Shown one piece after another: positions 1 to 55,611 of a stretch of 55,611 nucleotides of DNA. Every line of letters starts with the position of its first letter. Within the stretch, counting starts at the first letter, position 1. The translations under genes and the position numbers were made by a program. Source of the DNA: a virus (lineage: Duplodnaviria > Caudoviricetes); IMG/VR virus record IMGVR_UViG_3300020042_001002, positions 1-55,611 of that record; one strand, given 5' to 3'. The notes under the pieces were generated by a model that made no database searches, was not told the DNA's origin, and worked only from the letters and a program-made list of their open reading frames with translations.

Positions 1-121
1 ACTTCAACAGCCCTAACTGCGTCTAGTATTACCACTGGTACACCTGTTGTTGACAGTGCAACTCTTAGCCAGAATCATGTTATCTCTGCAACAGAAATAA
101 CTACAGGCTCTCCTGTCGTTG
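1..121. repeat. Terminal overlap identical to 55491-55611 (circular assembly overlap)
   Basis: Exact 121-bp duplication of the window start at the window end; it falls in frame inside a gene. Confidence 0.95.
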
Positions 122-1449
122 ACTCGACTGTGTTGGTACTGGTCACACCAATTTCAGCAGGTAGCATCACAACGGGTACTCCTGTCGTTGACGCAACAAG
201 CATTGCCCAGACCCACGCTATCAGCCTAACAGCAATTACCACTGATGTACCTGAGGTAAATACTTCTAGTCTTGCTCAAGTCCACATCTTTACTTTAAAT
301 ACTATTACCACTGGTGTACCTGAAGTAAATACCTCCAGTATTACTCAAGTGCATCCCCTTACACTTGTTGGTATCACTACAGGTGTTGTTGAAGTAAATT
401 CTTCTAACATCTCTCAAGTCCACAATATAAACCTTACTGGTATTACTACTGATGTACCTCAGGTAAATACCTCCAGTATTGCTCAAGTCCACAATATAAA
501 CCTTACTGGCATCACTACTGGTACACCTCAGGTAAATACCTCCAGTATTGCTCAAGTCCACAATATAAACCTTACTGGCATCACTACTGGTGTGCCTCAG
601 GTAAATACCTCCAGTATTGCTCAAGTGCATCCATTTACACTTGTTGGTATTACCACTGGTACCCCTACAATAGGTACGGTAGTACTTACCCATATTCACG
701 TACTTGCACCTGCTGGTATCACTACTGGTACACCTCAGGTAAATACTTCTAGCATTTCTCAAGTCCACAATATAAACCTTACTGGTGTAGTTACTGGTGT
801 GCCTCAGGTAAATACCTCCAGTATTGCTCAAGTGCATCTATTTACACTTGTCGGTATTACTACTGGTGTGCCTCAGGTAAATACTTCTAGTATTGCTCAA
901 GTTCATGGCCTTACTTCCTCAAGTATCACTACTGGTGTGTCTGAAGTTGGGACTAGTGTACTATTAATCAGGTACGATTTTACCACTACTAGTATCACTA
1001 CTGGTGTTCCTAGTGTTAGTCAGTCTACTATTGCTCAGACTCACAACTTCTCTGCCTCTGAGATACTCACTGGTGAGCCTGAGCTTCCTGTATATCCACT
1101 TCTACAGAAGCATTTGTTTAGTCTTGTTAGTATTATCACTGGACAAATTGAAGTTGGTGTGGTACAACTGACGGAGATTTACAATCTTACCCTTGGTGCT
1201 ATCACCACAGGTAATTCTATAGTTTCTCCCTCTATAGCTGTCATTAAGGTATACCTACCAGACGACTTTAATATGGAGAGAATCGGTTACATCTCTCAAG
1301 AATCTTTCCGTGTAGTGTCAGTAGATACTGGAGAGAAGAGAGTTCGCCATATACAACCAGATGTTCTTAGGTCTGCTGACGTAAGCGCACCAGTTTCTAG
1401 AGTTGCCACTGTGGCATCAGAGATCAGCAGAATTGCGAGAGTGAGTTAA
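1..1449 (+). CDS. 3' part of a repeat-rich virion fibre/tail-associated protein; the gene starts at 54405 and crosses the junction (about 844 aa)
   Basis: Frame from ATG 54405 continues through 55490/1 into the ORF 130-1449 frame; 23-aa ITTG.P.V repeats. Confidence 0.8.
   Translation, partial: TSTALTASSITTGTPVVDSATLSQNHVISATEITTGSPVVDSTVLVLVTPISAGSITTGTPVVDATSIAQTHAISLTAITTDVPEVNTSSLAQVHIFTLNTITTGVPEVNTSSITQVHPLTLVGITTGVVEVNSSNISQVHNINLTGITTDVPQVNTSSIAQVHNINLTGITTGTPQVNTSSIAQVHNINLTGITTGVPQVNTSSIAQVHPFTLVGITTGTPTIGTVVLTHIHVLAPAGITTGTPQVNTSSISQVHNINLTGVVTGVPQVNTSSIAQVHLFTLVGITTGVPQVNTSSIAQVHGLTSSSITTGVSEVGTSVLLIRYDFTTTSITTGVPSVSQSTIAQTHNFSASEILTGEPELPVYPLLQKHLFSLVSIITGQIEVGVVQLTEIYNLTLGAITTGNSIVSPSIAVIKVYLPDDFNMERIGYISQESFRVVSVDTGEKRVRHIQPDVLRSADVSAPVSRVATVASEISRIARVS
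160..1030 (+). repeat. Degenerate 69-bp coding tandem repeat (GITTGVPQVNTSSIAQVHNINLT)
   Basis: Near-identical units 69 nt apart, e.g. caggtaaatacctccagtattgctcaagt at 460, 529 and 598. Confidence 0.9.
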
Positions 1450-1450
1450 T

Positions 1451-1774
1451 ATGAGTCTTAAGTGGCCCCCAAAAGATAAAGATGAAACTCTCGACTACAG
1501 CCTTGATTGGTCTAGGGCACTAGAGGGTGGTGAAACTATTAGCACTGTTACTTGGTCCATTGTCAATACTTCTGATGTAAAGGTCAGCTTTGGTATTGGC
1601 GTAACTGTGGACAGCCTTAAGAACTTAACCCAGACTAACACCTCAACTGTAGCTACTATATACCTTCAGGCAGGTCTTGATAACCAAGAGTACCAACTGT
1701 ACTGCAGTATCCTGACCTCAGCGGCTAGAGTTAAAGAACGTACTGTAAAGATTAGAATCAGGGAGTATAACTAA
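1451..1774 (+). CDS. Putative fibre-tail adaptor / small virion protein
   Basis: WPPKDKDETLDYSLDW N-terminus typical of this phage family; located in the tail module. Confidence 0.6.
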   Translation: MSLKWPPKDKDETLDYSLDWSRALEGGETISTVTWSIVNTSDVKVSFGIGVTVDSLKNLTQTNTSTVATIYLQAGLDNQEYQLYCSILTSAARVKERTVKIRIREYN

Positions 1775-2466
1775 TGTCTAGCTACAACTTCCTTGGATTA
1801 GTCAATGATGTGAACAACCTACTCAACGAAGTCGAACTTACACAGGCTAACTTTAGCACCGCTGTTGGTTTCTACTCCGCTGCAAGAAGTGCTATCAACT
1901 CTGCAATTAGAGAAGTGAATCAGCAGCAGTTCGAGTGGCCCTTTAACCATGACACCCAGAAAGAGTATCTGATTGAGGGTGATGTTCGTTACTATATCCC
2001 TCGTGATGTGAAGACACTGGACATGGACTCCTTCCGTATCATTCGTGATGATGACCTAGGTAATGAGACAGTGAGACTTAAGCTACTCTCTTACGAAGAC
2101 TACTTGGATAAGTACCTAGACTACGAGTATAACACTAACACAAGTCTCCGCAGTTTACCTAGATATGTCTTCCGAACTCCCTCTCTTGAGTATGGTGTCG
2201 TTCCCCCTCCAGATAAAGCCTACCCTATTGCGTATGAGTACTACCGTAGCCCAGTTGATTTAAACCTCTACTCAGATGTACCTAGTATCCCTGAGGACTT
2301 CCGTTATGTGATTGTGAATGGTGCTATGGTCCATGCTCATACATTTCGTGGTGACAATGAAAGCTCCCAGTTAAGCCTTCAGAAGTTTAATGCTGGTATC
2401 AAGGATATGAGAACCATCTACATCAACCGTTATGACTATGTCCGCTCTACTGTAAGGAATCAGTAA
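1774..2466 (+). CDS. Tail tubular protein A-like head-tail adaptor
   Basis: 230 aa, position before the nozzle gene, N-terminal FLGLVNDVNNLLNE helix and C-terminal PSIPEDFRYVIV. Confidence 0.65.
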   Translation: MSSYNFLGLVNDVNNLLNEVELTQANFSTAVGFYSAARSAINSAIREVNQQQFEWPFNHDTQKEYLIEGDVRYYIPRDVKTLDMDSFRIIRDDDLGNETVRLKLLSYEDYLDKYLDYEYNTNTSLRSLPRYVFRTPSLEYGVVPPPDKAYPIAYEYYRSPVDLNLYSDVPSIPEDFRYVIVNGAMVHAHTFRGDNESSQLSLQKFNAGIKDMRTIYINRYDYVRSTVRNQ

Positions 2467-4004
2467 TGCCTTCGAACTTAGAGACATTCCCCATTGAATT
2501 TAGGGGTGGCCTAATCTCTAACTTGAACCCCCTTCAACAGGGTACCAATAAGGTTGGGTCAGCTACTATTCTTCAAAACTTTGAGCCATCTAAGAACGGT
2601 GGTTATAAGAAGGTATTGGGCTATACTAAGTTTATTTCTGCTGCTCTTGCTGGTTCTGGTAACGTATTAGGTGTTAGGGTTGTAAGCTCCTCTGAAGTGA
2701 TTGCAATCCGTAAGAACAGTAGCAACGTCTCTCAGTACTATATTGGATCAGGCAGTACATGGACATCTCTTGGTAGTGCAGCATTACTTGGTGGTAGAGT
2801 TAGACATGAGGATTACAACTTTACTGGTGTAGATAAGATCATGTTTGTAGATGGGGCAAACTCTCCTGCAGTCTTTAACGACTCTACAAATGCTCTGACT
2901 TTTCCATCACTACCTGCTGAACTAACTGGTGCTGAACATATTACACAATACAAGAATGGGCTATTCATCTCTAAGGGAACAAACCTTTACTTCTCTGCGC
3001 CCTTTTCTGATACAGACTTTACTGCGGCTAGTGGTGGTGGTGTTATCAATGTTGGTCACCAAGTTACAGGACTCTTTGTATTCCGTGATCAGTTGATTAT
3101 CTTTAGCAGAAGTAAGATTCAACGTATTACAGGCAGTTCTATTGGGGACTTTGTGCTTAATCCTGTGGCTGAAAACATTGGCTGTCTGTACGGAGAGACT
3201 ATACAGGAAGTCGGCGGTGACGTTATGTTCATGGCTGCGGATGGTCTAAGACTTCTGAGTGCTACTGAACGTATTGGTGACTTTGGTCTTGGTGTTGCAT
3301 CTGCTCCAATCAGCAAGGACGCTATATCCTTTATCAACAGTACTACTACCTTCTCAAGTATTGTCCTAAGAGAGAAGGCTCAGTATCGTGTGTTTGCCTT
3401 TAGCGAATCCGTACCGACTGCATCTGCTAAAGGGCTTATAGCTACAAAGTTCTCTGATCAGGGTACTGATGAAATTCACTGGGCCACCCTTAGTGGTTTT
3501 AGATCATTCTGCGCGCATGGTCTGTATGTCGTTGGGCAAGAGCTGACTGTCTTTGCGAATAGTGACGGTTATGTTTACAAACTAGAGTTTGGTTCTAGTA
3601 GAGATGGTGCTACTATTGAGGCAGTCTTTAAGTCTCCCCATATGCCTATTAGTGATCCGCAGATACGTAAGACCTTTTATAAACTAGCCCTTTATGCAGA
3701 GACTACTGGTACTCTTTCAGTTTCTATAAATCTAGATTTTGACTTGTTTAAGGTTGATAACTACACAGGTGGATTAGCTAATACTATCGTTATCTCTAGT
3801 GAGTCTACTGGGGTATTTCTTTATGGTAGTCCCTCCTCAGTGTATGGAACCTCTACTTATGGTGGCGCACTAGACAATGTTTTAAATACTAATGTTATCG
3901 GTAGTGGTAAAACAGTATCACTTCGTATAGAAGACTCGACAACAAACCCCACGTTCAGCTTAGATACTGCTGTCCTTGAATATAGAATTAACGAGAGAAA
4001 GTAA
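2466..4004 (+). CDS. Tail tubular protein B / nozzle (stabilization protein)
   Basis: 512 aa, beta-rich, FRGGL N-terminus, NIGC motif, podovirus tail synteny. Confidence 0.65.
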   Translation: MPSNLETFPIEFRGGLISNLNPLQQGTNKVGSATILQNFEPSKNGGYKKVLGYTKFISAALAGSGNVLGVRVVSSSEVIAIRKNSSNVSQYYIGSGSTWTSLGSAALLGGRVRHEDYNFTGVDKIMFVDGANSPAVFNDSTNALTFPSLPAELTGAEHITQYKNGLFISKGTNLYFSAPFSDTDFTAASGGGVINVGHQVTGLFVFRDQLIIFSRSKIQRITGSSIGDFVLNPVAENIGCLYGETIQEVGGDVMFMAADGLRLLSATERIGDFGLGVASAPISKDAISFINSTTTFSSIVLREKAQYRVFAFSESVPTASAKGLIATKFSDQGTDEIHWATLSGFRSFCAHGLYVVGQELTVFANSDGYVYKLEFGSSRDGATIEAVFKSPHMPISDPQIRKTFYKLALYAETTGTLSVSINLDFDLFKVDNYTGGLANTIVISSESTGVFLYGSPSSVYGTSTYGGALDNVLNTNVIGSGKTVSLRIEDSTTNPTFSLDTAVLEYRINERK

Positions 4005-4008
4005 AAAC

Positions 4009-6753
4009 ATGAGTGGATATATTCGTCAGGATACCTCGAACAACATTGCAACTGGTAGTGTCATTAACGCCACAGACCTTGACAATGAGTTCGATGCAGT
4101 TGTAAGTGCCTTTAATAGCAGCTCTGGTCACAAGCATGACGGTACTTCTGGTGAGGGTGCGCCTATCACTGCTACTGGTCCCTCTCAGGATGTTGTTACT
4201 TCTGCCATTGCAATGTCCCCTAAGACAAACAATACTATTGACTTAGGTACTACTTCACTCAAGTACAAGAACCTGTACACTGCGGGTGTGGCTAATATTG
4301 CTTCTCTGGTTGCAGACACTGCTGACATTAATGCTGGTACTATTGATGCTACTGTGATTGGTGGTACTACGGCTGCTGCTGGTACATTCTCCGCTTTGGT
4401 TGCTTCCTCTGCCACTGTTGGTGGGGTTACTGTCGCTAATACCACAGGTTCTCAGACACTTACTAACAAGACGATTAGTGCAGACAGTAACACCCTGAGT
4501 GGCATTGCGGCTTCTAGTTTTGTATTGTCTGATGCCTCTGGGAATATTGATGGGGCTGCTGTTCAGAAGGCTATCCCTTCTGGTGTAGTTGTTGGTACGA
4601 CTGATACTCAAACCTTGACTAACAAGACTATCAACCTTACCAGCAACACTCTAGTAACTACCTCTGCACAACTTCTTGCTGCACTGACGGATGAGACTGG
4701 TACTGGTTCTGTAGTGTTCTCTGCAAGTCCTACTCTAACTGGTACACCCATTGCTCCTACTGCTACTGTAGGCACCAACACTACTCAGATTGCTACCACT
4801 GCTTTTGTGACTGCTGCTGTCACTGCTGCTACTACGGGTACAGTCACTGTCACTACTTTGAACACAACAAATCTGGCTCTTGGTGGCACTACCCTCACTG
4901 TGTCTGGGGCTGAACTTAATTTTGTTGCGGGTGTTACTTCTGCTATTCAAACACAAATCGGCAGCTTACAATCACAAATTACAGATAGGGCAACCATTGC
5001 AAGTCCTACCTTTACTGGTGTCCCACTGGCACCTACTGCTGCTGTAAGCACTAACACCACTCAGATTGCTACCACCGCTTTCGTACAGGCTGCTCTGTCT
5101 GGCTCTGGCCTTGGTGATATGCTTAAGGCTGTGTATGACAGCAATAGTGATGGTGCAGTGAACCTTGCAGATGCTTGGACTACTGCCAGAACTATCACCA
5201 TTGGGTCTACGGGTAAGTCTGTAAATGGCTCTGCTGATGTTACTTGGACTGCTGCAGAAATTGGTATCAACGATGCTACTCTGACGCTGGCTACATCTGG
5301 TATTGCCACTGGTTCTCAGACCTTTACTTCCAACCAGTCTACTGCTGCTACCTTCACTGTCAACGTCCCTGCTACTGACCTGACTGCTACTGCGGGTACT
5401 ACTGCTGGCCCAACCATCAACTCCTCTACTGGTACTGATGTAGTTATTCCTTCTGCTAGTGCAAATGCCTCTGGTATTGTGACTACGGATGCTCAGACAC
5501 TTGCTGGTGTAAAGACTTTCTCTACTAGTATTAGTACCCCCGCTGCAACCATTACTACCCTAACCCTTGGTGCTACGGCTATTACTGCTACTGGGACAGA
5601 ACTAAACTATGTTGATGGTGTTACTAGTGCTATCCAAACTCAGTTTAGTAATAAACAACCTCTTGATGCAGCCTTGACCTCTATCTCAGGTCTTACAACC
5701 GCTGCAAACCAGATGATCTACACTACTGCTAGTGACACCTATGCAGCCACTTCTCTCACACTTGCAGGTAGGCAGTTGCTAGATGATGCGGATGCTGCGG
5801 CTCAACTTGTAACTTTGGGTTTGACTGCGACTGCTGCGGAGCTTAATGCCCTTGATGGTATCACTGCGAGTGTTGCAGAACTAAACTTTGTAGATGGTGT
5901 TACTAGTGCTATCCAAACTCAACTTAATGCTAAACAACCTCTTGATGATGACCTAACTGCACTTGCTGCTATTGGTACTACAGGTATCCTTGTCCGTACT
6001 GGTGCTGGTACTGCTGTCACTAGAGCTATTGCTGCTGGTACTGGTATCTCTATCGCGGATGGTACAGGTGTAGGAGCTAACCCAACTATTACGGCTTTGG
6101 CATCTAACAATTATCAAGAATTTACAGCGTCTGGCACTTGGACAAAACCTATCGGTCTTCACGCAAACGCTATTGTGACTATAAAAGTGTGGGGTGGCGG
6201 CGGAGGTGGTGGGCGTGGCGGTTCGAATTATACTATTGGGAACGGTGGCGGTGGCGGTGGATACGCTGACGTCTCGATCCTTGCTTCTCAACTTGGAGCC
6301 ACAGAGACAGTCACGGTGGCTGCAGGTGCAATAGCCAAATCCACTGCAGGCGATGGGAACTCTGGAGGTAGCAGTTCTTTTGGCTCTATACTAACAGTCT
6401 ATGGTGGAACTGGCGGCGGTGGTAATACAAACGATAACTCTGTAGGTGCGGCGGGTAGCTATATGGCAACGGGTTATCCCGGGGACGGGTCTTTCCGCGC
6501 CACCTACGGGTCAGCTGCTGGCAACGTAACCACATATCCTGCCTTTAACGGCGGAGGTGGTGGAAAAGGCTTTAGCGGAGCGACAGGCTATGGTAATAAC
6601 CTTAGCTTATTTGGGGGAAATGGTGGTGCTACAGCAGGGGCATCAGGATCAGCTCCTGCTGGTGGTGGTGCGGGCCTTAACACAAATAGTGGATCAGCTG
6701 GGGCTGGTGGGCGTGGTGAAGTTCGCGTTTGGATTATAGGAGGGATGGTATGA
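4009..6753 (+). CDS. Tail fibre protein with C-terminal glycine-rich domain
   Basis: ATG 4009; DLDNEFDAV..GHKHDG anchor, QTLTNKT, TNTTQIATTAFV and ELNxVxGVTSAIQTQ repeats, FTASGTWTKP Gly-rich tip. Confidence 0.8.
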   Translation: MSGYIRQDTSNNIATGSVINATDLDNEFDAVVSAFNSSSGHKHDGTSGEGAPITATGPSQDVVTSAIAMSPKTNNTIDLGTTSLKYKNLYTAGVANIASLVADTADINAGTIDATVIGGTTAAAGTFSALVASSATVGGVTVANTTGSQTLTNKTISADSNTLSGIAASSFVLSDASGNIDGAAVQKAIPSGVVVGTTDTQTLTNKTINLTSNTLVTTSAQLLAALTDETGTGSVVFSASPTLTGTPIAPTATVGTNTTQIATTAFVTAAVTAATTGTVTVTTLNTTNLALGGTTLTVSGAELNFVAGVTSAIQTQIGSLQSQITDRATIASPTFTGVPLAPTAAVSTNTTQIATTAFVQAALSGSGLGDMLKAVYDSNSDGAVNLADAWTTARTITIGSTGKSVNGSADVTWTAAEIGINDATLTLATSGIATGSQTFTSNQSTAATFTVNVPATDLTATAGTTAGPTINSSTGTDVVIPSASANASGIVTTDAQTLAGVKTFSTSISTPAATITTLTLGATAITATGTELNYVDGVTSAIQTQFSNKQPLDAALTSISGLTTAANQMIYTTASDTYAATSLTLAGRQLLDDADAAAQLVTLGLTATAAELNALDGITASVAELNFVDGVTSAIQTQLNAKQPLDDDLTALAAIGTTGILVRTGAGTAVTRAIAAGTGISIADGTGVGANPTITALASNNYQEFTASGTWTKPIGLHANAIVTIKVWGGGGGGGRGGSNYTIGNGGGGGGYADVSILASQLGATETVTVAAGAIAKSTAGDGNSGGSSSFGSILTVYGGTGGGGNTNDNSVGAAGSYMATGYPGDGSFRATYGSAAGNVTTYPAFNGGGGGKGFSGATGYGNNLSLFGGNGGATAGASGSAPAGGGAGLNTNSGSAGAGGRGEVRVWIIGGMV

Positions 6754-6905
6754 TTAAAGCTCAGATTGAAGACGGCATTGTGGTCAACATCATTGTCGTT
6801 GATCCAGATAATATTCCCGAATGGTGCGCTGATTGGCCCACTGCAACTGAGAGTTGTAATATTGGCGGGGCTTATGTTGATGGTGTGTTCATCCCCACCA
6901 AATAA
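6750..6905 (+). CDS. Small tail-fibre-associated protein (51 aa, MIKAQIEDGIVVNIIVVD...)
   Basis: ATGA overlap with the fibre stop, AGGAGG RBS; translated by hand. Confidence 0.65.
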   Translation: MIKAQIEDGIVVNIIVVDPDNIPEWCADWPTATESCNIGGAYVDGVFIPTK

Positions 6906-6908
6906 CAC

Positions 6909-6937
6909 TTGCAGTATACTTAGTTTTAGAGTAAGAT
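6909..6937 (+). promoter_or_regulatory. Putative sigma70-type promoter
   Basis: TTGCAG-N17-TAAGAT upstream of the internal virion protein genes. Confidence 0.45.
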
Positions 6938-6962
6938 AAAAGATAGTTTCTGGAGAGATATA

Positions 6963-9302
6963 GTGGACTTTTCCCCCCAACAAAAATACAACCTACTTAC
7001 AGCAATGGGTTACTCTGGTTCTTCCCAAGCTCCTGAGATGGATGCCTTTGTTCAGTCTAACCCTAGGGCCGCTGCTCTCATGGGTAAGTTTACTCGTGTC
7101 GTTAAGAAACGTGCTGGTATGGTTGAGGGTGGTGTTGTAGGTAGTCCCCCACAGTCTGATGGTTCTAAATTAGCTGAGACAGTCATTCAACAACCTGAGG
7201 CTCTGACTACTAAAGCGGAGGTAGCAAAGGTAGACATTAGTCCAAATACCCTTATCTCTGATACTGTAGGTAAAGTTGAAACTCCATCTGCTGCTACTGC
7301 AACTACAGTTGGTACCACTGCTAAGGCTGAAGCACCTACTGCTGCACCTGCTGCTACTGTGGAGGCTACCAATGTTGCTGCTGATGTAGCTAAAGTAGCT
7401 AATGAAACACAGGCTGTTACAGGTGAGGTCAGAGATGAGAATCTTGTGACTGCTGCTCAAGGGAACCTTTCTTCTGGTGCTACAGCTACTGCAGATACTT
7501 TCGACAGAAGCAACCTACAGACTGTAGAAGCTGGTACACTTGGTGTAGGTGATAAAGAGATTGTTTCTCCTGCAGGTCAGACTGCTACAGCTATTAAGAC
7601 GGAGGTTGCTCAATCTGAGGGTGTTGCTCAGGCAGTAGCAGAGGCTGGCACTGTTCAAGCAAATGAACTCCCCGTAGCTGCACAGATCAAAGACTCTGAG
7701 ATGGCTCAGGCTACTGCAGTTGTTTCTGCTGGGTTGTCTGCGGATGCTACAGCGGTTGCTGCTAAACTAGAGAAGTTCAGTGTAAGTAATGAAACTCTTG
7801 CAGAAGCTATGCAGGGTAAAGTTGGTCCACTTGATACTGTTCAGGGTCAGCTCTCTGAGTTGATGAAGAGCTTCAATGATGGTACTCCTGCATGGGCTGC
7901 TGGGGCAATTCGTGGTGCTAATGCTGCTATGAATGCTCGTGGCCTTGGTGGTTCCTCTATGGCTGGTGCTGCTATCCTACAGGCTGCTATGGAGTCTGCT
8001 ATCCCTATTGCAAGTCAGGATGCTGATACTTTCAACAAGATGAATTTGCAGAACTTGAATAATCGTCAGCAAGTCTCTCTTGCCAATGCTGCAGCACAAC
8101 AGGGTCTACAGTTACAGAACCTTAACAATGAGCAACAAGCTGCTCTACAAAATAGCTCTAACTCTTTCTCCCTGCAAAGTCAAAACCTCAGCAATATGCA
8201 AAGCACTATTATTGCTAATGCTCAGATCAAGGCATCTCTTCAGGGTCAGAACCTTAGCAACCAACAGCAAGCAAATCTTGCAACTGCAGCACGTTATGCA
8301 GAGGTAGCTAATGTAAACCTGAACAACCGCCAACAAACTATGCTTCAGAATAATATGAATGCTGTGAACACTGATCTGGCAAACCTTTCTGCTAGACAAC
8401 AGGCATACGTGACTAACGCAAACATTGCGGCAACCCTTCAGGGTCAACAGATTAGTAACCAACAACAGGCTGCTATTGCGAATGCTTCGAGATACTCTGA
8501 GGCAGCAAACATTACATTCACCGCAGGACAACAGGCTGCTCTACATAACTCCACACTCATGCAGACTATTGGGCTTGCAGACCTTGATGCTAAGAAGGCA
8601 GCTACCCTACAGAATGCAGCCACTACGGCACAGATGGATATCACTAACCTCAATAATCGTCAACAGGCTGCAGTACAGAATGCTAATGCTTTCTTGCAGA
8701 TAGATATGACTAACCTGAACAATGAACAACAGACGGAGATCTTCCGTGCCCAAGCAAACGTCAATGCAATCCTGACTGATGGTGCTGCTCAGAATGCTGC
8801 TAAACAGTTTAATGCCTCTAGCGAGAACCAGACGAACCAGTTCTATGACAGCCTAACAGCTAACGTCTCTCAGTTCAATGCCAACCAAACCAATGCTATG
8901 AAGCAGTTCAATGCTGGTGAGGTCAATGCCGTCGATAAGTTTAATACTCAACTAGAGGCCCAGCGTAACCAGTTCAATGCAACTAATGGTCTTGTGATTG
9001 CTCAGGCTAACGCAGTCTGGAGACAGAATGCAACCACTATGGATACCGCTACTCAGAACAATGCTAATGCTGCTGCTGCCTTGACTATGAATGGGTTGAC
9101 CACCAGAGCTATGGATGAGATTTGGCAGGGAGAAAGAGATCGCCTTGCATTTGCCTTTACTACTGTCGAGTCTGATAAGGATCGTGCTGCACAACTTCTA
9201 CTTGGTAATAAGCAGCTTGATGCTAACGCTAAGGTAGCTAGTGATGCTGAGGAGACGGCGCGGTCCAATTTTATTACTAAGATTATTTTTGGAGACTGGT
9301 AA
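6963..9302 (+). CDS. Internal virion (ejection) protein, Ala/Gln/Asn-rich
   Basis: 779 aa, NLNNRQQ-type repeats, GGAGA RBS, position after the tail genes. Confidence 0.6.
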   Translation: MDFSPQQKYNLLTAMGYSGSSQAPEMDAFVQSNPRAAALMGKFTRVVKKRAGMVEGGVVGSPPQSDGSKLAETVIQQPEALTTKAEVAKVDISPNTLISDTVGKVETPSAATATTVGTTAKAEAPTAAPAATVEATNVAADVAKVANETQAVTGEVRDENLVTAAQGNLSSGATATADTFDRSNLQTVEAGTLGVGDKEIVSPAGQTATAIKTEVAQSEGVAQAVAEAGTVQANELPVAAQIKDSEMAQATAVVSAGLSADATAVAAKLEKFSVSNETLAEAMQGKVGPLDTVQGQLSELMKSFNDGTPAWAAGAIRGANAAMNARGLGGSSMAGAAILQAAMESAIPIASQDADTFNKMNLQNLNNRQQVSLANAAAQQGLQLQNLNNEQQAALQNSSNSFSLQSQNLSNMQSTIIANAQIKASLQGQNLSNQQQANLATAARYAEVANVNLNNRQQTMLQNNMNAVNTDLANLSARQQAYVTNANIAATLQGQQISNQQQAAIANASRYSEAANITFTAGQQAALHNSTLMQTIGLADLDAKKAATLQNAATTAQMDITNLNNRQQAAVQNANAFLQIDMTNLNNEQQTEIFRAQANVNAILTDGAAQNAAKQFNASSENQTNQFYDSLTANVSQFNANQTNAMKQFNAGEVNAVDKFNTQLEAQRNQFNATNGLVIAQANAVWRQNATTMDTATQNNANAAAALTMNGLTTRAMDEIWQGERDRLAFAFTTVESDKDRAAQLLLGNKQLDANAKVASDAEETARSNFITKIIFGDW

Positions 9303-10024
9303 TGGATTACCGCAGAAACTATAGCAATGTTCTTTCTCTTGCAGAGCGTATCCGTGAGGGTGCTGCACAGGGTAAGACAACTAAGGCTGGTACTGGACTT
9401 GCTGCTCGTATCACACCTGAGCCTCTTCCGGGTGAGCCTGACTTCCAGATGGTTACAGCTAACTATATGAAAGACATTCAGGATATGTTTGCAAATACCA
9501 AACCCTTCTTGGAAGAACCAGCTAGTCAGGATGAGATACAGAAATACTTGGACACCCTAGAAACAAACAGGACTACAGAGAACCTCAATGCTCCTAGTGC
9601 CAGAACAGAGGGTCACAGAGATAACAGCCTTCTCTCACAACTAATTTACTCTGAGTCTGGTAACAACCCCAATGCGTCTCGTGTGAATGATGATGGCAGA
9701 AGGTTTGTTGGACTGGTACAGATGGGTGAGGCTCGTCTTCAAGACTACAACAAAGCTAATAAGGCGAATGTCAAACTAGATGACTTCAAGGGTAATCCTA
9801 CTCTAGAGCGGTCTGTGATTAGCTGGCACATGAGAGACTTAACCAACCTAGCAGAAGAAATGTCAGCTAAGACTGGTATGGATGTAAATGGTCTTGTAGC
9901 TGTGGGCCACCTAGGTGGACGTACTGGGATGACTAAGTTTGCTACATCTGGTGGAAAATATAATAAGCGGGATGAAGAGGGTACACATCTGATGGATTAC
10001 TATACAAGGTTCAAAAGTAAATGA
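9302..10024 (+). CDS. Internal virion protein with lysozyme/lytic transglycosylase-like domain
   Basis: LIYSESGNN catalytic Glu motif, GLVQMG, and HLGG motif. Confidence 0.65.
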   Translation: MDYRRNYSNVLSLAERIREGAAQGKTTKAGTGLAARITPEPLPGEPDFQMVTANYMKDIQDMFANTKPFLEEPASQDEIQKYLDTLETNRTTENLNAPSARTEGHRDNSLLSQLIYSESGNNPNASRVNDDGRRFVGLVQMGEARLQDYNKANKANVKLDDFKGNPTLERSVISWHMRDLTNLAEEMSAKTGMDVNGLVAVGHLGGRTGMTKFATSGGKYNKRDEEGTHLMDYYTRFKSK

Positions 10025-10587
10025 GAGAATTTAGTGCGCCTATTCCGGGGCAATCCTTAACAACCCCTCCTAAGAATTATGCTTGGGAGCGTCCCCCTGA
10101 GATCAATGACCCAGAAGAAGCAATGCAGATGCACCTTACTCGTATCTCTCAGCCAGAGATGCTTGATGCAGTTATGAATGCTATTGATTTACAGGGTTTA
10201 GATATTCAAACAGTTACTAACGGCATCATTCGTGGTGCTGTCTCTAAGGGTATTCACTCTATTGATGTTGGTATGATGGTAGCTCCTGTACTTCATGAGT
10301 TTATTAAACAGTCTGCAAAGGCTTTAGGTATCGAAGCTGATGATGGGTTTGTCGATAAGAAAGCTAAGGCTGCGGAGCGTGAGGCTGTCATTGCGGGTAA
10401 GGCTAGGAAGATGCTTGCTAAGATGGGGGTTAAGCCAGCGGAGATTGCTATGGCTGCTGAGGAGGCTGCTCCTGAGGCTGCTCCTGTGGCTCCTGAGGCT
10501 GCTCCTATGGAACCTGAGGCTGCTCCTATGGAACCTGAGGCTGCTCCTATGGAACCTAAAGGCTTGATGGCACGGGGAGAGATGTAA
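10021..10587 (+). CDS. Putative virion protein
   Basis: APIPGQSLT..PKNYAWERPP N-terminus; structural operon. Confidence 0.5.
   Translation: MREFSAPIPGQSLTTPPKNYAWERPPEINDPEEAMQMHLTRISQPEMLDAVMNAIDLQGLDIQTVTNGIIRGAVSKGIHSIDVGMMVAPVLHEFIKQSAKALGIEADDGFVDKKAKAAEREAVIAGKARKMLAKMGVKPAEIAMAAEEAAPEAAPVAPEAAPMEPEAAPMEPEAAPMEPKGLMARGEM
10462..10557 (+). repeat. 21-bp coding tandem repeat (EAAPMEP)
   Basis: gaggctgctcctatggaacct x3 plus degenerate copies. Confidence 0.85.
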
Positions 10588-11579
10588 TGGGTTTCTGGCA
10601 AGGGTTGAATGAGGGTCTTTCCTACGTTATGGAAGACAAGGCTCGTAAGAAAGAACTAGAGGCTGCTCGTCAGGAACGTCTTGATGAACGTACTGCTAAT
10701 CTCGCAATAGAAGAGAAGCGTTATCAGCAAGCTAAACTTGATGAAGAGGCTAAGTATAAGCGAGGAAGAACAGATGCTTGGGCAGATAATCTAACAAAGC
10801 TTCAAGTACAAAAAGAAATGGATGATCGTGCAGCAGCAACTATGAGTGCCACTGCGAGTAAGTTTATCAGCCGTCTTGGAGATGCCGACCCTGAACTATC
10901 AGCGGCCCTAACAAAAAACCCCTCTGTTGCTGCGGCTCTGGAGGAACAAGCTGCTGAGGCTGAGAAGGCTGCTAAGAAGGCTGGCCTATCCTTCCCCTAT
11001 CAAGGAGAGGTTCTTGCAGGTATGATTGATTGGAGTTCTACTGGTACCGCCACCCTTGCTCCACCACCACCTATCAACTTTTCACCCCAAACTCAAGAAG
11101 AATATATATCTTCTCTGACTACCTTGGTAACACCCACACAGCCAACTGTCAACGCAGCCCTTAGCGCAGACATCTTCTTTATCCCTGACCCTGCTAACCT
11201 TACGGAAGGTGAGGCACTTGTGGATACTAAGATTCTTGATCTGGCTAACCAGAGGCTGCTAGAATTGGGGCCTGATGCGGAAGGTTATGCAGACTTGCAG
11301 ACTTTAATTGAACAATACCCAACAGCTAATAGTGCTGGTCGTATCGAACTGGAGAAACAGTTTGGCCTTCCTGCATACCAAGCAGTTGTGAATATGGATA
11401 ACGACTACACTAGGGGTATTGATAAGAGTGCAAGATTTGCAGACTTTGCATACATTACCTTTGCACAATCCGTGATCCTCTCGCCAGACACCACTCAAGA
11501 ACAGAAAGACTTAGCAGTTAAGAAACTTCAGGAAGAGTTCGGTATTGCACCCGCAGCAGTCACTGGTGTAAGGAGATAA
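10587..11579 (+). CDS. Putative internal virion protein
   Basis: 330 aa, MGFWQG N-terminus, coiled-coil segment. Confidence 0.5.
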   Translation: MGFWQGLNEGLSYVMEDKARKKELEAARQERLDERTANLAIEEKRYQQAKLDEEAKYKRGRTDAWADNLTKLQVQKEMDDRAAATMSATASKFISRLGDADPELSAALTKNPSVAAALEEQAAEAEKAAKKAGLSFPYQGEVLAGMIDWSSTGTATLAPPPPINFSPQTQEEYISSLTTLVTPTQPTVNAALSADIFFIPDPANLTEGEALVDTKILDLANQRLLELGPDAEGYADLQTLIEQYPTANSAGRIELEKQFGLPAYQAVVNMDNDYTRGIDKSARFADFAYITFAQSVILSPDTTQEQKDLAVKKLQEEFGIAPAAVTGVRR

Positions 11580-11582
11580 TCA

Positions 11583-14500
11583 ATGGCAGATCCTATTACT
11601 GACCGCCTTAACCAGAGGGGGACAACTGCACCTGTGGTTGCTCAAACCCCTCTTATTGCACCCACAATGAAGAAAGACCCTATCACACTTCGGTTGGAGA
11701 GTTTGGGTAGTTCTACTTTGTTTACTCCTAAGGCAGTCCCCACAGAACCAGAGGTAAACCCTTTGGACTATAGTAAGCAAACCTATTCTGAATCAGACCT
11801 TGTGAAGGATGAATATTTTTACCCTATTCAGGAGTATATGATTGATCGTTATGGTACTCATATGCGTGATCAGGATAGGGATGAGACTGTCTCTCAGTAT
11901 GTAAACAACATGAGAGGTTTTGCTGGTGGTAACTCGTGGCGGTCTGTGCAAGAGATTATGTACCTTAACAACAAAAATGACAACCCTGACAGTATGGCTA
12001 AGGCTGGTCAAGCATATGAACTCTTTAACAATATGCAGGGTCTTGGTGGGGAGACTGGCTGGGGTGAGAAGGGCGCAATCTTCTGGGACTACACTCGTTC
12101 TGCTGTGGCTGATCCTGTCAACCTTCTTGGTGGTATTATTGGTAAGGTTGCTGGCGGGGCTGGTTCTAGAGTAACCTCTATGACAGCTATGTACGCTGCT
12201 AAAAGGGTCTTTGAGAAAAAATTAATTGAAACTGGTAGTAAGAAAATTGCAGCCGAACTCGCACAAAAGTCTCTGGCGGCTGATGCTTCTAGGGTAGCGG
12301 CTAAGGTAGCCGCCAAGACTGCTGAAAGACAAGCTATTGTCACTTCTTCTACGAACACTCTTCAGCGTATGACCAGTAAGGTTGCACTCAAGGAAGCTGC
12401 TATCCAAGGTGGTATTGAGTCTCTTGCCAGTATGGGTACAGACTACTTATATCAGGATGCTATGCTAAGAACCCTTGTTCAAGACGATTATAATATATAT
12501 CAGACAGGTCTTATGGGTGTTGCTGGCTTGGTGTCTGGTGGCCTATTCTCTATGGTGAGTAATGCTCGTACAGGTACATCTGAGATTGTTAGCCCTAACC
12601 CTTTCAAGACCACCACTAAGGGTGCTAATGTTATCAGCAAGCTTGTCAATCAAACAGGTAGTGTACCCCCCGGACCCCCCGGAACTGTATCCCCACCTAT
12701 GGGCAACTGGCTAAAAGATATTAGCAAGGGTGTAGAGCTAAGAGATCAGGATAACGAGTTCTTCGTCAAGATGATGCTTGGTGATAAGACTAAGGGTCTT
12801 AAGGGACTTGGTTCTATCTTGGCAGAAGATGGCTATGGTTGGGTTTCTCGTGGTGAAGATGATAAAATTTCTAACTGGATTGGGGATATTATCAAAGAGT
12901 CTGACCCCCAAGATGCCAAGAAGTTTATGGATGACTTTGTTACTGCCACTGGTATCACTATGGATGATGGTAAGGCACTTACTCTTGAGTCCTTTGCGAA
13001 CACCTTTAAGAAGAAGATGAGTGATAGCGGTATCATCCTTAATGGGGTATCCCAACTTGCTGCCCTTCTTGGTCGTGACGCTAAGACTATCACTGGGGAT
13101 GAGTTTGTAAGTTGGCAAAATTACGGTATCCTGCCAGAGTCTGCTCAACAGACAACTCGTCTTGGTACCTTCCTTAACAAACACGGCGGACAGCTTGTAA
13201 ACCGCGACATACCTAATTTCCAAGACAACGTCATTAAGTTGATGGTTTCTAACTTGGCAACGACACAACTAAACATTGCTGGCTTTTCTATGGCCACTTC
13301 TATGAACAGTGCTACAGATATTACTCGTGCCCTTATCATTGGGGGTAGGGCTGCTATAGCTTTAGTGACTAATCCTACGGGGGCTAAGGAGCTGGGTATT
13401 AGTGCGATGAGCCTTATTCAAAACCAAGTGGTTAAGTTCAAGAACCTTCTTGACATCAACATGACTTACGATGCTTTCCTAGCTTATGCCAAGGTTAGGC
13501 CGGGTTCTACGGCTAAGTTGACCCAGATGGGTTTTACAAATACTGCGATATCTAAAGAGTTTGATCCTACAAAACCCTTGTGGACCCAAGGGGGTGACAT
13601 CGTTGTAGACTTTCTTGGTACAGCCAGCCTTAACCCTGCACAAGACTCTTACACAAAAGGTTTTGAGTTTATGTCTCAGATTAATAAGGAGATAAGCAGA
13701 CCTGTCAAAGAGGGTGGCTTTGGTATGTCCTACAATAACTTTATGAAACAGCCTAACCATCACGAGCTTATGCTCACAGAAGAGTATATGCACGTTGAAG
13801 CTAGGGCTATTGATGAAACTCTCAGGGCCACCTTCTCAAAGAGCTACAACAACCCCGCCACCTCTTTGGGTAAATTAGCAGGGTTCATTGAAGATGCACG
13901 AAACATTCCGGGTATTGGTCTACTCGTACCCTTTGGTAAGTTTTTCAACAACCAAATAGCTATGGCATCTAATATGACTGCGGTTGGTCCTATCCTCAGT
14001 AAAATTCTTGGTGGTCAAAAGGGAAAGACTTCAGACGAACTAGCGGCTAGGGGCCTTGTGGCTTTTGGTATGTTTTGGGCGGTGTCAGATATTGAGATGG
14101 CGAACATAGACAAGGGTCTTGGTGTGTTCGAAGAGATTGATCCTTCTTCTGGTGAAGTTCTGGACCAACAATATGCGTTCCCTTATGGGGCAATCAAAGC
14201 TATTGGTCGTGTAATAGCACTTATCCGTAGGGGTGATGAAGTTCCATATGACCTTAAGAAACAGATTACTAACACCTATCTGGGGCAGCTCACCCGTGGT
14301 TTAAGTTCCTCTGGTCAGGGGGTTGGAGCCATTGCAGAAGCATTTATGGGTGGTGACGGACTAGAGGTTGTACAAGTTCTTTCTGACTCTCTTGGTTCTA
14401 TTCCTTCTCAGGTTGTCTCTGCGGCTACTCGTCCCTTAGAACCACTTAATGCTTTGGCTGGACTTGCTCGTAAAGAAGGGTACTATACCCCAGATCGTAA

Positions 14501-15098
14501 GCAAGGCTTCAAGCTTATCAACCAATCCACTCGTTACATTGATCAAGTTGTGGCACTTGCAACTGGTAGAAGTCCGGGGCCACAGGCTTACAACACCTCT
14601 GAGGGTAAAGTAATACCTCAACCTACTCGTTTGATTTCTCCTAACAGGACTACGGTATTGACCAGTACAGAGCAAGTACTTAATGCTGTTGGTAGACAGG
14701 GTTGGCCCAAGGATATGCGGTCGGATTCTCCTGAGGCTAACAATAGATATAACCAAATCTTCCGTGAGATCATTGAGTCTGGTTCAAGAAAACTCTGGGA
14801 TAGCCCCCAGTTTAAGTCAAGAAACCTCGAATACAAACAAGGTAAAGTGGACAAGCTATATGCGGATGCAAAGAAGGCTACCCTAAGCTATATGAAGAGG
14901 GTCGGTTCAAACTCTGGGGATAGTACCTTAGTTAAGATGATTGAAGTGTCCCTTTCGACCTCTGATCTAGAAATCAAAAGAGTTTTAAAGGACTTGGGAT
15001 ACACTAAGTCTATCGAAGACATGAACTTTGAAGAGCTTACTACCCTTGAGAATGCCATCAAGGTACGTGAGGATTGGATTAATAGGATTGGACAATAA
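11583..15098 (+). CDS. Large internal virion (ejection) protein
   Basis: 1171 aa, last large gene of the virion module, DPVNLLGG motif. Confidence 0.6.
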   Translation: MADPITDRLNQRGTTAPVVAQTPLIAPTMKKDPITLRLESLGSSTLFTPKAVPTEPEVNPLDYSKQTYSESDLVKDEYFYPIQEYMIDRYGTHMRDQDRDETVSQYVNNMRGFAGGNSWRSVQEIMYLNNKNDNPDSMAKAGQAYELFNNMQGLGGETGWGEKGAIFWDYTRSAVADPVNLLGGIIGKVAGGAGSRVTSMTAMYAAKRVFEKKLIETGSKKIAAELAQKSLAADASRVAAKVAAKTAERQAIVTSSTNTLQRMTSKVALKEAAIQGGIESLASMGTDYLYQDAMLRTLVQDDYNIYQTGLMGVAGLVSGGLFSMVSNARTGTSEIVSPNPFKTTTKGANVISKLVNQTGSVPPGPPGTVSPPMGNWLKDISKGVELRDQDNEFFVKMMLGDKTKGLKGLGSILAEDGYGWVSRGEDDKISNWIGDIIKESDPQDAKKFMDDFVTATGITMDDGKALTLESFANTFKKKMSDSGIILNGVSQLAALLGRDAKTITGDEFVSWQNYGILPESAQQTTRLGTFLNKHGGQLVNRDIPNFQDNVIKLMVSNLATTQLNIAGFSMATSMNSATDITRALIIGGRAAIALVTNPTGAKELGISAMSLIQNQVVKFKNLLDINMTYDAFLAYAKVRPGSTAKLTQMGFTNTAISKEFDPTKPLWTQGGDIVVDFLGTASLNPAQDSYTKGFEFMSQINKEISRPVKEGGFGMSYNNFMKQPNHHELMLTEEYMHVEARAIDETLRATFSKSYNNPATSLGKLAGFIEDARNIPGIGLLVPFGKFFNNQIAMASNMTAVGPILSKILGGQKGKTSDELAARGLVAFGMFWAVSDIEMANIDKGLGVFEEIDPSSGEVLDQQYAFPYGAIKAIGRVIALIRRGDEVPYDLKKQITNTYLGQLTRGLSSSGQGVGAIAEAFMGGDGLEVVQVLSDSLGSIPSQVVSAATRPLEPLNALAGLARKEGYYTPDRKQGFKLINQSTRYIDQVVALATGRSPGPQAYNTSEGKVIPQPTRLISPNRTTVLTSTEQVLNAVGRQGWPKDMRSDSPEANNRYNQIFREIIESGSRKLWDSPQFKSRNLEYKQGKVDKLYADAKKATLSYMKRVGSNSGDSTLVKMIEVSLSTSDLEIKRVLKDLGYTKSIEDMNFEELTTLENAIKVREDWINRIGQ

Positions 15099-15099
15099 C

Positions 15100-15282
15100 A
15101 TGGCTAAACAAACTAAGAAGCAGTCTGCTAAGGTCGCTAAGGTATTGGGTGAGTTCAAGGCAGGTAAACTACATGGTGGTATTGATCCCAAGGGGCCTAA
15201 GAAAGCCATGCTGGTTAAGAACCCCAAGCAAGCAATCGCTATCGCACTGGTACAAGCCGCTGCAATGAAGAAGAAGAAGTAA
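15100..15282 (+). CDS. Small Lys-rich protein (DUF6496-like, recalled)
   Basis: KVAKVLGEFKAGKLH...KNPKQAIAIAL motif. Confidence 0.6.
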   Translation: MAKQTKKQSAKVAKVLGEFKAGKLHGGIDPKGPKKAMLVKNPKQAIAIALVQAAAMKKKK

Positions 15283-15283
15283 C

Positions 15284-15463
15284 ATGGCACCTACAAAATC
15301 CCGTGTGAACGAATCAGGGAACTACACCAAACCCACCATGCGTAAGCAGTTGTTCAATTCAATTAAGGCTGGGACTAGTGGTGGTGGTTCTGGTCAGTGG
15401 AGTGCCCGTAAGGCGCAGATGTTAGCTAAACAGTATAAGGCAAAAGGGGGTGGATACAAATGA
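15284..15463 (+). CDS. Small basic protein, N-terminal half of a DUF5872-like family
   Basis: Translated by hand: NYTKPTMRKQLFNSIKAG..GQWSARKAQMLAKQYKAKGGGY. Confidence 0.65.
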   Translation: MAPTKSRVNESGNYTKPTMRKQLFNSIKAGTSGGGSGQWSARKAQMLAKQYKAKGGGYK

Positions 15464-15606
15464 GTAAGAATGCAACACACTATCTTCCTAATGGTAAGGT
15501 CTACACTGGGCCTACACATAAGTCTGGTACAGTTCTGATGACAGGTAAGACCCACACGGCTAAGAGCCAGAACCTGTCACACACACCACCAAAGACTAAG
15601 AAATGA
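15460..15606 (+). CDS. Small basic His-rich protein (48 aa)
   Basis: ATGA overlaps on both sides; HYLPNGKVYTGPTHK. Confidence 0.6.
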   Translation: MSKNATHYLPNGKVYTGPTHKSGTVLMTGKTHTAKSQNLSHTPPKTKK

Positions 15607-15848
15607 AGAAGCCACAGAAGAGCCTCGCTGATTGGACCAAGCAGGACTGGAGGACTAAGAGTGGTAAGAACTCTACTCAAGGTTCAAAGGCTACAGGTGA
15701 GAGATACCTCCCCAAGAAAGCCATAGAGTCCCTTACCTCTGCTGAGTATGCCGCCACCACAAAGGCTAAGAGAGAGGGTACTAAGGCAGGGAAGCAGTTC
15801 GTTAAGCAACCTAAACGTATCGCAGCTAAGACAGCTACAAAAAGATAG
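15603..15848 (+). CDS. Small basic protein, C-terminal half of a DUF5872-like family
   Basis: QKSLADWTKQDWRTKSG..GERYLPKKA. Confidence 0.65.
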   Translation: MKKPQKSLADWTKQDWRTKSGKNSTQGSKATGERYLPKKAIESLTSAEYAATTKAKREGTKAGKQFVKQPKRIAAKTATKR

Positions 15849-15865
15849 GGGGCCAGAGGCCCCCT
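15847..15865. terminator. Probable bidirectional terminator between the converging arms
   Basis: AGGGGGCC-AGA-GGCCCCCT hairpin between the + and - stop codons. Confidence 0.7.
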
Positions 15866-15870
15866 TAAGT

Positions 15871-16197
15871 CTAGTCTTCAAGCATATAGTCGGCCCATTC
15901 TTCGGCTTCTCTCTTGATCTCTTCCTTCCTGACTGGACCCTGTGACCTAGACAGTAAGGCATTCATTGCCATCCCCAAGAGGTAGATGCGGGATGTCATA
16001 GGCTTGGGTGGCCCATTGTATCGCTTCTTAGCCTTGAACTGCTTGGCCTCCTCTGCAAACTTGGTCAGGGGTAATACGTTCGAGGTTGCGGAAGAAAGCT
16101 TTGTTGAATCCAAACTCCCAGTCTCTGTACTTAGGGGTGTTGGGGTTGTAGGGGTTGGTTGTTTGTCCTTTTCCAAAGTCTTGGTATCCTTGTTCAA
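15871..16197 (-). CDS. Hypothetical protein (start uncertain)
   Basis: ORF at the end of the - arm; C-terminal EEIKREAEEWADYMLE. Confidence 0.5.
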   Translation of the reverse strand: MNKDTKTLEKDKQPTPTTPTPLSTETGSLDSTKLSSATSNVLPLTKFAEEAKQFKAKKRYNGPPKPMTSRIYLLGMAMNALLSRSQGPVRKEEIKREAEEWADYMLED

Positions 16198-16208
16198 ATG
16201 CGTTCATT

Positions 16209-16430
16209 CTAGAAGCTCTCCATGAGTGTGATTAGGCGGTTGTGATACCACTGAGCTTTCTTCAAGTCCTGTATCCCACCCTTGTATCTCCAGCGATGGT
16301 TGTACTTGGCGATGTTACCACGAAGATACCCAATGTATTCCTCGTCTGTTAGGTGATCCTGAATATAATCAATACATTCTATATTACCCTGACCCGCATA
16401 GTGTTGTGGGCTGTTGACTGCTTCACTCAT
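16209..16430 (-). CDS. DUF3310 / SaV-like protein
   Basis: VNSPQHY..IECIDYI..GNIAKYNHRWRYKGGIQDLKKAQWY signature. Confidence 0.85.
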   Translation of the reverse strand: MSEAVNSPQHYAGQGNIECIDYIQDHLTDEEYIGYLRGNIAKYNHRWRYKGGIQDLKKAQWYHNRLITLMESF

Positions 16431-17128
16431 AGTCCGTCTCCTTCAAAGGCTATGATCCACTGCTTACAGATGTCACTACGTACAATGTCATCCACTCCGA
16501 ACTCAATGATGGGTATGGGCAGGTTGTGCTTCTTTGCTAGATGAATGATCTTAGATAGACCAGACTGCATAGAAATATCTGACTGCTTGATATCACCATT
16601 GATGACAACTTTACACTCTTTCCCGATACGTGTCAAGAACATCTTGATCTCAGCTACTGTGGTGTTCTGTGCCTCATCTAGGATGATGAAGGAATCTTTG
16701 AATGAACGACCACGCATAGTAGACAGGGGGGCCATCTCAATGTTTCCATTCTTGATGCCTGTCTCCACCACACCCTTACCTAGTTGCTCATTGAGAACAT
16801 CAAGTACGGGTGCAGCCCAAGGTGCGAACTTCTCCTCCAGTGTTCCGGGAAAGAAGCCTAACTCTTTTCCCACAGCGATGTTAGGTCGGGTGAGAACAAT
16901 CTTACCAATCTCTTTATTAGCAAGCATATTGGCTGCAAAGGTAGCCGCAATGTAGGTCTTACCTGTACCAGAGAAGCCACATACAATGACCTGATCGTAG
17001 GCAGTGAGAGCTTTGATATACTCCTTCTGTCTGTCGTTCAGGGCCTTCAGGAGGACAGTTTTTGATGCTGCCTCTCCCTCTGCATTCTTGTATCTAGTTG
17101 CCCGCTTAGACTTTGGGGATTCAATCAT
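16427..17128 (-). CDS. phoH: PhoH-family ATPase
   Basis: GFSGTGKT, LGFFPG, MRGRS, LDEAQN and GDIKQSD motifs. Confidence 0.92.
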   Translation of the reverse strand: MIESPKSKRATRYKNAEGEAASKTVLLKALNDRQKEYIKALTAYDQVIVCGFSGTGKTYIAATFAANMLANKEIGKIVLTRPNIAVGKELGFFPGTLEEKFAPWAAPVLDVLNEQLGKGVVETGIKNGNIEMAPLSTMRGRSFKDSFIILDEAQNTTVAEIKMFLTRIGKECKVVINGDIKQSDISMQSGLSKIIHLAKKHNLPIPIIEFGVDDIVRSDICKQWIIAFEGDGL

Positions 17129-17144
17129 TACTTCTTTTCCATGT

Positions 17145-19049
17145 TTATACTAGATCAACGATCTCACAACTTCCACCAGCACAGGCAAACGTGCTTGTAC
17201 CCTTAGAAGTGTCCTCAGTCTCGTACTCACTCAGCTTAGACCAATCAATACGCTCAGGCATCAGAGAAAGTGCCTCAAGGTATTCACGTTCAGAACACTC
17301 TTGGTAGGGTGCTTGCTGATACGTATGATCAGAGTGTGGCAGGAAGGATACACCAGAGACTTCATCGAAGTTCTTGTAGACCCAAGCGCCAACCTCCATC
17401 CACTCATCGTCCTTGACTGTAATAGTAACAGAAGGTTTGTGTTCACACCAGTGCCTTTGATAGGTCATCCACAGTTTAAGTTGTTCAATGGCAGACATAT
17501 CATTGCGAGTGACAGCACCCAAAGGAGACTTCTGTGGAAAGGAGAACACAGTAGTAGTGTCAGGCTTCATCACATCAGGCTCACTTGGGACACCCTGATC
17601 TCGCATGAACTGAGTCAGTGGGTCTTTGTTGTCACCACGTACAGTACGAATGTAGTAGTTTGAGTGACGAGCATGAATACCACTAGCAGAATCGACAAGC
17701 TGGGAGACAGTGCCAGAAGGTTTGACACAAGTGATAGCAGTAGAAGCAGGGATACCAAGGCGTTCAGCCCACTCAGCATTAGTTTTAATAGCGACATTCT
17801 TCAGCTCCTCTAATATGTTAGGTAAGTCCCACTCATCATAAGTATCTGACATCATCTCATTGTCCATGATACCAGTAAGTGACACACCAAGTAGGCGTTC
17901 TTCTTCTGTGTTCTTCTGCCACACTTTACGCAGATAGGGGAAGTTAGTGAAGGTAGATTGGATAGTACCAAGGATGGTGGCTAGTCTTACCTTTTCTTCC
18001 AAGTCCTTAAATGTATCCGTTGCTCTGACCACGACCTCTGTGAGGTTACAGAATTGTTGTGGGCGAAGGATGATCTCACTGCACGGGTTAGTGCCAAAGT
18101 CATGGTTAGCATCCCGTCTCCCATTTTTAGCTGCTTGCTTCTTAGAGGCAGGGCGAGAGAAGATACCACGTTCCCCACTCTTACTCTCAACCAATGACAA
18201 CCATTCACGCATGAAGGTTTCCATGTCAGGCTTCTCAGTGTAGGCCACAGAGTTGTTAGCCAAAGCACGTTGAGCATTCTTCTCCCACCACTGACCAGAC
18301 TTAGCGTGACGCATACGATCATCACTCAGGTTGGACAGAGAGATCATAGCAGAGCGGCGTACACCACCAACCACAACCACTTCACCGATCTTACACATCA
18401 GGTCATGGCACTCCATAGAGGATAGCTTACGACCTGCTGCACCCTTGAAGGTGTTGATAGTAAAACTAAACAGTTCAACCAGAGGTGCAGGACCAGAGGC
18501 TCGACCACCAAAAGTCTTTAGCTTTGCACCCGCAGGACGTACCCTAGAGACATCCCACTTAGGAATCTCCCCTGCATACAGCATAGCGATGACCTTACGT
18601 AGTGCCTTAGCCCAGCCTTCCTTGCTGTCGTGTACTACGATCCAATCATCAGACGGGAAGAGCTTCTCAGGTACATCAGGCAACTTAGCTACGTACTGTC
18701 GTTCAACAGAGAAGCCAACACCAGTGCCACACAGTAGTATAAACATGGCCTCATCGAAGGACTTGGGATCATCCACTGCCATGTAGGCACAGTTGTATCC
18801 AGAGGTATTGTCACGCTCCATAGCAGGGCCAGCGGTCATCAACGCTCTCATTGAGGGCATGATGTCGAGGCTAAGGATAGCATTTTCAATAGCAGGGTAC
18901 ACATCCAAGATAACTCTTGTAACTACGTTCTCCATGTAGCGTCCAACAGTCTCGCCCCAAGTCTCCCGACGATTATATTCATCAAGCCAACGTGCATATC
19001 GTGAGGTGTGAATGAAGGCTTGGTAGTCAGTGGGTAGATAATTATTCAT
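17145..19049 (-). CDS. nrdJ: Class II (adenosylcobalamin-dependent) ribonucleotide reductase
   Basis: PSMRALM, YNC, VVVGGVRRSA, TNPCSE, CVKPSGT and C-terminal CAGGSC. Confidence 0.92.
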   Translation of the reverse strand: MNNYLPTDYQAFIHTSRYARWLDEYNRRETWGETVGRYMENVVTRVILDVYPAIENAILSLDIMPSMRALMTAGPAMERDNTSGYNCAYMAVDDPKSFDEAMFILLCGTGVGFSVERQYVAKLPDVPEKLFPSDDWIVVHDSKEGWAKALRKVIAMLYAGEIPKWDVSRVRPAGAKLKTFGGRASGPAPLVELFSFTINTFKGAAGRKLSSMECHDLMCKIGEVVVVGGVRRSAMISLSNLSDDRMRHAKSGQWWEKNAQRALANNSVAYTEKPDMETFMREWLSLVESKSGERGIFSRPASKKQAAKNGRRDANHDFGTNPCSEIILRPQQFCNLTEVVVRATDTFKDLEEKVRLATILGTIQSTFTNFPYLRKVWQKNTEEERLLGVSLTGIMDNEMMSDTYDEWDLPNILEELKNVAIKTNAEWAERLGIPASTAITCVKPSGTVSQLVDSASGIHARHSNYYIRTVRGDNKDPLTQFMRDQGVPSEPDVMKPDTTTVFSFPQKSPLGAVTRNDMSAIEQLKLWMTYQRHWCEHKPSVTITVKDDEWMEVGAWVYKNFDEVSGVSFLPHSDHTYQQAPYQECSEREYLEALSLMPERIDWSKLSEYETEDTSKGTSTFACAGGSCEIVDLV

Positions 19050-19051
19050 GG

Positions 19052-19216
19052 TTACTCCGTAAGAATATTAAGTTTGTGTAGTTGGTCTATTAGCATATTC
19101 GTCTCTAAGTCTTTGTGGGTACGGAAGGGATCGCCAATGGACCATGCAGATAGTACCACTGGCTTCTCCTTATCCCTGACCTTCTCTAACTTGTCGATCA
19201 GTTCTTGTACGTTCAA
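19052..19216 (-). CDS. Hypothetical protein (54 aa, TTG start)
   Basis: GAGG RBS; fills the gap between MazG-like gene and nrdJ; translated by hand. Confidence 0.45.
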   Translation of the reverse strand: MNVQELIDKLEKVRDKEKPVVLSAWSIGDPFRTHKDLETNMLIDQLHKLNILTE

Positions 19217-19584
19217 GAGATTAAATCCTCTAGTTGTACCTTGGGGTAGTCGGGGTTCTTGATGATCTTGCCATCTTCTCGACGTTGTACAGTACCATCA
19301 GGTTGAATACAACGACCGATATTGTTCTGATGTACTCGAACCAGTGCTTCATCCAGATCAAGTCCTTGCGCTATAGCATAACCATAGATAACGTACACCA
19401 GATCAGCGAGTTCCTTTAAGTCTCCAAAAGTATTAGGGAGTTCATTTTGCCACTCAAAGAACTCTTCCTCAATAAGAGTTTCATACAGAATAGGATCAGG
19501 TGTCTGACCTGTGACACTCAGGAACTCCCTCACCATGTCACTGGGTGATCGTTTATTCGCTTCTGTTATTTCCCACTTAGCCAT
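19213..19584 (-). CDS. MazG-like / NTP pyrophosphohydrolase
   Basis: LIEEEFFE, LKELADLVYVIYG, VHQNN, RREDGKIIK. Confidence 0.8.
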   Translation of the reverse strand: MAKWEITEANKRSPSDMVREFLSVTGQTPDPILYETLIEEEFFEWQNELPNTFGDLKELADLVYVIYGYAIAQGLDLDEALVRVHQNNIGRCIQPDGTVQRREDGKIIKNPDYPKVQLEDLIS

Positions 19585-19585
19585 G

Positions 19586-19741
19586 TTACGTCTCCAGTAC
19601 TTCTAGGTTGATAAGTTTTAGATCGTCAAGGTCACAGATGGCAGACTCTACTAGCTCATAGACGTTAGTCAGTTCGTCATCTGTGCCAGCATAGTCTGCA
19701 TCTGGGTCTACTTCAACAAGAATAGTAATCTCGTACTTCAT
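19586..19741 (-). CDS. Small acidic hypothetical protein (51 aa)
   Basis: ATGA overlap with upstream gene; translated by hand. Confidence 0.55.
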   Translation of the reverse strand: MKYEITILVEVDPDADYAGTDDELTNVYELVESAICDLDDLKLINLEVLET

Positions 19742-20526
19742 GAAGCGTAGCTCTTCATAATCTGTGCAAGAGAAACAAACTCTGGTTCATACATACCATT
19801 CTCTAGTTCACGCTTGATCACCACACCATGCCACCAGCCCTTGTTAGCCTGACCAGCCCAGTGTTCTTCCCCGCCCTTGTAGCAGCCCACTACGAGGCCA
19901 ATGTTGCCATAGGGTAGGGCACCTTCCTTGAACGAGATGTCACGCTTGTGGGAGTGTCCACAGGTAGCAGAACAGCTAAGGTTTTGGATCACAGTATGAG
20001 CATGATGGATGCCACCAGTAGCAGTAGGGCTATTACCAGAAGTAAAGTAGTGAGCATAGGCCACGCCATCATAAGTCGCAATAGAGGGGCCTGAGTTCTC
20101 GTAAGGGTGATAGTCACTGAACCAATCATCTGTTTGAAGATGGCTAAAGGATACCCCGTACTTTTCTCCCTCAGTTCTGGGGTTAAGAGCGATGTATTTT
20201 TTAATGCGATTCTCGTGGTTCCCTTCAAAGCCAACCCAGTATGGACGCTTCTTCTTCTGTAGTCGGAAAGGTCTACGGAGAGCTTCTTGAGCTTTGTTGT
20301 AAGATTCGATGTCACGCTCATAGCTTTGTGCAGCAAGTGCCTTAGGGTATCTCTCATCATAACTATTCAATGACCTCATGTCTGCGCCATCCCCAAGATC
20401 AAACACCATGTCTGGCTTGAGGTCATAGAGGAATTGTCCCAGTGCATCAAAGCGGATATTGCTTGTCTCAGGGTCAGCGTGGGCACAAGAGAAGACTACT
20501 ACTGTTTTCTTATTTGACAAATTCAT
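19738..20526 (-). CDS. Calcineurin-like metallophosphoesterase
   Basis: CAH, LGDGAD, GNHE, AH and GHSH motifs. Confidence 0.85.
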   Translation of the reverse strand: MNLSNKKTVVVFSCAHADPETSNIRFDALGQFLYDLKPDMVFDLGDGADMRSLNSYDERYPKALAAQSYERDIESYNKAQEALRRPFRLQKKKRPYWVGFEGNHENRIKKYIALNPRTEGEKYGVSFSHLQTDDWFSDYHPYENSGPSIATYDGVAYAHYFTSGNSPTATGGIHHAHTVIQNLSCSATCGHSHKRDISFKEGALPYGNIGLVVGCYKGGEEHWAGQANKGWWHGVVIKRELENGMYEPEFVSLAQIMKSYAS

Positions 20527-20803
20527 ACTCCTTGATGTTCAGGTTGATAGGTTCGATGCTGCTATTGAAGTGCTTCACGATAGCATAGGCATCATCCATA
20601 TGGTCGAACCAGAACTCTGCATCAAAGACATGGTTATTATCAGCAACCTTAAGTACCATGTAAACAGAAGTATCCGTAGCAGTGTCTGGGATTTCATCCT
20701 CTGGCATATCGTCAACACTGATAGGTCCATGTAGGATACACCAGATTTGGAATAGGGGTTCTGACTTTGGTTTTGGTAGCCAGCTCTTCAGCCACTTAAA
20801 CAT
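20510..20803 (-). CDS. Hypothetical protein
   Basis: ORF overlapping both neighbours in the operon. Confidence 0.55.
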   Translation of the reverse strand: MFKWLKSWLPKPKSEPLFQIWCILHGPISVDDMPEDEIPDTATDTSVYMVLKVADNNHVFDAEFWFDHMDDAYAIVKHFNSSIEPINLNIKEYEFVK

Positions 20804-21152
20804 TTTGCTTCCACTTCTTTAGGAGTTCCATGTAATGTTCTAAACCAACCATGACAATCCATTCAGAACGATCTGCTCTAAAGAATAAAATTGGCTCACC
20901 CTTACCATGTCGTTTAGCCTGTGCCAACCAATCATACTGCATCTTCATGCCAGACTTTCGTCTCTTCACTTCGATACTGATTGGCATCTTCTTGCGGGCA
21001 GCGGGGGAAAGCTGTATGTCCTCTCCCCCATCACCCATTGTTGTAGACTTCACATCGTCAGCCTCTAAGTCAGGGAAGGTTGCTAAGATTTTATCCCTAA
21101 TCTCTTGTTGACCCATACGACCCTTGGCCTTAGCACTGGTGACTGTTGTCAT
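20796..21152 (-). CDS. PD-(D/E)XK endonuclease / Holliday junction resolvase-like
   Basis: KAKGR, GEDI, SIEVK motifs. Confidence 0.75.
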   Translation of the reverse strand: MTTVTSAKAKGRMGQQEIRDKILATFPDLEADDVKSTTMGDGGEDIQLSPAARKKMPISIEVKRRKSGMKMQYDWLAQAKRHGKGEPILFFRADRSEWIVMVGLEHYMELLKKWKQNV

Positions 21153-22003
21153 TCAATCAACTCCGTCACACGAGGTTCATTAACGACATCAACCAAGTAA
21201 GCTGGTCCGGTGCTGTATAGAAAAGTTCTAGCCTCAGGCCAACAAACCTTACGGAAGTCACAGTAGCCGCACGTACCTGATAGCTGTGTGTTTGGAGAAG
21301 ACTTTGACTGAGGTACAACAGGTAGTCTATCCTCAGGGATACTTCCAGTAACAACTGCTTTAACACGTTCAATCTCTGCCTCCTTGTTATTGATCTCCTC
21401 TGTGAAGTCATAACGATCTAAGCAGAGTTCAAATCTATCCTTCTTAACTACCAGAAACGCACCATCAGTCTTGTTCTTAACCTTTGGGTTGTCCTTACCA
21501 GCATAGACGTATGAACTTAGCTGGCTGATGTAGCCAAAGGGATCGTCATCTCGTAGGTTGTGGCCCTTGAACTTCTGGAACCCATACGATGACGCAGACT
21601 TCACATCAACTGTGACACCATCAATGACAGCATCCATGTGACCGACAATCCCAAAGACATTCACCTCATCCTGCATACATTCTACAGTGTGACCCGCTGC
21701 CATAGCTAGTGATAGTAGTAAGGCTTCAAGTAGGTCACCATAGAAGAATGTACCTAGCATCTCAGCACTAACAGGTTCCGCATCTTCAGTCTGGTTTAGT
21801 TTGTACCAAAGCTTTCTGTCGCAGGGGGAACCAACCGCAGAGAGGCTAAGGTAGTCCCGTGGTTTCTGTTCTTGGGAAAACCTAGCCTCTGCTATGCTTG
21901 AGATAGAAGATGAAAGGAACTCAGTCACTGACTTGTCCCATCCACCCTTCCCCTCAATCACCCTAAGGATGTCATTCACTAGGGTGTCGAGGGACTTACT
22001 CAA
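21149..22003 (-). CDS. Cas4-like PD-(D/E)XK exonuclease
   Basis: CDRKLWY, GHMDAVIDGVTVDVKS, QLSSY, C..C.....C cluster. Confidence 0.82.
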   Translation of the reverse strand: MSKSLDTLVNDILRVIEGKGGWDKSVTEFLSSSISSIAEARFSQEQKPRDYLSLSAVGSPCDRKLWYKLNQTEDAEPVSAEMLGTFFYGDLLEALLLSLAMAAGHTVECMQDEVNVFGIVGHMDAVIDGVTVDVKSASSYGFQKFKGHNLRDDDPFGYISQLSSYVYAGKDNPKVKNKTDGAFLVVKKDRFELCLDRYDFTEEINNKEAEIERVKAVVTGSIPEDRLPVVPQSKSSPNTQLSGTCGYCDFRKVCWPEARTFLYSTGPAYLVDVVNEPRVTELIE

Positions 22004-22530
22004 AACGGAATCTCGTCATCTTCAAGAACAGCTACTTTCTTGGGGACAACCTTTGCTGGCGCTGTGGCCTTAGCTGGGGGTGGAGCTTCTTCCTCATCAT
22101 CAGGGTTATACTCCACGTGTTCGACAACCTTCACCTTGTCCAAGCGAGTACCTACGATAGCCTTACGTGAGGTATCATAGACAGACAAGACAATCTCTAC
22201 GAGTGAACCATTACCGATAGTACCATCCTCATCGTAGTCCCACGTAGTTCCGTCTGCCTTGACCACAACAGGTGCGCCACCACCAATAAAGTCGGTCCAC
22301 TTACGCTTGAAGCGAACACGAGTGATACCAACCTCTTCAGTGGGCTTGCCCTTAAGCATAGACTTGCTACGCTGGAGCTTCTCCAACTGAGTAGAATCAA
22401 GATCAACGTCGATGGTGCATTGCCCACCACTGTCCTTCAGTGCATCCTCATACCCAGTCAAGTCGCGGTTATCTTCGAAGACCTTAGCCCAGTATCCACG
22501 ACCAGTCAGCTTTACTTTACGAGTACCCAT
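22000..22530 (-). CDS. Single-stranded DNA-binding protein (T7 gp2.5-like)
   Basis: IGNGS motif and acidic tail ending DDEIPF. Confidence 0.8.
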   Translation of the reverse strand: MGTRKVKLTGRGYWAKVFEDNRDLTGYEDALKDSGGQCTIDVDLDSTQLEKLQRSKSMLKGKPTEEVGITRVRFKRKWTDFIGGGAPVVVKADGTTWDYDEDGTIGNGSLVEIVLSVYDTSRKAIVGTRLDKVKVVEHVEYNPDDEEEAPPPAKATAPAKVVPKKVAVLEDDEIPF

Positions 22531-22555
22531 GTACTTGCTCCCTTTGATTTAGATA

Positions 22556-22585
22556 ATAGTAACAGAAGTCCTTAGTGTTATGCAA
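22556..22585 (-). promoter_or_regulatory. Putative promoter for the SSB gene
   Basis: TTGCAT-N18-TACTAT with TG extension on the - strand. Confidence 0.45.
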
Positions 22586-22721
22586 GAGGTTTTTCACCTG
22601 CTACACGATATTTTCTAGTTTTAGTTGTATCACGCACCAATTCCTTACCACCCTTAGACATACGCATGGGGGTACTGTTAGGCTTGGTCATCTTCTTTAG
22701 TCCAACGATCTTCTTTTCCAT
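22578..22721 (-). CDS. Small basic hypothetical protein (47 aa)
   Basis: GAGGAA RBS; translated by hand. Confidence 0.4.
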   Translation of the reverse strand: MEKKIVGLKKMTKPNSTPMRMSKGGKELVRDTTKTRKYRVAGEKPLA

Positions 22722-22730
22722 ATCATTTCC

Positions 22731-24611
22731 TCAATGGATGTGTGCGTAGGTAGTCCCAAACTGAACGGAGATGTCCAACTTGACGTTTAGCTTGAGCTTC
22801 TCATTAACCTTCTCGATTGCCCAGCGGAGTATGGATTCATGTTCTTCCTCCTCGCCCACTGGAATGCGGTTGATCGACTCATCGTGGAACTGCCCAATGA
22901 TGTTTGGTCGCTGGGTCAGGTAGTGTGCAACCCATTGGTCAAAGCAGTAAGCACCAGTGGATTGGTTGAGGGTAGAGAAAACATCCTTCTCATACCGCAA
23001 GGAATACCAGAAGCCATTCACGGGGTTCTTGACCCACATCTGCTTGTTCAGAGTTCTAATCTTCTGTTCACTAGCAAACTGTTTGACCGCCCAGTTACGC
23101 TCCCAGTAAGCATCAAGTAGTACACCAGCTTCTGCCTGTGTCATACCCGTAGTTCTTGATAGCTTCGCCTTACCCACACCATAGACTGCGGAGTAATTCA
23201 CAGGCTTGAACTTCTTACGAACCTTCTTGATAGCCTTGAACCTAAGTATGTCATTCACTGTGTCTTCATCAGCTCTAGTGTAGAAGTCGTAGTCATCTGA
23301 GTTGATATAGCCAGCACGTACTGCAAGGTCAAGGTGTTCATCAAAGCCCTGTACAGACATCTCAGCTACATAGTCAGGGTCATATGGGAAGATGTAGTGA
23401 CGCTTGGTAGTAGCTTCAAGGGACACCATGTCTGCACCACACAGCATCGTACCCTCATCAGCAATCAATGCACCCCTGATCTCCTTACCCCACACCTTGT
23501 CAACTCCGGGAAGATTTACCAGAGGCTTCTTGTGCTTGAAGCGTAGGGTATTGGTTAGCCCACTGATCTCTGCCTTGACATACCCATTGACCTGAGACTC
23601 AAGCATCCCCTCGAAGGTAGACTTGCGGTGTTGGATAACAGTAAGCCCATCAAGGACTTCGACAGTGGGGTTCTTATCAATTAGAAGTTTGACTGAGGGG
23701 GTAAGCTCACCATCTTTACGAACCTGAGGCACAAGACGATCCGTACCATCATCATTCTTCTTATAGTCAAAGGTACATGGTTGCCAACCCATAGACGTAA
23801 GCCAGTCCTTAACCTGATCTGGTGAGTTAGGGTTTGGTGGTTCAGTACTCTTAACGACAGTAATGTCACCCTCGTAGAACAGGGGTAGGTCATTGTCCTC
23901 TAGGGTGTTGAACCATTTAATTGCAGCCTCAGTATGAGTACCATCCTTCTTGGTCATCTTCTCAGGCTTAGACTTGGTGACATACTTGAACACAGTCGGC
24001 ATGACCTGCTTGAGTTCCTCTACCTTTTCTTCCTGTGCCTTCTCCAGTATAGCGATAGACTTCTCTACCAGATCAAGGTCAACCCTCCAGCCAGCCTCCT
24101 CAGCTAGGTATGCACACTTCATCTTGAAGGTAAGGTACTGGAAGAACTTATCCATAGTCTCCTTGTCCTTACCATAGAGCATACGATACTTCTTTAGTAG
24201 GTCCATCCAGAGTAGCCAGTTGATCTTCACATCCTCTTCACAGCGATGCTTGTACTCTTCATAGGTTAAACCTTCCCAGTCAGTCACGACAGGCTTAGGT
24301 ACACCAAAGTCTACCCCAAAGGACTCAAGGCCATGAGAAGGACGATCAAGGTTAATCACCCAAGACATGGGCAGTGTGTCGTATAGCTTGGCTTTGATCT
24401 TAATACCAAGGATTTTCTCTAGTACAGCAATATCAAACCTAATAATATTGTGACCCACGAGGATAGTCTCCGTAGTCAGTAGCTCACGCATATCATTGTA
24501 GTCATGTAGGCTAGAGAAAGTTACACCATCACGAGTGTAAGACAGCACATGAACCTTAGTTGCCACATCAAGGAACCCATCAGTCTCACAATCTATTACG
24601 CAAACTGTCAT
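22731..24611 (-). CDS. polA: Family A DNA polymerase with 3'-5' exonuclease
   Basis: IDCETDG, GHNIIRFD, RCEED; motif A GADMVSLE, motif B RKKFKPVNYSAVYG, motif C QFHDE. Confidence 0.93.
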   Translation of the reverse strand: MTVCVIDCETDGFLDVATKVHVLSYTRDGVTFSSLHDYNDMRELLTTETILVGHNIIRFDIAVLEKILGIKIKAKLYDTLPMSWVINLDRPSHGLESFGVDFGVPKPVVTDWEGLTYEEYKHRCEEDVKINWLLWMDLLKKYRMLYGKDKETMDKFFQYLTFKMKCAYLAEEAGWRVDLDLVEKSIAILEKAQEEKVEELKQVMPTVFKYVTKSKPEKMTKKDGTHTEAAIKWFNTLEDNDLPLFYEGDITVVKSTEPPNPNSPDQVKDWLTSMGWQPCTFDYKKNDDGTDRLVPQVRKDGELTPSVKLLIDKNPTVEVLDGLTVIQHRKSTFEGMLESQVNGYVKAEISGLTNTLRFKHKKPLVNLPGVDKVWGKEIRGALIADEGTMLCGADMVSLEATTKRHYIFPYDPDYVAEMSVQGFDEHLDLAVRAGYINSDDYDFYTRADEDTVNDILRFKAIKKVRKKFKPVNYSAVYGVGKAKLSRTTGMTQAEAGVLLDAYWERNWAVKQFASEQKIRTLNKQMWVKNPVNGFWYSLRYEKDVFSTLNQSTGAYCFDQWVAHYLTQRPNIIGQFHDESINRIPVGEEEEHESILRWAIEKVNEKLKLNVKLDISVQFGTTYAHIH

Positions 24612-25056
24612 TCAGTACTTTCTCCCTCGCTATTTCGTAGACTTGGCTTGCTTCTTCTGGGGTTTCAAAGGTTCCAATGTTTTTTCCCTGCAAGACTGCC
24701 GCGTACCTACCACTAGGTCTTAGGTAATAACCCTTAACACTTCTATTCAAGTTGTTTTGTTGTTGCGTCACAACTCGTAAATTAACCCACCTGTTATCTG
24801 TCCTAATGCGATTAATATGGTCGATCTGACCCAAAGGATCATCACCTGTGACAAGTTTCCAAATAACTCTCGCCAAACGATAGTGCTTCCTTTGAAAGCA
24901 GACTCCCAGATAACCACTGATGCCCAGAGAGCCTACCTCATAACCTAAGGGTGTTCTTTGAGAGGTTTGTTTAAGAAGGGTTACGATCCCTGTGTCTTTG
25001 TCATAGTTAAAGCACTCACGTAGCAGGTCAACATCAGGCAGTGGAATATGTTTCAT
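24586..25056 (-). CDS. HNH homing endonuclease
   Basis: IDHINRIRTDNRWVNLR plus an AP2-like C-terminus (IGTFETPEEA). Confidence 0.85.
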   Translation of the reverse strand: MKHIPLPDVDLLRECFNYDKDTGIVTLLKQTSQRTPLGYEVGSLGISGYLGVCFQRKHYRLARVIWKLVTGDDPLGQIDHINRIRTDNRWVNLRVVTQQQNNLNRSVKGYYLRPSGRYAAVLQGKNIGTFETPEEASQVYEIAREKVLNDSLRNRL

Positions 25057-26628
25057 TTAGAACCCCTCTCGTAGGATAGTTGTTTCAGGATCATAGTACA
25101 GAGAACCTGCATCACCAAGTTTAGCGAACGGGCGATTTTTGTCAATTAAAAAGTGAGTGGTGTTCTGTTCCACCTCATCCTCACTCTCCACATCACGCTC
25201 AAGTTTGATGCAGATGATAGCCTCTTCCTCAAGTGCGCCAGCATACTTAGTGCGTCCATCCTCGTTGACCTGACTGATGAAGATCACACCAATGTTTAAT
25301 TCCTTAGCCAACTGTGCTGACTGTGCGCCAATAGATGTTAGGGTCGAGGTAGCACCATCCACACCTGCGGCTGACAGGTAGGCTAGTCGTTGTACGTGGT
25401 CGATGAAGATATAGCCAGCCCCATAGACTGAGGAAGCTAGGCGTATGTAGTCAAGTATCTTCAGGGGGTCATCATGTACCCGCATCTCGAAGATGATAGT
25501 GCGCTCACCATCTGTGGCCTTCTGTGCAGCCTTGATGACATCATCCTCACTGATCCCATTATCTCGTGCATCATCCTTTGTACGTACATTGATACCAAGT
25601 TCATAGGTAGCCATAGAACGATAGGTGCTGGACTTCATCTCCTCCATGTGCAGTAGGGCGATACGTTCATCAGGGTCACGCAGCATAGCCATCTCGAAGA
25701 AGCGTACCACCTCAGTCTTACCCATGCCACGTGGTGCTTTGATAAAGGTAATGCCACCCTTGACCAGCCCACGGCACTTCTCATCTATCCCTTGGTGACC
25801 TGTTGGTACATACTCGTAGGGATTTTCGGTACGAATCGCAAGGTCAACAGCATCGTCTGAACAGAAGAAGTTGTCTGGCGTATAACGCTGTGGTTTGATA
25901 GCAGCCCACTTAAGGGTATCACCCGCCCCTGACATAAGGAACTCGTTAGCATCCTTGTGCTGAGACATGGGGACGTAATAGAAGTTCTTGGGAAACGCTG
26001 CATAGAGTAGCTCCGCTGCTTTCTTTCCTGCATCATCTAGCTCACCAGCATAGACAATCTCTTGGAAGGTGGAGAGGTACTTATAGTTCTTCTTGACGAA
26101 CTTCTCACCAATGCTGGCACTGGGAAGGGATACTACGGGGTAAGTCTTGCCAAGGATTTGATAGAGGGATGCAGCATCGAACTCACCCTCAGTGATAAAG
26201 ATTTTCTTGGACGTACCAGAGTTGAAGTCAGGGCCATACAAATCCTCAAGCCCCTTGCCCTTCTCCTTGAGCCAGAACACCTTCTCGTCATAGCCACGAT
26301 ACTTGATGTTGTCCTTGTGCTTGAAGGCATAGCGTACTGGTGTACCATCCTCAGCAACCTGTAACTGGATGTTGTACAACTTGCACACATCAGGGTCGAT
26401 CCCCCTGATACCATCGTATGTGATACCTGTTACAGGTAAGTGTCTTACGTCAACTTGTTGTTTCACAGGGTACTCCTCTAATGCCCAGTCTTTTAGGCCC
26501 TTCATTCTTGGTGGTGGATACGACCCTCCGCAAGCAAAGCAACTACCAAAACCCTTATCATTCCAAGAGAAAGCATCAGAACTTTGGCAGTTCGCAAATG
26601 GGCAGGGTTTGTGCGGATGCTCTGTCAT
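25057..26628 (-). CDS. Primase-helicase (T7 gp4-like)
   Basis: N-terminal Cys zinc finger, TOPRIM ITEGEFDA, KDANE, Walker A APRGMGKT, IFIDH, SQVN. Confidence 0.9.
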   Translation of the reverse strand: MTEHPHKPCPFANCQSSDAFSWNDKGFGSCFACGGSYPPPRMKGLKDWALEEYPVKQQVDVRHLPVTGITYDGIRGIDPDVCKLYNIQLQVAEDGTPVRYAFKHKDNIKYRGYDEKVFWLKEKGKGLEDLYGPDFNSGTSKKIFITEGEFDAASLYQILGKTYPVVSLPSASIGEKFVKKNYKYLSTFQEIVYAGELDDAGKKAAELLYAAFPKNFYYVPMSQHKDANEFLMSGAGDTLKWAAIKPQRYTPDNFFCSDDAVDLAIRTENPYEYVPTGHQGIDEKCRGLVKGGITFIKAPRGMGKTEVVRFFEMAMLRDPDERIALLHMEEMKSSTYRSMATYELGINVRTKDDARDNGISEDDVIKAAQKATDGERTIIFEMRVHDDPLKILDYIRLASSVYGAGYIFIDHVQRLAYLSAAGVDGATSTLTSIGAQSAQLAKELNIGVIFISQVNEDGRTKYAGALEEEAIICIKLERDVESEDEVEQNTTHFLIDKNRPFAKLGDAGSLYYDPETTILREGF

Positions 26629-26678
26629 ACTCTAAGTCCTTTACCCTTTCAAGTAGTTCTTTGATACGTAAGTGATGT

Positions 26679-27476
26679 TCAAAACCCATTTCTCAACGCC
26701 CCCCATGATACAGGATAAAGATCAAGCATGATAGTATCAATCTGATCTGCCACTAGGCGAGACTCGTACTGTGCATCCTGCTTGCAACGTAGGTTAGCCA
26801 TATCAGCGAAGGCGTCAAGTGATCCACTCCACCACCACTCAGTCATCATAGATTGTGGCAGTACCATACGTGCTTGTTCAGGTGCAACCCCCGCCTCAAG
26901 CATATCTCTATAGAGTGAGTCAACTTGCTGCAATAAAAAGAGGTCATAAGCTCTCCACACTTTTGTCCTTGAATAGGATTGCGTTACACCCTCAAAATAT
27001 TTTAAATGCTCAACCTCTTCTTTTGAAGAACCTTGTTTCTTATCCACAGACTTACCACGCCATACCTGTGGATAATAGAACTCAGGCTCACTGTCCACAT
27101 ACCTACGACTGATCTCATTCCAACGCAGGAACTTATGCTTCACCAGTTGTCGTGCCACAAAGACAGGGGCCTTAACGTGGAAGGATGCGAAGCAGTGACC
27201 GAATGGAGACTTGTGTGGCTCTGCCTCTTCTAGTGCTTGGTATGCCTCCATCACAGTGTCATAGTCGGTGGAGTTGACCATCTGTGCCAGCCATGTGGCT
27301 AGGTCTTTGGACTGCATACCAGTGGCGAGGTAGTTGATCAAGCGTACATCAGCATCCTTAAGCGTGAGGTATCCATCCACTTCAACCAACTCAGACTTCT
27401 TACCAAAGGATACCCGTGCTGCATTCACAACGCTAAGGTCAGTACCCATGTGGTCGATGTAACTAACTTCAATCAT
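26679..27476 (-). CDS. thyX: Flavin-dependent thymidylate synthase
   Basis: VVNAARVSF, VARQLVKHK, WNEISRRY, EQARMVLPQ. Confidence 0.92.
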   Translation of the reverse strand: MIEVSYIDHMGTDLSVVNAARVSFGKKSELVEVDGYLTLKDADVRLINYLATGMQSKDLATWLAQMVNSTDYDTVMEAYQALEEAEPHKSPFGHCFASFHVKAPVFVARQLVKHKFLRWNEISRRYVDSEPEFYYPQVWRGKSVDKKQGSSKEEVEHLKYFEGVTQSYSRTKVWRAYDLFLLQQVDSLYRDMLEAGVAPEQARMVLPQSMMTEWWWSGSLDAFADMANLRCKQDAQYESRLVADQIDTIMLDLYPVSWGALRNGF

Positions 27477-27660
27477 TGGCTTTGTCCTTTAGTGGCATGA
27501 ACTCATCACAGTTAGAAGACATATCTTGGACAGCGATAGGTGCTTCGTCACTTCCCCACCACTTGGCAGCATTAGCTACAACTTCCTTAGTGTACTTACG
27601 GAAACACTTATCGTTAGCACAGTCAGCCCAGCAAAAGGTCATGTCCTTATAGCAGATCAT
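27469..27660 (-). CDS. Small Cys-rich hypothetical protein
   Basis: MICYKDMTFC..C....C pattern. Confidence 0.6.
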   Translation of the reverse strand: MICYKDMTFCWADCANDKCFRKYTKEVVANAAKWWGSDEAPIAVQDMSSNCDEFMPLKDKAND

Positions 27661-27991
27661 CTCTGTAATCCCCTACCTTACGATCATCATCTACTTCATC
27701 AAGCCATGCGTCTTCATCATAGGGATCACTATCATCAATGTTCTCTTCAAGATGTACATCATGCCCAGCAATCTCTAAGGCTTTCTTCATACCCTTGATG
27801 AAGTTCTCCCACGTATCTATGTCCATGTCCTCATCCCCTCCCTCATTTAGCACACCACCAAACTTATCGTCTCGTGAGGTAGACCATACGTGCTGACCAT
27901 TCTCATAAAGATGGATAACGAAGTGAGTACCAGAACCGCAGCACTCGCAGTACCAGTTGGTTGTCGTAAGGCTAATTGTGTAGTGGCTCAT
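27647..27991 (-). CDS. Acidic hypothetical protein with CxCC motif
   Basis: ORF overlapping both neighbours. Confidence 0.55.
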   Translation of the reverse strand: MSHYTISLTTTNWYCECCGSGTHFVIHLYENGQHVWSTSRDDKFGGVLNEGGDEDMDIDTWENFIKGMKKALEIAGHDVHLEENIDDSDPYDEDAWLDEVDDDRKVGDYRDDLL

Positions 27992-29067
27992 TCCTTGTAC
28001 CCTTTCCTAGATGCTTGTGCTGTCTTAGCCCCCTCATACGTATGCTTCATGTATGGGTTGAGACTAGAGATGTTCTTGTGGCCTGTCACCTGCATAATTC
28101 CCGTGCTGTCAACCCCCGCTGCTACGAACTCAGTGATGGCAGTCTTTCTCAGATGACCAATCTTTAATTCCTCTGGTAGTCCACACGCTTCCTTCACCTG
28201 TCGAAGTATAGGGCCAATCGCCATCGGGTTCAAGGGTACATATGCTTTGTCAGATGATCTATGGTTAGGGATGACTAACTTTTGGAACCCATAGTCAGCC
28301 TCTTGTTGCTTAAGCAGGGACAACAGTGAACCCTCAATAGGCATCTCTACCTCAGCCCCACGCTTGGACTGCTTGATCTTCACCTTGGCACGAGTGAGGT
28401 CGAGGTTGCTCCACTGTAGGTGTGTAATGTCTGTAGGTCTTTGCGCCCACTCATAGCACATCATCACCAGTAAGCCTATGTTTCTCCACTCGAACTTAGT
28501 AAAGGCAGTGGCAATGAATAGTTCTACCTGTGCCTGTGTCCAGATGGGTGTGTATGCCTCATGCTTAACCTTCTTCACCCTGCCCATAGGGTTGTCGCTG
28601 ATGAGGTCCAGTGACCTTGCATAGTTCAGAACGACAGAGAACAACCTCGCCCTCTCGTTAGCCTTAGCCACTGTGTGTGCCTGTACCCAAGCCTCATACA
28701 CATCGTTGCAGATACGTGCTGTCAGCCTGTCCAGTGGCATCTCACCAAGGGTGGACAAGGATACCTTAGCTAACTCTATCTCGTACTTGAGTTGGGATGA
28801 TGGGGCTAGTGATACGAAGTGCTTAGATGCTAGATAGTATCCGATAATATGTTTGATCTTTGAGGTCGGACCTACTGTGCCAGCCTTGATCTCACCCTTA
28901 CGATAAGCCTCAATAGCCTCAAGCAAACGGGGAACTTCATACCTTGCAGTGCGACCATCACTGAACGTCTGCGACTTAACTACACCAGCCTTACGGGCTT
29001 CCTTTGGTGGGGTGAACCTGTGTACTGTCGTTCCATCCTTCAGCAAAACCTTCTTGGTGTACTTCAT
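27988..29067 (-). CDS. Tyrosine recombinase / integrase
   Basis: Likely start ATG 29067 after AGGAG; catalytic R (AQRPTD), K, HxR (GHLRKT), H (TGH) and Y (NPY) all present. Confidence 0.88.
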   Translation of the reverse strand: MKYTKKVLLKDGTTVHRFTPPKEARKAGVVKSQTFSDGRTARYEVPRLLEAIEAYRKGEIKAGTVGPTSKIKHIIGYYLASKHFVSLAPSSQLKYEIELAKVSLSTLGEMPLDRLTARICNDVYEAWVQAHTVAKANERARLFSVVLNYARSLDLISDNPMGRVKKVKHEAYTPIWTQAQVELFIATAFTKFEWRNIGLLVMMCYEWAQRPTDITHLQWSNLDLTRAKVKIKQSKRGAEVEMPIEGSLLSLLKQQEADYGFQKLVIPNHRSSDKAYVPLNPMAIGPILRQVKEACGLPEELKIGHLRKTAITEFVAAGVDSTGIMQVTGHKNISSLNPYMKHTYEGAKTAQASRKGYKE

Positions 29068-29075
29068 GTTGTCTC

Positions 29076-29090
29076 CTACTGTCGACACTA
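29076..29090 (-). repeat. Collapsed variant of the early-region hairpin repeat (CTACTGTCGACACTA)
   Basis: Same flanks as the six full copies with the centre deleted; abuts the recombinase RBS. Confidence 0.65.
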
Positions 29091-29110
29091 AAAATAGTAG
29101 AAGGTAGCAC

Positions 29111-29139
29111 TTGCCCTTTGTCTGAACCTGTGCTACCCT
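29111..29139 (+). promoter_or_regulatory. Putative antisense-oriented promoter
   Basis: TTGCCC-N17-TACCCT with TG extension. Confidence 0.35.
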
Positions 29140-29141
29140 CA

Positions 29142-29212
29142 ATCTCTTTATGTATACTTAAAGAGATACTTAAGTAATATTACTTATTAAGAATAAGTAC
29201 TTAAGTATTCTT
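29142..29212. repeat. AT-rich stacked palindromes (possible origin or recombination site)
   Basis: TAAGTAATATTACTTA (29171-29186), TAAGTACTTA, TACTTAAGTA x2. Confidence 0.6.
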
Positions 29213-29402
29213 TAGGTTTAACCAGAGAGAGAACTTTATGAAGGTGCATAATGTTACCACTTGCATCTTGCAAAGCATCGAAGATGTCTATAACATTGCC
29301 CTCTACACTATTCTCTGCCCCGAATGCCACAGCATCAGCCAACAGATCAAGGTAATCCTCAGCTATGACACTCCTGTTGTTCCTAACCATCACATGGTAC
29401 AT
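29187..29402 (-). CDS. Hypothetical protein
   Basis: 71-aa ORF co-oriented with the early arm. Confidence 0.5.
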   Translation of the reverse strand: MYHVMVRNNRSVIAEDYLDLLADAVAFGAENSVEGNVIDIFDALQDASGNIMHLHKVLSLVKPKEYLSTYS

Positions 29403-29411
29403 CTTCTTGTG

Positions 29412-29471
29412 CTACCCAAATACATATACAAGGATAGCTAAGAAGAACCCAAGCCACAATAGGTCTGTCAT
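29412..29471 (-). CDS. Possible 19-aa membrane peptide (MTDLLWLGFFLAILVYVFG)
   Basis: GGAGG upstream, start just after the rIIB stop; translated by hand. Confidence 0.4.
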   Translation of the reverse strand: MTDLLWLGFFLAILVYVFG

Positions 29472-29473
29472 TA

Positions 29474-30322
29474 TCAGAACCTCCATGCACCCTCATCAAT
29501 TATGTTCTCAGGGTGGTACTCACCATGCTCTTCGTCGAAGCAACCATTACCACAGCATTCGTCGTAGTCCCCATACATATGGTCTTCAAGGATGTCAGGG
29601 ATTTCTGAGGGTTCAATCTCAGCCAGCACCTTGTACTCACAGACACGCATCTTGGCGAAGTCATAGTCGTAAGGCACAGCTACTACGTGGGCAGGGTTCA
29701 CCTCAACTACCACAGTACGAGAGTGGTCAGCATTAGCAAAGTGTTCGAGGTACTTATCAGCACAGATGTGCAAGCCAGACGAACAGGTATGCTTGGGGTC
29801 ATCGTCAACCATAGCACGATCCATCTTCACCACAGTACCAATGCTGTTGTCAAACTTACCAGAGTGGATGTCTTTCCAGTCCTTGCTGATACGCTTGAAG
29901 GCAATGAAGTTACCATCCGGGGTGATAGGTGCATCGAACTTTTCAAGGAACTGATACAGACATTCACGAGAACGATACGATGGGTTGAGCATCAGGTTCT
30001 TGAGGAACTTAACCCACGGCATAGCATCGAAGCCATCATCCAATAGGTCCAAGAGCTTGTCAGTCAGGGCATTATGGATTTCCTCGCCCTTGTAGTAGAC
30101 AACACCGCCCATGACCTCAACATCGTGATCATACCCAGAGGTGGACTGACGGATGTTCTCCTCACGATCCATGAGTTTGACGATAGTAGATACGTCATGT
30201 TCAGGTTGACGTAGAAGTTCAAACAGTCTGTCAAAGTTCTTGTGACCTGACACAATGGTCAGCACCTTACCATCAGCAAAGACAGTAGCCGAATAGTCTG
30301 AGAGTGTGTAGGGAATACGCAT
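29474..30322 (-). CDS. rIIB: rIIB-like protein
   Basis: NPSYRSRECLYQFL, ITPDGNFIAFK, CSSGLH, VAVPYDY, KMRVCEY. Confidence 0.85.
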   Translation of the reverse strand: MRIPYTLSDYSATVFADGKVLTIVSGHKNFDRLFELLRQPEHDVSTIVKLMDREENIRQSTSGYDHDVEVMGGVVYYKGEEIHNALTDKLLDLLDDGFDAMPWVKFLKNLMLNPSYRSRECLYQFLEKFDAPITPDGNFIAFKRISKDWKDIHSGKFDNSIGTVVKMDRAMVDDDPKHTCSSGLHICADKYLEHFANADHSRTVVVEVNPAHVVAVPYDYDFAKMRVCEYKVLAEIEPSEIPDILEDHMYGDYDECCGNGCFDEEHGEYHPENIIDEGAWRF

Positions 30323-30326
30323 TGAT

Positions 30327-32276
30327 TTACTCCTTGAATGCGTTGAGGTTGTCGATCATTTCGATGTAGTCCACGAAGGCTTGTTTCATGTCCTTCGAGT
30401 TAGGGTCTAGCTTAAGAAGGGGATACTTGTCAAGTATTATCTTCAGCTCTGCCTTCTGTTGGTTGTCGTTGAACCCACCAAGACCAAGACGGGTTATCTG
30501 TATCTCCCATTGACCATGCGTCAGGCCCAAAAACTTCTCAGGTGATTTAGCCGCAGCCTTCCTAGCGAAGTCACCTACTGGCCCAGCCAAGCCAGCATAC
30601 TGTGTGAAGTTAGTGAAGGGATACTTGTCATACCTTGCACCATAGATAGCACGTGCTGCCTTCTCGTTATCCTTAAGCAACACATCCAGTGCAGGTTCGA
30701 TCAGCTTCCACTTAGGGTTAGCCTCGAACTTCTTCCACATAGTCTTAGGTACAAGCAGGATGCAGGGAACCTTGAGCATCTCCTGAGCAAAGGAGCGCAG
30801 TTGTGTGAGGTGGTTTGGGTAGTTGTTGTTGGACATAGGGTAGTAGTACCCGCCACCTTGGAACACTGCATCATCCATAGAGTATACTTCCTGATACCCA
30901 TCAGGGTGGATGTAAGACACACTAACCTTAGACCTTGTGGTAGTACGTGGGCCAGCATCAGACAAGTCCTTCACATACTTTACAGGGTAGTCCAAGTCCT
31001 TAAGCATACGCTCAACCTCAGCCTTCTGCTTCATGTCAGACAGGTCAGTACGAACCCAGATGAAGTAGCTGTAATCCTTCAAGCTAGAAGCGATACGAGT
31101 AGCAGCACGGGCATTACTCTTCTTGTCATTCGTATCCTGAATGAAGATTGTGTAGTCCTCTTTTACCATCACATTACGATCATCACCCCAACCAACTGTC
31201 TTACCACCACGGCTACGATACCCTGAGTACAGCCCAGTGATCTGATACTCATGGCAATCCCAGTACTTAGGCAACTCCTTACCCTTGTACTTAAGGCTAG
31301 GGTCTTTGCTAGTCAGGTGGTATCGTAGCTTAGGCCCCATCTTAGCAGCCCTGAATAGCGTAGGCTGTGCATCAACCTCATCCTGCATCTTCTGGTACAG
31401 GTTAGCTGTCACCTCATCCATACGCTTCTTGATGTTCGTAGCGGTAGGATCATGGGGGCCAAACGATAAGGCTTCACGAGATGCAGTCACCTCAAGGTCG
31501 CCAATGTCAAACTGAACGACCACATCAAAGTGACGATCTAGGTACTGTGTAGGGATAGGGTACATGACGCAGCCCATCTGAGCATAAGCACCATGCAGTC
31601 GGGTATCCTTGTAGATGTAGTACCCATCACCCTCGAACACCTTATTCACCCCAGCGAATTGCTTATCCTTGGAGTTGGTCACACGGGGTGGCACAGAGAA
31701 GCCATAGGAGACGATCTCAGCGGCCTCTTGGAACTGGCGTACATCATCCCGCTTGACAGGGAAGGACACCTCTAGGCCGCTCTCCTCGTTCGTAGGCATG
31801 GGTGGTGCAAGGACATGGAGTTGGGGGGAACCATCAGGCCCCAATTGTACTGTGTAGTAGGCGATCATCCCCTTGTGACGGGACACAACAGAGAACGTAT
31901 CGGTGTATGACATAGGGGACATACGACCTACACCCCACTTACCTACCGCAGTGTTAGTGTTCTCCTTAGTGGAGTGACCAAGCACTGTGTAGAAACCTTC
32001 CATGTCCTCATGTGCAATGCCGGGTCCAAAGTCACGAACAGAGAACGTAGGGGTGATAGAGGTGGGGAAGGTCACATCGAATGGTACATCCTGCTTACCC
32101 ACCATGACATGGGCATCGAAGGCATTGGACCAAATCTCACGGGTGATTGACTGAGGCTTGTTAGAGTACAGCCCGCTGATCACCATGTGGAACATCTTAC
32201 CTGATGCTTGAATGGTGAAGGCTGTTGATGATGAAGCGTTGTTGTCTACACTGCGTAGGCTAGTGTTCATTCTCAT
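30327..32276 (-). CDS. rIIA: rIIA-like protein (GHKL ATPase N-terminus)
   Basis: LYSNK, REIWSNAFDAH, VRDFGPG, STK, GKWGVG, SREAL. Confidence 0.85.
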   Translation of the reverse strand: MRMNTSLRSVDNNASSSTAFTIQASGKMFHMVISGLYSNKPQSITREIWSNAFDAHVMVGKQDVPFDVTFPTSITPTFSVRDFGPGIAHEDMEGFYTVLGHSTKENTNTAVGKWGVGRMSPMSYTDTFSVVSRHKGMIAYYTVQLGPDGSPQLHVLAPPMPTNEESGLEVSFPVKRDDVRQFQEAAEIVSYGFSVPPRVTNSKDKQFAGVNKVFEGDGYYIYKDTRLHGAYAQMGCVMYPIPTQYLDRHFDVVVQFDIGDLEVTASREALSFGPHDPTATNIKKRMDEVTANLYQKMQDEVDAQPTLFRAAKMGPKLRYHLTSKDPSLKYKGKELPKYWDCHEYQITGLYSGYRSRGGKTVGWGDDRNVMVKEDYTIFIQDTNDKKSNARAATRIASSLKDYSYFIWVRTDLSDMKQKAEVERMLKDLDYPVKYVKDLSDAGPRTTTRSKVSVSYIHPDGYQEVYSMDDAVFQGGGYYYPMSNNNYPNHLTQLRSFAQEMLKVPCILLVPKTMWKKFEANPKWKLIEPALDVLLKDNEKAARAIYGARYDKYPFTNFTQYAGLAGPVGDFARKAAAKSPEKFLGLTHGQWEIQITRLGLGGFNDNQQKAELKIILDKYPLLKLDPNSKDMKQAFVDYIEMIDNLNAFKE

Positions 32277-32286
32277 ATCGTATCTC

Positions 32287-32311
32287 CTACTGTCGGACCA
32301 TCCGACACTAC
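32287..32311 (-). repeat. Hairpin repeat copy 1 (CTAC TGTCGGA CCA TCCGACA CTAC)
   Basis: Between the tRNA 3' end and the rIIA RBS. Confidence 0.9.
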
Positions 32312-32323
32312 ATTTGAGGAAGT

Positions 32324-32400
32324 TGGTCTACCCAAGAGGACTCGAACCTCTGACCTTGAGTTTAGAAAACTCTTGCTCTATCCAACTGAGCTATGGGTAG
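32324..32400 (-). tRNA. tRNA-Arg (anticodon UCU)
   Basis: Cloverleaf folded by hand: CTACCCA/TGGGTAG acceptor, GCTC D arm, TTTCTAA loop, GGTTCGAGTCC T arm, encoded CCA. Confidence 0.92.
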
Positions 32401-32407
32401 TAACACA

Positions 32408-32620
32408 TTAATCTTTAAACGAGTTCAGATACTCTGTCAAGTCAGTTGCTGCATCCATATACCCAGTACGAGCATAGGTCACACCAGTGATAGCACCCGC
32501 TTTCTTGAGGATGTCACCCTTACGCACACCACGTGGCGGCTGTAACCCCACTGCTAGTAGGCGAAGGTGTCCCCTCAAGAAGATTGCTTGAACACGGGGT
32601 GCTGTGGTGTCGGTGATCAT
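32408..32620 (-). CDS. Hypothetical early protein
   Basis: 70-aa ORF with ATGA overlap. Confidence 0.6.
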   Translation of the reverse strand: MITDTTAPRVQAIFLRGHLRLLAVGLQPPRGVRKGDILKKAGAITGVTYARTGYMDAATDLTEYLNSFKD

Positions 32621-33015
32621 GGTGATACTCCAAATCTTAGGGTTGATGATACTCGTTTACGTTTGTAAGGGCTGTCGTCTATCCAAATGCCCTGCCTGAA
32701 CTCAGGGTCAAACAACTTACACTTACGTACCGCTATTGCATGGCCTGTGATAGTCACATGGTAGTCATAGTCCGCATTGTAGTCAGTGTTGTACCAACCC
32801 ATCAGGGTAGGCTTATCCTTGTAGTGATACTCCTCTGTCCAATTCAAGCCAAGCGCATCAATCACCAGCATCCTGTCCCAGATAGAGGTCACGTTGTCCC
32901 GTCTGCATAGGTCAAAGAACAAACGCTCTGCCTCTTGGTAGGATACATTGGCAAGCATAGCTACCGCTGCAATCCCACAGTTGTCCCTGCCATAGGGTGT
33001 GTCGTCTGGGATCAT
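32617..33015 (-). CDS. Putative papain-like (C39-like) cysteine peptidase
   Basis: DNCGIAAVAM, GHAIAV, LFDP consistent with a Cys-His-Asp triad. Confidence 0.55.
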   Translation of the reverse strand: MIPDDTPYGRDNCGIAAVAMLANVSYQEAERLFFDLCRRDNVTSIWDRMLVIDALGLNWTEEYHYKDKPTLMGWYNTDYNADYDYHVTITGHAIAVRKCKLFDPEFRQGIWIDDSPYKRKRVSSTLRFGVSP

Positions 33016-33140
33016 GGTTTCTCTAACTCCTTTCGTATCTCTGCAAGCAAGTCAGTCAGTGCCTTGTTACTACGCTCAGATGTCTTAGGTAGTAGCTTCT
33101 CACACATACCCAAGACCTTAAGTTCCAGTGCCTTAATCAT
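33012..33140 (-). CDS. Small hypothetical protein (42 aa)
   Basis: AGGAG RBS supplied by repeat copy 2; translated by hand. Confidence 0.55.
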   Translation of the reverse strand: MIKALELKVLGMCEKLLPKTSERSNKALTDLLAEIRKELEKP

Positions 33141-33148
33141 ATCATCTC

Positions 33149-33172
33149 CTACTGTCGGACCATCCGACACTA
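33149..33172 (-). repeat. Hairpin repeat copy 2
   Basis: CTAC TGTCGGA CCA TCCGACA CTA; provides the TAG stop of the upstream ORF and the RBS of the downstream ORF. Confidence 0.9.
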
Positions 33173-33391
33173 ACCTGCAAAGTGGCTGAGTTTACGGGCG
33201 GGATTACCCTTGCGCTCAAGGTATACAGTACGCTTACCCATGTGGATGGCAGTCATGCACTCACTATGCTGCACCCCCCACCCTCGTGACTTATACTTAC
33301 GCTTACGGGTCAGGCCCTTGATACCTAACACATTGAAGCGGAAGCCTTTTGTGCTGTCGTTTAGTGCCTTAGTGGCGAGGATAATGAACAT
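33170..33391 (-). CDS. Basic hypothetical early protein
   Basis: AGGAG RBS, 73 aa. Confidence 0.65.
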   Translation of the reverse strand: MFIILATKALNDSTKGFRFNVLGIKGLTRKRKYKSRGWGVQHSECMTAIHMGKRTVYLERKGNPARKLSHFAG

Positions 33392-33405
33392 CTATTTTCT
33401 CCTGA

Positions 33406-33996
33406 TCAGATGTTGTGGATACGCTTCCAGACTACCCATGTAATAGCCTGTATCTCGAATGCTTTTAAGCCAACACGTTTGCCAGCCCTCTTATAAGCAT
33501 CCTGTAGTTCCTTGTATTGACCCTTAGTGATATTAACTTCAGGTTCTGTCAAGCCAATCCGCTTACCATTGGCTATATTAAAAGCATGACCATCAACAGT
33601 ACACGTATTGATACCCATGATATTAAGGAAGAACGAGGTGATCTTCTGCCCATTAAGAACCTCAATTACCTCAGCGTCAGTGGCTGGCATCTGCTCAAGT
33701 ATTAACCATGCCTTGTCCCGCATTTTAAGGTAGGTGCTGGGCTTACACATCTCCACTGTACCACCACCCAAGAACACAGCGATCATGTCTGACGCATTAG
33801 ATACGTTACGTTCCCACTTATTGTTAGGCGAGAGTGCGGCGATCACACCAACGACAATACGAAGGGGTAGGTCATGGGCATAGGCAATGTTGGTCGCCTC
33901 ATATTGTGCTGATCCATACCATGTAGTGCCATTGTACACCTCACCTGTCGTGGCAAGGCGAAAGACTTTAAGGATGTTACGAACGATGGTAGTCAT
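33406..33996 (-). CDS. Conserved phage early protein, possibly HhH DNA-glycosylase-like fold
   Basis: WY, VIAALSP..KWERN, KITSFF.NI, TVDGHA, QAITWV motifs. Confidence 0.55.
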   Translation of the reverse strand: MTTIVRNILKVFRLATTGEVYNGTTWYGSAQYEATNIAYAHDLPLRIVVGVIAALSPNNKWERNVSNASDMIAVFLGGGTVEMCKPSTYLKMRDKAWLILEQMPATDAEVIEVLNGQKITSFFLNIMGINTCTVDGHAFNIANGKRIGLTEPEVNITKGQYKELQDAYKRAGKRVGLKAFEIQAITWVVWKRIHNI

Positions 33997-34005
33997 GTTG
34001 TTCTC

Positions 34006-34030
34006 CTAGTGTCGGACCATCCGACACATC
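34006..34030 (-). repeat. Hairpin repeat copy 3 (8-bp stem)
   Basis: GTGTCGGA CCA TCCGACAC directly before AGGAG. Confidence 0.88.
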
Positions 34031-34033
34031 AAT

Positions 34034-34063
34034 AAGGTAGCAGGGTTTATTCCCATCTGTCAA
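34034..34063 (-). promoter_or_regulatory. Putative early sigma70 promoter
   Basis: TTGACA-N18-TACCTT immediately upstream of repeat copy 3. Confidence 0.55.
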
Positions 34064-34479
34064 CTGTAGTAGGGTCGCTGCTTTGGGTAGTGGGTGTCAG
34101 GCATAGACCCAGTGGTGCAGCGCACAGTCAGCTCTCTGTCACCATTGATCACGTTCTCTCGCTCCACATCATCCCACAGTTTATCTCGATAGGCAGCAGC
34201 CTCAGCGTAGTCATTGAAGAACCGCATAGCACCATGCCATGTTAGTCCACCAGCATAGTAGTGCCACCCACCCTCTTCAGGCCCACCATACTGGCTATAC
34301 TGGGTGTATACACCGACAGTCCACCATGTGGCAGGTTCATCAGCCGTATGACTAACGAGTTGCCCTTGTGCGTATGGTCGCCCATCATCCCATGTCACCT
34401 CATCATGGCGGAATGTAGCTTCACCCCAACGGGACTCATAGGCATATATGGGTAGTGTCTCACTCAGGTAGTCACTCAT
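34060..34479 (-). CDS. Hypothetical early protein (YGGPEEGGW motif)
   Basis: Likely start ATG 34479; YGGPEEGGWHY motif. Confidence 0.6.
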   Translation of the reverse strand: MSDYLSETLPIYAYESRWGEATFRHDEVTWDDGRPYAQGQLVSHTADEPATWWTVGVYTQYSQYGGPEEGGWHYYAGGLTWHGAMRFFNDYAEAAAYRDKLWDDVERENVINGDRELTVRCTTGSMPDTHYPKQRPYYS

Positions 34480-34681
34480 CAAAGCACCCATCCTTGAACA
34501 TATCTTCCACCATACCAGCCAGATCATCAAAGGATGAATAAGACCGAACACTACTAAGGTTAACAGCCAGATACCCAGAGAAGGGGTCGAACACGAAGGT
34601 CCACCTGTCCACTGTTACGCTAGTCATACCGATACCAAAGCCCTGCATCAGGGTATAGATTACCTCACGCTTGCTCATCAC
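34472..34681 (-). CDS. Hypothetical early protein
   Basis: 69-aa ORF overlapping its neighbours. Confidence 0.5.
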   Translation of the reverse strand: MMSKREVIYTLMQGFGIGMTSVTVDRWTFVFDPFSGYLAVNLSSVRSYSSFDDLAGMVEDMFKDGCFDE

Positions 34682-34842
34682 AGCCCCCTTTCATAGCGGC
34701 TCAATTCCCTTACATAATCCACACGGCTTTCGGGGTAGTCCTCTGCCACCTTTTCCCAAGCCTCATACTTATCCTCAGCCAGAACCTCTACACTAAAGTC
34801 CTCGCCACACTCACCGACCAGTACCACATGAAACTTTTTCAT
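34678..34842 (-). CDS. Small acidic hypothetical protein (54 aa)
   Basis: ATGA overlap; MKKFHVVLVGECGEDFSVEV; translated by hand. Confidence 0.55.
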   Translation of the reverse strand: MKKFHVVLVGECGEDFSVEVLAEDKYEAWEKVAEDYPESRVDYVRELSRYERGL

Positions 34843-35060
34843 TGGGATAACTCCACCATCTTGTTCAACACACGTTCACGATACTCATACTCATCAGCAT
34901 GAGCCTTGCACTCAGCAGTGGTAGCAGCACCAAACCTACGCACACCACAGATGTTGAGGATCATCTGACTACCACCTCCTTCCCCCACCTCATACTTCTG
35001 TCCACCCTGCCCATAGGCAACCCAGCATCCGTCCTCATGTATGATCCACTCTAGCAACAT
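34839..35060 (-). CDS. Hypothetical early protein
   Basis: ORF in frame with 34839-35078; likely start ATG 35060. Confidence 0.5.
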   Translation of the reverse strand: MLLEWIIHEDGCWVAYGQGGQKYEVGEGGGSQMILNICGVRRFGAATTAECKAHADEYEYRERVLNKMVELSQ

Positions 35061-35446
35061 CACATAAACCCCAGCCATTCACCAGCCTCATTGCGACCCA
35101 TATCTATACGCTCGTGATACTCAGCACGTTCATCACCCCAGCCATCACCATGATCATCATCATAGGAGTGACCATACGGATCGTCATCCTCTTCCTCTTC
35201 CTCATCTACTGTCGGATCGTCCGACACATAGTGCTTGGCAATCTCCCGATAGTTGATCGAACCTAGGGCAACACTGAGTAGGTCAGCCATTAGTGGATCA
35301 AGGTTATGCACACTGTCATGCAAACAGTCTACTGTCTGACGGATAAAATCCTCAGTGATCTTCTGACCACCCTCTGCCTGTTCGACAAAGGAATCCCCCA
35401 GCCACAGGTTCACAAGCCAAGTCTCATGGTTTGACCAGCCGTTCAT
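35060..35446 (-). CDS. Hypothetical early protein with acidic C-terminal extension
   Basis: NGWSNHETWLVNLW N-terminus; contains repeat copy 4 in frame. Confidence 0.65.
   Translation of the reverse strand: MNGWSNHETWLVNLWLGDSFVEQAEGGQKITEDFIRQTVDCLHDSVHNLDPLMADLLSVALGSINYREIAKHYVSDDPTVDEEEEEDDDPYGHSYDDDHGDGWGDERAEYHERIDMGRNEAGEWLGFM
35206..35230 (-). repeat. Hairpin repeat copy 4 (loop variant, intragenic)
   Basis: CTAC TGTCGGA TCG TCCGACA CATA. Confidence 0.85.
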
Positions 35447-35660
35447 AGTCCATCCTCCATTTCAAGGTTCATAAGAGTAGCCCACTCATCATCAGTCACA
35501 CCACTGATCAGAAACTCACGATCACCCACACTCAGGTGGGGCATACAGTTTTGGATCATCTGCCCACTCACCCATGCCTGATACTCATGCGGTTGCACAT
35601 CAATATCCATAGTGCGGGTGATACCTGATAGCGTCGACGTTCTAGTGATTAGCATTGTCA
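35443..35660 (-). CDS. Conserved hypothetical early protein (start approximate)
   Basis: AAGGAG RBS before MTMLITRTS; IQNCMPHLS..DREFLISG motif. Confidence 0.6.
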
Positions 35661-35691
35661 TTCTCCTTGGGGTTAAGCGGATGGTCAAACC

Positions 35692-35716
35692 CTACTGTCG
35701 GACCATCCGACACTAC
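35692..35716 (-). repeat. Hairpin repeat copy 5
   Basis: CTAC TGTCGGA CCA TCCGACA CTAC just after the stop at 35720. Confidence 0.9.
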
Positions 35717-35719
35717 AAA

Positions 35720-36001
35720 TTAAAAGTTTGCCACACCCTCATTCAACACACGGGTAAAGGCTGCATCCACCTGATCCAGATCAGTCAGCCAGATGTTCAC
35801 ACCTGTCTTACGATCATCCAGTTCGAGACGCTTGCGGGCAAAGGTGACACCCTCGTAGAGAAGGGATGCCTCAAGGTGCATATAGGTATCCGTCAAGGAC
35901 ACCAACAACACACGGGTGATATTGTGATCACACTCATCCACCCAACGCAGGTCAACGCTAGTCAACCACACATCAGCAGTTTTGATCTTCCAATCCATCA
36001 C
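35720..36001 (-). CDS. Hypothetical early protein
   Basis: 93-aa ORF overlapping the upstream stop. Confidence 0.55.
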   Translation of the reverse strand: MMDWKIKTADVWLTSVDLRWVDECDHNITRVLLVSLTDTYMHLEASLLYEGVTFARKRLELDDRKTGVNIWLTDLDQVDAAFTRVLNEGVANF

Positions 36002-36210
36002 TTCACCCCCACAATCAAGCCATCTTTCATCTTCACCTCAGCGAAGAACTCTCTGCCCACACCTGTGATATGGGGGCGATTAGCCACGACGAACGATCCC
36101 GTGGGCATATACTCAGCACCGAACAGGCTTGTCTCAATGTGACGCAGCGACTTGCCCACATTCTCTTTCAAGATTTTCTTTGACGGGTACACCACAACCA
36201 AAGTCATCAC
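35998..36210 (-). CDS. First early gene, hypothetical protein
   Basis: AAGGAG RBS; YPSKKILKENVG..IETSLFG.EY. Confidence 0.65.
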   Translation of the reverse strand: MMTLVVVYPSKKILKENVGKSLRHIETSLFGAEYMPTGSFVVANRPHITGVGREFFAEVKMKDGLIVGVK

Positions 36211-36223
36211 GTTTTCTCCTTGT

Positions 36224-36248
36224 CTACTGTCGGACCATCCGACACTAC
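36224..36248 (-). repeat. Hairpin repeat copy 6
   Basis: CTAC TGTCGGA CCA TCCGACA CTAC between the first promoter and the first RBS. Confidence 0.9.
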
Positions 36249-36267
36249 ATTTCGTTTCAGTCCATAT

Positions 36268-36296
36268 AGAATGCCACCCACCACCCTATCTGTCAA
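36268..36296 (-). promoter_or_regulatory. Putative major early promoter
   Basis: TTGACA-N17-CATTCT with TG extension. Confidence 0.6.
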
Positions 36297-36299
36297 GGG

Positions 36300-36880
36300 T
36301 TTTGGCCCACCTCTTTGTTCCATACACATCTGTATCAGCCACACACTAGCCCACCATTTATCAGCCCTTAGGGCTATACGCTCACGCCTAGGTATCATGG
36401 CACACACCACACAATAGCGGCACACACCACCACGCCCACCACCCACCACATCATGACGCACCCATGACTAGCGCACACACCACGATCACGCACACCACAA
36501 GCACAAGCCTGACAAGCGCGCCCACGACCCACCACCACCCATCTGTCATAGCCGCAGCACCACGATAGCATACACGCCTATGTAGCGCAAGCCTGTGCAT
36601 CGCCATGCCTAACGCATTGAAATCCCTAGGGATTTTACAGAATGTATCTTTACCTTTAGGTAAGTTTGGCGACAGAATCCGGGGGTTATAGTTAAATAGG
36701 GGATAGGAGGGGTGCTACAGCATCAAGTTATCTCTTGGCTAGGGTGGCCTAGGACAGCACTGTCTTAGCTCTGTATGGCTCTCCTATGGCCTCCTATAGG
36801 TATCTGGATGGTGTTACCCCCAATGCGGGTCTATCCTGATGCTAGGAGCCTAGGTGACTACAGAATTATAGATTTATTTG
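36300..36880. other. Non-coding divergence region, probable site of the physical genome ends
   Basis: No credible ORF; C/A-rich low-complexity tract and a palindrome at 36620-36635. Confidence 0.5.
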
Positions 36881-36890
36881 AAATGAGGTA

Positions 36891-36919
36891 TTGACAAACA
36901 GGAGAACTGCGGGTATCAT
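36891..36919 (+). promoter_or_regulatory. Putative sigma70 promoter
   Basis: TTGACA-N17-TATCAT. Confidence 0.65.
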
Positions 36920-37080
36920 AGTAAGATACATAATGAGATACACGATGTAGAACCATAAGGGTTCATTATGAGATACACTATGAGAAGCCTTATGAGATAC
37001 CTAAGTTAGTAATACTTAAGTTAAAAAAGCTTAAAGAACCTTAAGCTAAACATTATGTATCTCTTTATGTATCTTAAGAT
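36920..37080. repeat. AT-rich iteron-like repeat cluster (possible origin)
   Basis: ATGAGATAC x3, AAGATAC, inverted GTATCT x2, several CTTAAG. Confidence 0.6.
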
Positions 37081-37150
37081 AGGATTAGATTTCTAACTTT
37101 CAAGAGGGTATGAAAAATAAATGTTTGTGTCGTTCTCTTCAACAAAGAGC

Positions 37151-37181
37151 TTGACTCTCAGGGAACCTAAGGTATAACTAC
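37151..37181 (+). promoter_or_regulatory. Putative late promoter (leaderless mRNA)
   Basis: TTGACT-N16-TATAACTAC, ATG at 37184. Confidence 0.55.
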
Positions 37182-37183
37182 AC

Positions 37184-37426
37184 ATGAAATATTCTTTAGA
37201 CGACGATGTACTTACGAAGTTCTACAATGCTGTAGCTGATGGCGACGAGAGAAGTCTTCGTAAGGTACACATACCACGTTCAGATGTCTTCTATGTTCGT
37301 GAAGCTATTCATAATAAGACCGGAATACGATACACCCTTGACCACGTTGAGAGGGCCATGTATCTAGAGGGACACCTGAAGAAGCGGGATGTCTTTGAAC
37401 CTAATAGGAAGAGAGATTGGGAATGA
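37184..37426 (+). CDS. Hypothetical protein, first gene of the late arm
   Basis: 80-aa ORF overlapping the endolysin start. Confidence 0.6.
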   Translation: MKYSLDDDVLTKFYNAVADGDERSLRKVHIPRSDVFYVREAIHNKTGIRYTLDHVERAMYLEGHLKKRDVFEPNRKRDWE

Positions 37427-37806
37427 GCTACAAACTTGGACCTAAGTCCCTAATGAATCTGAAGGGGGTCCATCCCGATCTTCATCGCGTTGTTGAGAGA
37501 GCTATTACTATTTCAGAAAGTGATTTTACTGTCCTTGAAGGACTACGTAGCTTGGAGAGGCAAAAGACCCTCTTGGCTGCTGGTAAGTCAAAGACCCTAC
37601 ACTCCAGACACATTACTGGTCATGCTGTAGATATTACCCCCTTTCCTATTTCTTGGGATTGGAAGGACTATCCCCCTGTTGAGAAGGCTATGAAGCAAGC
37701 TGCTAAAGAACTAGGTGTTGATCTTGAGTGGGGTGGTGACTGGAAAAGTTTCCCTGATGCGCCACACTGGCAGCTATCACATAAGGCTTATCCCAATGTC
37801 GGATGA
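37423..37806 (+). CDS. Endolysin, M15 family (L-Ala-D-Glu) peptidase
   Basis: GVHPDL, EGLRS.ERQ, SRHITGHAVD, WGGDW, DAPHWQ. Confidence 0.9.
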   Translation: MSYKLGPKSLMNLKGVHPDLHRVVERAITISESDFTVLEGLRSLERQKTLLAAGKSKTLHSRHITGHAVDITPFPISWDWKDYPPVEKAMKQAAKELGVDLEWGGDWKSFPDAPHWQLSHKAYPNVG

Positions 37807-38068
37807 TGATGCAAACAAGGATTGGCACCTCTCAAAATCTATTCCCCTTACATTGATATTTGCTATTGCCTGTCAGACTGTGGCATTGATTTGGTTTGTA
37901 GCTAGTCTCCGTAGTGATGTTGATAATAATGCCAGAGAGTTAGTTAGACAAGATACTCGTATTAGTACTTTGGAAGAGATTGTTCAAAACCAAGCTGTAA
38001 CTATGGGACGTATCGACGAGAATATTAAAGCTATCAGAGTTACTATAGAGGCTATGGCGACTAAATGA
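37796..38068 (+). CDS. Putative holin-like membrane protein
   Basis: One TM segment plus coiled coil, next to the endolysin. Confidence 0.5.
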   Translation: MSDDDANKDWHLSKSIPLTLIFAIACQTVALIWFVASLRSDVDNNARELVRQDTRISTLEEIVQNQAVTMGRIDENIKAIRVTIEAMATK

Positions 38069-38319
38069 AAACCTATAAGCGGGAATTAGCAATCGCTGTA
38101 ATGGTATGGTTTATGTATGTAGTGGAGGTTAAAGATGTCAATGTCGTTGAACTCCTCGTATGGCCGGTATTTACGTTTGCTGCTCTTGCTTTTGGTCTTG
38201 ACTGGTTTGGGAAATCTAGTGACAGGCTGCAAGGGACCATTGAGTCTCTTAACGGGCGGGGGACCAAACGTAGCAGCGAATGTACAAGTGGCGAAGACAG
38301 CAACCCAAACAATAGGTAA
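38065..38319 (+). CDS. Putative holin (two TM segments)
   Basis: Hydrophobic segments; lysis cassette. Confidence 0.5.
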   Translation: MKTYKRELAIAVMVWFMYVVEVKDVNVVELLVWPVFTFAALAFGLDWFGKSSDRLQGTIESLNGRGTKRSSECTSGEDSNPNNR

Positions 38320-38536
38320 GACTACGGTTACTGGTGATCAGAAGATTGAGACTAACTCTGGACATATGGTTCAGATTCAAGAACAACAGAGTCAATTAAC
38401 TGCTGAGAATGTTGATACGGTCACTATTAATGAAACCCCGATCTGGATGATTCTACTGTTACTATTAGGTTGGCTACTCCCCACCCCTAACCAAATAGCT
38501 AAATCAATACTTGGAGTGTTTAAAAGATGGCTGTAG
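38135..38536 (+). CDS. Putative lipoprotein / unimolecular spanin (start uncertain)
   Basis: Hydrophobic signal with VTGC lipobox and C-terminal TM helix. Confidence 0.5.
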   Translation: MSMSLNSSYGRYLRLLLLLLVLTGLGNLVTGCKGPLSLLTGGGPNVAANVQVAKTATQTIGKTTVTGDQKIETNSGHMVQIQEQQSQLTAENVDTVTINETPIWMILLLLLGWLLPTPNQIAKSILGVFKRWL

Positions 38537-38811
38537 ATTCGAGACTAGAGAAGGTTGGTGTTGCTGGCTATAATAAGCCTAAGAGAACCCCTGATCATCC
38601 TAAGAAGTCTCATGTCGTTGTAGCTAAAGAAGGCGATAAGGTTAAGACTATCCGCTTTGGTGAGCAGGGTGCTTCTACTGCAGGTGCCCCTAAGACTGGT
38701 GAGACTGACAAGATGAAAGCCAAACGTGCAAGCTTCAAGGCTAGACACGGTAAGAATATTGCTAAGGGTAAGATGTCTGCTGCCTACTGGGCCGATAAGG
38801 TTAAGTGGTGA
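38527..38811 (+). CDS. Small basic conserved phage protein
   Basis: YNKPKRTPDHPKKSHVV..KTIRFGEQG..RASFKARH..SAAYWA. Confidence 0.7.
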   Translation: MAVDSRLEKVGVAGYNKPKRTPDHPKKSHVVVAKEGDKVKTIRFGEQGASTAGAPKTGETDKMKAKRASFKARHGKNIAKGKMSAAYWADKVKW

Positions 38812-38889
38812 TACCATGTCGGTATGGTGTACCCTCGCCAAAAGATTTAGTGAGTCTGAGGAAGGCTCTTATACAAAAGGAAACTGGTT

Positions 38890-39108
38890 ATGAAAGATAC
38901 TAAAAAAGGTATGAACTATGGTGGCATGGTTCCTATGCCCAAAGCTATGCCTAACGCCCCTATGAAAGCTCTGCCCAAGTCCGCGCCGAAATCTAAAGCT
39001 TCCCCTATGCCTAAAGCTTCCCCTATGCGTAAGCGCGTGAACATGGATAACGTGACCAAAGTTTATGGTGGTATGGCTGCTGGCGGCATGGCTAAGAAAG
39101 GTAAATAA
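38890..39108 (+). CDS. Small Lys/Met/Pro-rich protein
   Basis: AAGGA RBS; KASPMP repeats; MNYGG and MAAGG motifs. Confidence 0.6.
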   Translation: MKDTKKGMNYGGMVPMPKAMPNAPMKALPKSAPKSKASPMPKASPMRKRVNMDNVTKVYGGMAAGGMAKKGK

Positions 39109-39112
39109 TAAA

Positions 39113-39625
39113 ATGGCTAAGTCAACTTTTGGAAAAGCATTTGCAAAGGCTCGTAAAGAACAAGGTGCTGGTGGTACGTTTGTTTGGTTGAAGTCTGAGG
39201 GTGGTGATGGTGAGTCTTACTCCACTAACATTGCTGGTGAGACAGGGAAGAAGAAGCCTTCTAAAGGCTTTAGTGTCGATATGGCTTCTAAGGCTATTGA
39301 TAATGCTTCCGCTAAGGCTGCAGGGTTTACTTCTATTCCTAGGCCACCCCCAAGCAATCGTACTAAGACTGAAGATATGCCTACCGAAAAAGGTATTAGA
39401 ATGCCTAAGGCTGGCGACATCAAGGTATCTAAACTAGACCCTACTACTAAGGTAGCTGGTCGTGGTGGTTTTGCTTCTGGCCCTGCTGCTGGTATGCCTC
39501 AGAATAAAGCTATCCAGAACTACAAGGCTATGATTAATTCTGATACAGCTAGTGCTTCTCAGAAGCGTAGTGCTAAGGCTGCATTGCTAATGTTGCAAGC
39601 TAGTCTTAAGAAGAATAAGAAATAA
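39113..39625 (+). CDS. Basic hypothetical protein
   Basis: Likely start MAKSTFGKAFAKARK; F.W....YST motif. Confidence 0.6.
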   Translation: MAKSTFGKAFAKARKEQGAGGTFVWLKSEGGDGESYSTNIAGETGKKKPSKGFSVDMASKAIDNASAKAAGFTSIPRPPPSNRTKTEDMPTEKGIRMPKAGDIKVSKLDPTTKVAGRGGFASGPAAGMPQNKAIQNYKAMINSDTASASQKRSAKAALLMLQASLKKNKK

Positions 39626-39987
39626 TGCAATATCTAAATTCCCCAAATGCAAAGGCTGTCCGTCCAAAGTCTTTCTTTGGGGAAGTACTTACTACGGCTG
39701 TAACAACTATCTATACCTGTCCTGCTAACTGTATTGCGGAGCTTACCTTTCTTCATATAGTTAATGTGACAGGTTCAAATACAGTTACCCTTAATATATA
39801 TGTAGCAGCAACAACAAACCTCTCTAGTTTACTGTCAGCTAAGACCAAGGCTGCTGGTGACTTCACTACTTTTGCACCACTACAAATTTTCCTCGCTTCG
39901 GGAGATCAGATCAGAGTTACAACTACAAGTGCTGGTCACGTAGATATTGTCGGCAGCGTTGTCGAAACCTTTATTCCAGTAGGATAA
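39625..39987 (+). CDS. Putative small beta-rich virion protein
   Basis: TIYTCPAN..L.SGDQI pattern. Confidence 0.55.
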   Translation: MQYLNSPNAKAVRPKSFFGEVLTTAVTTIYTCPANCIAELTFLHIVNVTGSNTVTLNIYVAATTNLSSLLSAKTKAAGDFTTFAPLQIFLASGDQIRVTTTSAGHVDIVGSVVETFIPVG

Positions 39988-39990
39988 GAA

Positions 39991-40353
39991 ATGGCAAGAG
40001 AACTTACAGACAAGCAACAGATGTTCCTTACGGTACTCTTTGAAGAGGCCAAGGGTAACTATGTGCAAGCTAAGAAGTTGGCTGGCTATAGTGAAACATA
40101 TTCTACCAAGGAGATCGTAGAAGGTCTAGAAGAAGAGATTGCAGCACTGACTAGAAAGTTTATTACTCGTGTTGGGGTAAAGGCTGCTTACAGTATGTTT
40201 GAAGTTCTTCAAGACCCTACTGCACTTGGCAATAAAGAAAAGATGCTTGCAGCTAAAGACCTACTAGATCGTGGTGGCTTCAAGGCAAGAGATGAGATCA
40301 AGATTGAGACTGATACACCGCTCTTTATCCTACCCGCTAAGAATAATGATTGA
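39991..40353 (+). CDS. Putative terminase small subunit
   Basis: LTDKQQMFL..AKKLAGYS HTH start, AAKDLLDRGG; upstream of terL. Confidence 0.65.
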   Translation: MARELTDKQQMFLTVLFEEAKGNYVQAKKLAGYSETYSTKEIVEGLEEEIAALTRKFITRVGVKAAYSMFEVLQDPTALGNKEKMLAAKDLLDRGGFKARDEIKIETDTPLFILPAKNND

Positions 40354-40378
40354 CATATAGCCTTGTTTGTAGTATAAA
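40350..40378 (+). promoter_or_regulatory. Putative promoter (leaderless mRNA)
   Basis: TTGACA-N17-TATAAA, ATG at 40384. Confidence 0.55.
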
Positions 40379-40383
40379 ATAGT

Positions 40384-40821
40384 ATGTCAAAAATCAAAAC
40401 AGAGTGGAAACTACCCAAACCTACAGATGAAGGCGACCACTATGAGTGGAAACCTGTTGTACGTGTAGGAAAAATCGTACCCTTTGGCTATGCAGAAGAT
40501 ACAACTGATAGAGATATCCTTCTTCCTGTAGTAAAAGAGCTAGAACTCTTGGAACAGGCTAAGAAACATCTTAAGAAATACTCGTATCGGGCTGTAGCAG
40601 CGTGGTTAAGTGAGCAGAGTGGTAGGGTTATCTCCCACGTTGGACTGTACAAGAGGGTAAAACTTGAATACAAGCGTAAGACAGAGGCTGCAAATCAACG
40701 GTACCTCTCCCAAAGGTACAAAGAAGCCCTTGAGAAAGCCGAAAAACTTGAAGGTCGAATTGGCGGAGCCAGTACAAGAGATATTGACAGTACCAGCACT
40801 ACCCAGACCAGCACCAATTAA
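40384..40821 (+). CDS. DNA-binding protein resembling a serine-recombinase 'recombinase' domain
   Basis: VPFGY..E..S.R.VA.WL....GR.ISH pattern. Confidence 0.5.
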   Translation: MSKIKTEWKLPKPTDEGDHYEWKPVVRVGKIVPFGYAEDTTDRDILLPVVKELELLEQAKKHLKKYSYRAVAAWLSEQSGRVISHVGLYKRVKLEYKRKTEAANQRYLSQRYKEALEKAEKLEGRIGGASTRDIDSTSTTQTSTN

Positions 40822-42226
40822 CACTGCTAGGGCACAGGAAGTAATCTTTCAACCTAACCCCGGCCCTCAGACAACCTTTCTCTCTGCTAATGAGCAAGAA
40901 GTCCTCTATGGTGGTGCAGCAGGTGGTGGTAAGTCATACGCTATGTTGGCTGACCCTGTACGTTACTTGAATAATGAACACGCTAAGATGCTTCTGGTGC
41001 GTAAGTCTACTGAAGAACTGCGGGAACTCGTCTCAGTTTCTAAAATGTTGTATCCAAAGGCTATTCCGGGTATCAAATTTCTAGAAAGAGATAAGACATG
41101 GGTAGCCCCTTCAGGTGCAACACTCTGGATGAGCTACCTAGACGTAGATGATGATGTTACTCGCTACCAAGGACAGGCATACAACTGGATTGGCTTTGAC
41201 GAACTAACCCAATGGGGTACCCCCTACGCTTGGAACTATATGCGATCCCGCTTACGTACTACTAGAGATAGCGGACTAAAGCTGTATCAGAGAGCCACTA
41301 CAAACCCCGGTGGTGCAGGTCATAGTTGGGTAAAGAAAACCTTCATTGATCCCGCAAAACCCGGTAAATCTTTCTGGGCTACGGACCCTGAGACAGGTGA
41401 GACGCTAAAATGGCCTAATGGGCACTCTCGTGAGGGAGAACCACTATTTGAACGTAGATTTATCCCTGCTACATTGTTTGACAACCCGTACCTAGCTGAT
41501 GATGGTATGTATGAAGCTAACCTATTGTCTCTACCTGAGCAGCAGAGGAAGCGTCTACTAGAAGGTAACTGGGATACTGCTGATGGTGCGGCCTTCTCAG
41601 AGTTTAATCGCAAGATACACGTGGTAGAACCCTTTGATATCCCTAGTAACTGGCCTAGGTTCCGTGCAGCAGACTATGGGTATAGCTCTTATAGCGGTGT
41701 TCTATGGTTTGCGGTGGCCCCTAGTGAGCAGTTGGTGGTCTACAGAGAACTCTATGTCTCTAAGGTACTGGCTGAAGACTTGGCTGATAAGGTGCTTACA
41801 CTAGAAGAGGGTGAGAAGATTCGCTATGGTGTCCTTGACTCTTCTCTCTGGCATAAGCGGGGTGACACTGGTCCTAGTATTGCTGAGAGAATGATTCTAA
41901 AGGGGTGTCGTTGGCGTCCAGCGGACAGGAGCAGAGGTTCCCGTATTGCAGGTAAGAACGAAATCCATAGAAGACTACAAGTTGACGAGTATACTGAAGA
42001 GTCCAGAATGATTATCTTCAATACTTGTAGAAATCTAGTAACTCAACTACCAATGCTCCCTCTCAGTAAGACTAACTCAGAGGATGTCGATACTCACTCA
42101 GAAGACCACCTATACGATGCTCTAAGATACGGTGTAATGACAAGACCTCGCAGCGGACTACATGACTATGATACAAGTATGGGTCGCACAGGCTTTCAAG
42201 TAGCTGACAAGACGTTTGGCTATTAA
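40664..42226 (+). CDS. terL: Terminase large subunit (true start possibly TTG 40784)
   Basis: QPNPGPQ, YGGAAGGGKS, GFDELTQ, ATTNPGG, DYGY, DHLYDALRY. Confidence 0.92.
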   Translation: MNTSVRQRLQINGTSPKGTKKPLRKPKNLKVELAEPVQEILTVPALPRPAPINTARAQEVIFQPNPGPQTTFLSANEQEVLYGGAAGGGKSYAMLADPVRYLNNEHAKMLLVRKSTEELRELVSVSKMLYPKAIPGIKFLERDKTWVAPSGATLWMSYLDVDDDVTRYQGQAYNWIGFDELTQWGTPYAWNYMRSRLRTTRDSGLKLYQRATTNPGGAGHSWVKKTFIDPAKPGKSFWATDPETGETLKWPNGHSREGEPLFERRFIPATLFDNPYLADDGMYEANLLSLPEQQRKRLLEGNWDTADGAAFSEFNRKIHVVEPFDIPSNWPRFRAADYGYSSYSGVLWFAVAPSEQLVVYRELYVSKVLAEDLADKVLTLEEGEKIRYGVLDSSLWHKRGDTGPSIAERMILKGCRWRPADRSRGSRIAGKNEIHRRLQVDEYTEESRMIIFNTCRNLVTQLPMLPLSKTNSEDVDTHSEDHLYDALRYGVMTRPRSGLHDYDTSMGRTGFQVADKTFGY

Positions 42227-42238
42227 CTCTAATTGGAT

Positions 42239-44359
42239 ATGACAATGGCAGTAAAGAATATTCCCCCCGATAGCTCGTCTATGGTAGGTATCTCAGATAC
42301 TAAGGGTGACAAAGTAACGGATACTTCTGTAGGTAGCGTTGTCTCTTACGTAGAAGAACGATTTAAGAAAGCTGAAACTGCAAAATATGCTGAAGAGCAG
42401 CGTTGGATTAGAGCTTACAGGAACTACCGTGGTATCTATGGAGATGATGTAGCCTTTACCAACACTGAGAAGTCTCGTGTCTTCGTTAAGGTCACAAAGA
42501 CTAAGGTTCTGGCTGCATTTGGTCAAATGACTGAGGTTCTCTTCGGTGGGAACAAATTCCCTATTACTATTGACCCTACTACCTTGCCTGATGGTGTAGA
42601 AGATACTGTCCATATGGAGACTAACGACGAGATTAAGAAGGCTGAGAAGTCTGCTAGTCTTGAACCACTACTTCCCGGCGAGACTATGCCTGAGTTTCTG
42701 AGCCGCCTTGGTGGTATGAAGAAAGAACTTGCTCCTATCAAAGACTTGCGTCCGGGTCCGGGTGTTACCCCTACTCAGGTCACCTTTGAACCTGCTATGA
42801 TTGCAGCTAAGAAGATGGAAAAGAAAATTCACGATCAGTTGGAAGAGTCCAACGCTAACAAGCACCTTCGTGCTGCTGCCTTTGAGTGTTCACTTTTTGG
42901 TACGGGCATTATGAAGGGTCCGTTTGCAGTGGACAAGGAATACCCCCGCTGGAATGAAGCTGGTGAGTATGACCCTATCATTAAGACTGTGCCCCAAGTG
43001 TCTAGCGTGTCTGTCTGGAACTTCTACCCTGATCCTGATGCACAGAACATGGATGAGGCTGAGTATGCTATTGAACGCCACAAGATGTCTCGTAGTGAGC
43101 TACGTAAACTAATCAACCGCCCCTTCTTCCGTAAGAATGAGATTGAGACTGCACTTAGCTTTGGTCCTAGCTACATCAAAGAGTGGTGGGAACAAACTAT
43201 GGAAGACTCTGCCAACAACTCTTCTCCTGAGCGTTACGAAGTCTTGGAGTTCTGGGGTAGTGTAGATCGTGAAGTCCTAGAGCGTTATAGTGTAGACATC
43301 CCTAAAGAACTAAAAGACAAGAACCAAATCTCTGTGAACATCTGGGTATGCAACGGGCGTGTCTTGCGTCTTGTTATGAACCCCTTTACCCCTACTATTA
43401 TCCCATTCTATGCAGTGCCATATGAGATCAACCCCTACTCTCTCTGGGGTGTGGGTATTGCTGAGAACATGGATGACACTCAGACACTGATGAATGGCTT
43501 TATGCGTATGGCTGTTGATAATGCTGCACTTAGTGGCAACTTGCTGATCGAACTTGACGAGACTAATCTAGTTCCGGGTCAAGACCTTGAAGTATATCCG
43601 GGTAAGGTCTTTAGGCGTCAGGGTGGCGCTCCCGGTCAGGCTATCTTTGGTACCAAGTTCCCCAACGTCTCCAATGAGAATATGCAGATGTTTGATAAGG
43701 CTCGTGTCTTGGCGGATGAGTCAACTGGCTTCCCTTCATTCGCTCATGGTCAGACTGGCATCTCTGGTGTCGGACGTACAGCCTCTGGTATCTCTATGCT
43801 TATGTCTGCTGCCAATGGTTCTATCCGTACTGTCGTTAAGAATATTGATGACTACCTCTTAGCTCCTCTTGGTCGTGCATTGTTCAGCTTCAATATGCAG
43901 TTTGACTTTGACCCTGAGATCAAGGGTGATTTAGAAGTTAAGGCTGCTGGTACTGAGTCCTTGATGGCTAATGAAGTTCGTTCTCAGCGTCTCATGCAGT
44001 TCCTTGGTGTTGTGCAAAACCCAATGCTGGCTCCCTTTGCCCGTCTGGATTACATTGTTCGTGAGATTGCAAAGTCTATGGACCTCGACCCCGATAAGGT
44101 TGCAAACTCTATGCAGCGAGCTGCTATTCAGGCAGAGATTCTTAAGACCTTCCAGCAGAGCCAGCCACAGCCACAACAAGCTAGTGGAGCAGGTCAGGTA
44201 CCGGGAACACCGGGTTCACCTCCACAGGGCGCTCCTACGGCTCCTGCAGGGGTACAGCCTCAAGACACTCAAGGTTCGGGTGGTGGGACTATTGGTACAG
44301 GCTCTGCTCCTCCTCCGGGGGCACCGGGGTTCAGTGGTAATACTGGGGGTCAACAGTGA
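42239..44359 (+). CDS. Portal protein
   Basis: About 700 aa after terL; FGTGIMKGP, FYPDP, RTASG motifs. Confidence 0.85.
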   Translation: MTMAVKNIPPDSSSMVGISDTKGDKVTDTSVGSVVSYVEERFKKAETAKYAEEQRWIRAYRNYRGIYGDDVAFTNTEKSRVFVKVTKTKVLAAFGQMTEVLFGGNKFPITIDPTTLPDGVEDTVHMETNDEIKKAEKSASLEPLLPGETMPEFLSRLGGMKKELAPIKDLRPGPGVTPTQVTFEPAMIAAKKMEKKIHDQLEESNANKHLRAAAFECSLFGTGIMKGPFAVDKEYPRWNEAGEYDPIIKTVPQVSSVSVWNFYPDPDAQNMDEAEYAIERHKMSRSELRKLINRPFFRKNEIETALSFGPSYIKEWWEQTMEDSANNSSPERYEVLEFWGSVDREVLERYSVDIPKELKDKNQISVNIWVCNGRVLRLVMNPFTPTIIPFYAVPYEINPYSLWGVGIAENMDDTQTLMNGFMRMAVDNAALSGNLLIELDETNLVPGQDLEVYPGKVFRRQGGAPGQAIFGTKFPNVSNENMQMFDKARVLADESTGFPSFAHGQTGISGVGRTASGISMLMSAANGSIRTVVKNIDDYLLAPLGRALFSFNMQFDFDPEIKGDLEVKAAGTESLMANEVRSQRLMQFLGVVQNPMLAPFARLDYIVREIAKSMDLDPDKVANSMQRAAIQAEILKTFQQSQPQPQQASGAGQVPGTPGSPPQGAPTAPAGVQPQDTQGSGGGTIGTGSAPPPGAPGFSGNTGGQQ

Positions 44360-44547
44360 GCCTTAAGCCCCTAGTAAACAACCACGAACTCTGGACTGAC
44401 TTCCTACAAGAGCTTGACGCTCGTATCAATGTCTGCTATAAAAGACTAGAACAAGTAAATGACCCAGTAGAAATCTATCGCGCTCAGGGTGAGGTACAAG
44501 CTCTACGCAAACTTGAGAAGCTACGTGAGAAGGTAAATGCAACATGA
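44356..44547 (+). CDS. Small conserved head-module protein
   Basis: IYRAQGE motif; directly after the portal. Confidence 0.6.
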   Translation: MSLKPLVNNHELWTDFLQELDARINVCYKRLEQVNDPVEIYRAQGEVQALRKLEKLREKVNAT

Positions 44548-47500
44548 ATGTCAACGACCAAACCTTTGCAGCATTTTCTCTTGCTAATCAAGATAGAAAG
44601 AAATCTTTACTTCAGTATGTCTCTGAGGGTGCTACTAATGCAGACCTTGAAGCTGCTGGCTATACACCTGCTGAAGTAGCTGCTGCATTTCCCCCTGTAA
44701 AAGAATTAACTAGGTCAAAAGAGTTTGATCGTGATCGTCAGGCTGGTGCAAACCCAGATACGCTACAGGAAGTAAAACCCTCTTTTTTACAAAGAGTTGG
44801 TGACTCTCTTTTTACTCCGCCCAGTATTGATGGTACATACTATGATCCAAAAGGTTTACCTATAGGTGCTATGCCAGATACAGATCGTATTTGGGGTATG
44901 GATGACGAAGGAAACCCTGTTAGGGTGACTGCCACAGGTGATAGATATATCATCCCAAAGTTGACCCCAAGAGATGAGAAAAAAAGAAGTTTAGATGAAA
45001 AAGTAGATATTTTTAAAGGTAAAGTTGCCCCTATTTATGAAGCAATAAAAGAGAATCCCCTTGGGGTAGCAAAAGACGTAGGTCTAGGTGTTGCAAAAAG
45101 TGTGTGGAATACAATAGGAGCTTTTAATAATCCTAATCCCACAATCGGGGATGCTATGGATGTGGCAGGATTAGTTTCACTCCCTTCTGCACCGGGGCTA
45201 TTTACTAAATTTGATCCCAATGTACTTCGTATGTTTGCTGGGCCAGAAGCTAAGAACTTCCCACATTTGATGGAAGCTGAGGCAAGTGTTCGTCGTAAGG
45301 CAGGTGAAGACCCTCAGAAAATCTGGGAAGATACTGGCATTCAATTCTTGCCTGATGGTAGACCTATATTTCAAATTGACCCTGCTGGAGCTAAAATTTT
45401 AGATTTTAATTTTTTTAATCAAGCCATACCTAAATTATCTGCTGAAGATGTGGCAAATGGTGGCGATGGTCAATTTAGGCAGAGACTTACTGACCTAGTA
45501 GACTTTCCAGAATTTTTTGAGAACTACCCGCAGCTTAAAGATTTTAATCTTGTTTTTGACCCCAATATTGCTGCGGATGGTCAAATGGATATATCTCGTA
45601 AAACTGTTAAACTCAGTATAGATTTTGTAGAAAATGCTACAGAACAGAAATTAAAAGAGACTCTCCTACATGAGTTGCAGCATGGTATTCAAGCTGCTGA
45701 AAGAACTTCGGGTGGGGCTGCATCTTCTTATTTCTTTGGGAGACAGAAACAGTGGAATTCAACTACTCAACAATGGGAGCGTACTGGTCCATATGTAACT
45801 GGTGCACCAGACATGGAGCCTGATGTACAAAACTACCAAATGCTTCTAGACGATTACATGGATTCCCGTTCAAACTACGAAAAGAATCCCGGATCTACTC
45901 AAGCGGAATCAGATGTAAAACACGCTGAACTTGAGCGTAAGAGAGGTATACTTGTTGAAGACGCTAAAAGATTAAATACTTGGGCTTTTAGAAAGTATCA
46001 AGAGAATCCCGGTGAAATTGAAGCCCGTGCTGCAGGTTTGTGGTCGCAACTTACTCCAGAAGAAAGACTAAAGACTCCCCCACTGGAGATATATAATAAA
46101 GCAGCCACTATGCACGAGCCTTTTGTTTCTAAGCTCGGTGAAACCCCTACCTATGGCGACAACTATATGCCAACCACACGATTTCCTGCTTCCCAAGAAG
46201 AGGCACTGAGTAGACTTGACCCTAATGCTGAGATGACCCCTGCTCAATCAGTAGATCAAACTGTAGCAGCCTTGGGAGAAGTTCCAGTTAAGAAAACATC
46301 TCAAAGATTTATTGAAGGTACTCCTGAGAAAAAACCAATTACATATGTTACCTCAGAAGAAAATATCGTAAGGCAAGAAGACTTTTTAAATTCTACACTT
46401 AAAGATCAAGATTTCGGTGTTGATTCTAGTAATGAAATAGTCCAAAACTCAAATCTTGGTGACGTATCTACAAAAGATTTTTCAAAATTTATATCTGAAA
46501 TTATTTATAGTCCTAATTCTATTAAAGATAGTTCAGACTTTATGAAAAATAACAACATAGTTTTTTCAGATGATGTACTTAAATCCATTGGGTATGTAGA
46601 TAATTCAGGAAATACTACACCTGCAGAAGCTATGAGTGATATTGCAAATCATTTTTATCACACATATCAGCACTCTAATTTTAGAGATTTTTTATATTCC
46701 CATAAGATTGAAGGAATACCAGATAATTTACGTTCTAAACTTGAAAAACCATTTAATACCACTTATAGAAATCCAATCAATGAAGTTATAGATGAGATTA
46801 CTTTTCCAAAGAATGGGCTAAAAGGTTCTGAGTTTATAAAGTTCTTGGATAAAAATCCATCCGTTAAATCTGCACAGTACAATACTATTGATCTTGGCAT
46901 TGATAAAAATAAATCCTATACAAAAGAACAACTATTATCTGCTATTGATCCATATACTTGGGAAACTAAAATAGAAGTTTTACCATCCCCTCAGTATGAA
47001 AATATGCAAGTTCAAAATTTCAATGAGCATGGTTATACAAGCAATAAAAAGGTGGCTGACTACAAAGAACTTGTACTAAGGGTCAATAGAAAAAATCCAG
47101 ACTTACCTACCTTTACTTTGCCAGAAGAAATAAAAAAAGCATATGGCTCTTATCACTATAGTGATGATGTTGTAGCACATACCAGACTCTCTACAGAAAC
47201 TCAAATTGGTACTAATACTAAAGAAATTGTTGTACACGAGTTTCAAAGTGACTATCTGCAAAGGGGTGCAGCTAAGGCTTCTCCAGCGGTTGATATTACA
47301 GAGGCAAAAAGTAAACTGCTTTCTAATATATTGTCAAGTATTCCTAAGGGTACAGATACACCAGAAGTTAAATTTGCAGTAGAAAAAAGCTTTGAAGAGT
47401 TATTAGCTAACGGTGGATACTTTTCTTCTGATGTAGGTAGGAATTTAAATTCTGCCCTTAAAAATGCTGGTATAAGTATTGATGATCGCATTCCAGTAAC

Positions 47501-49631
47501 AAATGCTTTATTCGAGGCTGAGGCTAAACTAAGAGATTTTGATACAAAAGGTGTGACAAAACTTCCCCTAGCTAATGTTAAAGATTCTGCAGAAAATTTA
47601 CTTGATGGTGTACTTGGGTATGCTCAACATACAGGTGTTGATAAAGTATTTATCCCGTCCATAGAACAACTTGCTTCTACTAGATTTGTTCCGGGAACCC
47701 TTGAGTTTTTTGATGCTGTTAATCCGGGGTCTTACTTTTATAACACTTACTCACAGGGTCTTGATAAAGCTGTTGGTGAGTTATCCTCAAAAACTGGTGC
47801 AGAAGTTACAGACAGTATCCGTAATAGTATTAAAGCTACCAGATATAAAACTCTTCCAAAAGATATCGGACAACTTTTTGTTAGAGATATGCAAGTAGGT
47901 TTAGAGTATAGACAATTTTTAAATAAAAAAATCACAGAGGCTGAGTTTCTTAAGAGGACTGGGCTTTCAAAAGAAGATGGAGATAAGTTTTTCTCTAACT
48001 ACAGCAAAGACCTATTTAAAGCAAGTAAAGCTAAAAATGATAAAGAGTGGTATAAAGCCTTCAGAAAGAGTTCTTTTAATGATGCTTTATATAACTATGG
48101 GATAGTAAAAGAACTAGATAATATCGGTACACAGATTGATATTGGTGATGCCAAACAACGATTTGACTTTACTAAACCCAGATATGCTACTGGGGGTCTA
48201 GTAGGTTACGCTCAAGGTGGAACAGTAGAGGATGAACAAATGAATAGACTAATGGAAGAGGGTGGCATGGCTGATGCTGGTGTCGCTCAGGAGCCTGTGA
48301 CAGGTAATGAAGTTCCTCCGGGTGCCTTGCCTTCTGAAGTGCGTGATGATGTACCTGTACAACTCTCTGAGGGTGAGTATGTTGTACCTGCTGATGTACT
48401 GCGGTTCTTCGGTGTGCGCTTCTTTGAAGACCTGCGTAATCAAGCTAAACAGGGTATGGCAGAGATGCAATCTAATGGTCGCATTGGTGGTGCTAGTGTT
48501 GACTCTAATGGCGTCCCTGCACAGGATGATGATGAACTGACCCCAGAAGAAGAGCAGATGCTTCAGGCTGCTATGGGTGGTCAGGAAGCTCCTACTGGAA
48601 TGGCTGAGGGTGGTGTTGTCCCCTTTGACCGCAGCAAGTTTACTCTAAGTAATAACACTTCTGAAAGAGAAACTCGTAAGTATATTGATCCAAAGACTGG
48701 CATTACTCAGATGTTCCAATTCTTTATGGGTTCACCTGTAACTCCTATCCCTACTAACTTTGTACCTTGGACACAGGAACTTCAAGATGCTGCTGCCAAG
48801 CCAGTTACCCCAACAATCGAACAACCTAAAGTAGCTCGTAATGACAGGGATAGAGATAGCGTAGACATTATGAAGGACGCTAAGGATAGTGGGGGTGATT
48901 CTGTTTTAAGTTACAAAAATTGGGCAGAAGAAAACTACGATGCTATTCAGAATGACCCCTATCAGTTTGGTATTGATGCACTGACAGATAAAAAAGGTGT
49001 TAATAAGGGTAAGACTGCTGCTGGTGTTGGTTTGTTGACAGGTCTTGCACCTGTTGCTATTGCAGGTCTAGGCTTTAGTTCAGCAGCTAAAATACAGAAC
49101 ATTGCAGAGGCTAATGCTGCACTAGAGGTTATGAAGGCTAAAGGTCTTACTGGTACCGCCAACTACGCTAACTTGCAGAAACTTACTACTGCCGCAACCA
49201 ATGATCTTCCCGGATTACAACAACTCTTTGTAGAAAATCATCTTGCAGGTTCAGGTAAGAAGTACGGCACTAGTCTTGATGCTGTAAAAGCTGCAAGAGC
49301 GGGCACTACTACTCAAGCCTCTTCAATAATCCCTGTGAGCGATGTCCCTAAAGCATCTGCTGTGAGTGCGGCTACCCGTGAAAGAGTTAACTCTAGTGGC
49401 GTAGAAAAGCTTACTCCAGTGACAGATAGAGATCGTCAAGGAACTCCTGCCCTTATCCAACGACCTACTGCAGCCCCTGTTACAACCAGAATTACACCCA
49501 CTACACAGCAGGAAAACGAAAAGAAAAAAGAAACTGCTAAAGTTACCAGTACCCTTGAGAAAACAAAATCAGGCCTTAAGGTTGGTGGCTTCAAAGATGG
49601 TGGCTTGATTACACGACCGACTAAAAAATAA
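44544..49631 (+). CDS. Large polyvalent virion-associated protein (LPD23-like region, zincin HExxH, E.QSD domain, GEYVVPAD domain)
   Basis: IWEDTG..PDGRPIFQI, LLHELQHGIQ..E, GEIEAR, VVAHTR..HEFQSD, LSEGEYVVPADV. Confidence 0.7.
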   Translation: MNVNDQTFAAFSLANQDRKKSLLQYVSEGATNADLEAAGYTPAEVAAAFPPVKELTRSKEFDRDRQAGANPDTLQEVKPSFLQRVGDSLFTPPSIDGTYYDPKGLPIGAMPDTDRIWGMDDEGNPVRVTATGDRYIIPKLTPRDEKKRSLDEKVDIFKGKVAPIYEAIKENPLGVAKDVGLGVAKSVWNTIGAFNNPNPTIGDAMDVAGLVSLPSAPGLFTKFDPNVLRMFAGPEAKNFPHLMEAEASVRRKAGEDPQKIWEDTGIQFLPDGRPIFQIDPAGAKILDFNFFNQAIPKLSAEDVANGGDGQFRQRLTDLVDFPEFFENYPQLKDFNLVFDPNIAADGQMDISRKTVKLSIDFVENATEQKLKETLLHELQHGIQAAERTSGGAASSYFFGRQKQWNSTTQQWERTGPYVTGAPDMEPDVQNYQMLLDDYMDSRSNYEKNPGSTQAESDVKHAELERKRGILVEDAKRLNTWAFRKYQENPGEIEARAAGLWSQLTPEERLKTPPLEIYNKAATMHEPFVSKLGETPTYGDNYMPTTRFPASQEEALSRLDPNAEMTPAQSVDQTVAALGEVPVKKTSQRFIEGTPEKKPITYVTSEENIVRQEDFLNSTLKDQDFGVDSSNEIVQNSNLGDVSTKDFSKFISEIIYSPNSIKDSSDFMKNNNIVFSDDVLKSIGYVDNSGNTTPAEAMSDIANHFYHTYQHSNFRDFLYSHKIEGIPDNLRSKLEKPFNTTYRNPINEVIDEITFPKNGLKGSEFIKFLDKNPSVKSAQYNTIDLGIDKNKSYTKEQLLSAIDPYTWETKIEVLPSPQYENMQVQNFNEHGYTSNKKVADYKELVLRVNRKNPDLPTFTLPEEIKKAYGSYHYSDDVVAHTRLSTETQIGTNTKEIVVHEFQSDYLQRGAAKASPAVDITEAKSKLLSNILSSIPKGTDTPEVKFAVEKSFEELLANGGYFSSDVGRNLNSALKNAGISIDDRIPVTNALFEAEAKLRDFDTKGVTKLPLANVKDSAENLLDGVLGYAQHTGVDKVFIPSIEQLASTRFVPGTLEFFDAVNPGSYFYNTYSQGLDKAVGELSSKTGAEVTDSIRNSIKATRYKTLPKDIGQLFVRDMQVGLEYRQFLNKKITEAEFLKRTGLSKEDGDKFFSNYSKDLFKASKAKNDKEWYKAFRKSSFNDALYNYGIVKELDNIGTQIDIGDAKQRFDFTKPRYATGGLVGYAQGGTVEDEQMNRLMEEGGMADAGVAQEPVTGNEVPPGALPSEVRDDVPVQLSEGEYVVPADVLRFFGVRFFEDLRNQAKQGMAEMQSNGRIGGASVDSNGVPAQDDDELTPEEEQMLQAAMGGQEAPTGMAEGGVVPFDRSKFTLSNNTSERETRKYIDPKTGITQMFQFFMGSPVTPIPTNFVPWTQELQDAAAKPVTPTIEQPKVARNDRDRDSVDIMKDAKDSGGDSVLSYKNWAEENYDAIQNDPYQFGIDALTDKKGVNKGKTAAGVGLLTGLAPVAIAGLGFSSAAKIQNIAEANAALEVMKAKGLTGTANYANLQKLTTAATNDLPGLQQLFVENHLAGSGKKYGTSLDAVKAARAGTTTQASSIIPVSDVPKASAVSAATRERVNSSGVEKLTPVTDRDRQGTPALIQRPTAAPVTTRITPTTQQENEKKKETAKVTSTLEKTKSGLKVGGFKDGGLITRPTKK

Positions 49632-49634
49632 TAA

Positions 49635-49658
49635 GGCAACTCAGCTAAGGCTGACCCC
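49635..49658 (+). promoter_or_regulatory. Structured leader element before the scaffold gene
   Basis: GG-CAAC-TCAGC-TAAG-GCTGA-CC-CC hairpin just upstream of the RBS. Confidence 0.55.
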
Positions 49659-49675
49659 AACATAAAGGATAAACT

Positions 49676-50524
49676 ATGTCTAACGTAAAGCAAGTCTTTG
49701 TGGACCCTACCTACTCTAATCGTAGAGGTAAGCAACGGATTGAAGAGAGTGAGCGAGAGCTTGAGGAGTTGATGAAGGGTAACAGTCCTGAAGAGGAAGA
49801 AAAACCTGCAGTTGCTCCTGTTATTGAAGAAGAACCAACTGACCCTGAAGAGAAGTCTTTCAAGAAGCGTTATGGTGATCTCCGCCGTCATATGTCTGAG
49901 AAAGAAAAAGATTGGGAAGAGAAGTTCAAAGCCCTTGAATCAAACCCTACAACCCGACAAGTTCTACCCCCTAAGTCCGATGAAGATATTGCCGCTTGGG
50001 CTAGACAGTACCCTGACATTGCTTCTATCGTAGAGACTATTGCTACAAAGAAAGCAGATGAGAAACTTTCTAAATACAAAAACCAGTTTGAAGAGTATGA
50101 GAAAGTTACCTCTGATACTATGAGACAGAAGGCACACAATCTTATCCGCGAGTCTCACTCTGACTTTGATGAACTACGTAAGTCTGATACCTTCCATAAC
50201 TGGGTGGATGAACAACCTAAGTGGATTCAAGATTCTCTCTATGAAAACGAGGATGATGCTAAAGCAGTGGTTCGTATCCTTGATCTGTATAAAGTAGACA
50301 AGGGTATTAATCCAACTGCAAAGAAGGCAAAGACTAAAGAAGCTGCTGCTATGGTATCTCCTCGCCAGAAAGCACAAGTAGACTTTGCTGAAGATGGTGC
50401 AAAGATTTACGAATCTCAAGTTGCTAAAATGTCTATGGATATGTACGGCAAGAATGAGACAAAGATCATGGAGGCTATTCGCAAAGGTAATTTTGTGTAT
50501 GATGTCTCCGGTGGTGCAAGATAA
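49676..50524 (+). CDS. Capsid scaffolding protein
   Basis: Acidic coiled coil, FKKRYGDLRRH, C-terminal IMEAIRKG; directly before the capsid gene. Confidence 0.75.
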   Translation: MSNVKQVFVDPTYSNRRGKQRIEESERELEELMKGNSPEEEEKPAVAPVIEEEPTDPEEKSFKKRYGDLRRHMSEKEKDWEEKFKALESNPTTRQVLPPKSDEDIAAWARQYPDIASIVETIATKKADEKLSKYKNQFEEYEKVTSDTMRQKAHNLIRESHSDFDELRKSDTFHNWVDEQPKWIQDSLYENEDDAKAVVRILDLYKVDKGINPTAKKAKTKEAAAMVSPRQKAQVDFAEDGAKIYESQVAKMSMDMYGKNETKIMEAIRKGNFVYDVSGGAR

Positions 50525-50527
50525 CAC

Positions 50528-50558
50528 TTGACAACTAAAGACAATTCGATATAACTAC
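50528..50558 (+). promoter_or_regulatory. Putative capsid promoter
   Basis: TTGACA-N16-TATAACTAC. Confidence 0.6.
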
Positions 50559-50561
50559 AGG

Positions 50562-50726
50562 CAAGTAGCTACGGCCTCCACTAACCGGACACCCCTAGTT
50601 ACTTGTTTTTCCCAAAAATTAAAAGTCTAAACGATCATTAAGACAAACCTGACTAAGTACAGGCCCGTCTCCCAGTAGGTTGGCAAACCGAACATGAGAT
50701 GCACCCTAGAAATCGTGAGCCTCTTA
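50562..50726 (+). ncRNA. Candidate structured cis-regulatory RNA in the capsid leader
   Basis: Two stems, each with GG-CC / CAC-CC internal loop; the first is followed by a U tract. Confidence 0.5.
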
Positions 50727-50773
50727 TACGTGTGTTTAGCTTCTCAGAGCCAAATATCATAGGAGTATTTCTC

Positions 50774-51847
50774 ATGGCTTTTCAATCCGCTGCTGGTCAT
50801 AGCAGCCTTCCCAATGGCAACTTTTCTTCGGTAATCTATTCCAAGAAAGTCCAACTCGCTTTCCGTAAGTCTACCGTTTGTGGTGACATCACGAACTCTG
50901 ACTACTTTGGTGAAATTTCTTCTCAAGGCGATACCGTTCGTATCATCAAAGAGCCTGAAATTTCGGTGTCGGCTTATGCCCGTGGCACCCAAGTCCAAGC
51001 ACAAGACCTGCAGGACGCTGACTTCTCGTTGGTAATCGACAAGGCTAACTACTTTGCCTTCAAGATTGACGACATTGAAGAGGCTCACTCGCACGTGAAC
51101 TTCATGGACCTCGCTACCAATCGTGCTGCCTACCGTTTGGCTGACCAGCATGACCAAGAAGTTCTGGGCTACCTGTCGGGCTACAAGCAATCAGCTCTCC
51201 ATGCTAACGCTGGTGCAGTGAACGATCAAGTCAATGGTATTAGAGCCGTCTCCACTGCTGGCTCGGACGAACTGTTGTCCTCGATGAAGTTGATCAAAAG
51301 CTCGTTTGGTAACATCACCACTGCTTCGGCTGCTGACCACTCGATCCCAGTTGCTGCTCGTCTTCCGGGTGCTACTGCTCTGCCGACTACTCACGTTTCG
51401 CCTGTCATGCTGATCAACCGCATGGCTCGTCTTTTGGACCAACAGAACGTAGACAAAGCTAACCGCTGGTTGGTTATTGACTCCGTGATGATGGAAGTTC
51501 TAATGGACGAAGACTCGCGCTTCCTGAATGCTGACTATGGTGATTCGGGCGCATTGCGTAACGGTCTGGTTCTGTCGAACTGGAATGGTTTCCGTGTGTA
51601 TAGCTCGAACAACCTGCCTTCGGTTGGTACGGGTGCGGGTACTGTCGGTACTGCTAACCAGAACGCTAACTACGGTGTGATCGTTGCTGGTCATGATTCG
51701 GCTGTCGCTACTGCTGAACAGATCAACAAGACCGAAACCTACCGTGACCCGGACTCGTTTGCTGATATCATCCGTGGTATGCACCTGTATGGTCGCAAGA
51801 TTCTGCGTCCTGAGGCTCTTGTTACGGCTAAGTACAACCTTGCCTAA
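50774..51847 (+). CDS. Major capsid protein
   Basis: AGGAG RBS; GDTVRIIKEP, RDPDSFADIIRGMHLYGRKILRPEAL; biased codon use. Confidence 0.9.
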   Translation: MAFQSAAGHSSLPNGNFSSVIYSKKVQLAFRKSTVCGDITNSDYFGEISSQGDTVRIIKEPEISVSAYARGTQVQAQDLQDADFSLVIDKANYFAFKIDDIEEAHSHVNFMDLATNRAAYRLADQHDQEVLGYLSGYKQSALHANAGAVNDQVNGIRAVSTAGSDELLSSMKLIKSSFGNITTASAADHSIPVAARLPGATALPTTHVSPVMLINRMARLLDQQNVDKANRWLVIDSVMMEVLMDEDSRFLNADYGDSGALRNGLVLSNWNGFRVYSSNNLPSVGTGAGTVGTANQNANYGVIVAGHDSAVATAEQINKTETYRDPDSFADIIRGMHLYGRKILRPEALVTAKYNLA

Positions 51848-51858
51848 TAGGCTACACT

Positions 51859-51883
51859 AGGGTATCCCTTCGGGGGTACCTTT
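51859..51883 (+). terminator. Rho-independent terminator
   Basis: AGGGTATCCC-TTCG-GGGGTACCTTT. Confidence 0.8.
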
Positions 51884-51915
51884 AACTGCCATACAACCTA
51901 GGAAAGGATTTTACT

Positions 51916-52323
51916 ATGGCTCTTTCGCAATCCCTCCGCAACCGTGCTGTGGTTGTTGAGAAGTTTATCACGCTGGCTGCTACTGCTGGCACTAACGTGG
52001 GTGTTTCGGTTCCCGCTGGTACTTTGGTTCTGGCTGCTGGTATTGAAATCCTGTCGGCTGTTCCTGATGTTTCGGTTTATACCGCTGACGTTACGGATGG
52101 TACGACTGTGTTCGCTAACGATGTGTCTCTGGATGCTGCTACTATCAACACGATCCGTGCTGGTACTACTGCTGGCTTCATCGCTGCTGCTGACACCATT
52201 GACGTTGTGACCACCATCACGGGTTCTCCGGGCACTATCCCCGTCCGTGTATGGGCTGTTGTCATTGACGTTAATGACTGCGTCCTCCCTGCTGCAGAAG
52301 TTGACCGCGACACTCTGGCTTAA
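51916..52323 (+). CDS. Putative capsid decoration / minor structural protein
   Basis: Follows the capsid gene, same codon bias, beta-rich. Confidence 0.55.
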   Translation: MALSQSLRNRAVVVEKFITLAATAGTNVGVSVPAGTLVLAAGIEILSAVPDVSVYTADVTDGTTVFANDVSLDAATINTIRAGTTAGFIAAADTIDVVTTITGSPGTIPVRVWAVVIDVNDCVLPAAEVDRDTLA

Positions 52324-52334
52324 TGAACTAACCT

Positions 52335-52363
52335 AGGGTATCCCTTCATTGGGGTACCCTTTT
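52335..52363 (+). terminator. Rho-independent terminator
   Basis: AGGGTATCCC-TTCATT-GGGGTACCCT-TTT. Confidence 0.8.
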
Positions 52364-52383
52364 AACCCTTAAAGGACAAACCT

Positions 52384-52767
52384 ATGGCATCTCTCAATGA
52401 CCGGGTATTTGACAACGGTTTGACCGTTCTTGATACTGAAGCTAATAAAATTCTTATTACCTCTGCGATTGCTACTACCTACACTGAAGCTAACGCAACC
52501 TATGCTTTGGGTAACTCTACTACACTCTCTATTGGTGCCCCTGCAGACCGTTCTGGTGGTGGGCGTCAGGTTACTATTGCAGCCATTACTGATGGTTCTG
52601 TGACTGCTACTGGCACTGCTACGCACTATGCTATTGTGGATACATCCGCAACTTATGGTGGGCCTCGTCTACTAGCTGCTGGTGCTTTGACTGCATCTCA
52701 GGCTGTGACTAGTGGTAACACTTTTACCCTGACCTCGACCACTATTGGTATCCCGGACCCGGTGTAA
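52384..52767 (+). CDS. Putative virion structural protein
   Basis: TGTATHYAI..V.SGNTFTL pattern. Confidence 0.6.
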   Translation: MASLNDRVFDNGLTVLDTEANKILITSAIATTYTEANATYALGNSTTLSIGAPADRSGGGRQVTIAAITDGSVTATGTATHYAIVDTSATYGGPRLLAAGALTASQAVTSGNTFTLTSTTIGIPDPV

Positions 52768-52771
52768 ATAA

Positions 52772-54019
52772 ATGGTAACGCTTGTTAATCGCGCAAAGAT
52801 GACTACAGCCACAACTGGCACAGGCACTATTACGCTTGGGTCTGCATCATCTGGCTATCAAAGTTTTGCTGCGGCGGGCGTTGCTGATGGAAACATAGTT
52901 AGATACGTAATTGAGGAAGGTACTGCGTGGGAAATTGGTATTGGTACTTATACCTCTGCTGGCACAACCCTATCGCGGACCCTTACTCAAGCAAGCACTG
53001 GTTCTTTACTCTCACTTGCTGGAGTTGCAACTGTCTTTGTTACTGCTGCTGCATCTGACCTTGCTACAATTACTGGCTATACTGGTGCCTTACAACTCCC
53101 CGTTGGTACTACTGCGGAGCGACCTACTGCGGCGGCGGGATTACTTCGTTATACTACAACACTTGCTGGACTTGAGTTTTATAATGCTACCAATTCTGCT
53201 TGGCAAGTTTTAGCTTCTGGAAGTACCTTTATCAACCCAACTACAACAACTGGTCAAGTAGCTTATACGTCCTCTGGTACGTTTTCTTTTACCGCCCCCG
53301 CTGGGGTTTACTACGTCAACGTACTTGCTATTGGTGGTGGTGGTAGGGGTAACAACAGTACTACTGGTGGTTCTGGTGGAGGCGGCGGTGGCCTAGGCTG
53401 GATAAATAACTATGCTGTTACTCCGGGCACGGCTTACACTGTGACAGTTGGCGAGGGCGGCGCGAGTTCTACTAACCCTGGTGGAAATAGTTTCTTCGTC
53501 AGCACTGCAACAGTCTGTGGTTTTGGTGGGGGTGTTGGCGTTAGTGGTTCTACGGCAAATGGTGGCTCTGGTGGTTCTTTTTTCCCTTCTGGTCAGGGTG
53601 GAATGGGCGGCGCGGGTGGAAATTCTATTGGTAATCTTAACGGTGGCGGTGGCGGTGGCGGTGGTTACTCTGGAAATGGTGGAGCTGGGGGCAACGGTAA
53701 TACTGCAGGATCGGCTGGAACAGGTGGCGGTGGCGGTGGAGGCGGTGGTGGGAATACCGCAGACAGTTCCAATGGTGGTGGTGGAACAGGGTTGCTTGGA
53801 CAAGGCACTTCAGGAGCTGGCGGCGGAATAGCTTCGGTGGGTTCAGGTGGTTCAGGTGGTGCGGCAGGGACTAGTAAGACTGGCGGCGCTTATGGGGCTG
53901 GCGGGGCGGGGGGAGACACTTCTTTTACTCTCAACTTCGGAAATGGTGGTGTTGGCGCTGTTCGCATCATCTACGGTTCTGGTCGTGCGTTCCCATCTAC
54001 TAATACGGGAGACCTATGA
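52772..54019 (+). CDS. Fibre/spike protein with glycine-rich domain
   Basis: [18 protein letters not shown]-terminus, [22 protein letters not shown] Gly-rich domain. Confidence 0.7.
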
Positions 54020-54393
54020 TGAGCAGCTTGTATAGCTACAAAGGGGCTTATCCCTATCCTTTACCAACAGATATGTCAAAATACAACTTGGCTGACTTTC
54101 AGTTGGCTGAAGAAAAACCTACATTCACCCCCGACCAAGTACTTGATTGGGATGGCTTCTCTTGGGTTGTTCGATATGCTAACGAAGCAGAAATTCAAAT
54201 TCAATGGGCTGCTATACGAACCCAAAGAAACACACTTTTGTCAGCGTCTGACATTTACATTATTAGAGCCTATGAGATCAATGAACCTGTACCGCAGGAG
54301 ACTGTAGACTACCGTCAGGCTTTGCGTGATGTCTCTAAACAATCTAGTCCTTTTACTATTGTATGGCCGACCGCACCTACAAAACCCTTTTGA
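54016..54393 (+). CDS. Tail fibre assembly chaperone
   Basis: [20 protein letters not shown]. Confidence 0.8.
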
Positions 54394-54404
54394 GGTAGTT
54401 TAGT

Positions 54405-55611
54405 ATGCTTGGTTTTAATCCCCTAGCTTCTACCCCGCTGGGGAGCCTTCCTGCTACTGATAGTGGTCCTCCTGCTGCAATACCTATTATAACTGGTGCG
54501 CCTGTTGTTGGTAGTGCAACTCTTACCCAAAATTTTAGTTTAACTGCGGTAAATATTGCAACAGGATCACCTGTTGTTGGAACCTCTACCTTAGGTTTCA
54601 CTACTCCACTTTCTGCATCCGCCATTACCACTGGTACCCCAGAAGTCAATGCAACTACGCTTATTCAAACTTATGTTGTTGTTCTAACCTCTGGCACATC
54701 TTTTACTGTCCCCGCTAATTGGAATAATGCTGACAATAGTATTGAAGTTATTGGTGCTGGTGGCTCTGGTGCTGCTTCTCGCAATTCGGGTGTCAGATAT
54801 GCTACAGGTGGTGGTGCTGGTGGCTATTCAAAAGTTACAAACCAAACTTTAACTGGTGTAGTCCCATATCAAATAGGTACGGCTGGTGTATCTGTTGTTA
54901 GATCAGCTATTGGAAACACAAACGGGAACGCAGGTACTGCAACATTTTTTGGAAATGCACTCCAAACACTCTCACTAGTTGCTGCAAATGGCGGTGGCGG
55001 GGGTATTGCTGCACAATCAGGGACGGCTGCTGGTGGTATCGGGGCATCACTCACAGGTGCTATTGGAAGTACAAAGTACACTGGTGGTAGTGGTGGTGCG
55101 CAAACCACATCTAGTGCAGTCATTGCATTTTCCAGTGGTGGTGGCGGTGCTGGTGGGCCGCAAGGTGCTGGCAACAACGGTGTCAGTGGTAACACTGATA
55201 GTGGTACTAATGGTGGCTCTGGTGGTGCAGGGTTTGGCGGTATTGCTGGGACTGGTAGGAACTCATCCACCGGGGGTTCAAACGGGGGTAACGGGGCTGA
55301 TATTCTTTCTGCTTATGGAAGTGGTGGCGGAGGTGGTGGCCATAGAACGGTTGATGGTTCTGGAACTTATGTAGGTTTCTCAGGCGGGAACTACGGTGGC
55401 GGTGGCGGTGGTATAACCATAACTGGTGGTACTATCACATCTGGTGCTGGTGCTGGTGGCCTAATTGTTATCCGTTATGTTCCTGCAGTAACTTCAACAG
55501 CCCTAACTGCGTCTAGTATTACCACTGGTACACCTGTTGTTGACAGTGCAACTCTTAGCCAGAATCATGTTATCTCTGCAACAGAAATAACTACAGGCTC
55601 TCCTGTCGTTG
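54405..55611 (+). CDS. 5' part of the junction-spanning fibre protein (continues at 122-1449)
   Basis: MLGFNPLASTPLG start, LTSGTSFTVP Gly-rich domain, no stop before the window end. Confidence 0.8.
   Translation, partial: MLGFNPLASTPLGSLPATDSGPPAAIPIITGAPVVGSATLTQNFSLTAVNIATGSPVVGTSTLGFTTPLSASAITTGTPEVNATTLIQTYVVVLTSGTSFTVPANWNNADNSIEVIGAGGSGAASRNSGVRYATGGGAGGYSKVTNQTLTGVVPYQIGTAGVSVVRSAIGNTNGNAGTATFFGNALQTLSLVAANGGGGGIAAQSGTAAGGIGASLTGAIGSTKYTGGSGGAQTTSSAVIAFSSGGGGAGGPQGAGNNGVSGNTDSGTNGGSGGAGFGGIAGTGRNSSTGGSNGGNGADILSAYGSGGGGGGHRTVDGSGTYVGFSGGNYGGGGGGITITGGTITSGAGAGGLIVIRYVPAVTSTALTASSITTGTPVVDSATLSQNHVISATEITTGSPVV

Follow-up and report, generated by a model that had tools for sequence, protein, structure and literature searches.

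Two described phage systems come close to the hairpin repeat family reported here, each in a different respect. The promoter-early stem-loop (PeSL) cassettes of T4-type phages, which the article text of Arbiol et al. 2010 (PMC2839356) defines by a strong sigma-70 promoter and a stem-loop terminating transcription, are the closest in anatomy. In both cases, short stem-loops are repeated in a plastic early region, mostly before genes of unknown function, and are placed between the stop codon of a small gene and the next Shine–Dalgarno sequence and start codon, and close relatives differ in gene content. By comparison, the family studied here has a TTGACAG box near only two or three of six copies, at variable distance, shows no T-run after the stem, and is a 17-mer conserved in sequence across phage groups. 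Recombination between copies is also unsupported here: in a crude BLAST comparison that counted homology breakpoints within 40 nt of a copy, 7 of 66 fell there against 4.9 expected.

Stoperators are the closest in distribution logic. The text of PMC6550527 describes them as asymmetric 13-bp sites bound by a known repressor, many of which are spread through the genomes of cluster A mycobacteriophages such as L5 and Bxb1. Like them, the present family consists of many copies of a short site in the genome of a temperate phage (here a probable one); the sites are for the most part intergenic and, in the int-bearing group, usually aligned with transcription. Its motifs are lineage-specific, as stoperator motifs vary with immunity group in mycobacteriophages. 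This is distinct from stoperators in that the site is a 17-bp palindrome, that no repressor is recognisable, and that both orientations occur in a second phage group. Judged by the features that define membership in the two systems, as given in those texts, the family appears to be neither a PeSL nor a stoperator system; it is an undescribed example of a phage leader element, a known kind. No description of the 17-nt repeat in HMO-2011-type phages was found in the literature consulted, the supplements of which might hold motif analyses.

The hairpin family in the window and in related phages

The stretch of DNA analysed, hereafter the window, is a complete record of 55,611 bases (~55.5 kb) from an HMO-2011-type podovirus. 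Its terminal 121 bases are the same at both ends, and the genome is thus either circularly permuted or has terminal redundancy. The replication and structural genes are typical of the HMO-2011 group (family A DNA polymerase, ribonucleotide reductase, PhoH, terminase and portal), and since an integrase is also encoded, the phage is probably temperate. Contigs 95–99% like the window were found in three lake-water metagenome runs and in one metagenome run of unspecified source. In some subgroups of HMO-2011-type phages, int lies upstream of the replication module, according to the text of PMC9038755 (ISME J 2022), in which the words ‘promoter’ and ‘RNA polymerase’ are absent.

Six full copies of the form TGTCGGA-NNN-TCCGACA, at 32291, 33153, 34010, 35210, 35696 and 36228, lie in the window on the minus strand and all point the same way as the leftward early genes. 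As RNA, each folds into a hairpin of 7 bp and a 3-nt loop, with energies between –11.4 and –12.3 kcal/mol (z between –3.1 and –4.3), and they delimit groups of one to four small genes. The copy at 36228–36244 (–11.7 kcal/mol) is the first of the leftward early region, with a TTGACAG box 52 nt upstream and a Shine–Dalgarno sequence and GTG/ATG downstream. The next one, at 35696–35712, lies 7 nt past the stop codon of ORF 35720–36001. On its 3' side stands a 9-nt complement of its own 5' half and loop, conserved in contigs L007 and L012, and the alternative pairing that this makes possible is the minimum-energy fold of 35650–35720. The copy at 35210–35226, with the centre CGA, is in frame within ORF 35060–35446 (DUF7249); its arms are conserved at synonymous positions in L007, L012 and L016, and its varying centre alters the amino acid.

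The copy at 34010–34026 (–12.3 kcal/mol) precedes a DUF7178 gene (start 33996) and has a TTGACAG box 37 nt upstream. At 33153–33169 (–11.8 kcal/mol), the 5' TAG of the copy is the stop codon of ORF 33170–33391, and GTAGGAG follows on the 3' side. The copy at 32291–32307 (–11.4 kcal/mol) lies 16 nt after a tRNA-Arg(TCT) gene, which is located directly upstream of it (32324–32400, minus strand; ARAGORN, and Rfam RF00005 at 65.7 bits), and is followed by GTAGGAG and a RIIA-like gene (start 32276). At Rfam gathering thresholds, this tRNA was the sole match, with no family fitting the hairpin repeat.

TTGACAG boxes are found 37–133 nt upstream of three features, namely copy 36228, copy 34010 and the tRNA that precedes copy 32291; at the remaining three copies no such box was recognised. 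No fixed spacing was found between the copies and TTGACAG-type –35 boxes. Furthermore, none of the three terminator-like sites from a consensus scan coincides with any copy, and the family stems are followed by GTAGGAG or similar instead of a T-run.

The wider family was assembled from the window and 21 related contigs and comprises 66 non-redundant copies (78 in total). Stem pairs 5–7 are invariant in 65 of 65 copies and pair 4 is kept in 59, while pair 3 is mismatched one-sidedly in 17. Positions 8 and 10 of the palindrome are pyrimidine and purine, respectively, in all 65 copies, and three copies have the doubly compensated stem TGATGGA..TCCATCA. By a heuristic regular expression, 51 of the 66 non-redundant copies have a Shine–Dalgarno-like motif and a start codon 12–57 nt downstream. 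The flanks are lineage-specific, with GTAG in the window and GATA in L007 and L014.

The 17-mer is conserved in sequence across two phage groups whose shared proteins are 30–78% identical. In the int-bearing group, to which the window belongs, the polarity of the element follows gene direction in 26 of 30 copies and the 3' flank is fused to GGAG. By comparison, orientations relative to genes in the second group are 16 versus 19 (n = 35), several copies lie in frame inside ORFs, and an A/C-rich leader stands between the hairpin and the Shine–Dalgarno sequence. Variant sub-families recur at non-orthologous sites, and the element therefore spreads by copying or conversion. The stem mismatches are unevenly distributed by type (G.T 7 versus A.C 0; T.T 15 versus A.A 1); strand-specific selection was considered for this pattern and rejected, since the variants are sub-families copied to several sites.

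In a tblastn table, two small proteins, encoded at 33012–33140 and 35443–35655, occur in both of the groups that bear hairpins but not in the records G002 and G003. As candidates for proteins that track the hairpins they were discarded: both are simply genes downstream of hairpins, and neither belongs to a family of known function. An atlas look-up of 35443–35655 gave no informative match, and the AlphaFold2 model of the 70-aa protein has a pLDDT of 58.

The collapsed copy before the integrase gene

The integrase, a tyrosine recombinase of 359 aa, is encoded on the minus strand at 27988–29067 from an ATG at 29067 (PF00589, 2.6e-18). Immediately before it, at 29067–29090, lies a collapsed copy of the family together with its leader. 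From 29090 to 29065, the minus strand reads TAG-TGTCGACA-GTAGGAG-ACAAC-ATG, preceded by ctatttt and with AAG after the ATG. The 5' flank TAG is followed by the remnant TGTCGACA at 29080–29087, by the 3' flank GTAG fused to the Shine–Dalgarno sequence GGAG (29079–29073; GGAG at 29076–29073), by the spacer ACAAC and by the first base of the int ATG (29067–29065). The site consists of both flanks and the outer arms TGTC/GACA of the 17-nt family palindrome, with the central 9 nt gone, and its flanks are identical to those of copies 32291 and 33153 (TAG...GTAGGAG).

Chance matching does not account for this arrangement. The pattern TAGTGTC-N(0-30)-GACAGTAGG has 4 matches against 0.01 expected. With the Shine–Dalgarno letters left out, TAGTGTC-N(0-30)-GACAGTA has 5 matches against 0.02 expected, a number that 0 of 100 shuffles reach, and the fifth match is the collapsed int site. 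By comparison, the bare 8-mer TGTCGACA has 1 match against 0.52 expected and occurs at least once in 43 of 100 shuffles, indicating that the signal sits in the flanks rather than in the 8-mer. The initial annotation had read the site as a repeat with the flanks of the full element and a centre deleted to an 8-bp palindrome; the sequence and the flank matches bear this out, and the match is not one to be expected from the ribosome-binding site alone.

The family hairpin itself is lost. The collapsed copy folds at –4.0 kcal/mol (z –0.81), 38 of 200 shuffles equal it, and the family hairpin is not formed. The inner core CGGA-N3-TCCG, a feature of membership in the family, is absent, and the outer TGTC/GACA alone is left, which makes the site a remnant rather than a functional family member. 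A regular-expression scan of the collected loci gave no further convincing collapsed copy, and its other matches looked like chance matches within genes.

Upstream of the site, at 29100–29140 on the minus strand, the fold and the conservation of its pairs identify a large conserved leader hairpin of int. It has an 11-bp outer stem, GAGGGTAGCAC / GTGCTACCTTC, a variable loop and a T-rich run after it, and the fold of 29050–29150 reaches –30 kcal/mol (z –4.4). All 11 pairs are kept in 8 of 8 relatives, and each of the 7 changes confined to one side of the stem gives a G.U pair on the int-sense strand.

Comparison of the same position in 20 viral contigs encoding a relative of the integrase was the most telling analysis; the close relatives begin the protein at the same ATG (MKYTK...). 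The closest contig, L020, whose integrase is 86% identical in amino acids, carries a full family hairpin, TGTCGGA-CCG-TCCGACA-GTAGGGGG (GTAGG), at exactly this spot. The hairpin is absent from the int start in the other 19 of the 20, comprising 17 contigs at 73–74% integrase identity and two at 48%, in which the upstream sequence is unrelated. Ten loci share the int leader, some being duplicates of one another or of the earlier loci: two carry the full hairpin (L065, which is the contig of L020, and L069), six carry none and two have unrelated fillers. Such varied filler marks the spot between the leader hairpin and the int ribosome-binding site as hypervariable, and the family hairpin is one lineage-specific filler there. 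As to descent, a full copy stands at the orthologous int position in L020/L065 and in L069. The copy in L020 has the 5' flank AGATA rather than TAG and the centre CCG, so that the ancestral copy of the window either was made uniform with its other copies by homogenisation or had a separate arrival; we infer, rather than observe, the exact parent copy of the collapsed site.

Further evidence comes from X1, a strain ~98% identical to the window and known from the contigs of one run only. One X1 contig spans 27900–29402 with 29 differences and 0 gaps, and X1 thus has the same collapsed form; a C>A change at 29086 breaks its 8-bp palindrome. In a second X1 contig, 8 nt are missing from the centre of copy 33153–33169 (at 33158), which is an independent collapse of another family member. 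Read from the sequence, the end-points of the deletions are ambiguous, the window deletion over CG and the X1 deletion over GAC. Such ambiguity indicates microhomology, and we read it as the mark of slippage between short direct repeats that were brought together by the stem.

Palindromic and quasi-palindromic DNA is deleted by slipped mispairing between short direct repeats. The present deletions resemble that process in that the centre of a palindrome was lost between 2–3-nt direct repeats, twice independently (the int site and X1 copy 33153). The deletions are otherwise ordinary, but the palindromes here are only 17 nt long, so that recurrence in two close strains is mildly notable.

We conclude that the collapsed site is very probably a microhomology deletion scar, the dead copy of a lineage-specific leader element that combines a hairpin with a ribosome-binding site. 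That it might be a scar of hairpin deletion had been one of several readings initially offered, and it is the one that the data favour, with a full copy at this spot in L020, a remnant that no longer folds, and X1 both mutated further at the remnant and collapsed at a second copy. The lineage of the window and its closest relative gained a family copy (TAG/ATA - TGTCGGA-N3-TCCGACA - GTAG fused to GGAG) in the hypervariable spot that separates the int ribosome-binding site from the conserved leader hairpin. In the sub-lineage of the window, the central 9 nt are missing, and with them the invariant CGGA/TCCG core and the ability to fold; the loss probably came about through slippage of one CG dinucleotide onto the CG opposite it in the stem (positions 4–5 and 13–14). 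The remnant erodes further in the sister strain X1. The element probably has no specific role for the recombinase, int being another gene that once bore one, and loss of the hairpin would have returned int to the hairpin-less state of most relatives. The remnant retains the flanks and the ribosome site, so that translation of int is still possible.

The integrase and other readings of the site

The integrase is most similar, among annotated relatives, to the integrases of Roseobacter CRP phages and Puniceispirillum phage HMO-2011, at 35–40% identity. No NCBIfam model reaches its cut-off on it, generic Xer/invertase models scoring 21–38 bits against cut-offs of 220–335, and no integron-integrase model is listed among the NCBIfam matches. 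Among five whole records with the same integrase clade, two have no copy of the family, two have 5 and 6 copies, and one has two variant copies. The two without are G002 and G003 (97% and 100% complete), in which zero copies were found within two mismatches; a third record, G004, carries the variant TATCGGA-CGG-TCCGAGA. Direct-repeat scans over 8 kb upstream of int gave no different palindrome in the hairpin-less L032, L035 and L021.

These whole-record counts indicate that the repeat family is not tied to the recombinase. The initial annotation had taken the site to link the recombinase gene to the repeat family, and had proposed comparing the position across related phages and testing whether the family co-occurs with the recombinase clade. 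The first comparison gave a full copy in L020, a collapsed one in the window and no motif in 19 of 20 relatives. The second gave zero copies in two of the five same-clade records, and the proposed link does not survive them. Relatives with the recombinase largely lack the motif, which had been named beforehand as the observation that would speak against the proposal, with L020 and its full copy as the exception.

Two other accounts of the site take it to be functional. One holds that it still works, either as a half-operator of weak effect or as a minimal palindrome, in tuning or autoregulating int, much as the initial annotation had suggested in speaking of a weaker autoregulatory operator. 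The 8-bp palindrome is indeed perfect in the window and still directly 5' of the ribosome site, but the site has no hairpin and has lost the family core CGGA/TCCG, the pairs of which are those kept most strictly among the copies (pairs 5–7 in 65/65, pair 4 in 59/65), and the palindrome is broken by the C>A change at 29086 in the ~98%-identical X1. The loss of the core and the broken palindrome in X1 disfavour this account, and the motif is moreover missing at the position in 19 of 20 relatives and TGTCGACA alone is expected by chance; we regard it as very unlikely. The other account takes the hairpins for attC-like sites of the tyrosine recombinase, the collapsed copy for an attI-like or ‘empty’ site, and the early region for an integron-like cassette array. 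As in integrons, hairpin-forming repeats bound small gene groups (here of one to four genes) with a tyrosine recombinase gene nearby. One copy adjoins int, and genes turn over among close relatives, a 209-nt ORF being absent in X1 and an extra gene lying between hairpins in L007. Yet the integrase is of a generic phage type and not of the integron type, no integron-integrase model matching it, and its clade lacks the hairpin in two of five records and at the int ribosome site in 19 of 20 loci. Furthermore, RIIA-like and RIIB-like genes and one small gene lie between int and the nearest full copy, and the other family copies precede unrelated early genes. The homology breakpoints described above show no enrichment near the hairpins, copies keep orthologous sites in relatives, and the supposed attI decays in X1. 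The elements also differ in form: attC sites are longer hairpins, imperfectly paired and carrying extrahelical bases, whereas the repeats here are tiny perfect palindromes of 17–25 nt that do not co-occur with the integrase clade. An attC/attI system at this locus is extremely improbable.

Possible roles of the family

For the family as a whole, as distinct from the int site, the most likely reading, which we hold tentatively, is that it acts in mRNA, where a stable 7-bp stem with a 3-nt loop lies directly 5' of the Shine–Dalgarno sequence. Such a stem would insulate or stabilise the downstream cistron, and the leader hairpin is probably read by a sequence-specific factor. The fusion of the 3' flank to the ribosome site in the int-bearing group suggests a role at the RNA level. 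Against this, the 17-mer is kept as a sequence, and not as a structure alone, across two phage groups; one-sided stem variants are common, the orientations in the second group are balanced (16 versus 19), some copies are in frame, and the pyrimidine/purine rule at the centre holds in 65 of 65. As far as sequence patterns can tell, all of these features fit a protein-bound double-stranded palindrome at least equally well. From the same patterns, an mRNA-leader role would rank first and a double-stranded operator next.

In the operator reading, the copies would be double-stranded sites for a putative phage regulator, in the manner of the stoperators; a full copy before int would hold int under its control, from which the collapse in the window would have released it. 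This reading concerns the function of the family only and likewise takes the int site for a remnant that no longer functions. The 17-bp near-perfect palindrome, with half-sites TGTCGGAY around a variable centre that is pyrimidine and purine at positions 8 and 10 throughout, has the form of such a site; its sequence is conserved in divergent phages, and one-sided half-site variants are tolerated. Its distribution is patchy and lineage-specific, like that of immunity types, with no copy in G002 or in G003 and a variant form in G004, and the phage, which has an integrase, is probably temperate. However, no helix-turn-helix protein, repressor or other regulator was found among 44 distinct window proteins by Pfam and/or PHROGs; with regard to a cognate repressor, many small ORFs match no family at all, and atlas look-ups returned ‘hypothetical protein’ only. 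The copies keep no fixed distance to TTGACAG-type –35 boxes, doubly compensated stems occur beside canonical copies in contig L018, which a single specificity does not predict, and in the int-bearing group the 3' flank and the ribosome site are fused. Operators of this kind are possible but on balance unlikely. N4-like phages use single-stranded-DNA hairpin promoters for an injected phage RNA polymerase, and the hairpins here might likewise serve an unrecognised injected polymerase, with the collapse removing a promoter of int. The 7-bp stem and 3-nt loop, the consensus of ~25 nt including flanks that is conserved per genome and variable between lineages (GTAG versus GATA), the position upstream of early genes and the mild stem mismatches (G.T, T.T) on one strand of the element all agree with such promoters. 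But Pfam, PHROGs and a PDB sequence search of the large proteins revealed no RNA polymerase: the 1695-, 1171-, 925- and 779-aa proteins gave no polymerase family or PDB relative, a search that a very divergent enzyme would escape. The early region also contains host-type TTGACAG boxes, the one-sided mismatches stem largely from the copying of variant sub-families, and the second group has both orientations and copies inside ORFs. Hairpin promoters of this type are very unlikely here. No HUH-type enzyme was recognised among the scanned window proteins.

A more speculative and rather improbable idea is that the 17-nt palindrome and its ribosome-site flank form a mini-element that propagates itself in HMO-2011-type podoviruses of fresh and marine waters. 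If true, conversion or insertion would carry copies of it to the starts of further genes and, at times, in frame into ORFs; a putative sequence-specific factor would read it, and its sequence would be identical across phage groups whose proteins have diverged to 30–78% identity. The int locus would then present a whole life cycle of such an element: most relatives lack it, L020 shows its birth, the window its collapse and X1 its erosion.

The site itself is minor, a decayed copy, and its analysis corrects the attractive but wrong idea of a recombinase using the hairpins. The family is more interesting, as a strictly sequence-conserved 17-nt palindrome fused to the ribosome-binding sites of swappable early genes, and it occurs in an abundant aquatic phage group, the HMO-2011 type. 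In this regard, the natural states of the int locus, from no element through a full and a collapsed copy to an eroded one, form a series usable to learn the effect of the hairpin on the expression of the downstream gene.

Conserved hairpin in the int leader

A large hairpin lies on the minus strand at 29100–29140, just upstream of int, the tyrosine recombinase gene. In a comparison with eight relatives, the structure is present in all eight and each of its 11 base pairs is kept (11/11). One-sided changes occur seven times among these relatives and all seven produce G.U on the int-sense strand, while the loop is hypervariable. The element, which probably acts in the int leader as a transcribed regulatory structure or terminator, is distinct from the small hairpin repeat family (TGTCGGA-N3-TCCGACA).

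Family copies within genes, in relatives and in a close strain

One family copy (35210–35226, minus strand) lies in frame within the DUF7249 protein (ORF 35060–35446) and is closely followed by an acidic tail of this protein. In L007, L012 and L016, contigs of related phages, the arms of this copy are kept at synonymous sites, and the residue encoded by its central triplet varies between D, G and H when the window is compared with these three contigs. At another copy, 35696, a 9-nt complement to the copy's own 5' half and loop is found on the 3' side. The minimum-energy fold of 35650–35720 (minus strand) is the alternative pairing of the copy with this complement, which is also kept in L007 and L012. 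For the 70-aa gene at 35443–35655, the segment may act as a switch-like leader.

A lineage-specific variant, TATCGGA-CGG-TCCGAGA, is seen in one relative (contig L023 of whole record G004), at 378–394 and 1735–1751 of L023. The two copies carry an identical asymmetric outer mismatch, and an SD is located downstream of each.

Further differences are observed in X1, a strain (~98% identical) represented by contigs of one sequencing run. Here, the family hairpin at 33153–33169 carries an 8-nt central deletion, 15 letters of window 33392–33408 are replaced by 208 others, and the whole 70-aa ORF at 35998–36210 is missing through a 209-nt skip (region 35995–36205).

RII-like genes and the record ends

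Two genes at 29474–32276 on the minus strand encode an RIIA-like protein (649 aa) and an RIIB-like protein (282 aa) (PHROG matches, 1.7e-106 and 5.4e-74, respectively); they are carried here by a ~55-kb podovirus, with tRNA-Arg(TCT) and a family hairpin upstream of the RIIA-like gene. The two ends of the window are identical over 121 nt. Tandem repeats of 69 nt (23 codons; at least 10 units; plus strand) at 134–1043 and 54486–55562 sit within an ORF spanning the ends of the record, which probably encodes a repeat-rich fibre or surface protein.

Non-coding region and repeats shared with the int-upstream region

The ~930 nt of 36250–37184 separate the divergent leftward early and rightward gene blocks. 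No convincing gene was found in this region, which contains G/T-rich runs (GGTGGTGGG...) alongside TACTTAAGTA, GTATCTCATWATG and ACATAAAGAGAT repeats and likely serves as a control region or an origin. Exact TACTTAAGTA palindromes occur at 29167–29176, 29198–29207 and 37013–37022; four to five GTATCTCATWATG-type copies occupy 36917–37069, with a single further copy at 29157–29169, and the motif ACATAAAGAGAT is common to the int-upstream and large non-coding regions. The repeats at 29157–29207 and 36917–37090 could represent either arm sites of Int (attP) or promoter elements common to both regions.

Follow-up and report, generated by a model that had tools for sequence, protein, structure and literature searches.

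A hairpin repeat recurs through the early region of this phage, and the question that it raises is what reads it: a recombinase that shuffles genes, a protein bound to the duplex, or a partner of the folded transcript. The window (the whole 55,611-nucleotide stretch analysed) is a complete 55.6-kb HMO-2011-type podophage, an aquatic phage. An exact motif search places TGTCGGA-N3-TCCGACA at 32291, 33153, 34010, 35210, 35696 and 36228, the starts given in the initial annotation, and these same six copies are all that the entire record holds, confined to the early arm (extent 32291-36244); the window yields no further copy at up to three mismatches, and none of 100 dinucleotide-preserving shuffled controls contains any match. 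On the gene-sense (-) strand the loop is TGG in five of the six copies and CGA in the copy at 35210. The proposed GTAG repeats on both sides hold for the right flank in five of six copies (CTAG at 34010) and for the left in only three (32291, 35696 and 36228; TTAG, GATG and TATG at the others), and relatives have GATA, CTAC or TTAC instead, such that the tag is not a fixed feature. The right flank does run into the ribosome-binding site, as (G/C)TAGGAG, at copies 32291, 33153 and 34010, and the left flank of the one at 33153 does contain the TAG stop of ORF 33170-33391; these stop and RBS overlaps are not kept in relatives, which have 12-40 nt between site and start codon. Four of the six copies lie between genes, as had been suggested, whereas those at 35210 and 36228 are within ORFs, coding sequence being tolerated at such in-gene copies. 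The repeat is a dyad-symmetric cis-element with the 17-bp core TGTCGGA-YSR-TCCGACA, spanning ~23-25 bp with its xTAx flanks (Table 1).

Table 1. Repeat sites and associated features of the window, with their state in related viral contigs.
Feature	Coordinates	Strand	Sequence	Setting	Relatives
Site 1	32287..32311		GTAG-TGTCGGA-TGG-TCCGACA-GTAG (sense strand)	16 nt past tRNA-Arg; 14 nt ahead of rIIA start codon	Orthologue precedes rIIA in L018; collapsed in L020
Site 2	33149..33173		TTAG-core-GTAG	Left flank holds stop of 73-aa gene; 12 nt ahead of 42-aa gene start	Absent in L018; T3-to-A variant in G001; 8-nt internal deletion in ~95% identical metagenome contig
Site 3	34006..34030		GATG-core-CTAG	13 nt ahead of DUF7178 gene start (33406-33996)	Orthologues in L011, L018, G001
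Site 4	35206..35230		TATG-TGTCGGA-CGA-TCCGACA-GTAG	In frame within ORF 35060-35446 (..HYVSDDPTVDEEE..)	In-gene copy kept in L011, L016, L020; middle codon D, G or H, arms constant
Site 5	35692..35716		GTAG-core-GTAG	8 nt past stop of ORF 35720-36001; downstream GACCATCCG able to pair with loop-side half of site	L011 orthologue is TGACGGA variant, uncompensated
Site 6	36224..36248		GTAG-core-GTAG	Within 3' end of conserved 63-aa ORF (36207-36398); 17-20 nt ahead of first early gene (35998-36210)	Orthologues in L011, L016, L018
fam3 (P0056), 63-aa arginine-rich protein gene	36207..36398	-		Second candidate partner of the sites	
Deletion scar	36579..36689			111 nt kept (blastn against L011; X1 contig sequence)	Partly inverted: 44 nt (36609-36652) against L011; 79 nt (36609-36687) against X1 contig

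Related viral contigs carry the same element 5-11 times in the early operon. Among 93 distinct instances in these relatives 61 are perfect, and the commonest variant, which has A in place of T3 in a single arm (25/93), breaks the stem and leaves an RNA hairpin of -6.8 kcal/mol (z = -0.3) instead of -11.4 kcal/mol. That this change goes uncompensated, at the cost of the stem, argues that the sequence, and not structure alone, is conserved. None of the 93 instances holds a compensated T3-to-A change, which is weak evidence given that ~15% variant arms would lead one to expect only ~2 doubly variant sites, and none shows a G-U type variant in the arms. Between invariant arms the central triplets vary (TGG, CGG, CGA, TCG, CCG and CCA, among others); the centre is free in orientation yet symmetric, and 107 of 108 sites have a pyrimidine at position 8 and a purine at position 10. 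The flanks do not keep one polarity even along a single transcribed strand: L008 has both CTAC..CTAG and GTAG..GTAG.

The distribution of the element follows that of fam6, a ~190-aa unannotated protein that is the first early gene in relatives, with a promoter and a terminator of its own. There it occupies a module of ~1.1-1.4 kb (site A, TTGACA promoter, fam6 gene, terminator, site B), with one site 37-40 nt upstream of the TTGACA -35 hexamer (L011, L016, L018, L255 and L230) and another just past the terminator; 41 of 80 fam6-anchored loci have a site placed 122-169 nt ahead of the start codon of fam6. From the window this module is gone through a ~1.1-1.4 kb deletion: the fam6 HMM finds no match in the window, and a partly inverted scar is left. 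When 80 loci were anchored on the unrelated 73-aa gene, at least two generalised sites were present in 9/11 fam6-positive and 0/69 fam6-negative loci. Loci chosen by fam6 have at least two sites in 59 of 80 cases, those anchored on a conserved 94-aa protein in 0/80 (810 kb), and CRP-9, CRP-13 and HMO-2011 have zero sites. L020, in which fam6 is absent, keeps the in-gene site alone. The loci belong to related phages, several coming from the same contigs, and the co-occurrence may thus partly reflect shared ancestry. The element also co-varies with the protein: fam6 clades differ in arms and spacing (TGTCGGA-N3, AGTCGGA-N3, TTCGGA-N3, CTCGGA-N3 and TGTCGAA-N2, with TGTCGAA-N3 in L342 and TCACGGA-N3 in L276), and between L363 and L364, whose fam6 proteins are 80% identical and differ nearly exclusively in the first ~90 aligned residues, spacing differs at every listed copy (N4 in 3/3 versus N3 in 5/5). 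For fam6, sequence searches of Pfam, PHROGs, NCBIfam and PDB come back empty, with no DNA-binding domain found, and a DUF3102 match appears in only 1/34 of its distant relatives.

The reading that we favour, at a probability of roughly 45%, is that the sites are duplex-DNA operators of fam6, which together silence the early operon as a symmetric, stoperator-like system; an operator had been the fallback of the initial annotation, and it is the option that the evidence prefers. Proteins that bind DNA as dimers commonly use sites of 7-3-7 geometry. The best candidate regulator, fam6, would bind its 5-11 sites just ahead of early genes, and once bound would silence or throttle the whole early operon, either as a block to elongating RNA polymerase or through DNA looping; we infer DNA binding by fam6, a repressive polarity and a link to lysogeny. 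Several observations pull the other way. The window retains six perfect sites without fam6, which implies either that another reader exists or that the loss is very recent. Half-site spacings of 2, 3 and 4 bp in one family, and the change of a whole set of spacings between 80%-related phages, are more readily accommodated by a hairpin than by a rigid dimer, and the non-complementarity of flank position ±1 (76 of 82 sites) has the look of a mismatch retained within a folded strand. Pairs of the wobble type favour the sense strand (72 sense versus 40 antisense, the counts not being independent).

Of the elements known from other phages, the 7-3-7 repeat of Cluster O mycobacteriophages comes closest, given in the part of the published account devoted to it as a 17-bp dyad, 5'-TGTTCGGNNNCCGAACA, with 34 copies in Corndog; its function is left unexplained there, and its authors predicted a dimeric DNA-binding protein from the 7-3-7 geometry, the same inference as we draw here (PMC4351075). 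As described in that account, both elements have 7-bp inverted arms separated by 3 bp, arms invariant per genome around a variable triplet of no meaningful orientation, and a dispersed, mostly intergenic placement (about one-third within genes) that is densest in one long small-gene operon, and neither takes part in indels (PMC4351075). They differ in sequence, phage lineage and host; the Cluster O repeat exceeds 30 copies genome-wide, as against 5-11 restricted to the early operon here, and the Cluster O phages are described without the integrase that these phages have (PMC4351075). Conserved xTAx flanks, and a candidate partner found by co-occurrence and co-variation, are further features here that set the element apart from that of Cluster O. 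The Cluster A stoperators, in the same source, resemble our sites in their many short copies within short intergenic gaps of transcribed operons and in a proposed silencing of the operon by elongation block, but are 13 bp, asymmetric, oriented with transcription and spread over the whole genome, where those here are symmetric and belong to one operon (PMC4351075). Their repressor is L5 gp71, whereas the regulator here is a candidate.

The main rival, which we consider unlikely, places the signal in mRNA, as the second fallback of the initial annotation did, and takes the sites to be hairpins of the early polycistronic mRNA read by fam3, in the manner of multi-copy nut/boxB sites, of a translational operator or of a 5' stabiliser preceding each cistron. 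The RNA hairpins are stable (-11.4 to -12.3 kcal/mol, z -2.9 to -3.5), and every site is in transcribed DNA of the early operon, mostly 12-40 nt ahead of start codons, a placement that fits an RNA signal as well as an operator; spacers of 2-4 nt are tolerated, and the flanks hold two pairs, UA or AU, beside the kept mismatch. fam3 is predicted to comprise one basic helix (residues 4-28) and a disordered tail, with R5, R7, R11 and K14 invariant, and presumably resembles the arginine-rich motif of lambda N. A site is always present at the 3' end of the fam3 gene, and in the 73-aa-anchored set protein and sites occur together in 8 loci, the protein alone in 2, sites alone in 1 and neither in 69, the two loci with fam3 only being exactly those with variant palindromes. 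Set against this, the loop is free in both sequence and orientation, the commonest variant disrupts the stem with no G-U or compensated variants seen, flank polarity is mixed on a single transcript, one conserved copy precedes a promoter, and fam3 is detected in only 27 of the 80 fam6-anchored loci versus sites in 59.

It is improbable that the repeat is a structure-only element without a specific reader (pause or attenuator hairpins, or mRNA stabilisers, homogenised by recombination). Stable hairpins do sit at gene junctions, copies within a genome are alike in flank type and often in central triplet, and the spacing of L363/L364 changed together at all listed copies; however, the 14 arm bases stay the same between lineages with proteins of only 40-70% identity, the frequent variant disrupts the stem, no U-run follows it, terminator-like matches are as many as expected (3 versus 3.2) with none at a site, and a 17-25 bp repeat would be a poor substrate for homogenising recombination.

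REP elements, with their RAYT enzyme, and integron attC sites are likewise short palindromes foldable as single strands, and the REP elements of E. coli carry a GTAG tag. Our sites could by analogy be tiny selfish palindromes, REP- or MITE-like, spread or copy-corrected by an enzyme, with the 4-nt flanks as target duplications: the flanks are often direct repeats (GTAG..GTAG, GATA..GATA and CTAC..CTAC, for example), and flanks and spacing shift in concert within genomes. We hold this to be highly improbable, in that the copies are syntenic rather than scattered as REP elements are, their orthologous flanks differ (site 6, with GTAG in the window, has GATA in L011) without the GTAG of REP being kept in relatives, they are restricted to one operon, and Pfam and PHROGs scans of the ORFs tested found no HUH, RAYT or transposase domain. 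In bacterial genomes, each of the first 120 matches listed is a single site.

The initial annotation had preferred a stop-hairpin-RBS linker through which early genes are gained, lost or shuffled, with the repeats as recombination sites delimiting mobile cassettes, exchanged by the tyrosine recombinase or by homologous recombination in the manner of the T4 PeSL. The repeats are at gene junctions, early gene content differs greatly among relatives, the site and the 42-aa and 73-aa genes follow a single cyclic order that three lineages show in three rotations, and an integrase is present at 27988-29142. Breakpoints, which had been expected at the repeats, follow gene boundaries: for 34 homology endpoints in alignments of five related sequences, the median distance to a gene boundary is 16 nt (66.5 at random, P<0.0005) and that to a site centre 154 nt (183 at random, P=0.18), and only 5/34 come within 30 nt of any site. 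No two sites are linked by any of 14 joints in contigs of four metagenome runs, and the two gene losses readable base by base run between start-codon regions and not hairpins, one with a 6-nt microhomology. The endpoints and joints thus do not support cassette shuffling. The crossover region of tyrosine recombinases is 6-8 bp, for which a 3-bp spacer is too short, and the 3-nt spacer equally fails to fit attC or a core-type recombination site; HMO-2011, moreover, has an integrase and zero sites. The PeSL, in the portions of the literature that describe them, are also repeated stem-loop regulatory motifs between small variable early genes, but comprise ~100 bp with a sigma-70 promoter and a terminator stem-loop, and demonstrably recombine to give indels and mini-circles (PMC2839356, PMC4122927); here we have 17-25 bp, no regular promoter part and no site-to-site joints. 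Recombination at the repeats is accordingly very improbable, and the original interpretation as a whole is partly supported.

It is scarcely credible that the hairpins are promoters of a virion or phage RNA polymerase, even though the geometry matches the early promoters of coliphage N4 (a 5-7 bp stem and 3-nt loop ahead of early genes, in the published description; PMC4496689), the copies are just ahead of early genes and the portal protein is related to N4-like phage portals: N4 has three such promoters, with specific, conserved loop bases and a giant virion polymerase both required (PMC4496689), while here the loop is free, the T3-to-A variant disrupts the stem, sigma-70-like promoters are present in the region, no RNA polymerase was found in the large ORFs, the largest two of the unknown proteins resemble polyvalent or ejection proteins, and the relevant part of a description of HMO-2011-type phages names no polymerase (PMC6918029).

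Among the HMO-2011-type podophages, one branch has its early operon marked by this element. If the copies are operators of fam6, the system would be a symmetric counterpart of the mycobacteriophage stoperators, the Cluster A repressor of which has a similar size (~180-190 aa), the sites in the window would be operators recently orphaned by the loss of fam6, and this phage may be a derepressed, lytic-only derivative.

The six copies of TGTCGGA-N3-TCCGACA listed in the initial annotation were recovered by a pattern search of the window (sites 1–6 in the table below), all with perfect 7-bp inverted arms (6/6) held at 3-bp spacing; matches occurred in 0/100 dinucleotide-preserving shuffles, and the window held no further copies at up to three mismatches. 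The surrounding genes lie on the minus strand, and in their sense the consensus reads (G)TAG-TGTCGGA-TGG-TCCGACA-GTAG, the loop being TGG in five of six copies (CGA in site 4). Of the GTAG repeats originally assigned to both flanks, the right-hand one is present in 5/6 copies and the left-hand one in 3/6 only. The described links to gene ends and starts are in place: AGGAG stands directly 3′ of sites 1–3, which themselves lie 12–14 nt ahead of a start codon, and the TAG stop of the 73-aa ORF falls within the flank of site 2. Two of the six copies (sites 4 and 6) are inside ORFs and hence non-intergenic. At site 5, GACCATCCG lies 3′ of the site and can form pairs with its loop-side half, CGGATGGTC; the minimum-energy fold (−20.8 kcal/mol) includes this alternative GACCATCCG/CGGATGGTC pairing, and the partner sequence is retained in the related contigs L016 and L011.

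Positions of sites, genes and other features in the window
Feature	Position	Strand	Remark
HNH endonuclease gene	24586-25056		between primase-helicase and DNA polymerase genes
rIIA and rIIB homologues	29474-32276		
Site 1	32291		
42-46 aa helical protein	33012-33140		
Site 2	33153		
73-aa protein	33170-33391		
Site 3	34010		
Site 4	35210		in frame within ORF 35060-35446
Site 5	35696		
Alternative pairing at site 5	35650-35722	-	
Gene lost in a related contig	35998-36210		
fam3 (63-aa arginine-rich protein)	36207-36398		conserved
Site 6	36228		3′ end of the fam3 ORF
Divergent control region	about 36.3-37.2 kb		
G+T-rich stretch	36395-36606	-	directly upstream of the fam3 gene; 58-aa and 51-aa ORFs
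Extra sequence in a related contig	between 36449 and 36609		~1.07 kb
Inverted stretch	36609-36687		36609-36652 inverted vs L011
P0055 (80-aa protein)	37184-37426		head of rightward arm
Low-GC stretch	46001-48000		within 1695-aa gene
ORF open at each record end	54405-55611 and 1-1449		tail-fibre region

The window is an entire viral record (55,611 bp, with terminal repeats) whose portal protein shares 72–74% identity with those of Roseobacter phages CRP-9/CRP-13 and 64% with that of Puniceispirillum phage HMO-2011; no named phage near-identical to it was found. Leftward of the divergent control region lie, in order, small early genes, tRNA-Arg (the sole match to known RNA families in the window), rIIA/rIIB and a replication/metabolism block (integrase, ThyX, primase-helicase, family A DNA polymerase, ribonucleotide reductase and PhoH), and the rightward arm carries lysis, packaging and virion genes. 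No RNA polymerase gene was detected in the ORFs tested, a very remote homologue being possible, and the two largest proteins of unassigned family resemble polyvalent or ejection proteins. The rII homologues, here in an HMO-2011-type phage, have no match in CRP-9, CRP-13 or HMO-2011, their best protein matches being in unrelated larger phages, and the HNH gene has no counterpart in the related contigs G001 and G002 or the CRP phages. The two ORFs open at the record ends are probably one ~880-aa gene spanning the ends, which has no family match; GC content falls to 0.35 in the low-GC stretch (genome average ~0.46); and the G+T-rich stretch, which encodes tiny hydrophobic Trp/Val/Cys-rich peptides, is conserved in L011 and L016. 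Contigs 85–99% similar to the early region, compared over 31800–37000, came from one unlabelled metagenome run and three lake-water-labelled runs (X1–X4), so the window may stem from a freshwater branch; its phage type is known chiefly from the sea.

The element is conserved among relatives and restricted to their early operons. The exact 17-mer with a TGG/CCA centre occurs in 19 viral contigs, two of which (L006 and L013) have no further sequence in common with the window, and most of the other 17 share additional sequence stretches or proteins with it; CGG- and CGA-centred searches yielded additional relatives. In four longer relatives the counts, allowing at most one mismatch, are 5, 10, 11 and 6, and every one of these sites falls within the early operon. 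The element is absent from CRP-9, CRP-13 and HMO-2011, and from 80 loci fetched via a conserved 94-aa protein. Its 14 arm bases are identical although neighboring genes are often just 40–70% identical or unrelated. Orthologous copies keep their position and bear lineage-typical flanks (GTAG..GTAG in the window; GATA..GATA or GGTC in L011, L018 and G001; CTAC or TTAC with CTTC or CTAA in other groups; CTAG in some relatives). More distant lineages retain the architecture with both arms altered (TGTCGAA/TTCGACA in L342, TCACGGA/TCCGTGA in L276, and elsewhere AGTCGGA/TCCGACT, TTCGGA/TCCGAA and CTCGGA/TCCGAG), some with spacers of 2 or 4 rather than 3. Further related phages have repeated palindromes of other kinds: GTCCAA-YR-TTGGAC is dispersed five times in L331, which also has a fam6 homologue (fam6 being an unannotated ~190-aa protein of relatives), and four times in L336; L034 has three CAGCTA-N3-TAGCTG copies at 30-nt spacing, and L042 three GGGTCA-N4-TGACCC copies inside 70 nt. 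In bacterial genomes the first 120 matches listed to the motif are all single sites, and no relative of the 73-aa protein was found in them, so that these searches point to neither a prophage nor a host.

How the palindrome varies bears on whether it is read as sequence or as structure. The hairpins are stable as RNA (−11.4 to −12.3 kcal/mol, z −2.9 to −3.5; −6.3 to −7.4 kcal/mol as DNA hairpins). Among 93 distinct instances in relatives, 61 are perfect and 25 carry a T3-to-A change (TGACGGA) in one arm only, the remainder being CGACGGA (3), CGTCGGA (2), TGCCGGA (1) and one double variant; the T3-to-A form folds at −6.8 kcal/mol (z = −0.3), no better than shuffled sequence. No compensating pair was seen among the 93, an absence that is suggestive rather than decisive because, with ~15% variant arms, only ~2 compensated sites are expected by chance. 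Nine central triplets occur across relatives, including reverse-complement pairs in one genome; the center is free in both orientations, yet, of 108 sites, 107 have pyrimidine...purine at positions 8 and 10 and 100 have C or G between them, a symmetric pattern that fits a duplex site. One relative (L008) has mixed flank polarity on a single strand. The variant spectrum, free center and mixed polarity point to sequence over structure. On the side of structure stand three features: position ±1 is kept non-complementary (complementary in just 6/82 oriented sites; C/C 27, G/G 26, A/G 22), the spacer ranges over 2–4 nt, and wobble-type pairs are biased to the sense strand. Flank positions ±2 and ±3 are Watson–Crick complementary in 58/82 and 65/82 oriented sites, respectively.

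The candidate reader that best tracks the sites is fam6, which in relatives is the first early gene and has its own TTGACA promoter and strong terminator; one site precedes the −35 hexamer by 37–40 nt, and another lies just past the terminator. In loci anchored on the 73-aa protein, two or more generalized sites occur in 9/11 fam6-positive loci (41 sites in 123 kb) and in 0/69 fam6-negative loci (3 sites in 614 kb), counts that are not independent since the loci come from related phages. A second set of 80 loci, anchored on fam6 and reaching down to 28% identity, contains a dispersed perfect palindrome family in 50/80, 49 of these being variants of the same core (the exception, L410, has an unrelated palindrome); at least two generalized sites are present in 59/80 and detectable fam3 in just 27/80, and in 41/80 a site precedes the fam6 start codon by 122–169 nt. 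The sites also co-vary with the protein. Site type tracks the fam6 clade, and between L363 and L364, whose fam6 proteins are 80% identical, spacer length differs in all listed copies, the protein differences falling nearly all within the first ~90 aligned residues. In L020, which is without fam6, the in-gene site alone is retained and site 1 has collapsed. The window itself has undergone deletion of fam6. Bordering this deletion is the inverted stretch, with small hairpins ttacctaaaggtaa and atccctagggat; its first 44 nt are inverted relative to L011, and all 79 nt relative to a ~95% identical metagenome contig. For fam6, searches by sequence in Pfam, PHROGs, NCBIfam and PDB were empty and gave neither a family nor a structural assignment, and DUF3102 was matched by just 1/34 distant fam6 relatives.

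Our leading reading, held tentatively at a probability of roughly 0.45, is that the elements are duplex-DNA operators of fam6. The regulator would be the earliest product, made from an insulated transcription unit of its own; it would bind as a symmetric oligomer at the sites ahead of early genes, and shut down or throttle the early operon, either as a roadblock to elongating polymerase or via DNA looping. As these phages carry an integrase, fam6 may be the missing lysogeny repressor; in that case the window would have arisen by deletion of the repressor, its sites not yet having decayed. The element, its conservation and confinement to the early operon, its co-occurrence and co-variation with fam6 and the deletion in the window are observed, whereas DNA binding by fam6, repression and the link to lysogeny are steps that we infer.

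The main rival, which we consider unlikely, is that the element acts as an RNA hairpin read by fam3. This protein is predicted to form a single helix (residues 4–28) followed by a disordered tail, with invariant residues R5, R7, R11, D13, K14 and W16, and scoring an HMM built on residues 1–34 against the 80 loci of the 73-aa-anchored set gave both protein and sites in 8, protein only in 2, sites only in 1 and neither in 69, the two protein-only loci being exactly the two variant-palindrome loci. In the lambda N/boxB system an arginine-rich peptide recognizes a conserved hairpin loop; fam3 is predicted to be a basic single helix, but the loop here is not conserved. A still more doubtful proposal, which we would call a long shot, combines both proteins in a new early-operon control system of a large group of abundant aquatic podophages, the sites being a common label on every early gene, read as DNA by fam6 and as RNA hairpin by fam3. 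The change of flanks and spacer in all copies at once, at 80% fam6 identity, would imply that the labels are actively homogenized or co-selected as a set; we know of no description of concerted evolution of this kind for phage operators.

Two further candidate partners were discarded. By phyletic profiling, every site-bearing genome has the 73-aa basic, all-beta protein and its neighbor of 42 aa, and CRP-9, CRP-13 and HMO-2011 have neither, but the motif is missing from 71/80 viral loci that carry the gene of the 73-aa protein. The predicted fold of the 73-aa protein (mean pLDDT 73) gave no Foldseek match at E ≤ 0.001 and a best VIA-align Z of 5.3; the protein has 16 invariant positions and no family match, relatives are encoded by at least 298 viral stretches, and the helical neighbor always adjoins it, in either order. 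P0055 hardly differs between L276 and L342, whereas the sites of these two do.

The proposal that the repeats serve as linkers for cassette shuffling gained no support. Across 34 homology endpoints (window versus L011, L016, L018, L020 and G001), the median distance to a gene boundary was 16 nt against 66.5 at random (P<0.0005), and that to a site center 154 nt against 183 (P=0.18); 5/34 endpoints fell within 30 nt of a site, without enrichment. The suggested search for repeat-to-repeat deletions yielded 14 joints in contigs of four DNA metagenome runs, none linking two sites (0/14), the joints being read from assembled contigs in which rare junctions are invisible. In a ~95% identical contig from X1, one gene is precisely missing, the loss running from one start-codon region to another that share 6 nt of microhomology, site 2 has an internal 8-nt deletion, and ~1.07 kb of extra sequence is present; the gene that the window lacks relative to L011 also disappeared between two start-codon regions, leaving site and RBS intact. 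Tyrosine-recombinase core sites have inverted binding arms around a 6–8 bp crossover region. The spacer here is 3 bp (2–4 bp in relatives), which speaks against the nearby recombinase as the agent.

The closest known match is the repeat of Cluster O mycobacteriophages, TGTTCGG-N3-CCGAACA, which is described as having invariant arms, a free center and about one third of copies in genes, and as playing no part in indels, its function being left unexplained (PMC4351075). The window element is likewise a 7-3-7 palindrome with arms invariant within the genome, a variable central triplet without transcription-tied orientation, and dispersed copies, some within genes and none tied to indel breakpoints; the arm sequence differs and the phage lineages are unrelated, the window being an HMO-2011-type podophage, so the likeness is one of kind, in architecture, rather than homology. 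In its proposed working the element would act like the stoperators of Cluster A mycobacteriophages, minus their defining asymmetry: those are asymmetric, oriented with transcription and bound by the phage immunity repressor, which blocks elongation, whereas the element is symmetric, its flank polarity is mixed in L008, and the case for fam6 is co-occurrence and co-variation. The remaining parallels fail on defining features. N4-type hairpin promoters share the geometry (5–7 bp stem, 3-nt loop), and the N4 polymerase requires conserved loop and stem bases and a kept hairpin (PMC4496689); the loop of the present element varies freely, and its stem is broken by the T3-to-A variant. T4 PeSL cassettes are ~100-bp composites of a sigma-70 early promoter and a terminator stem-loop, an arrangement absent here, where neither promoter-like matches (5 against 8.7 expected, just one near a site) nor terminator-like matches (3 against 3.2, none at a site) exceed expectation. 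attC and tyrosine-recombinase sites are disfavored by the 3-bp spacer and by gene gain/loss junctions away from the sites, and GTAG-tagged REP elements by relatives that carry GATA, CTAC, TTAC or CTAG, with flanks that differ between orthologous copies, neither Pfam nor PHROGs revealing a HUH/RAYT domain among the ORFs tested.

HMO-2011-type phages are reported to be among the sea's most abundant phage types (PMC6918029), and a literature search judged by titles and abstracts found nothing on their gene regulation or on such repeats. The present analysis delimits a conserved cis-element specific to one lineage, together with two unannotated candidate reader proteins, which turns a blank early region into a testable regulatory circuit. 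It also provides a second, independent case of Cluster O-like 7-3-7 repeats, now with a candidate binding partner that could help to explain both systems. Should fam6 prove to be a repressor, the window would represent a temperate phage that has naturally lost its repressor gene, and the finding would bear on how frequently these abundant phages enter lysogeny.

Follow-up and report, generated by a model that had tools for sequence, protein, structure and literature searches.

A conserved asymmetric internal loop in the scaffold-like and capsid gene leaders of HMO-2011-type phages

Introduction

How the synthesis of scaffold protein is balanced against that of capsid protein is a question that has been open since the work on phage P22. 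The stretch of DNA analysed here (the window, 55,611 nucleotides) is the complete genome of a podophage of the HMO-2011 type; such phages are among the commonest in the sea and have relatives in lakes and in soil rhizobia. An undescribed asymmetric internal loop recurs in the leaders of its scaffold-like gene and its capsid gene, and is kept across many related phages. What is this loop, and what does it do for the two genes? The comparative evidence indicates, with a probability of about 0.95, that it is a real, selected RNA module. It probably helps to control the amount of head protein.

No published description of the capsid leader, which is ~215 nt long, or of the shared module was found, and neither is in Rfam. 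Four 9-12-mers from the leaders are absent from those supplementary files of a catalogue of 8,495 IMG/VR candidate RNAs that were searched, which are all but two sequence files and one further file (PMC10690425).

Structure of the scaffold-like gene leader

The first gene is scaffold-like by position and composition only. Its product falls in PHROG 13678 (function unknown) and gave no named family in Pfam and PHROG searches. The leader contains the following features.

49627-49673, plus strand: conserved element of the scaffold-like gene leader, defined by pair counts in alignment A1 of 56 relatives
49635-49658, plus strand: scaffold hairpin with loop copy 1, GG-CAAC-UCAGC-UAAG-GCUGA-CC-CC
3' of the hairpin, plus strand: Shine-Dalgarno site AACAUAAAGGA, with the start codon ATG at 49676

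From 5' to 3' the hairpin consists of GG, the long loop strand CAAC, the stem UCAGC-UAAG-GCUGA, the short loop strand CC and a closing CC. It ends 6 nt before the Shine-Dalgarno site in the window and 6-12 nt before it in most relatives. Among the 56 distinct sequences of alignment A1, 97.8% of the cells are paired, compared with 87.0% in shuffles, and the covariation of 0.312 (0.132 in shuffles) was reached by none of 500 shuffles. All six inner pairs (6/6) have changed on both sides, while the long strand reads C-N-A-C in 56/56 sequences. A covariance model of this element (R2) has one match in the window, with 62.3 bits and an E-value of 1.5e-14; the runner-up scores 11.6 bits.

The window leader carries a single copy of the loop. 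In HMO-2011-like and phiM6-like phages the scaffold leader holds two loops, one outer and one inner, matching those of the capsid rod described below, and in distant scaffold leaders the outer helix covaries (GG/CC, CUAG/CUAG and UUGG/CCAA).

Structure of the capsid gene leader

Searches place the capsid protein in Pfam capsid families and in PHROG 267 (major head protein). Its gene is preceded, in this order, by a sigma-70-like promoter, a 5' hairpin (P1), the rod, a further hairpin (P4) and a Shine-Dalgarno site, and is followed by a terminator-like hairpin.

50528-50555, plus strand: sigma-70-like promoter, TTGACA-N16-TATAAC, immediately 3' of the scaffold-like gene's stop codon
50559-50608, plus strand: P1, 5'-terminal hairpin in the minimum-energy fold, with a conserved core at 50562-50605
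50573-50594, plus strand: loop copy 2, in P1, GG-CC-UCC-ACUAACC-GGA-CAC-CC, the top of a longer hairpin
50627-50632, plus strand: conserved single-stranded CUAAAC between P1 and the rod, which can pair with GUUUAG at 50734-50739
50640-50725, plus strand: rod, two loops in opposite orientation around an AGUA/GAA loop
50640-50643 and 50722-50725, plus strand: helix P2a, AAGA/UCUU
50644-50648 and 50720-50721, plus strand: loop copy 4, long strand CAAAC and short strand CC
50649-50653 and 50715-50719, plus strand: helix P2b, with a G.G mismatch in the window phage
50653-50660 and 50708-50715, plus strand: IL2, CUAAGUAC opposite AGAAAUCG, sarcin-ricin-like
50661-50663 and 50705-50707, plus strand: helix P3a, AGG/CCU
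50664-50665 and 50702-50704, plus strand: loop copy 3, CC opposite CAC, within AGG-CC-CGUCUC...GAGAUG-CAC-CCU (50661-50707)
50666-50671 and 50696-50701, plus strand: helix P3b
50672-50695, plus strand: apex of the rod
50734-50755, plus strand: P4, GUUUAGCUU/AGAGCCAAAU, 90% of cells paired with little covariation
50761-50776, plus strand: capsid Shine-Dalgarno site AGGAG (50761-50765) and start codon ATG (50774)
51860-51883, plus strand: terminator-like hairpin GGGUAUCCC-UUCG-GGGGUACC with a trailing UUU, 3' of the capsid stop codon

The three loops of the original prediction (49635-49658, 50573-50594 and 50661-50707) are all present, as is its tentative fourth, AAGA-CAAAC-CU...AG-CC-UCUU, which spans 50640-50725. 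Since the two rod loops lie in opposite orientation, each strand of the rod reads 5'-long loop strand-helix-junction-helix-CC-3', giving the structure a pseudo-dyad. The promoter pattern TTGACN{16,18}TATAAY has two matches in the window, where 0.13 are expected, and of the 80 capsid leaders with 200 nt or more of sequence upstream, 76 have a similar promoter ahead of them. P1 begins 0-5 nt past the -10 hexamer in 64/71 leaders, so that the transcript would start within the P1 stem. P4 contains a conserved A.C mismatch and carries loop inserts of variable size in relatives. As a consequence of these inserts the distance between rod and ribosome-binding site varies; it exceeds 35 nt in the window. 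The Shine-Dalgarno sites are not sequestered in the predicted structures of the window leaders, and the capsid site is unpaired both in the window fold and in the RNAalifold structure.

Conservation and covariation of the module

Within one sequence the motif does not exceed chance: when both window strands are scanned loosely (CC facing CNAC or CAC, with at least 2 and 3 flanking pairs), 195 matches appear. The evidence is comparative. The predicted fold of the 266-nt capsid leader is likewise only marginally lower in energy than those of shuffled sequences (z = -1.37). Across 56 distinct scaffold and 71 distinct capsid leaders, the letters of the module (5'-YNAC opposite 5'-CC) remain constant while the flanking helices covary; roughly 600 further IMG/VR relatives lie outside these alignments. 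Its consensus is a strand of 3-5 nt ending in AC (CAC, CNAC or UUAC) opposite an unpaired CC, flanked by a G-C or A-U pair, and it is confined to the scaffold-like and capsid leaders.

Alignment A2, comprising the 71 capsid leaders, was not selected on the rod. Given no structure, RNAalifold recovers from it the helices around the P1 loop and the CC/CAC loop, two of the three loops, and 17 of its 21 pairs show compensatory changes. In the same alignment 88.3% of the cells of the full proposed structure are paired (75.4% in shuffles), with a covariation of 0.345 versus 0.141 that none of 500 shuffles reached. The loop letters form invariant columns. In the outer rod loop (IL1) the long-strand AC and the G-CC are found in 71/71 leaders; in the CC/CAC rod loop (IL3) GG-CC occurs in 71/71, with a long strand of CAC in 67 and UUAC in 4. 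The P1 loop has G-CC in 65/71 leaders and a long strand ending in AC followed by C, of the form NYNAC or CAC, in 66/71. Around this loop, 6/7 pairs of the outer helix and 3/3 of the inner helix have changed on both sides. The covarying helices and retained loop letters thus bear out the claim of an RNA-level motif with constant loop bases and varying stems, common to both head-gene leaders. One lineage has U in place of the penultimate A of the long strand (CCUC, CUUC, CUCC), so not all loop letters are fixed.

G-U pairs are frequent on the plus strand, for instance in 15/71 leaders at one P3b pair. On the other strand these would be A.C mismatches, which fits a plus-strand RNA and not a DNA palindrome. 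The covariance model of the rod (R1; 90 positions, 22 pairs) has a single window match, with 80.8 bits and an E-value of 2.8e-21, followed by a runner-up of 12.6 bits. It also matches 35/82 loci of a more distant set, those checked lying ~50-140 nt ahead of the capsid start.

The rod is kept in Sinorhizobium phage phiM6 and in one freshwater phage, and in the more distant set that includes phiM6 the loops are kept while every helix has changed. These leaders were parsed with only the two CC dinucleotides fixed and the long strands left free. The parser resolved 42/57 distinct leaders into 32 architectures, among which all four rod helices differ. Both free long strands end in AC in 21/32 architectures, in contrast to 2/178 parsed shuffled leaders (178 of 570 shuffles could be parsed). 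The AC and CC letters are nearly invariant across phages whose capsids are only 40-55% identical, and the homologous loop positions are kept, with compensatory changes, in more than 100 relatives.

The comparison with Rfam that had been proposed was also run. A cmscan of 49000-51500 on both strands against Rfam 15, at E-values up to 10, gave no match beyond noise, and the leaders belong to no Rfam 15 family; the lone noise match, SNORA9 (16.7 bits, against a gathering score of 85), lies on the minus strand inside the scaffold-like gene. A search of a 596-Gb sequence collection with the loose pattern AGGCCN{20,50}CACCCTAGAAA returned at least 120 stretches. None of the 80 listed loci (L167-L246) matches R1 at E <= 0.001, and the scan is uninformative on prophage hosts.

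Comparison with known RNA motifs

Judged by its letters, the module most likely folds as a C-loop. C-loops form group IL_73276.5 in the RNA 3D Motif Atlas as adopted by PMC4551918. Their definition includes two cross-strand non-Watson-Crick pairs, triples with the flanking pairs and an increased helical twist, and they are known in rRNA (h15, H38, H50 and H96), in the E. coli thrS operator and in viroid loop 26 (PMC4551918, PMC2952876, PMC9516175).

Like known C-loops, the phage module is an asymmetric loop between Watson-Crick helices in a hairpin stem. These helices are established by covariation in the scaffold hairpin, P1, P2b and P3b, and in the distant set in P2a, P3a and the outer helix of the scaffold leader. 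The longer strand contains two cytosines, spaced as C-N-C or, where an extra base is inserted, as C-N-N-C, and it often begins with C; in IL1 the base three before the end is C or U. The pair beside the last C is C-G or U-A, as in known C-loops. In known C-loops the shorter strand has 0-2 bulged nucleotides; in the phages it is always CC, and the long strand, with few exceptions, ends in AC. The outer rod loop also differs in that its first long-strand base may be U and its long strand has 5 nt. The lineage with a C-N-U-C long strand contains CUC, itself a listed C-loop core.

The likeness to a C-loop suggested in the original prediction is reasonable. Supplement 2 of PMC4551918 lists the variants G[CAC]U*A[G]C, G[CAA]C*G[G]C, C[CAC]C*GG, G[CAC]U*A[AA]C, G[CGAA]U*A[AA]C and C[CUC]U*A[C]G, so that 3x2 and 4x2 loop sizes, the C-N-C core and a flank closed by G/A are found among published variants; two-nucleotide short strands occur, for example, in GCACU*AAAC. 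The exact variant G[CAC]C*G[CC]C does not occur among the variants compared. The likeness is one of letters and loop sizes.

The centre of the rod resembles a different motif. IL2 has the AGUA opposite GAA between two helices that is typical of the sarcin-ricin or G-bulge loop, and both elements are found in 61/71 leaders. Its 5' strand CUAAGUAC is identical to that of the E. coli 23S sarcin-ricin-type variants CUAAGUAC*GGAACUG and CUAAGUAC*AGAACUG, and its 3' strand opens with the same AGAA as the latter, with one extra base (PMC4551918 supplement 2). This putative sarcin-ricin-like loop is restricted to the HMO-2011-like group; the phiM6-like rods have other junctions. The conserved capsid leader would be built of rRNA-like 3D modules, one of which also lies ahead of the scaffold-like gene.

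Possible function and binding partners

The preferred reading, tentative and held at somewhat less than even odds, is that the module is a shared docking site for one trans-acting factor that couples translation of scaffold and capsid. The module is a unit shared by the 5' leaders of the two head-assembly mRNAs that HMO-2011-type and related phages need most. The capsid mRNA would start at a host-type promoter and open with the one-copy hairpin P1, followed by the two-copy rod around the sarcin-ricin-like loop. One trans-acting factor, probably a dimer, may dock on the module; the leading candidate is the scaffold-like protein, followed by a host ribosomal component. Binding may tune the translation, and perhaps the stability, of both mRNAs together. 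As with the C-loop fold, we infer the existence and identity of this binder and the direction of its effect. If the module does dock a common factor, it would provide a mutable RNA handle on the balance of scaffold and capsid synthesis in tailed phages.

A more specific version is unlikely, at perhaps one chance in five: the rod and the single or double copy in the scaffold leader would form the operator of an assembly sensor, in which the ratio of scaffold to capsid is set by free, unassembled head protein (a dimer of the scaffold-like protein) bound to both leaders. This would supply a defined RNA target for the scaffold autoregulation long known genetically in P22, operating in one of the most abundant marine and freshwater phage groups. 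The variable distance between rod and ribosome-binding site makes simple steric blocking plausible only for the scaffold leader. The scaffold-like protein has a conserved basic motif, F/W-K-K-R-Y-G-D-L-R-R. This motif is also present in two relatives with short gaps upstream of the capsid gene (37 and 134 nt) and is hence not tied to the RNA element, so that a link between the two is uninformative.

In the E. coli thrS operator, two similar RNA arms are read by the ThrRS homodimer, which competes with the ribosome; thrS itself encodes this regulator, which mimics tRNA recognition. Like the phage leaders, this operator lies just upstream of a ribosome-binding site. It contains a C-loop, the fold proposed for the phage module (PMC9516175, citing Torres-Larios 2002). 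The phage leaders differ in having no known regulator and no anticodon-like loop, and in sharing one module between two different genes. To our knowledge, an RNA operator has not been defined in P22. The window capsid is distantly P22-coat-like (Pfam PF11651, at its threshold), and the scaffold output of P22 is tuned translationally to match assembly, its scaffolding protein being described as autoregulated post-transcriptionally (bioRxiv 10.1101/2022.12.13.520362). As a parallel for the leader architecture P22 was discarded, since its genes lack comparable leaders: 13 nt separate gene 1 from the start of gene 8, and gene 8 runs straight up to gene 5. Pfam and PHROG searches detect no family link between the scaffold-like protein and P22 gp8.

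Nearly as likely as the docking site is a purely architectural or stabilising leader that has no dedicated regulator. The loops would set helical twist and shape, P1 would protect the capsid mRNA from 5'-end-dependent decay, and the compact fold would free the ribosome-binding site, or recruit ribosomes, for very high expression. C-loops are described as architectural motifs, the transcript would begin within the P1 stem after a near-consensus promoter, the Shine-Dalgarno site is predicted to be unpaired, and the capsid unit appears to be closed by the hairpin at 51860-51883, as in other highly expressed phage capsid units such as T7 gene 10. A Pfam scan of 55 window proteins found no RNA-binding domain, and no regulator was found. 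The same result counts against the docking reading, including the phage protein (scaffold, capsid or one of the small basic proteins) that the original prediction took to set head-protein stoichiometry. Against the architectural explanation, structural C-loops in rRNA tolerate many letter variants, whereas the phage AC and CC hardly vary, and a second mRNA leader, placed separately, has these letters again. The pseudo-dyad and the sarcin-ricin-like centre resemble a docking surface. In favour of the docking reading, the C-loops of thrS mRNA and of viroids are described as protein-binding, translational-control sites (PMC9516175). A host ribosomal partner, or a role that is purely structural, would equally account for letters that stay constant among phages infecting very different hosts. 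Even if only architectural, the module would be a natural, reused building block of C-loop type whose sequence is unusually strict, and so of use in predicting and designing RNA structures.

The gene 10 unit of phage T7 has its own promoter, a structured leader and a terminator. The window capsid gene likewise has a strong promoter of its own, a message that opens with a 5' hairpin, and a terminator hairpin downstream. It differs in its host sigma-70-like promoter, no phage RNA polymerase having been found among the window proteins, and in its long leader with conserved loops resembling 3D motifs, whose module is also present in the scaffold leader.

Processing by RNase III or another endoribonuclease, which would cut the hairpins and so separate and stabilise the messages as in T7-like phages, is improbable. 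The sites are intergenic, the rod with its ~22 pairs broken by internal loops resembles T7 RNase III sites, and one RNA-library contig starts at 50576, inside P1, although contigs cannot show RNA ends. RNase III sites need near-continuous double strand that is about two helical turns long. Of the two structures only the rod could qualify; the scaffold hairpin of 7-8 pairs is too short, so that RNase III cannot explain the shared motif; moreover, the promoter already supplies a 5' end for the capsid mRNA.

Slightly less probable still is a riboswitch-like switch, in which GUUUAG would alternate between the upstream CUAAAC and the downstream CCAAAU. These pairings exclude each other, each is largely conserved (with 81% and 90% paired cells, respectively), and the capsid leader has many invariant unpaired letters. 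However, neither pairing covaries, no terminator or Shine-Dalgarno-sequestering expression platform is seen, a capsid gene would be an unusual riboswitch target, and the scaffold hairpin is too short to accommodate a ligand pocket.

Chance resemblance or a DNA-level element (a protein-binding palindrome or packaging site) is strongly disfavoured: for all the loose matches in the window, homologous positions recur with compensatory changes in relatives, plus-strand G-U pairs are common, and the asymmetry of the loops means that the DNA is not palindromic.

Further features of the capsid unit

Several other candidates in this region were rejected. An anti-Shine-Dalgarno pairing between CCUCUU and AGGAGG disappears in leaders with an altered P2a, e.g. 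AGU/ACU in locus L126 (by eye). A fifth loop copy at AGGCUAC (51848-51855), just past the capsid stop codon, is not conserved in relatives, and the in-frame ATG at 50699, considered as a capsid extension or small ORF, is CUG in CRP-9 and followed by a stop. P1 itself is not a conserved terminator, as just 12/71 leaders have four or more U residues in a row in the 9 nt that follow P1; in the window UUUUU follows P1.

RNA-library contigs from three runs, derived from relatives at 88-96% identity, span the capsid leader and coding sequence. One contig starts at ~50559-50561, 4-6 nt past the -10 hexamer, which is only a weak hint. Four RNA-library runs leave the scaffold leader and most of the scaffold-like gene without cover, which carries no weight. 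At the other end of the unit, G+C-rich hairpins followed by U runs, similar to that at 51860-51883, are found 3' of the capsid gene in a subset of relatives.

A loop module common to the scaffold and capsid leaders

The leaders of the scaffold-like gene and of the major capsid gene, and only these, contain a strictly conserved loop module set in covarying helices. The module is found in the head-gene block of the window. The window is a virus record that is complete, spanning 55,611 bases and carrying direct terminal repeats; its closest named relatives are the HMO-2011-type podophages, i.e., the Roseobacter CRP phages and the Puniceispirillum phage HMO-2011.

Leader elements and neighbouring features
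37151-37178, + strand, second promoter match (TTGACT-N16-TATAAC), 6 nt before the first ORF (37184), head of the rightward gene block
44544-49631, virion protein, 1695 aa, head-gene block
49635-49658, + strand, scaffold hairpin
49676-50524, + strand, scaffold-like gene, 282 aa, acidic/basic, scaffold-like by position only (PHROG 13678, function unknown)
Between the scaffold-like and major capsid genes, gap of 250 nt
50559-50608, + strand, P1, 5' hairpin of the capsid leader
50640-50725, + strand, rod: helix P2a, outer loop, helix P2b, junction, helix P3a, inner loop, helix P3b, apex
50734-50755, + strand, P4, hairpin between the rod and the capsid Shine-Dalgarno site
50774, + strand, ATG of the major capsid gene (Pfam capsid families and PHROG 267)
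51860-51883, + strand, terminator-like hairpin after the capsid gene, GGGUAUCCC-loop-GGGGUACC(C), then a U run
52337-52363, near-identical terminator-like hairpin after the next gene, GGGUAUCCC-loop-GGGGUACC(C), then a U run

Every copy of the loop consists of 5'-N[YNAC]C-3' opposite 5'-G[CC]N'-3'. P1 and the inner rod loop have the CC strand on the 5' side; the scaffold hairpin and the outer rod loop have the long strand there. As a consequence of these opposite orientations, both rod strands read alike (long loop, helix, junction, helix, CC), forming a pseudo-dyad. The three loops of the original prediction are all present, at 49635-49658, 50573-50594 and 50661-50707. Its tentative fourth, the outer rod loop, is also in place and is real, since its AC end and its G-CC are each kept in 71/71 leaders of relatives. 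A loose scan of both window strands, which asks for short helices flanking CNAC or CAC across from CC, has 195 matches, and the leader fold has little advantage over shuffles (z = -1.37). Loops in a single sequence prove nothing; the evidence comes from the relatives.

Covariation in close relatives

The first set of relatives comprises 80 IMG/VR loci with capsids 77-94% identical to that of the window, plus CRP-9 (a Roseobacter phage) and HMO-2011. It yields 71 distinct capsid leaders, in an alignment not selected on the rod, and 56 distinct scaffold hairpin sequences. In both leaders the helices covary around fixed loop letters, as the original prediction would have it. RNAalifold, applied to the MAFFT alignment of the capsid leaders with no structure given, predicts the outer and inner helices of P1, P2b (the inner part of the enclosing helix), and P3a and P3b, which flank the CC/CAC loop, with compensatory changes in 17 of the 21 predicted pairs. 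The full proposed structure has 88.3% of cells paired (75.4% in shuffles) and a covariation of 0.345 versus 0.141, which is reached by 0/500 shuffles; slid controls give at most 0.085. The inner rod loop has GG-CC in 71/71 leaders, with CAC (67) or UUAC (4) as the long strand, and the P1 loop has G-CC in 65/71 and an AC-ended long strand followed by C in 66/71. In the window and in the relative closest to it, P2b contains a G.G mismatch; the others have CUGAC/GUCAG there. A covariance model of the rod finds one match in the window (80.8 bits, E 2.8e-21), the next match scoring 12.6 bits.

In the scaffold hairpin GG, the long-strand C-A-C and CCCC are invariant, and the second base of the long strand is U, A, C or G. 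The inner helix shows both-side changes in 6/6 pairs. In total 97.8% of cells are paired (87.0% in shuffles), with a covariation of 0.312 versus 0.132 (reached by 0/500 shuffles; slid controls at most 0.10). The outer GG/CC helix does not vary among the 56 sequences. The corresponding covariance model again has one match in the window (62.3 bits, E 1.5e-14).

Conservation in distant phages

The second set contains 80 loci with capsids 40-92% identical to that of Sinorhizobium phage phiM6 (68 kb), giving 57 distinct leaders. The rod is kept in phiM6 and in a freshwater podophage, and the first-set rod model matches 35/82 distant loci at E ≤ 0.01; those matches that were checked are some 50-140 nt upstream of the capsid start. 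A loop-agnostic parser, which fixes only the two CC dinucleotides and leaves both long strands free, resolves 42/57 distant leaders, which represent 32 architectures. An AC end on both long strands is seen in 21 of these 32, versus 2 of 178 parsed shuffles (from 570 shuffled leaders). All four rod helices differ among the distant leaders, for example P2a (AGA/UCU, GAG/CUC, CGGA/UCUG, AGU/ACU) and P3a (UAG/CUA, GUUGG/CCAAC, AGCAAA/UUUGCU), and the scaffold outer helix varies as well (GG/CC, CUAG/CUAG, UUGG/CCAA, GGG/CCC). One lineage has U where the others have the penultimate A (CCUC, CUUC, CUCC), with both cytosines kept.

The outer-plus-inner loop pair is also present in scaffold leaders of HMO-2011-like and phiM6-like phages; the window scaffold leader contains the outer copy only. 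In the freshwater podophage (L084, Manatee Spring) an HNH endonuclease gene (1029-1830) has been inserted into the capsid leader, with P1 on one side and the rod on the other, showing that the two are separable; the end of its reading frame overlaps the 5' strand of the outer rod loop.

Similarity to known RNA motifs

In the published definitions consulted, the term C-loop denotes an internal loop that is asymmetric, with two multiply paired cytosines in the longer strand, one stacked base between them and one insertion tolerated, and 0-2 bulged bases in the shorter strand. The natural variants listed in the supplement of PMC4551918 include GCACU*AGC, GCAAC*GGC, CCACC*GG, GCACU*AAAC, GCGAAU*AAAC and CCUCU*ACG. 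In size, the loops of the phages, G[CAC]C*G[CC]C and A[CUAC]C*G[CC]U, belong to the same classes as these variants, with the C-N-C core in common; the exact phage variants are absent among the listed variants that were compared. The phage loops are termed C-loop-like here, and an actual C-loop fold is slightly more probable than not.

The rod junction, on which the original prediction did not remark, has strands AAGUAY and AGAAAA, which show AGUA/GAA, the signature of sarcin-ricin (G-bulge) loops. The window CUAAGUAC (50653-50660) equals the 5' strand of E. coli 23S variants among those listed, and the opposite strand opens with the same AGAA. Both signatures occur in 61/71 leaders and are missing from phiM6-like rods.

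Rfam 15 gives no match to the leader, and no description of the module was found in the literature searched; a catalogue from 2023, listing 8,495 IMG/VR candidate RNAs (PMC10690425), may contain parts of the leader. As judged from the aligned sequences, the RNA module is real, cis-acting and undescribed: a structured leader of mRNA, apparently composed of known types of 3D motif.

Transcription unit

A promoter, TTGACA-N15-19-TATAAC, directly follows the scaffold-like gene in 76 of the 80 sequences that extend 200 nt or more upstream of the capsid start. The pattern TTGACN{16,18}TATAAY has two matches in the window versus 0.13 expected, one of which precedes the capsid leader. The -10 hexamer is followed by P1 at a distance of 0-5 nt in 64/71 leaders, and the message would therefore start inside the P1 stem. 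RNA-library contigs from three runs, all from relatives at 88-96% identity, extend across the leader and into the capsid coding sequence, and one of 1258 letters starts at about 50559-50561. This is a weak hint that fits the predicted transcript start, since contigs are no proof of transcription or of RNA ends. P1 is not a conserved terminator, because a U run follows it in only 12/71 leaders. Only some of the relatives have hairpins similar to the terminator-like ones 3' of the capsid gene. An in-frame ATG inside the rod (50699), which would give a 25-residue capsid extension (50699-50773), is not conserved; CRP-9 has CUG, and a stop downstream.

Possible functions

We tentatively propose, at a probability of about 0.4, that the module docks one common factor in the scaffold-like and capsid leaders, which would tune both messages. 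This reading is suggested by the loop letters, which are under much tighter constraint than those of rRNA C-loops, by the recurrence of the module in two mRNAs that are separate and encode products required at a fixed ratio, by the pseudo-dyadic rod with its sarcin-ricin-like centre, and by the closeness of the scaffold hairpin to the Shine-Dalgarno site, which follows it after 6-12 nt in most relatives and after 6 nt in the window. Against it, the distance from the rod to the capsid ribosome-binding site varies and the Shine-Dalgarno site is not sequestered. Nor was a binder identified. Of the original proposal of head-protein binding sites, the RNA module common to both head-gene leaders is supported, and the protein partner is a hypothesis. 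In the 55 window proteins that were compared with Pfam, neither an RNA-binding domain nor a phage RNA polymerase was found. The thrS operator is a C-loop-containing leader that adjoins the ribosome-binding site and is read by a dimer. Among the systems in the sources consulted it is the nearest functional analogue of the phage leaders. Scaffold autoregulation has its classic case in P22, where leaders like these are absent.

A purely architectural and stabilising leader is almost as probable; such a role, or a host ribosomal partner, would explain the same data as docking of a common factor. Processing sites are improbable. Slightly less probable still is a switch built on GUUUAG (50734-50739), which may pair with upstream CUAAAC (50627-50632), enclosing the rod, or with downstream CCAAAU (50750-50755), in which case P4 forms and includes a conserved A.C mismatch. 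Each pairing is largely kept among the relatives, with no covariation in either. Chance or a DNA-level element is very improbable beside helices that covary around fixed loop letters.

Additional observations

The rod apex (50672-50695, and the same place in loci L001-L082) often ends in a short loop that is palindromic or nearly so: GGCC in many of the relatives, GCGC in the group of CRP-9, UGAUCA/GAUC in others and GGCA in the window. It could permit loop-loop pairing between two RNAs, or merely reflect hairpin symmetry.

The scaffold-like protein (282 aa) belongs to no Pfam family. A basic motif, (F/W/Y)-K-K-R-Y-G-D-L-R-R, is strongly conserved in scaffold-like proteins of the window, the related loci L001, L002, L083 and L084 and many others (104/164 loci by strict pattern, with looser variants seen by eye in most others holding the gene), and is not tied to the presence of a long capsid leader. 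Public runs with half or more of the sampled words from 49500-51900 are metagenomes, one labelled lake water; the named relatives are marine.
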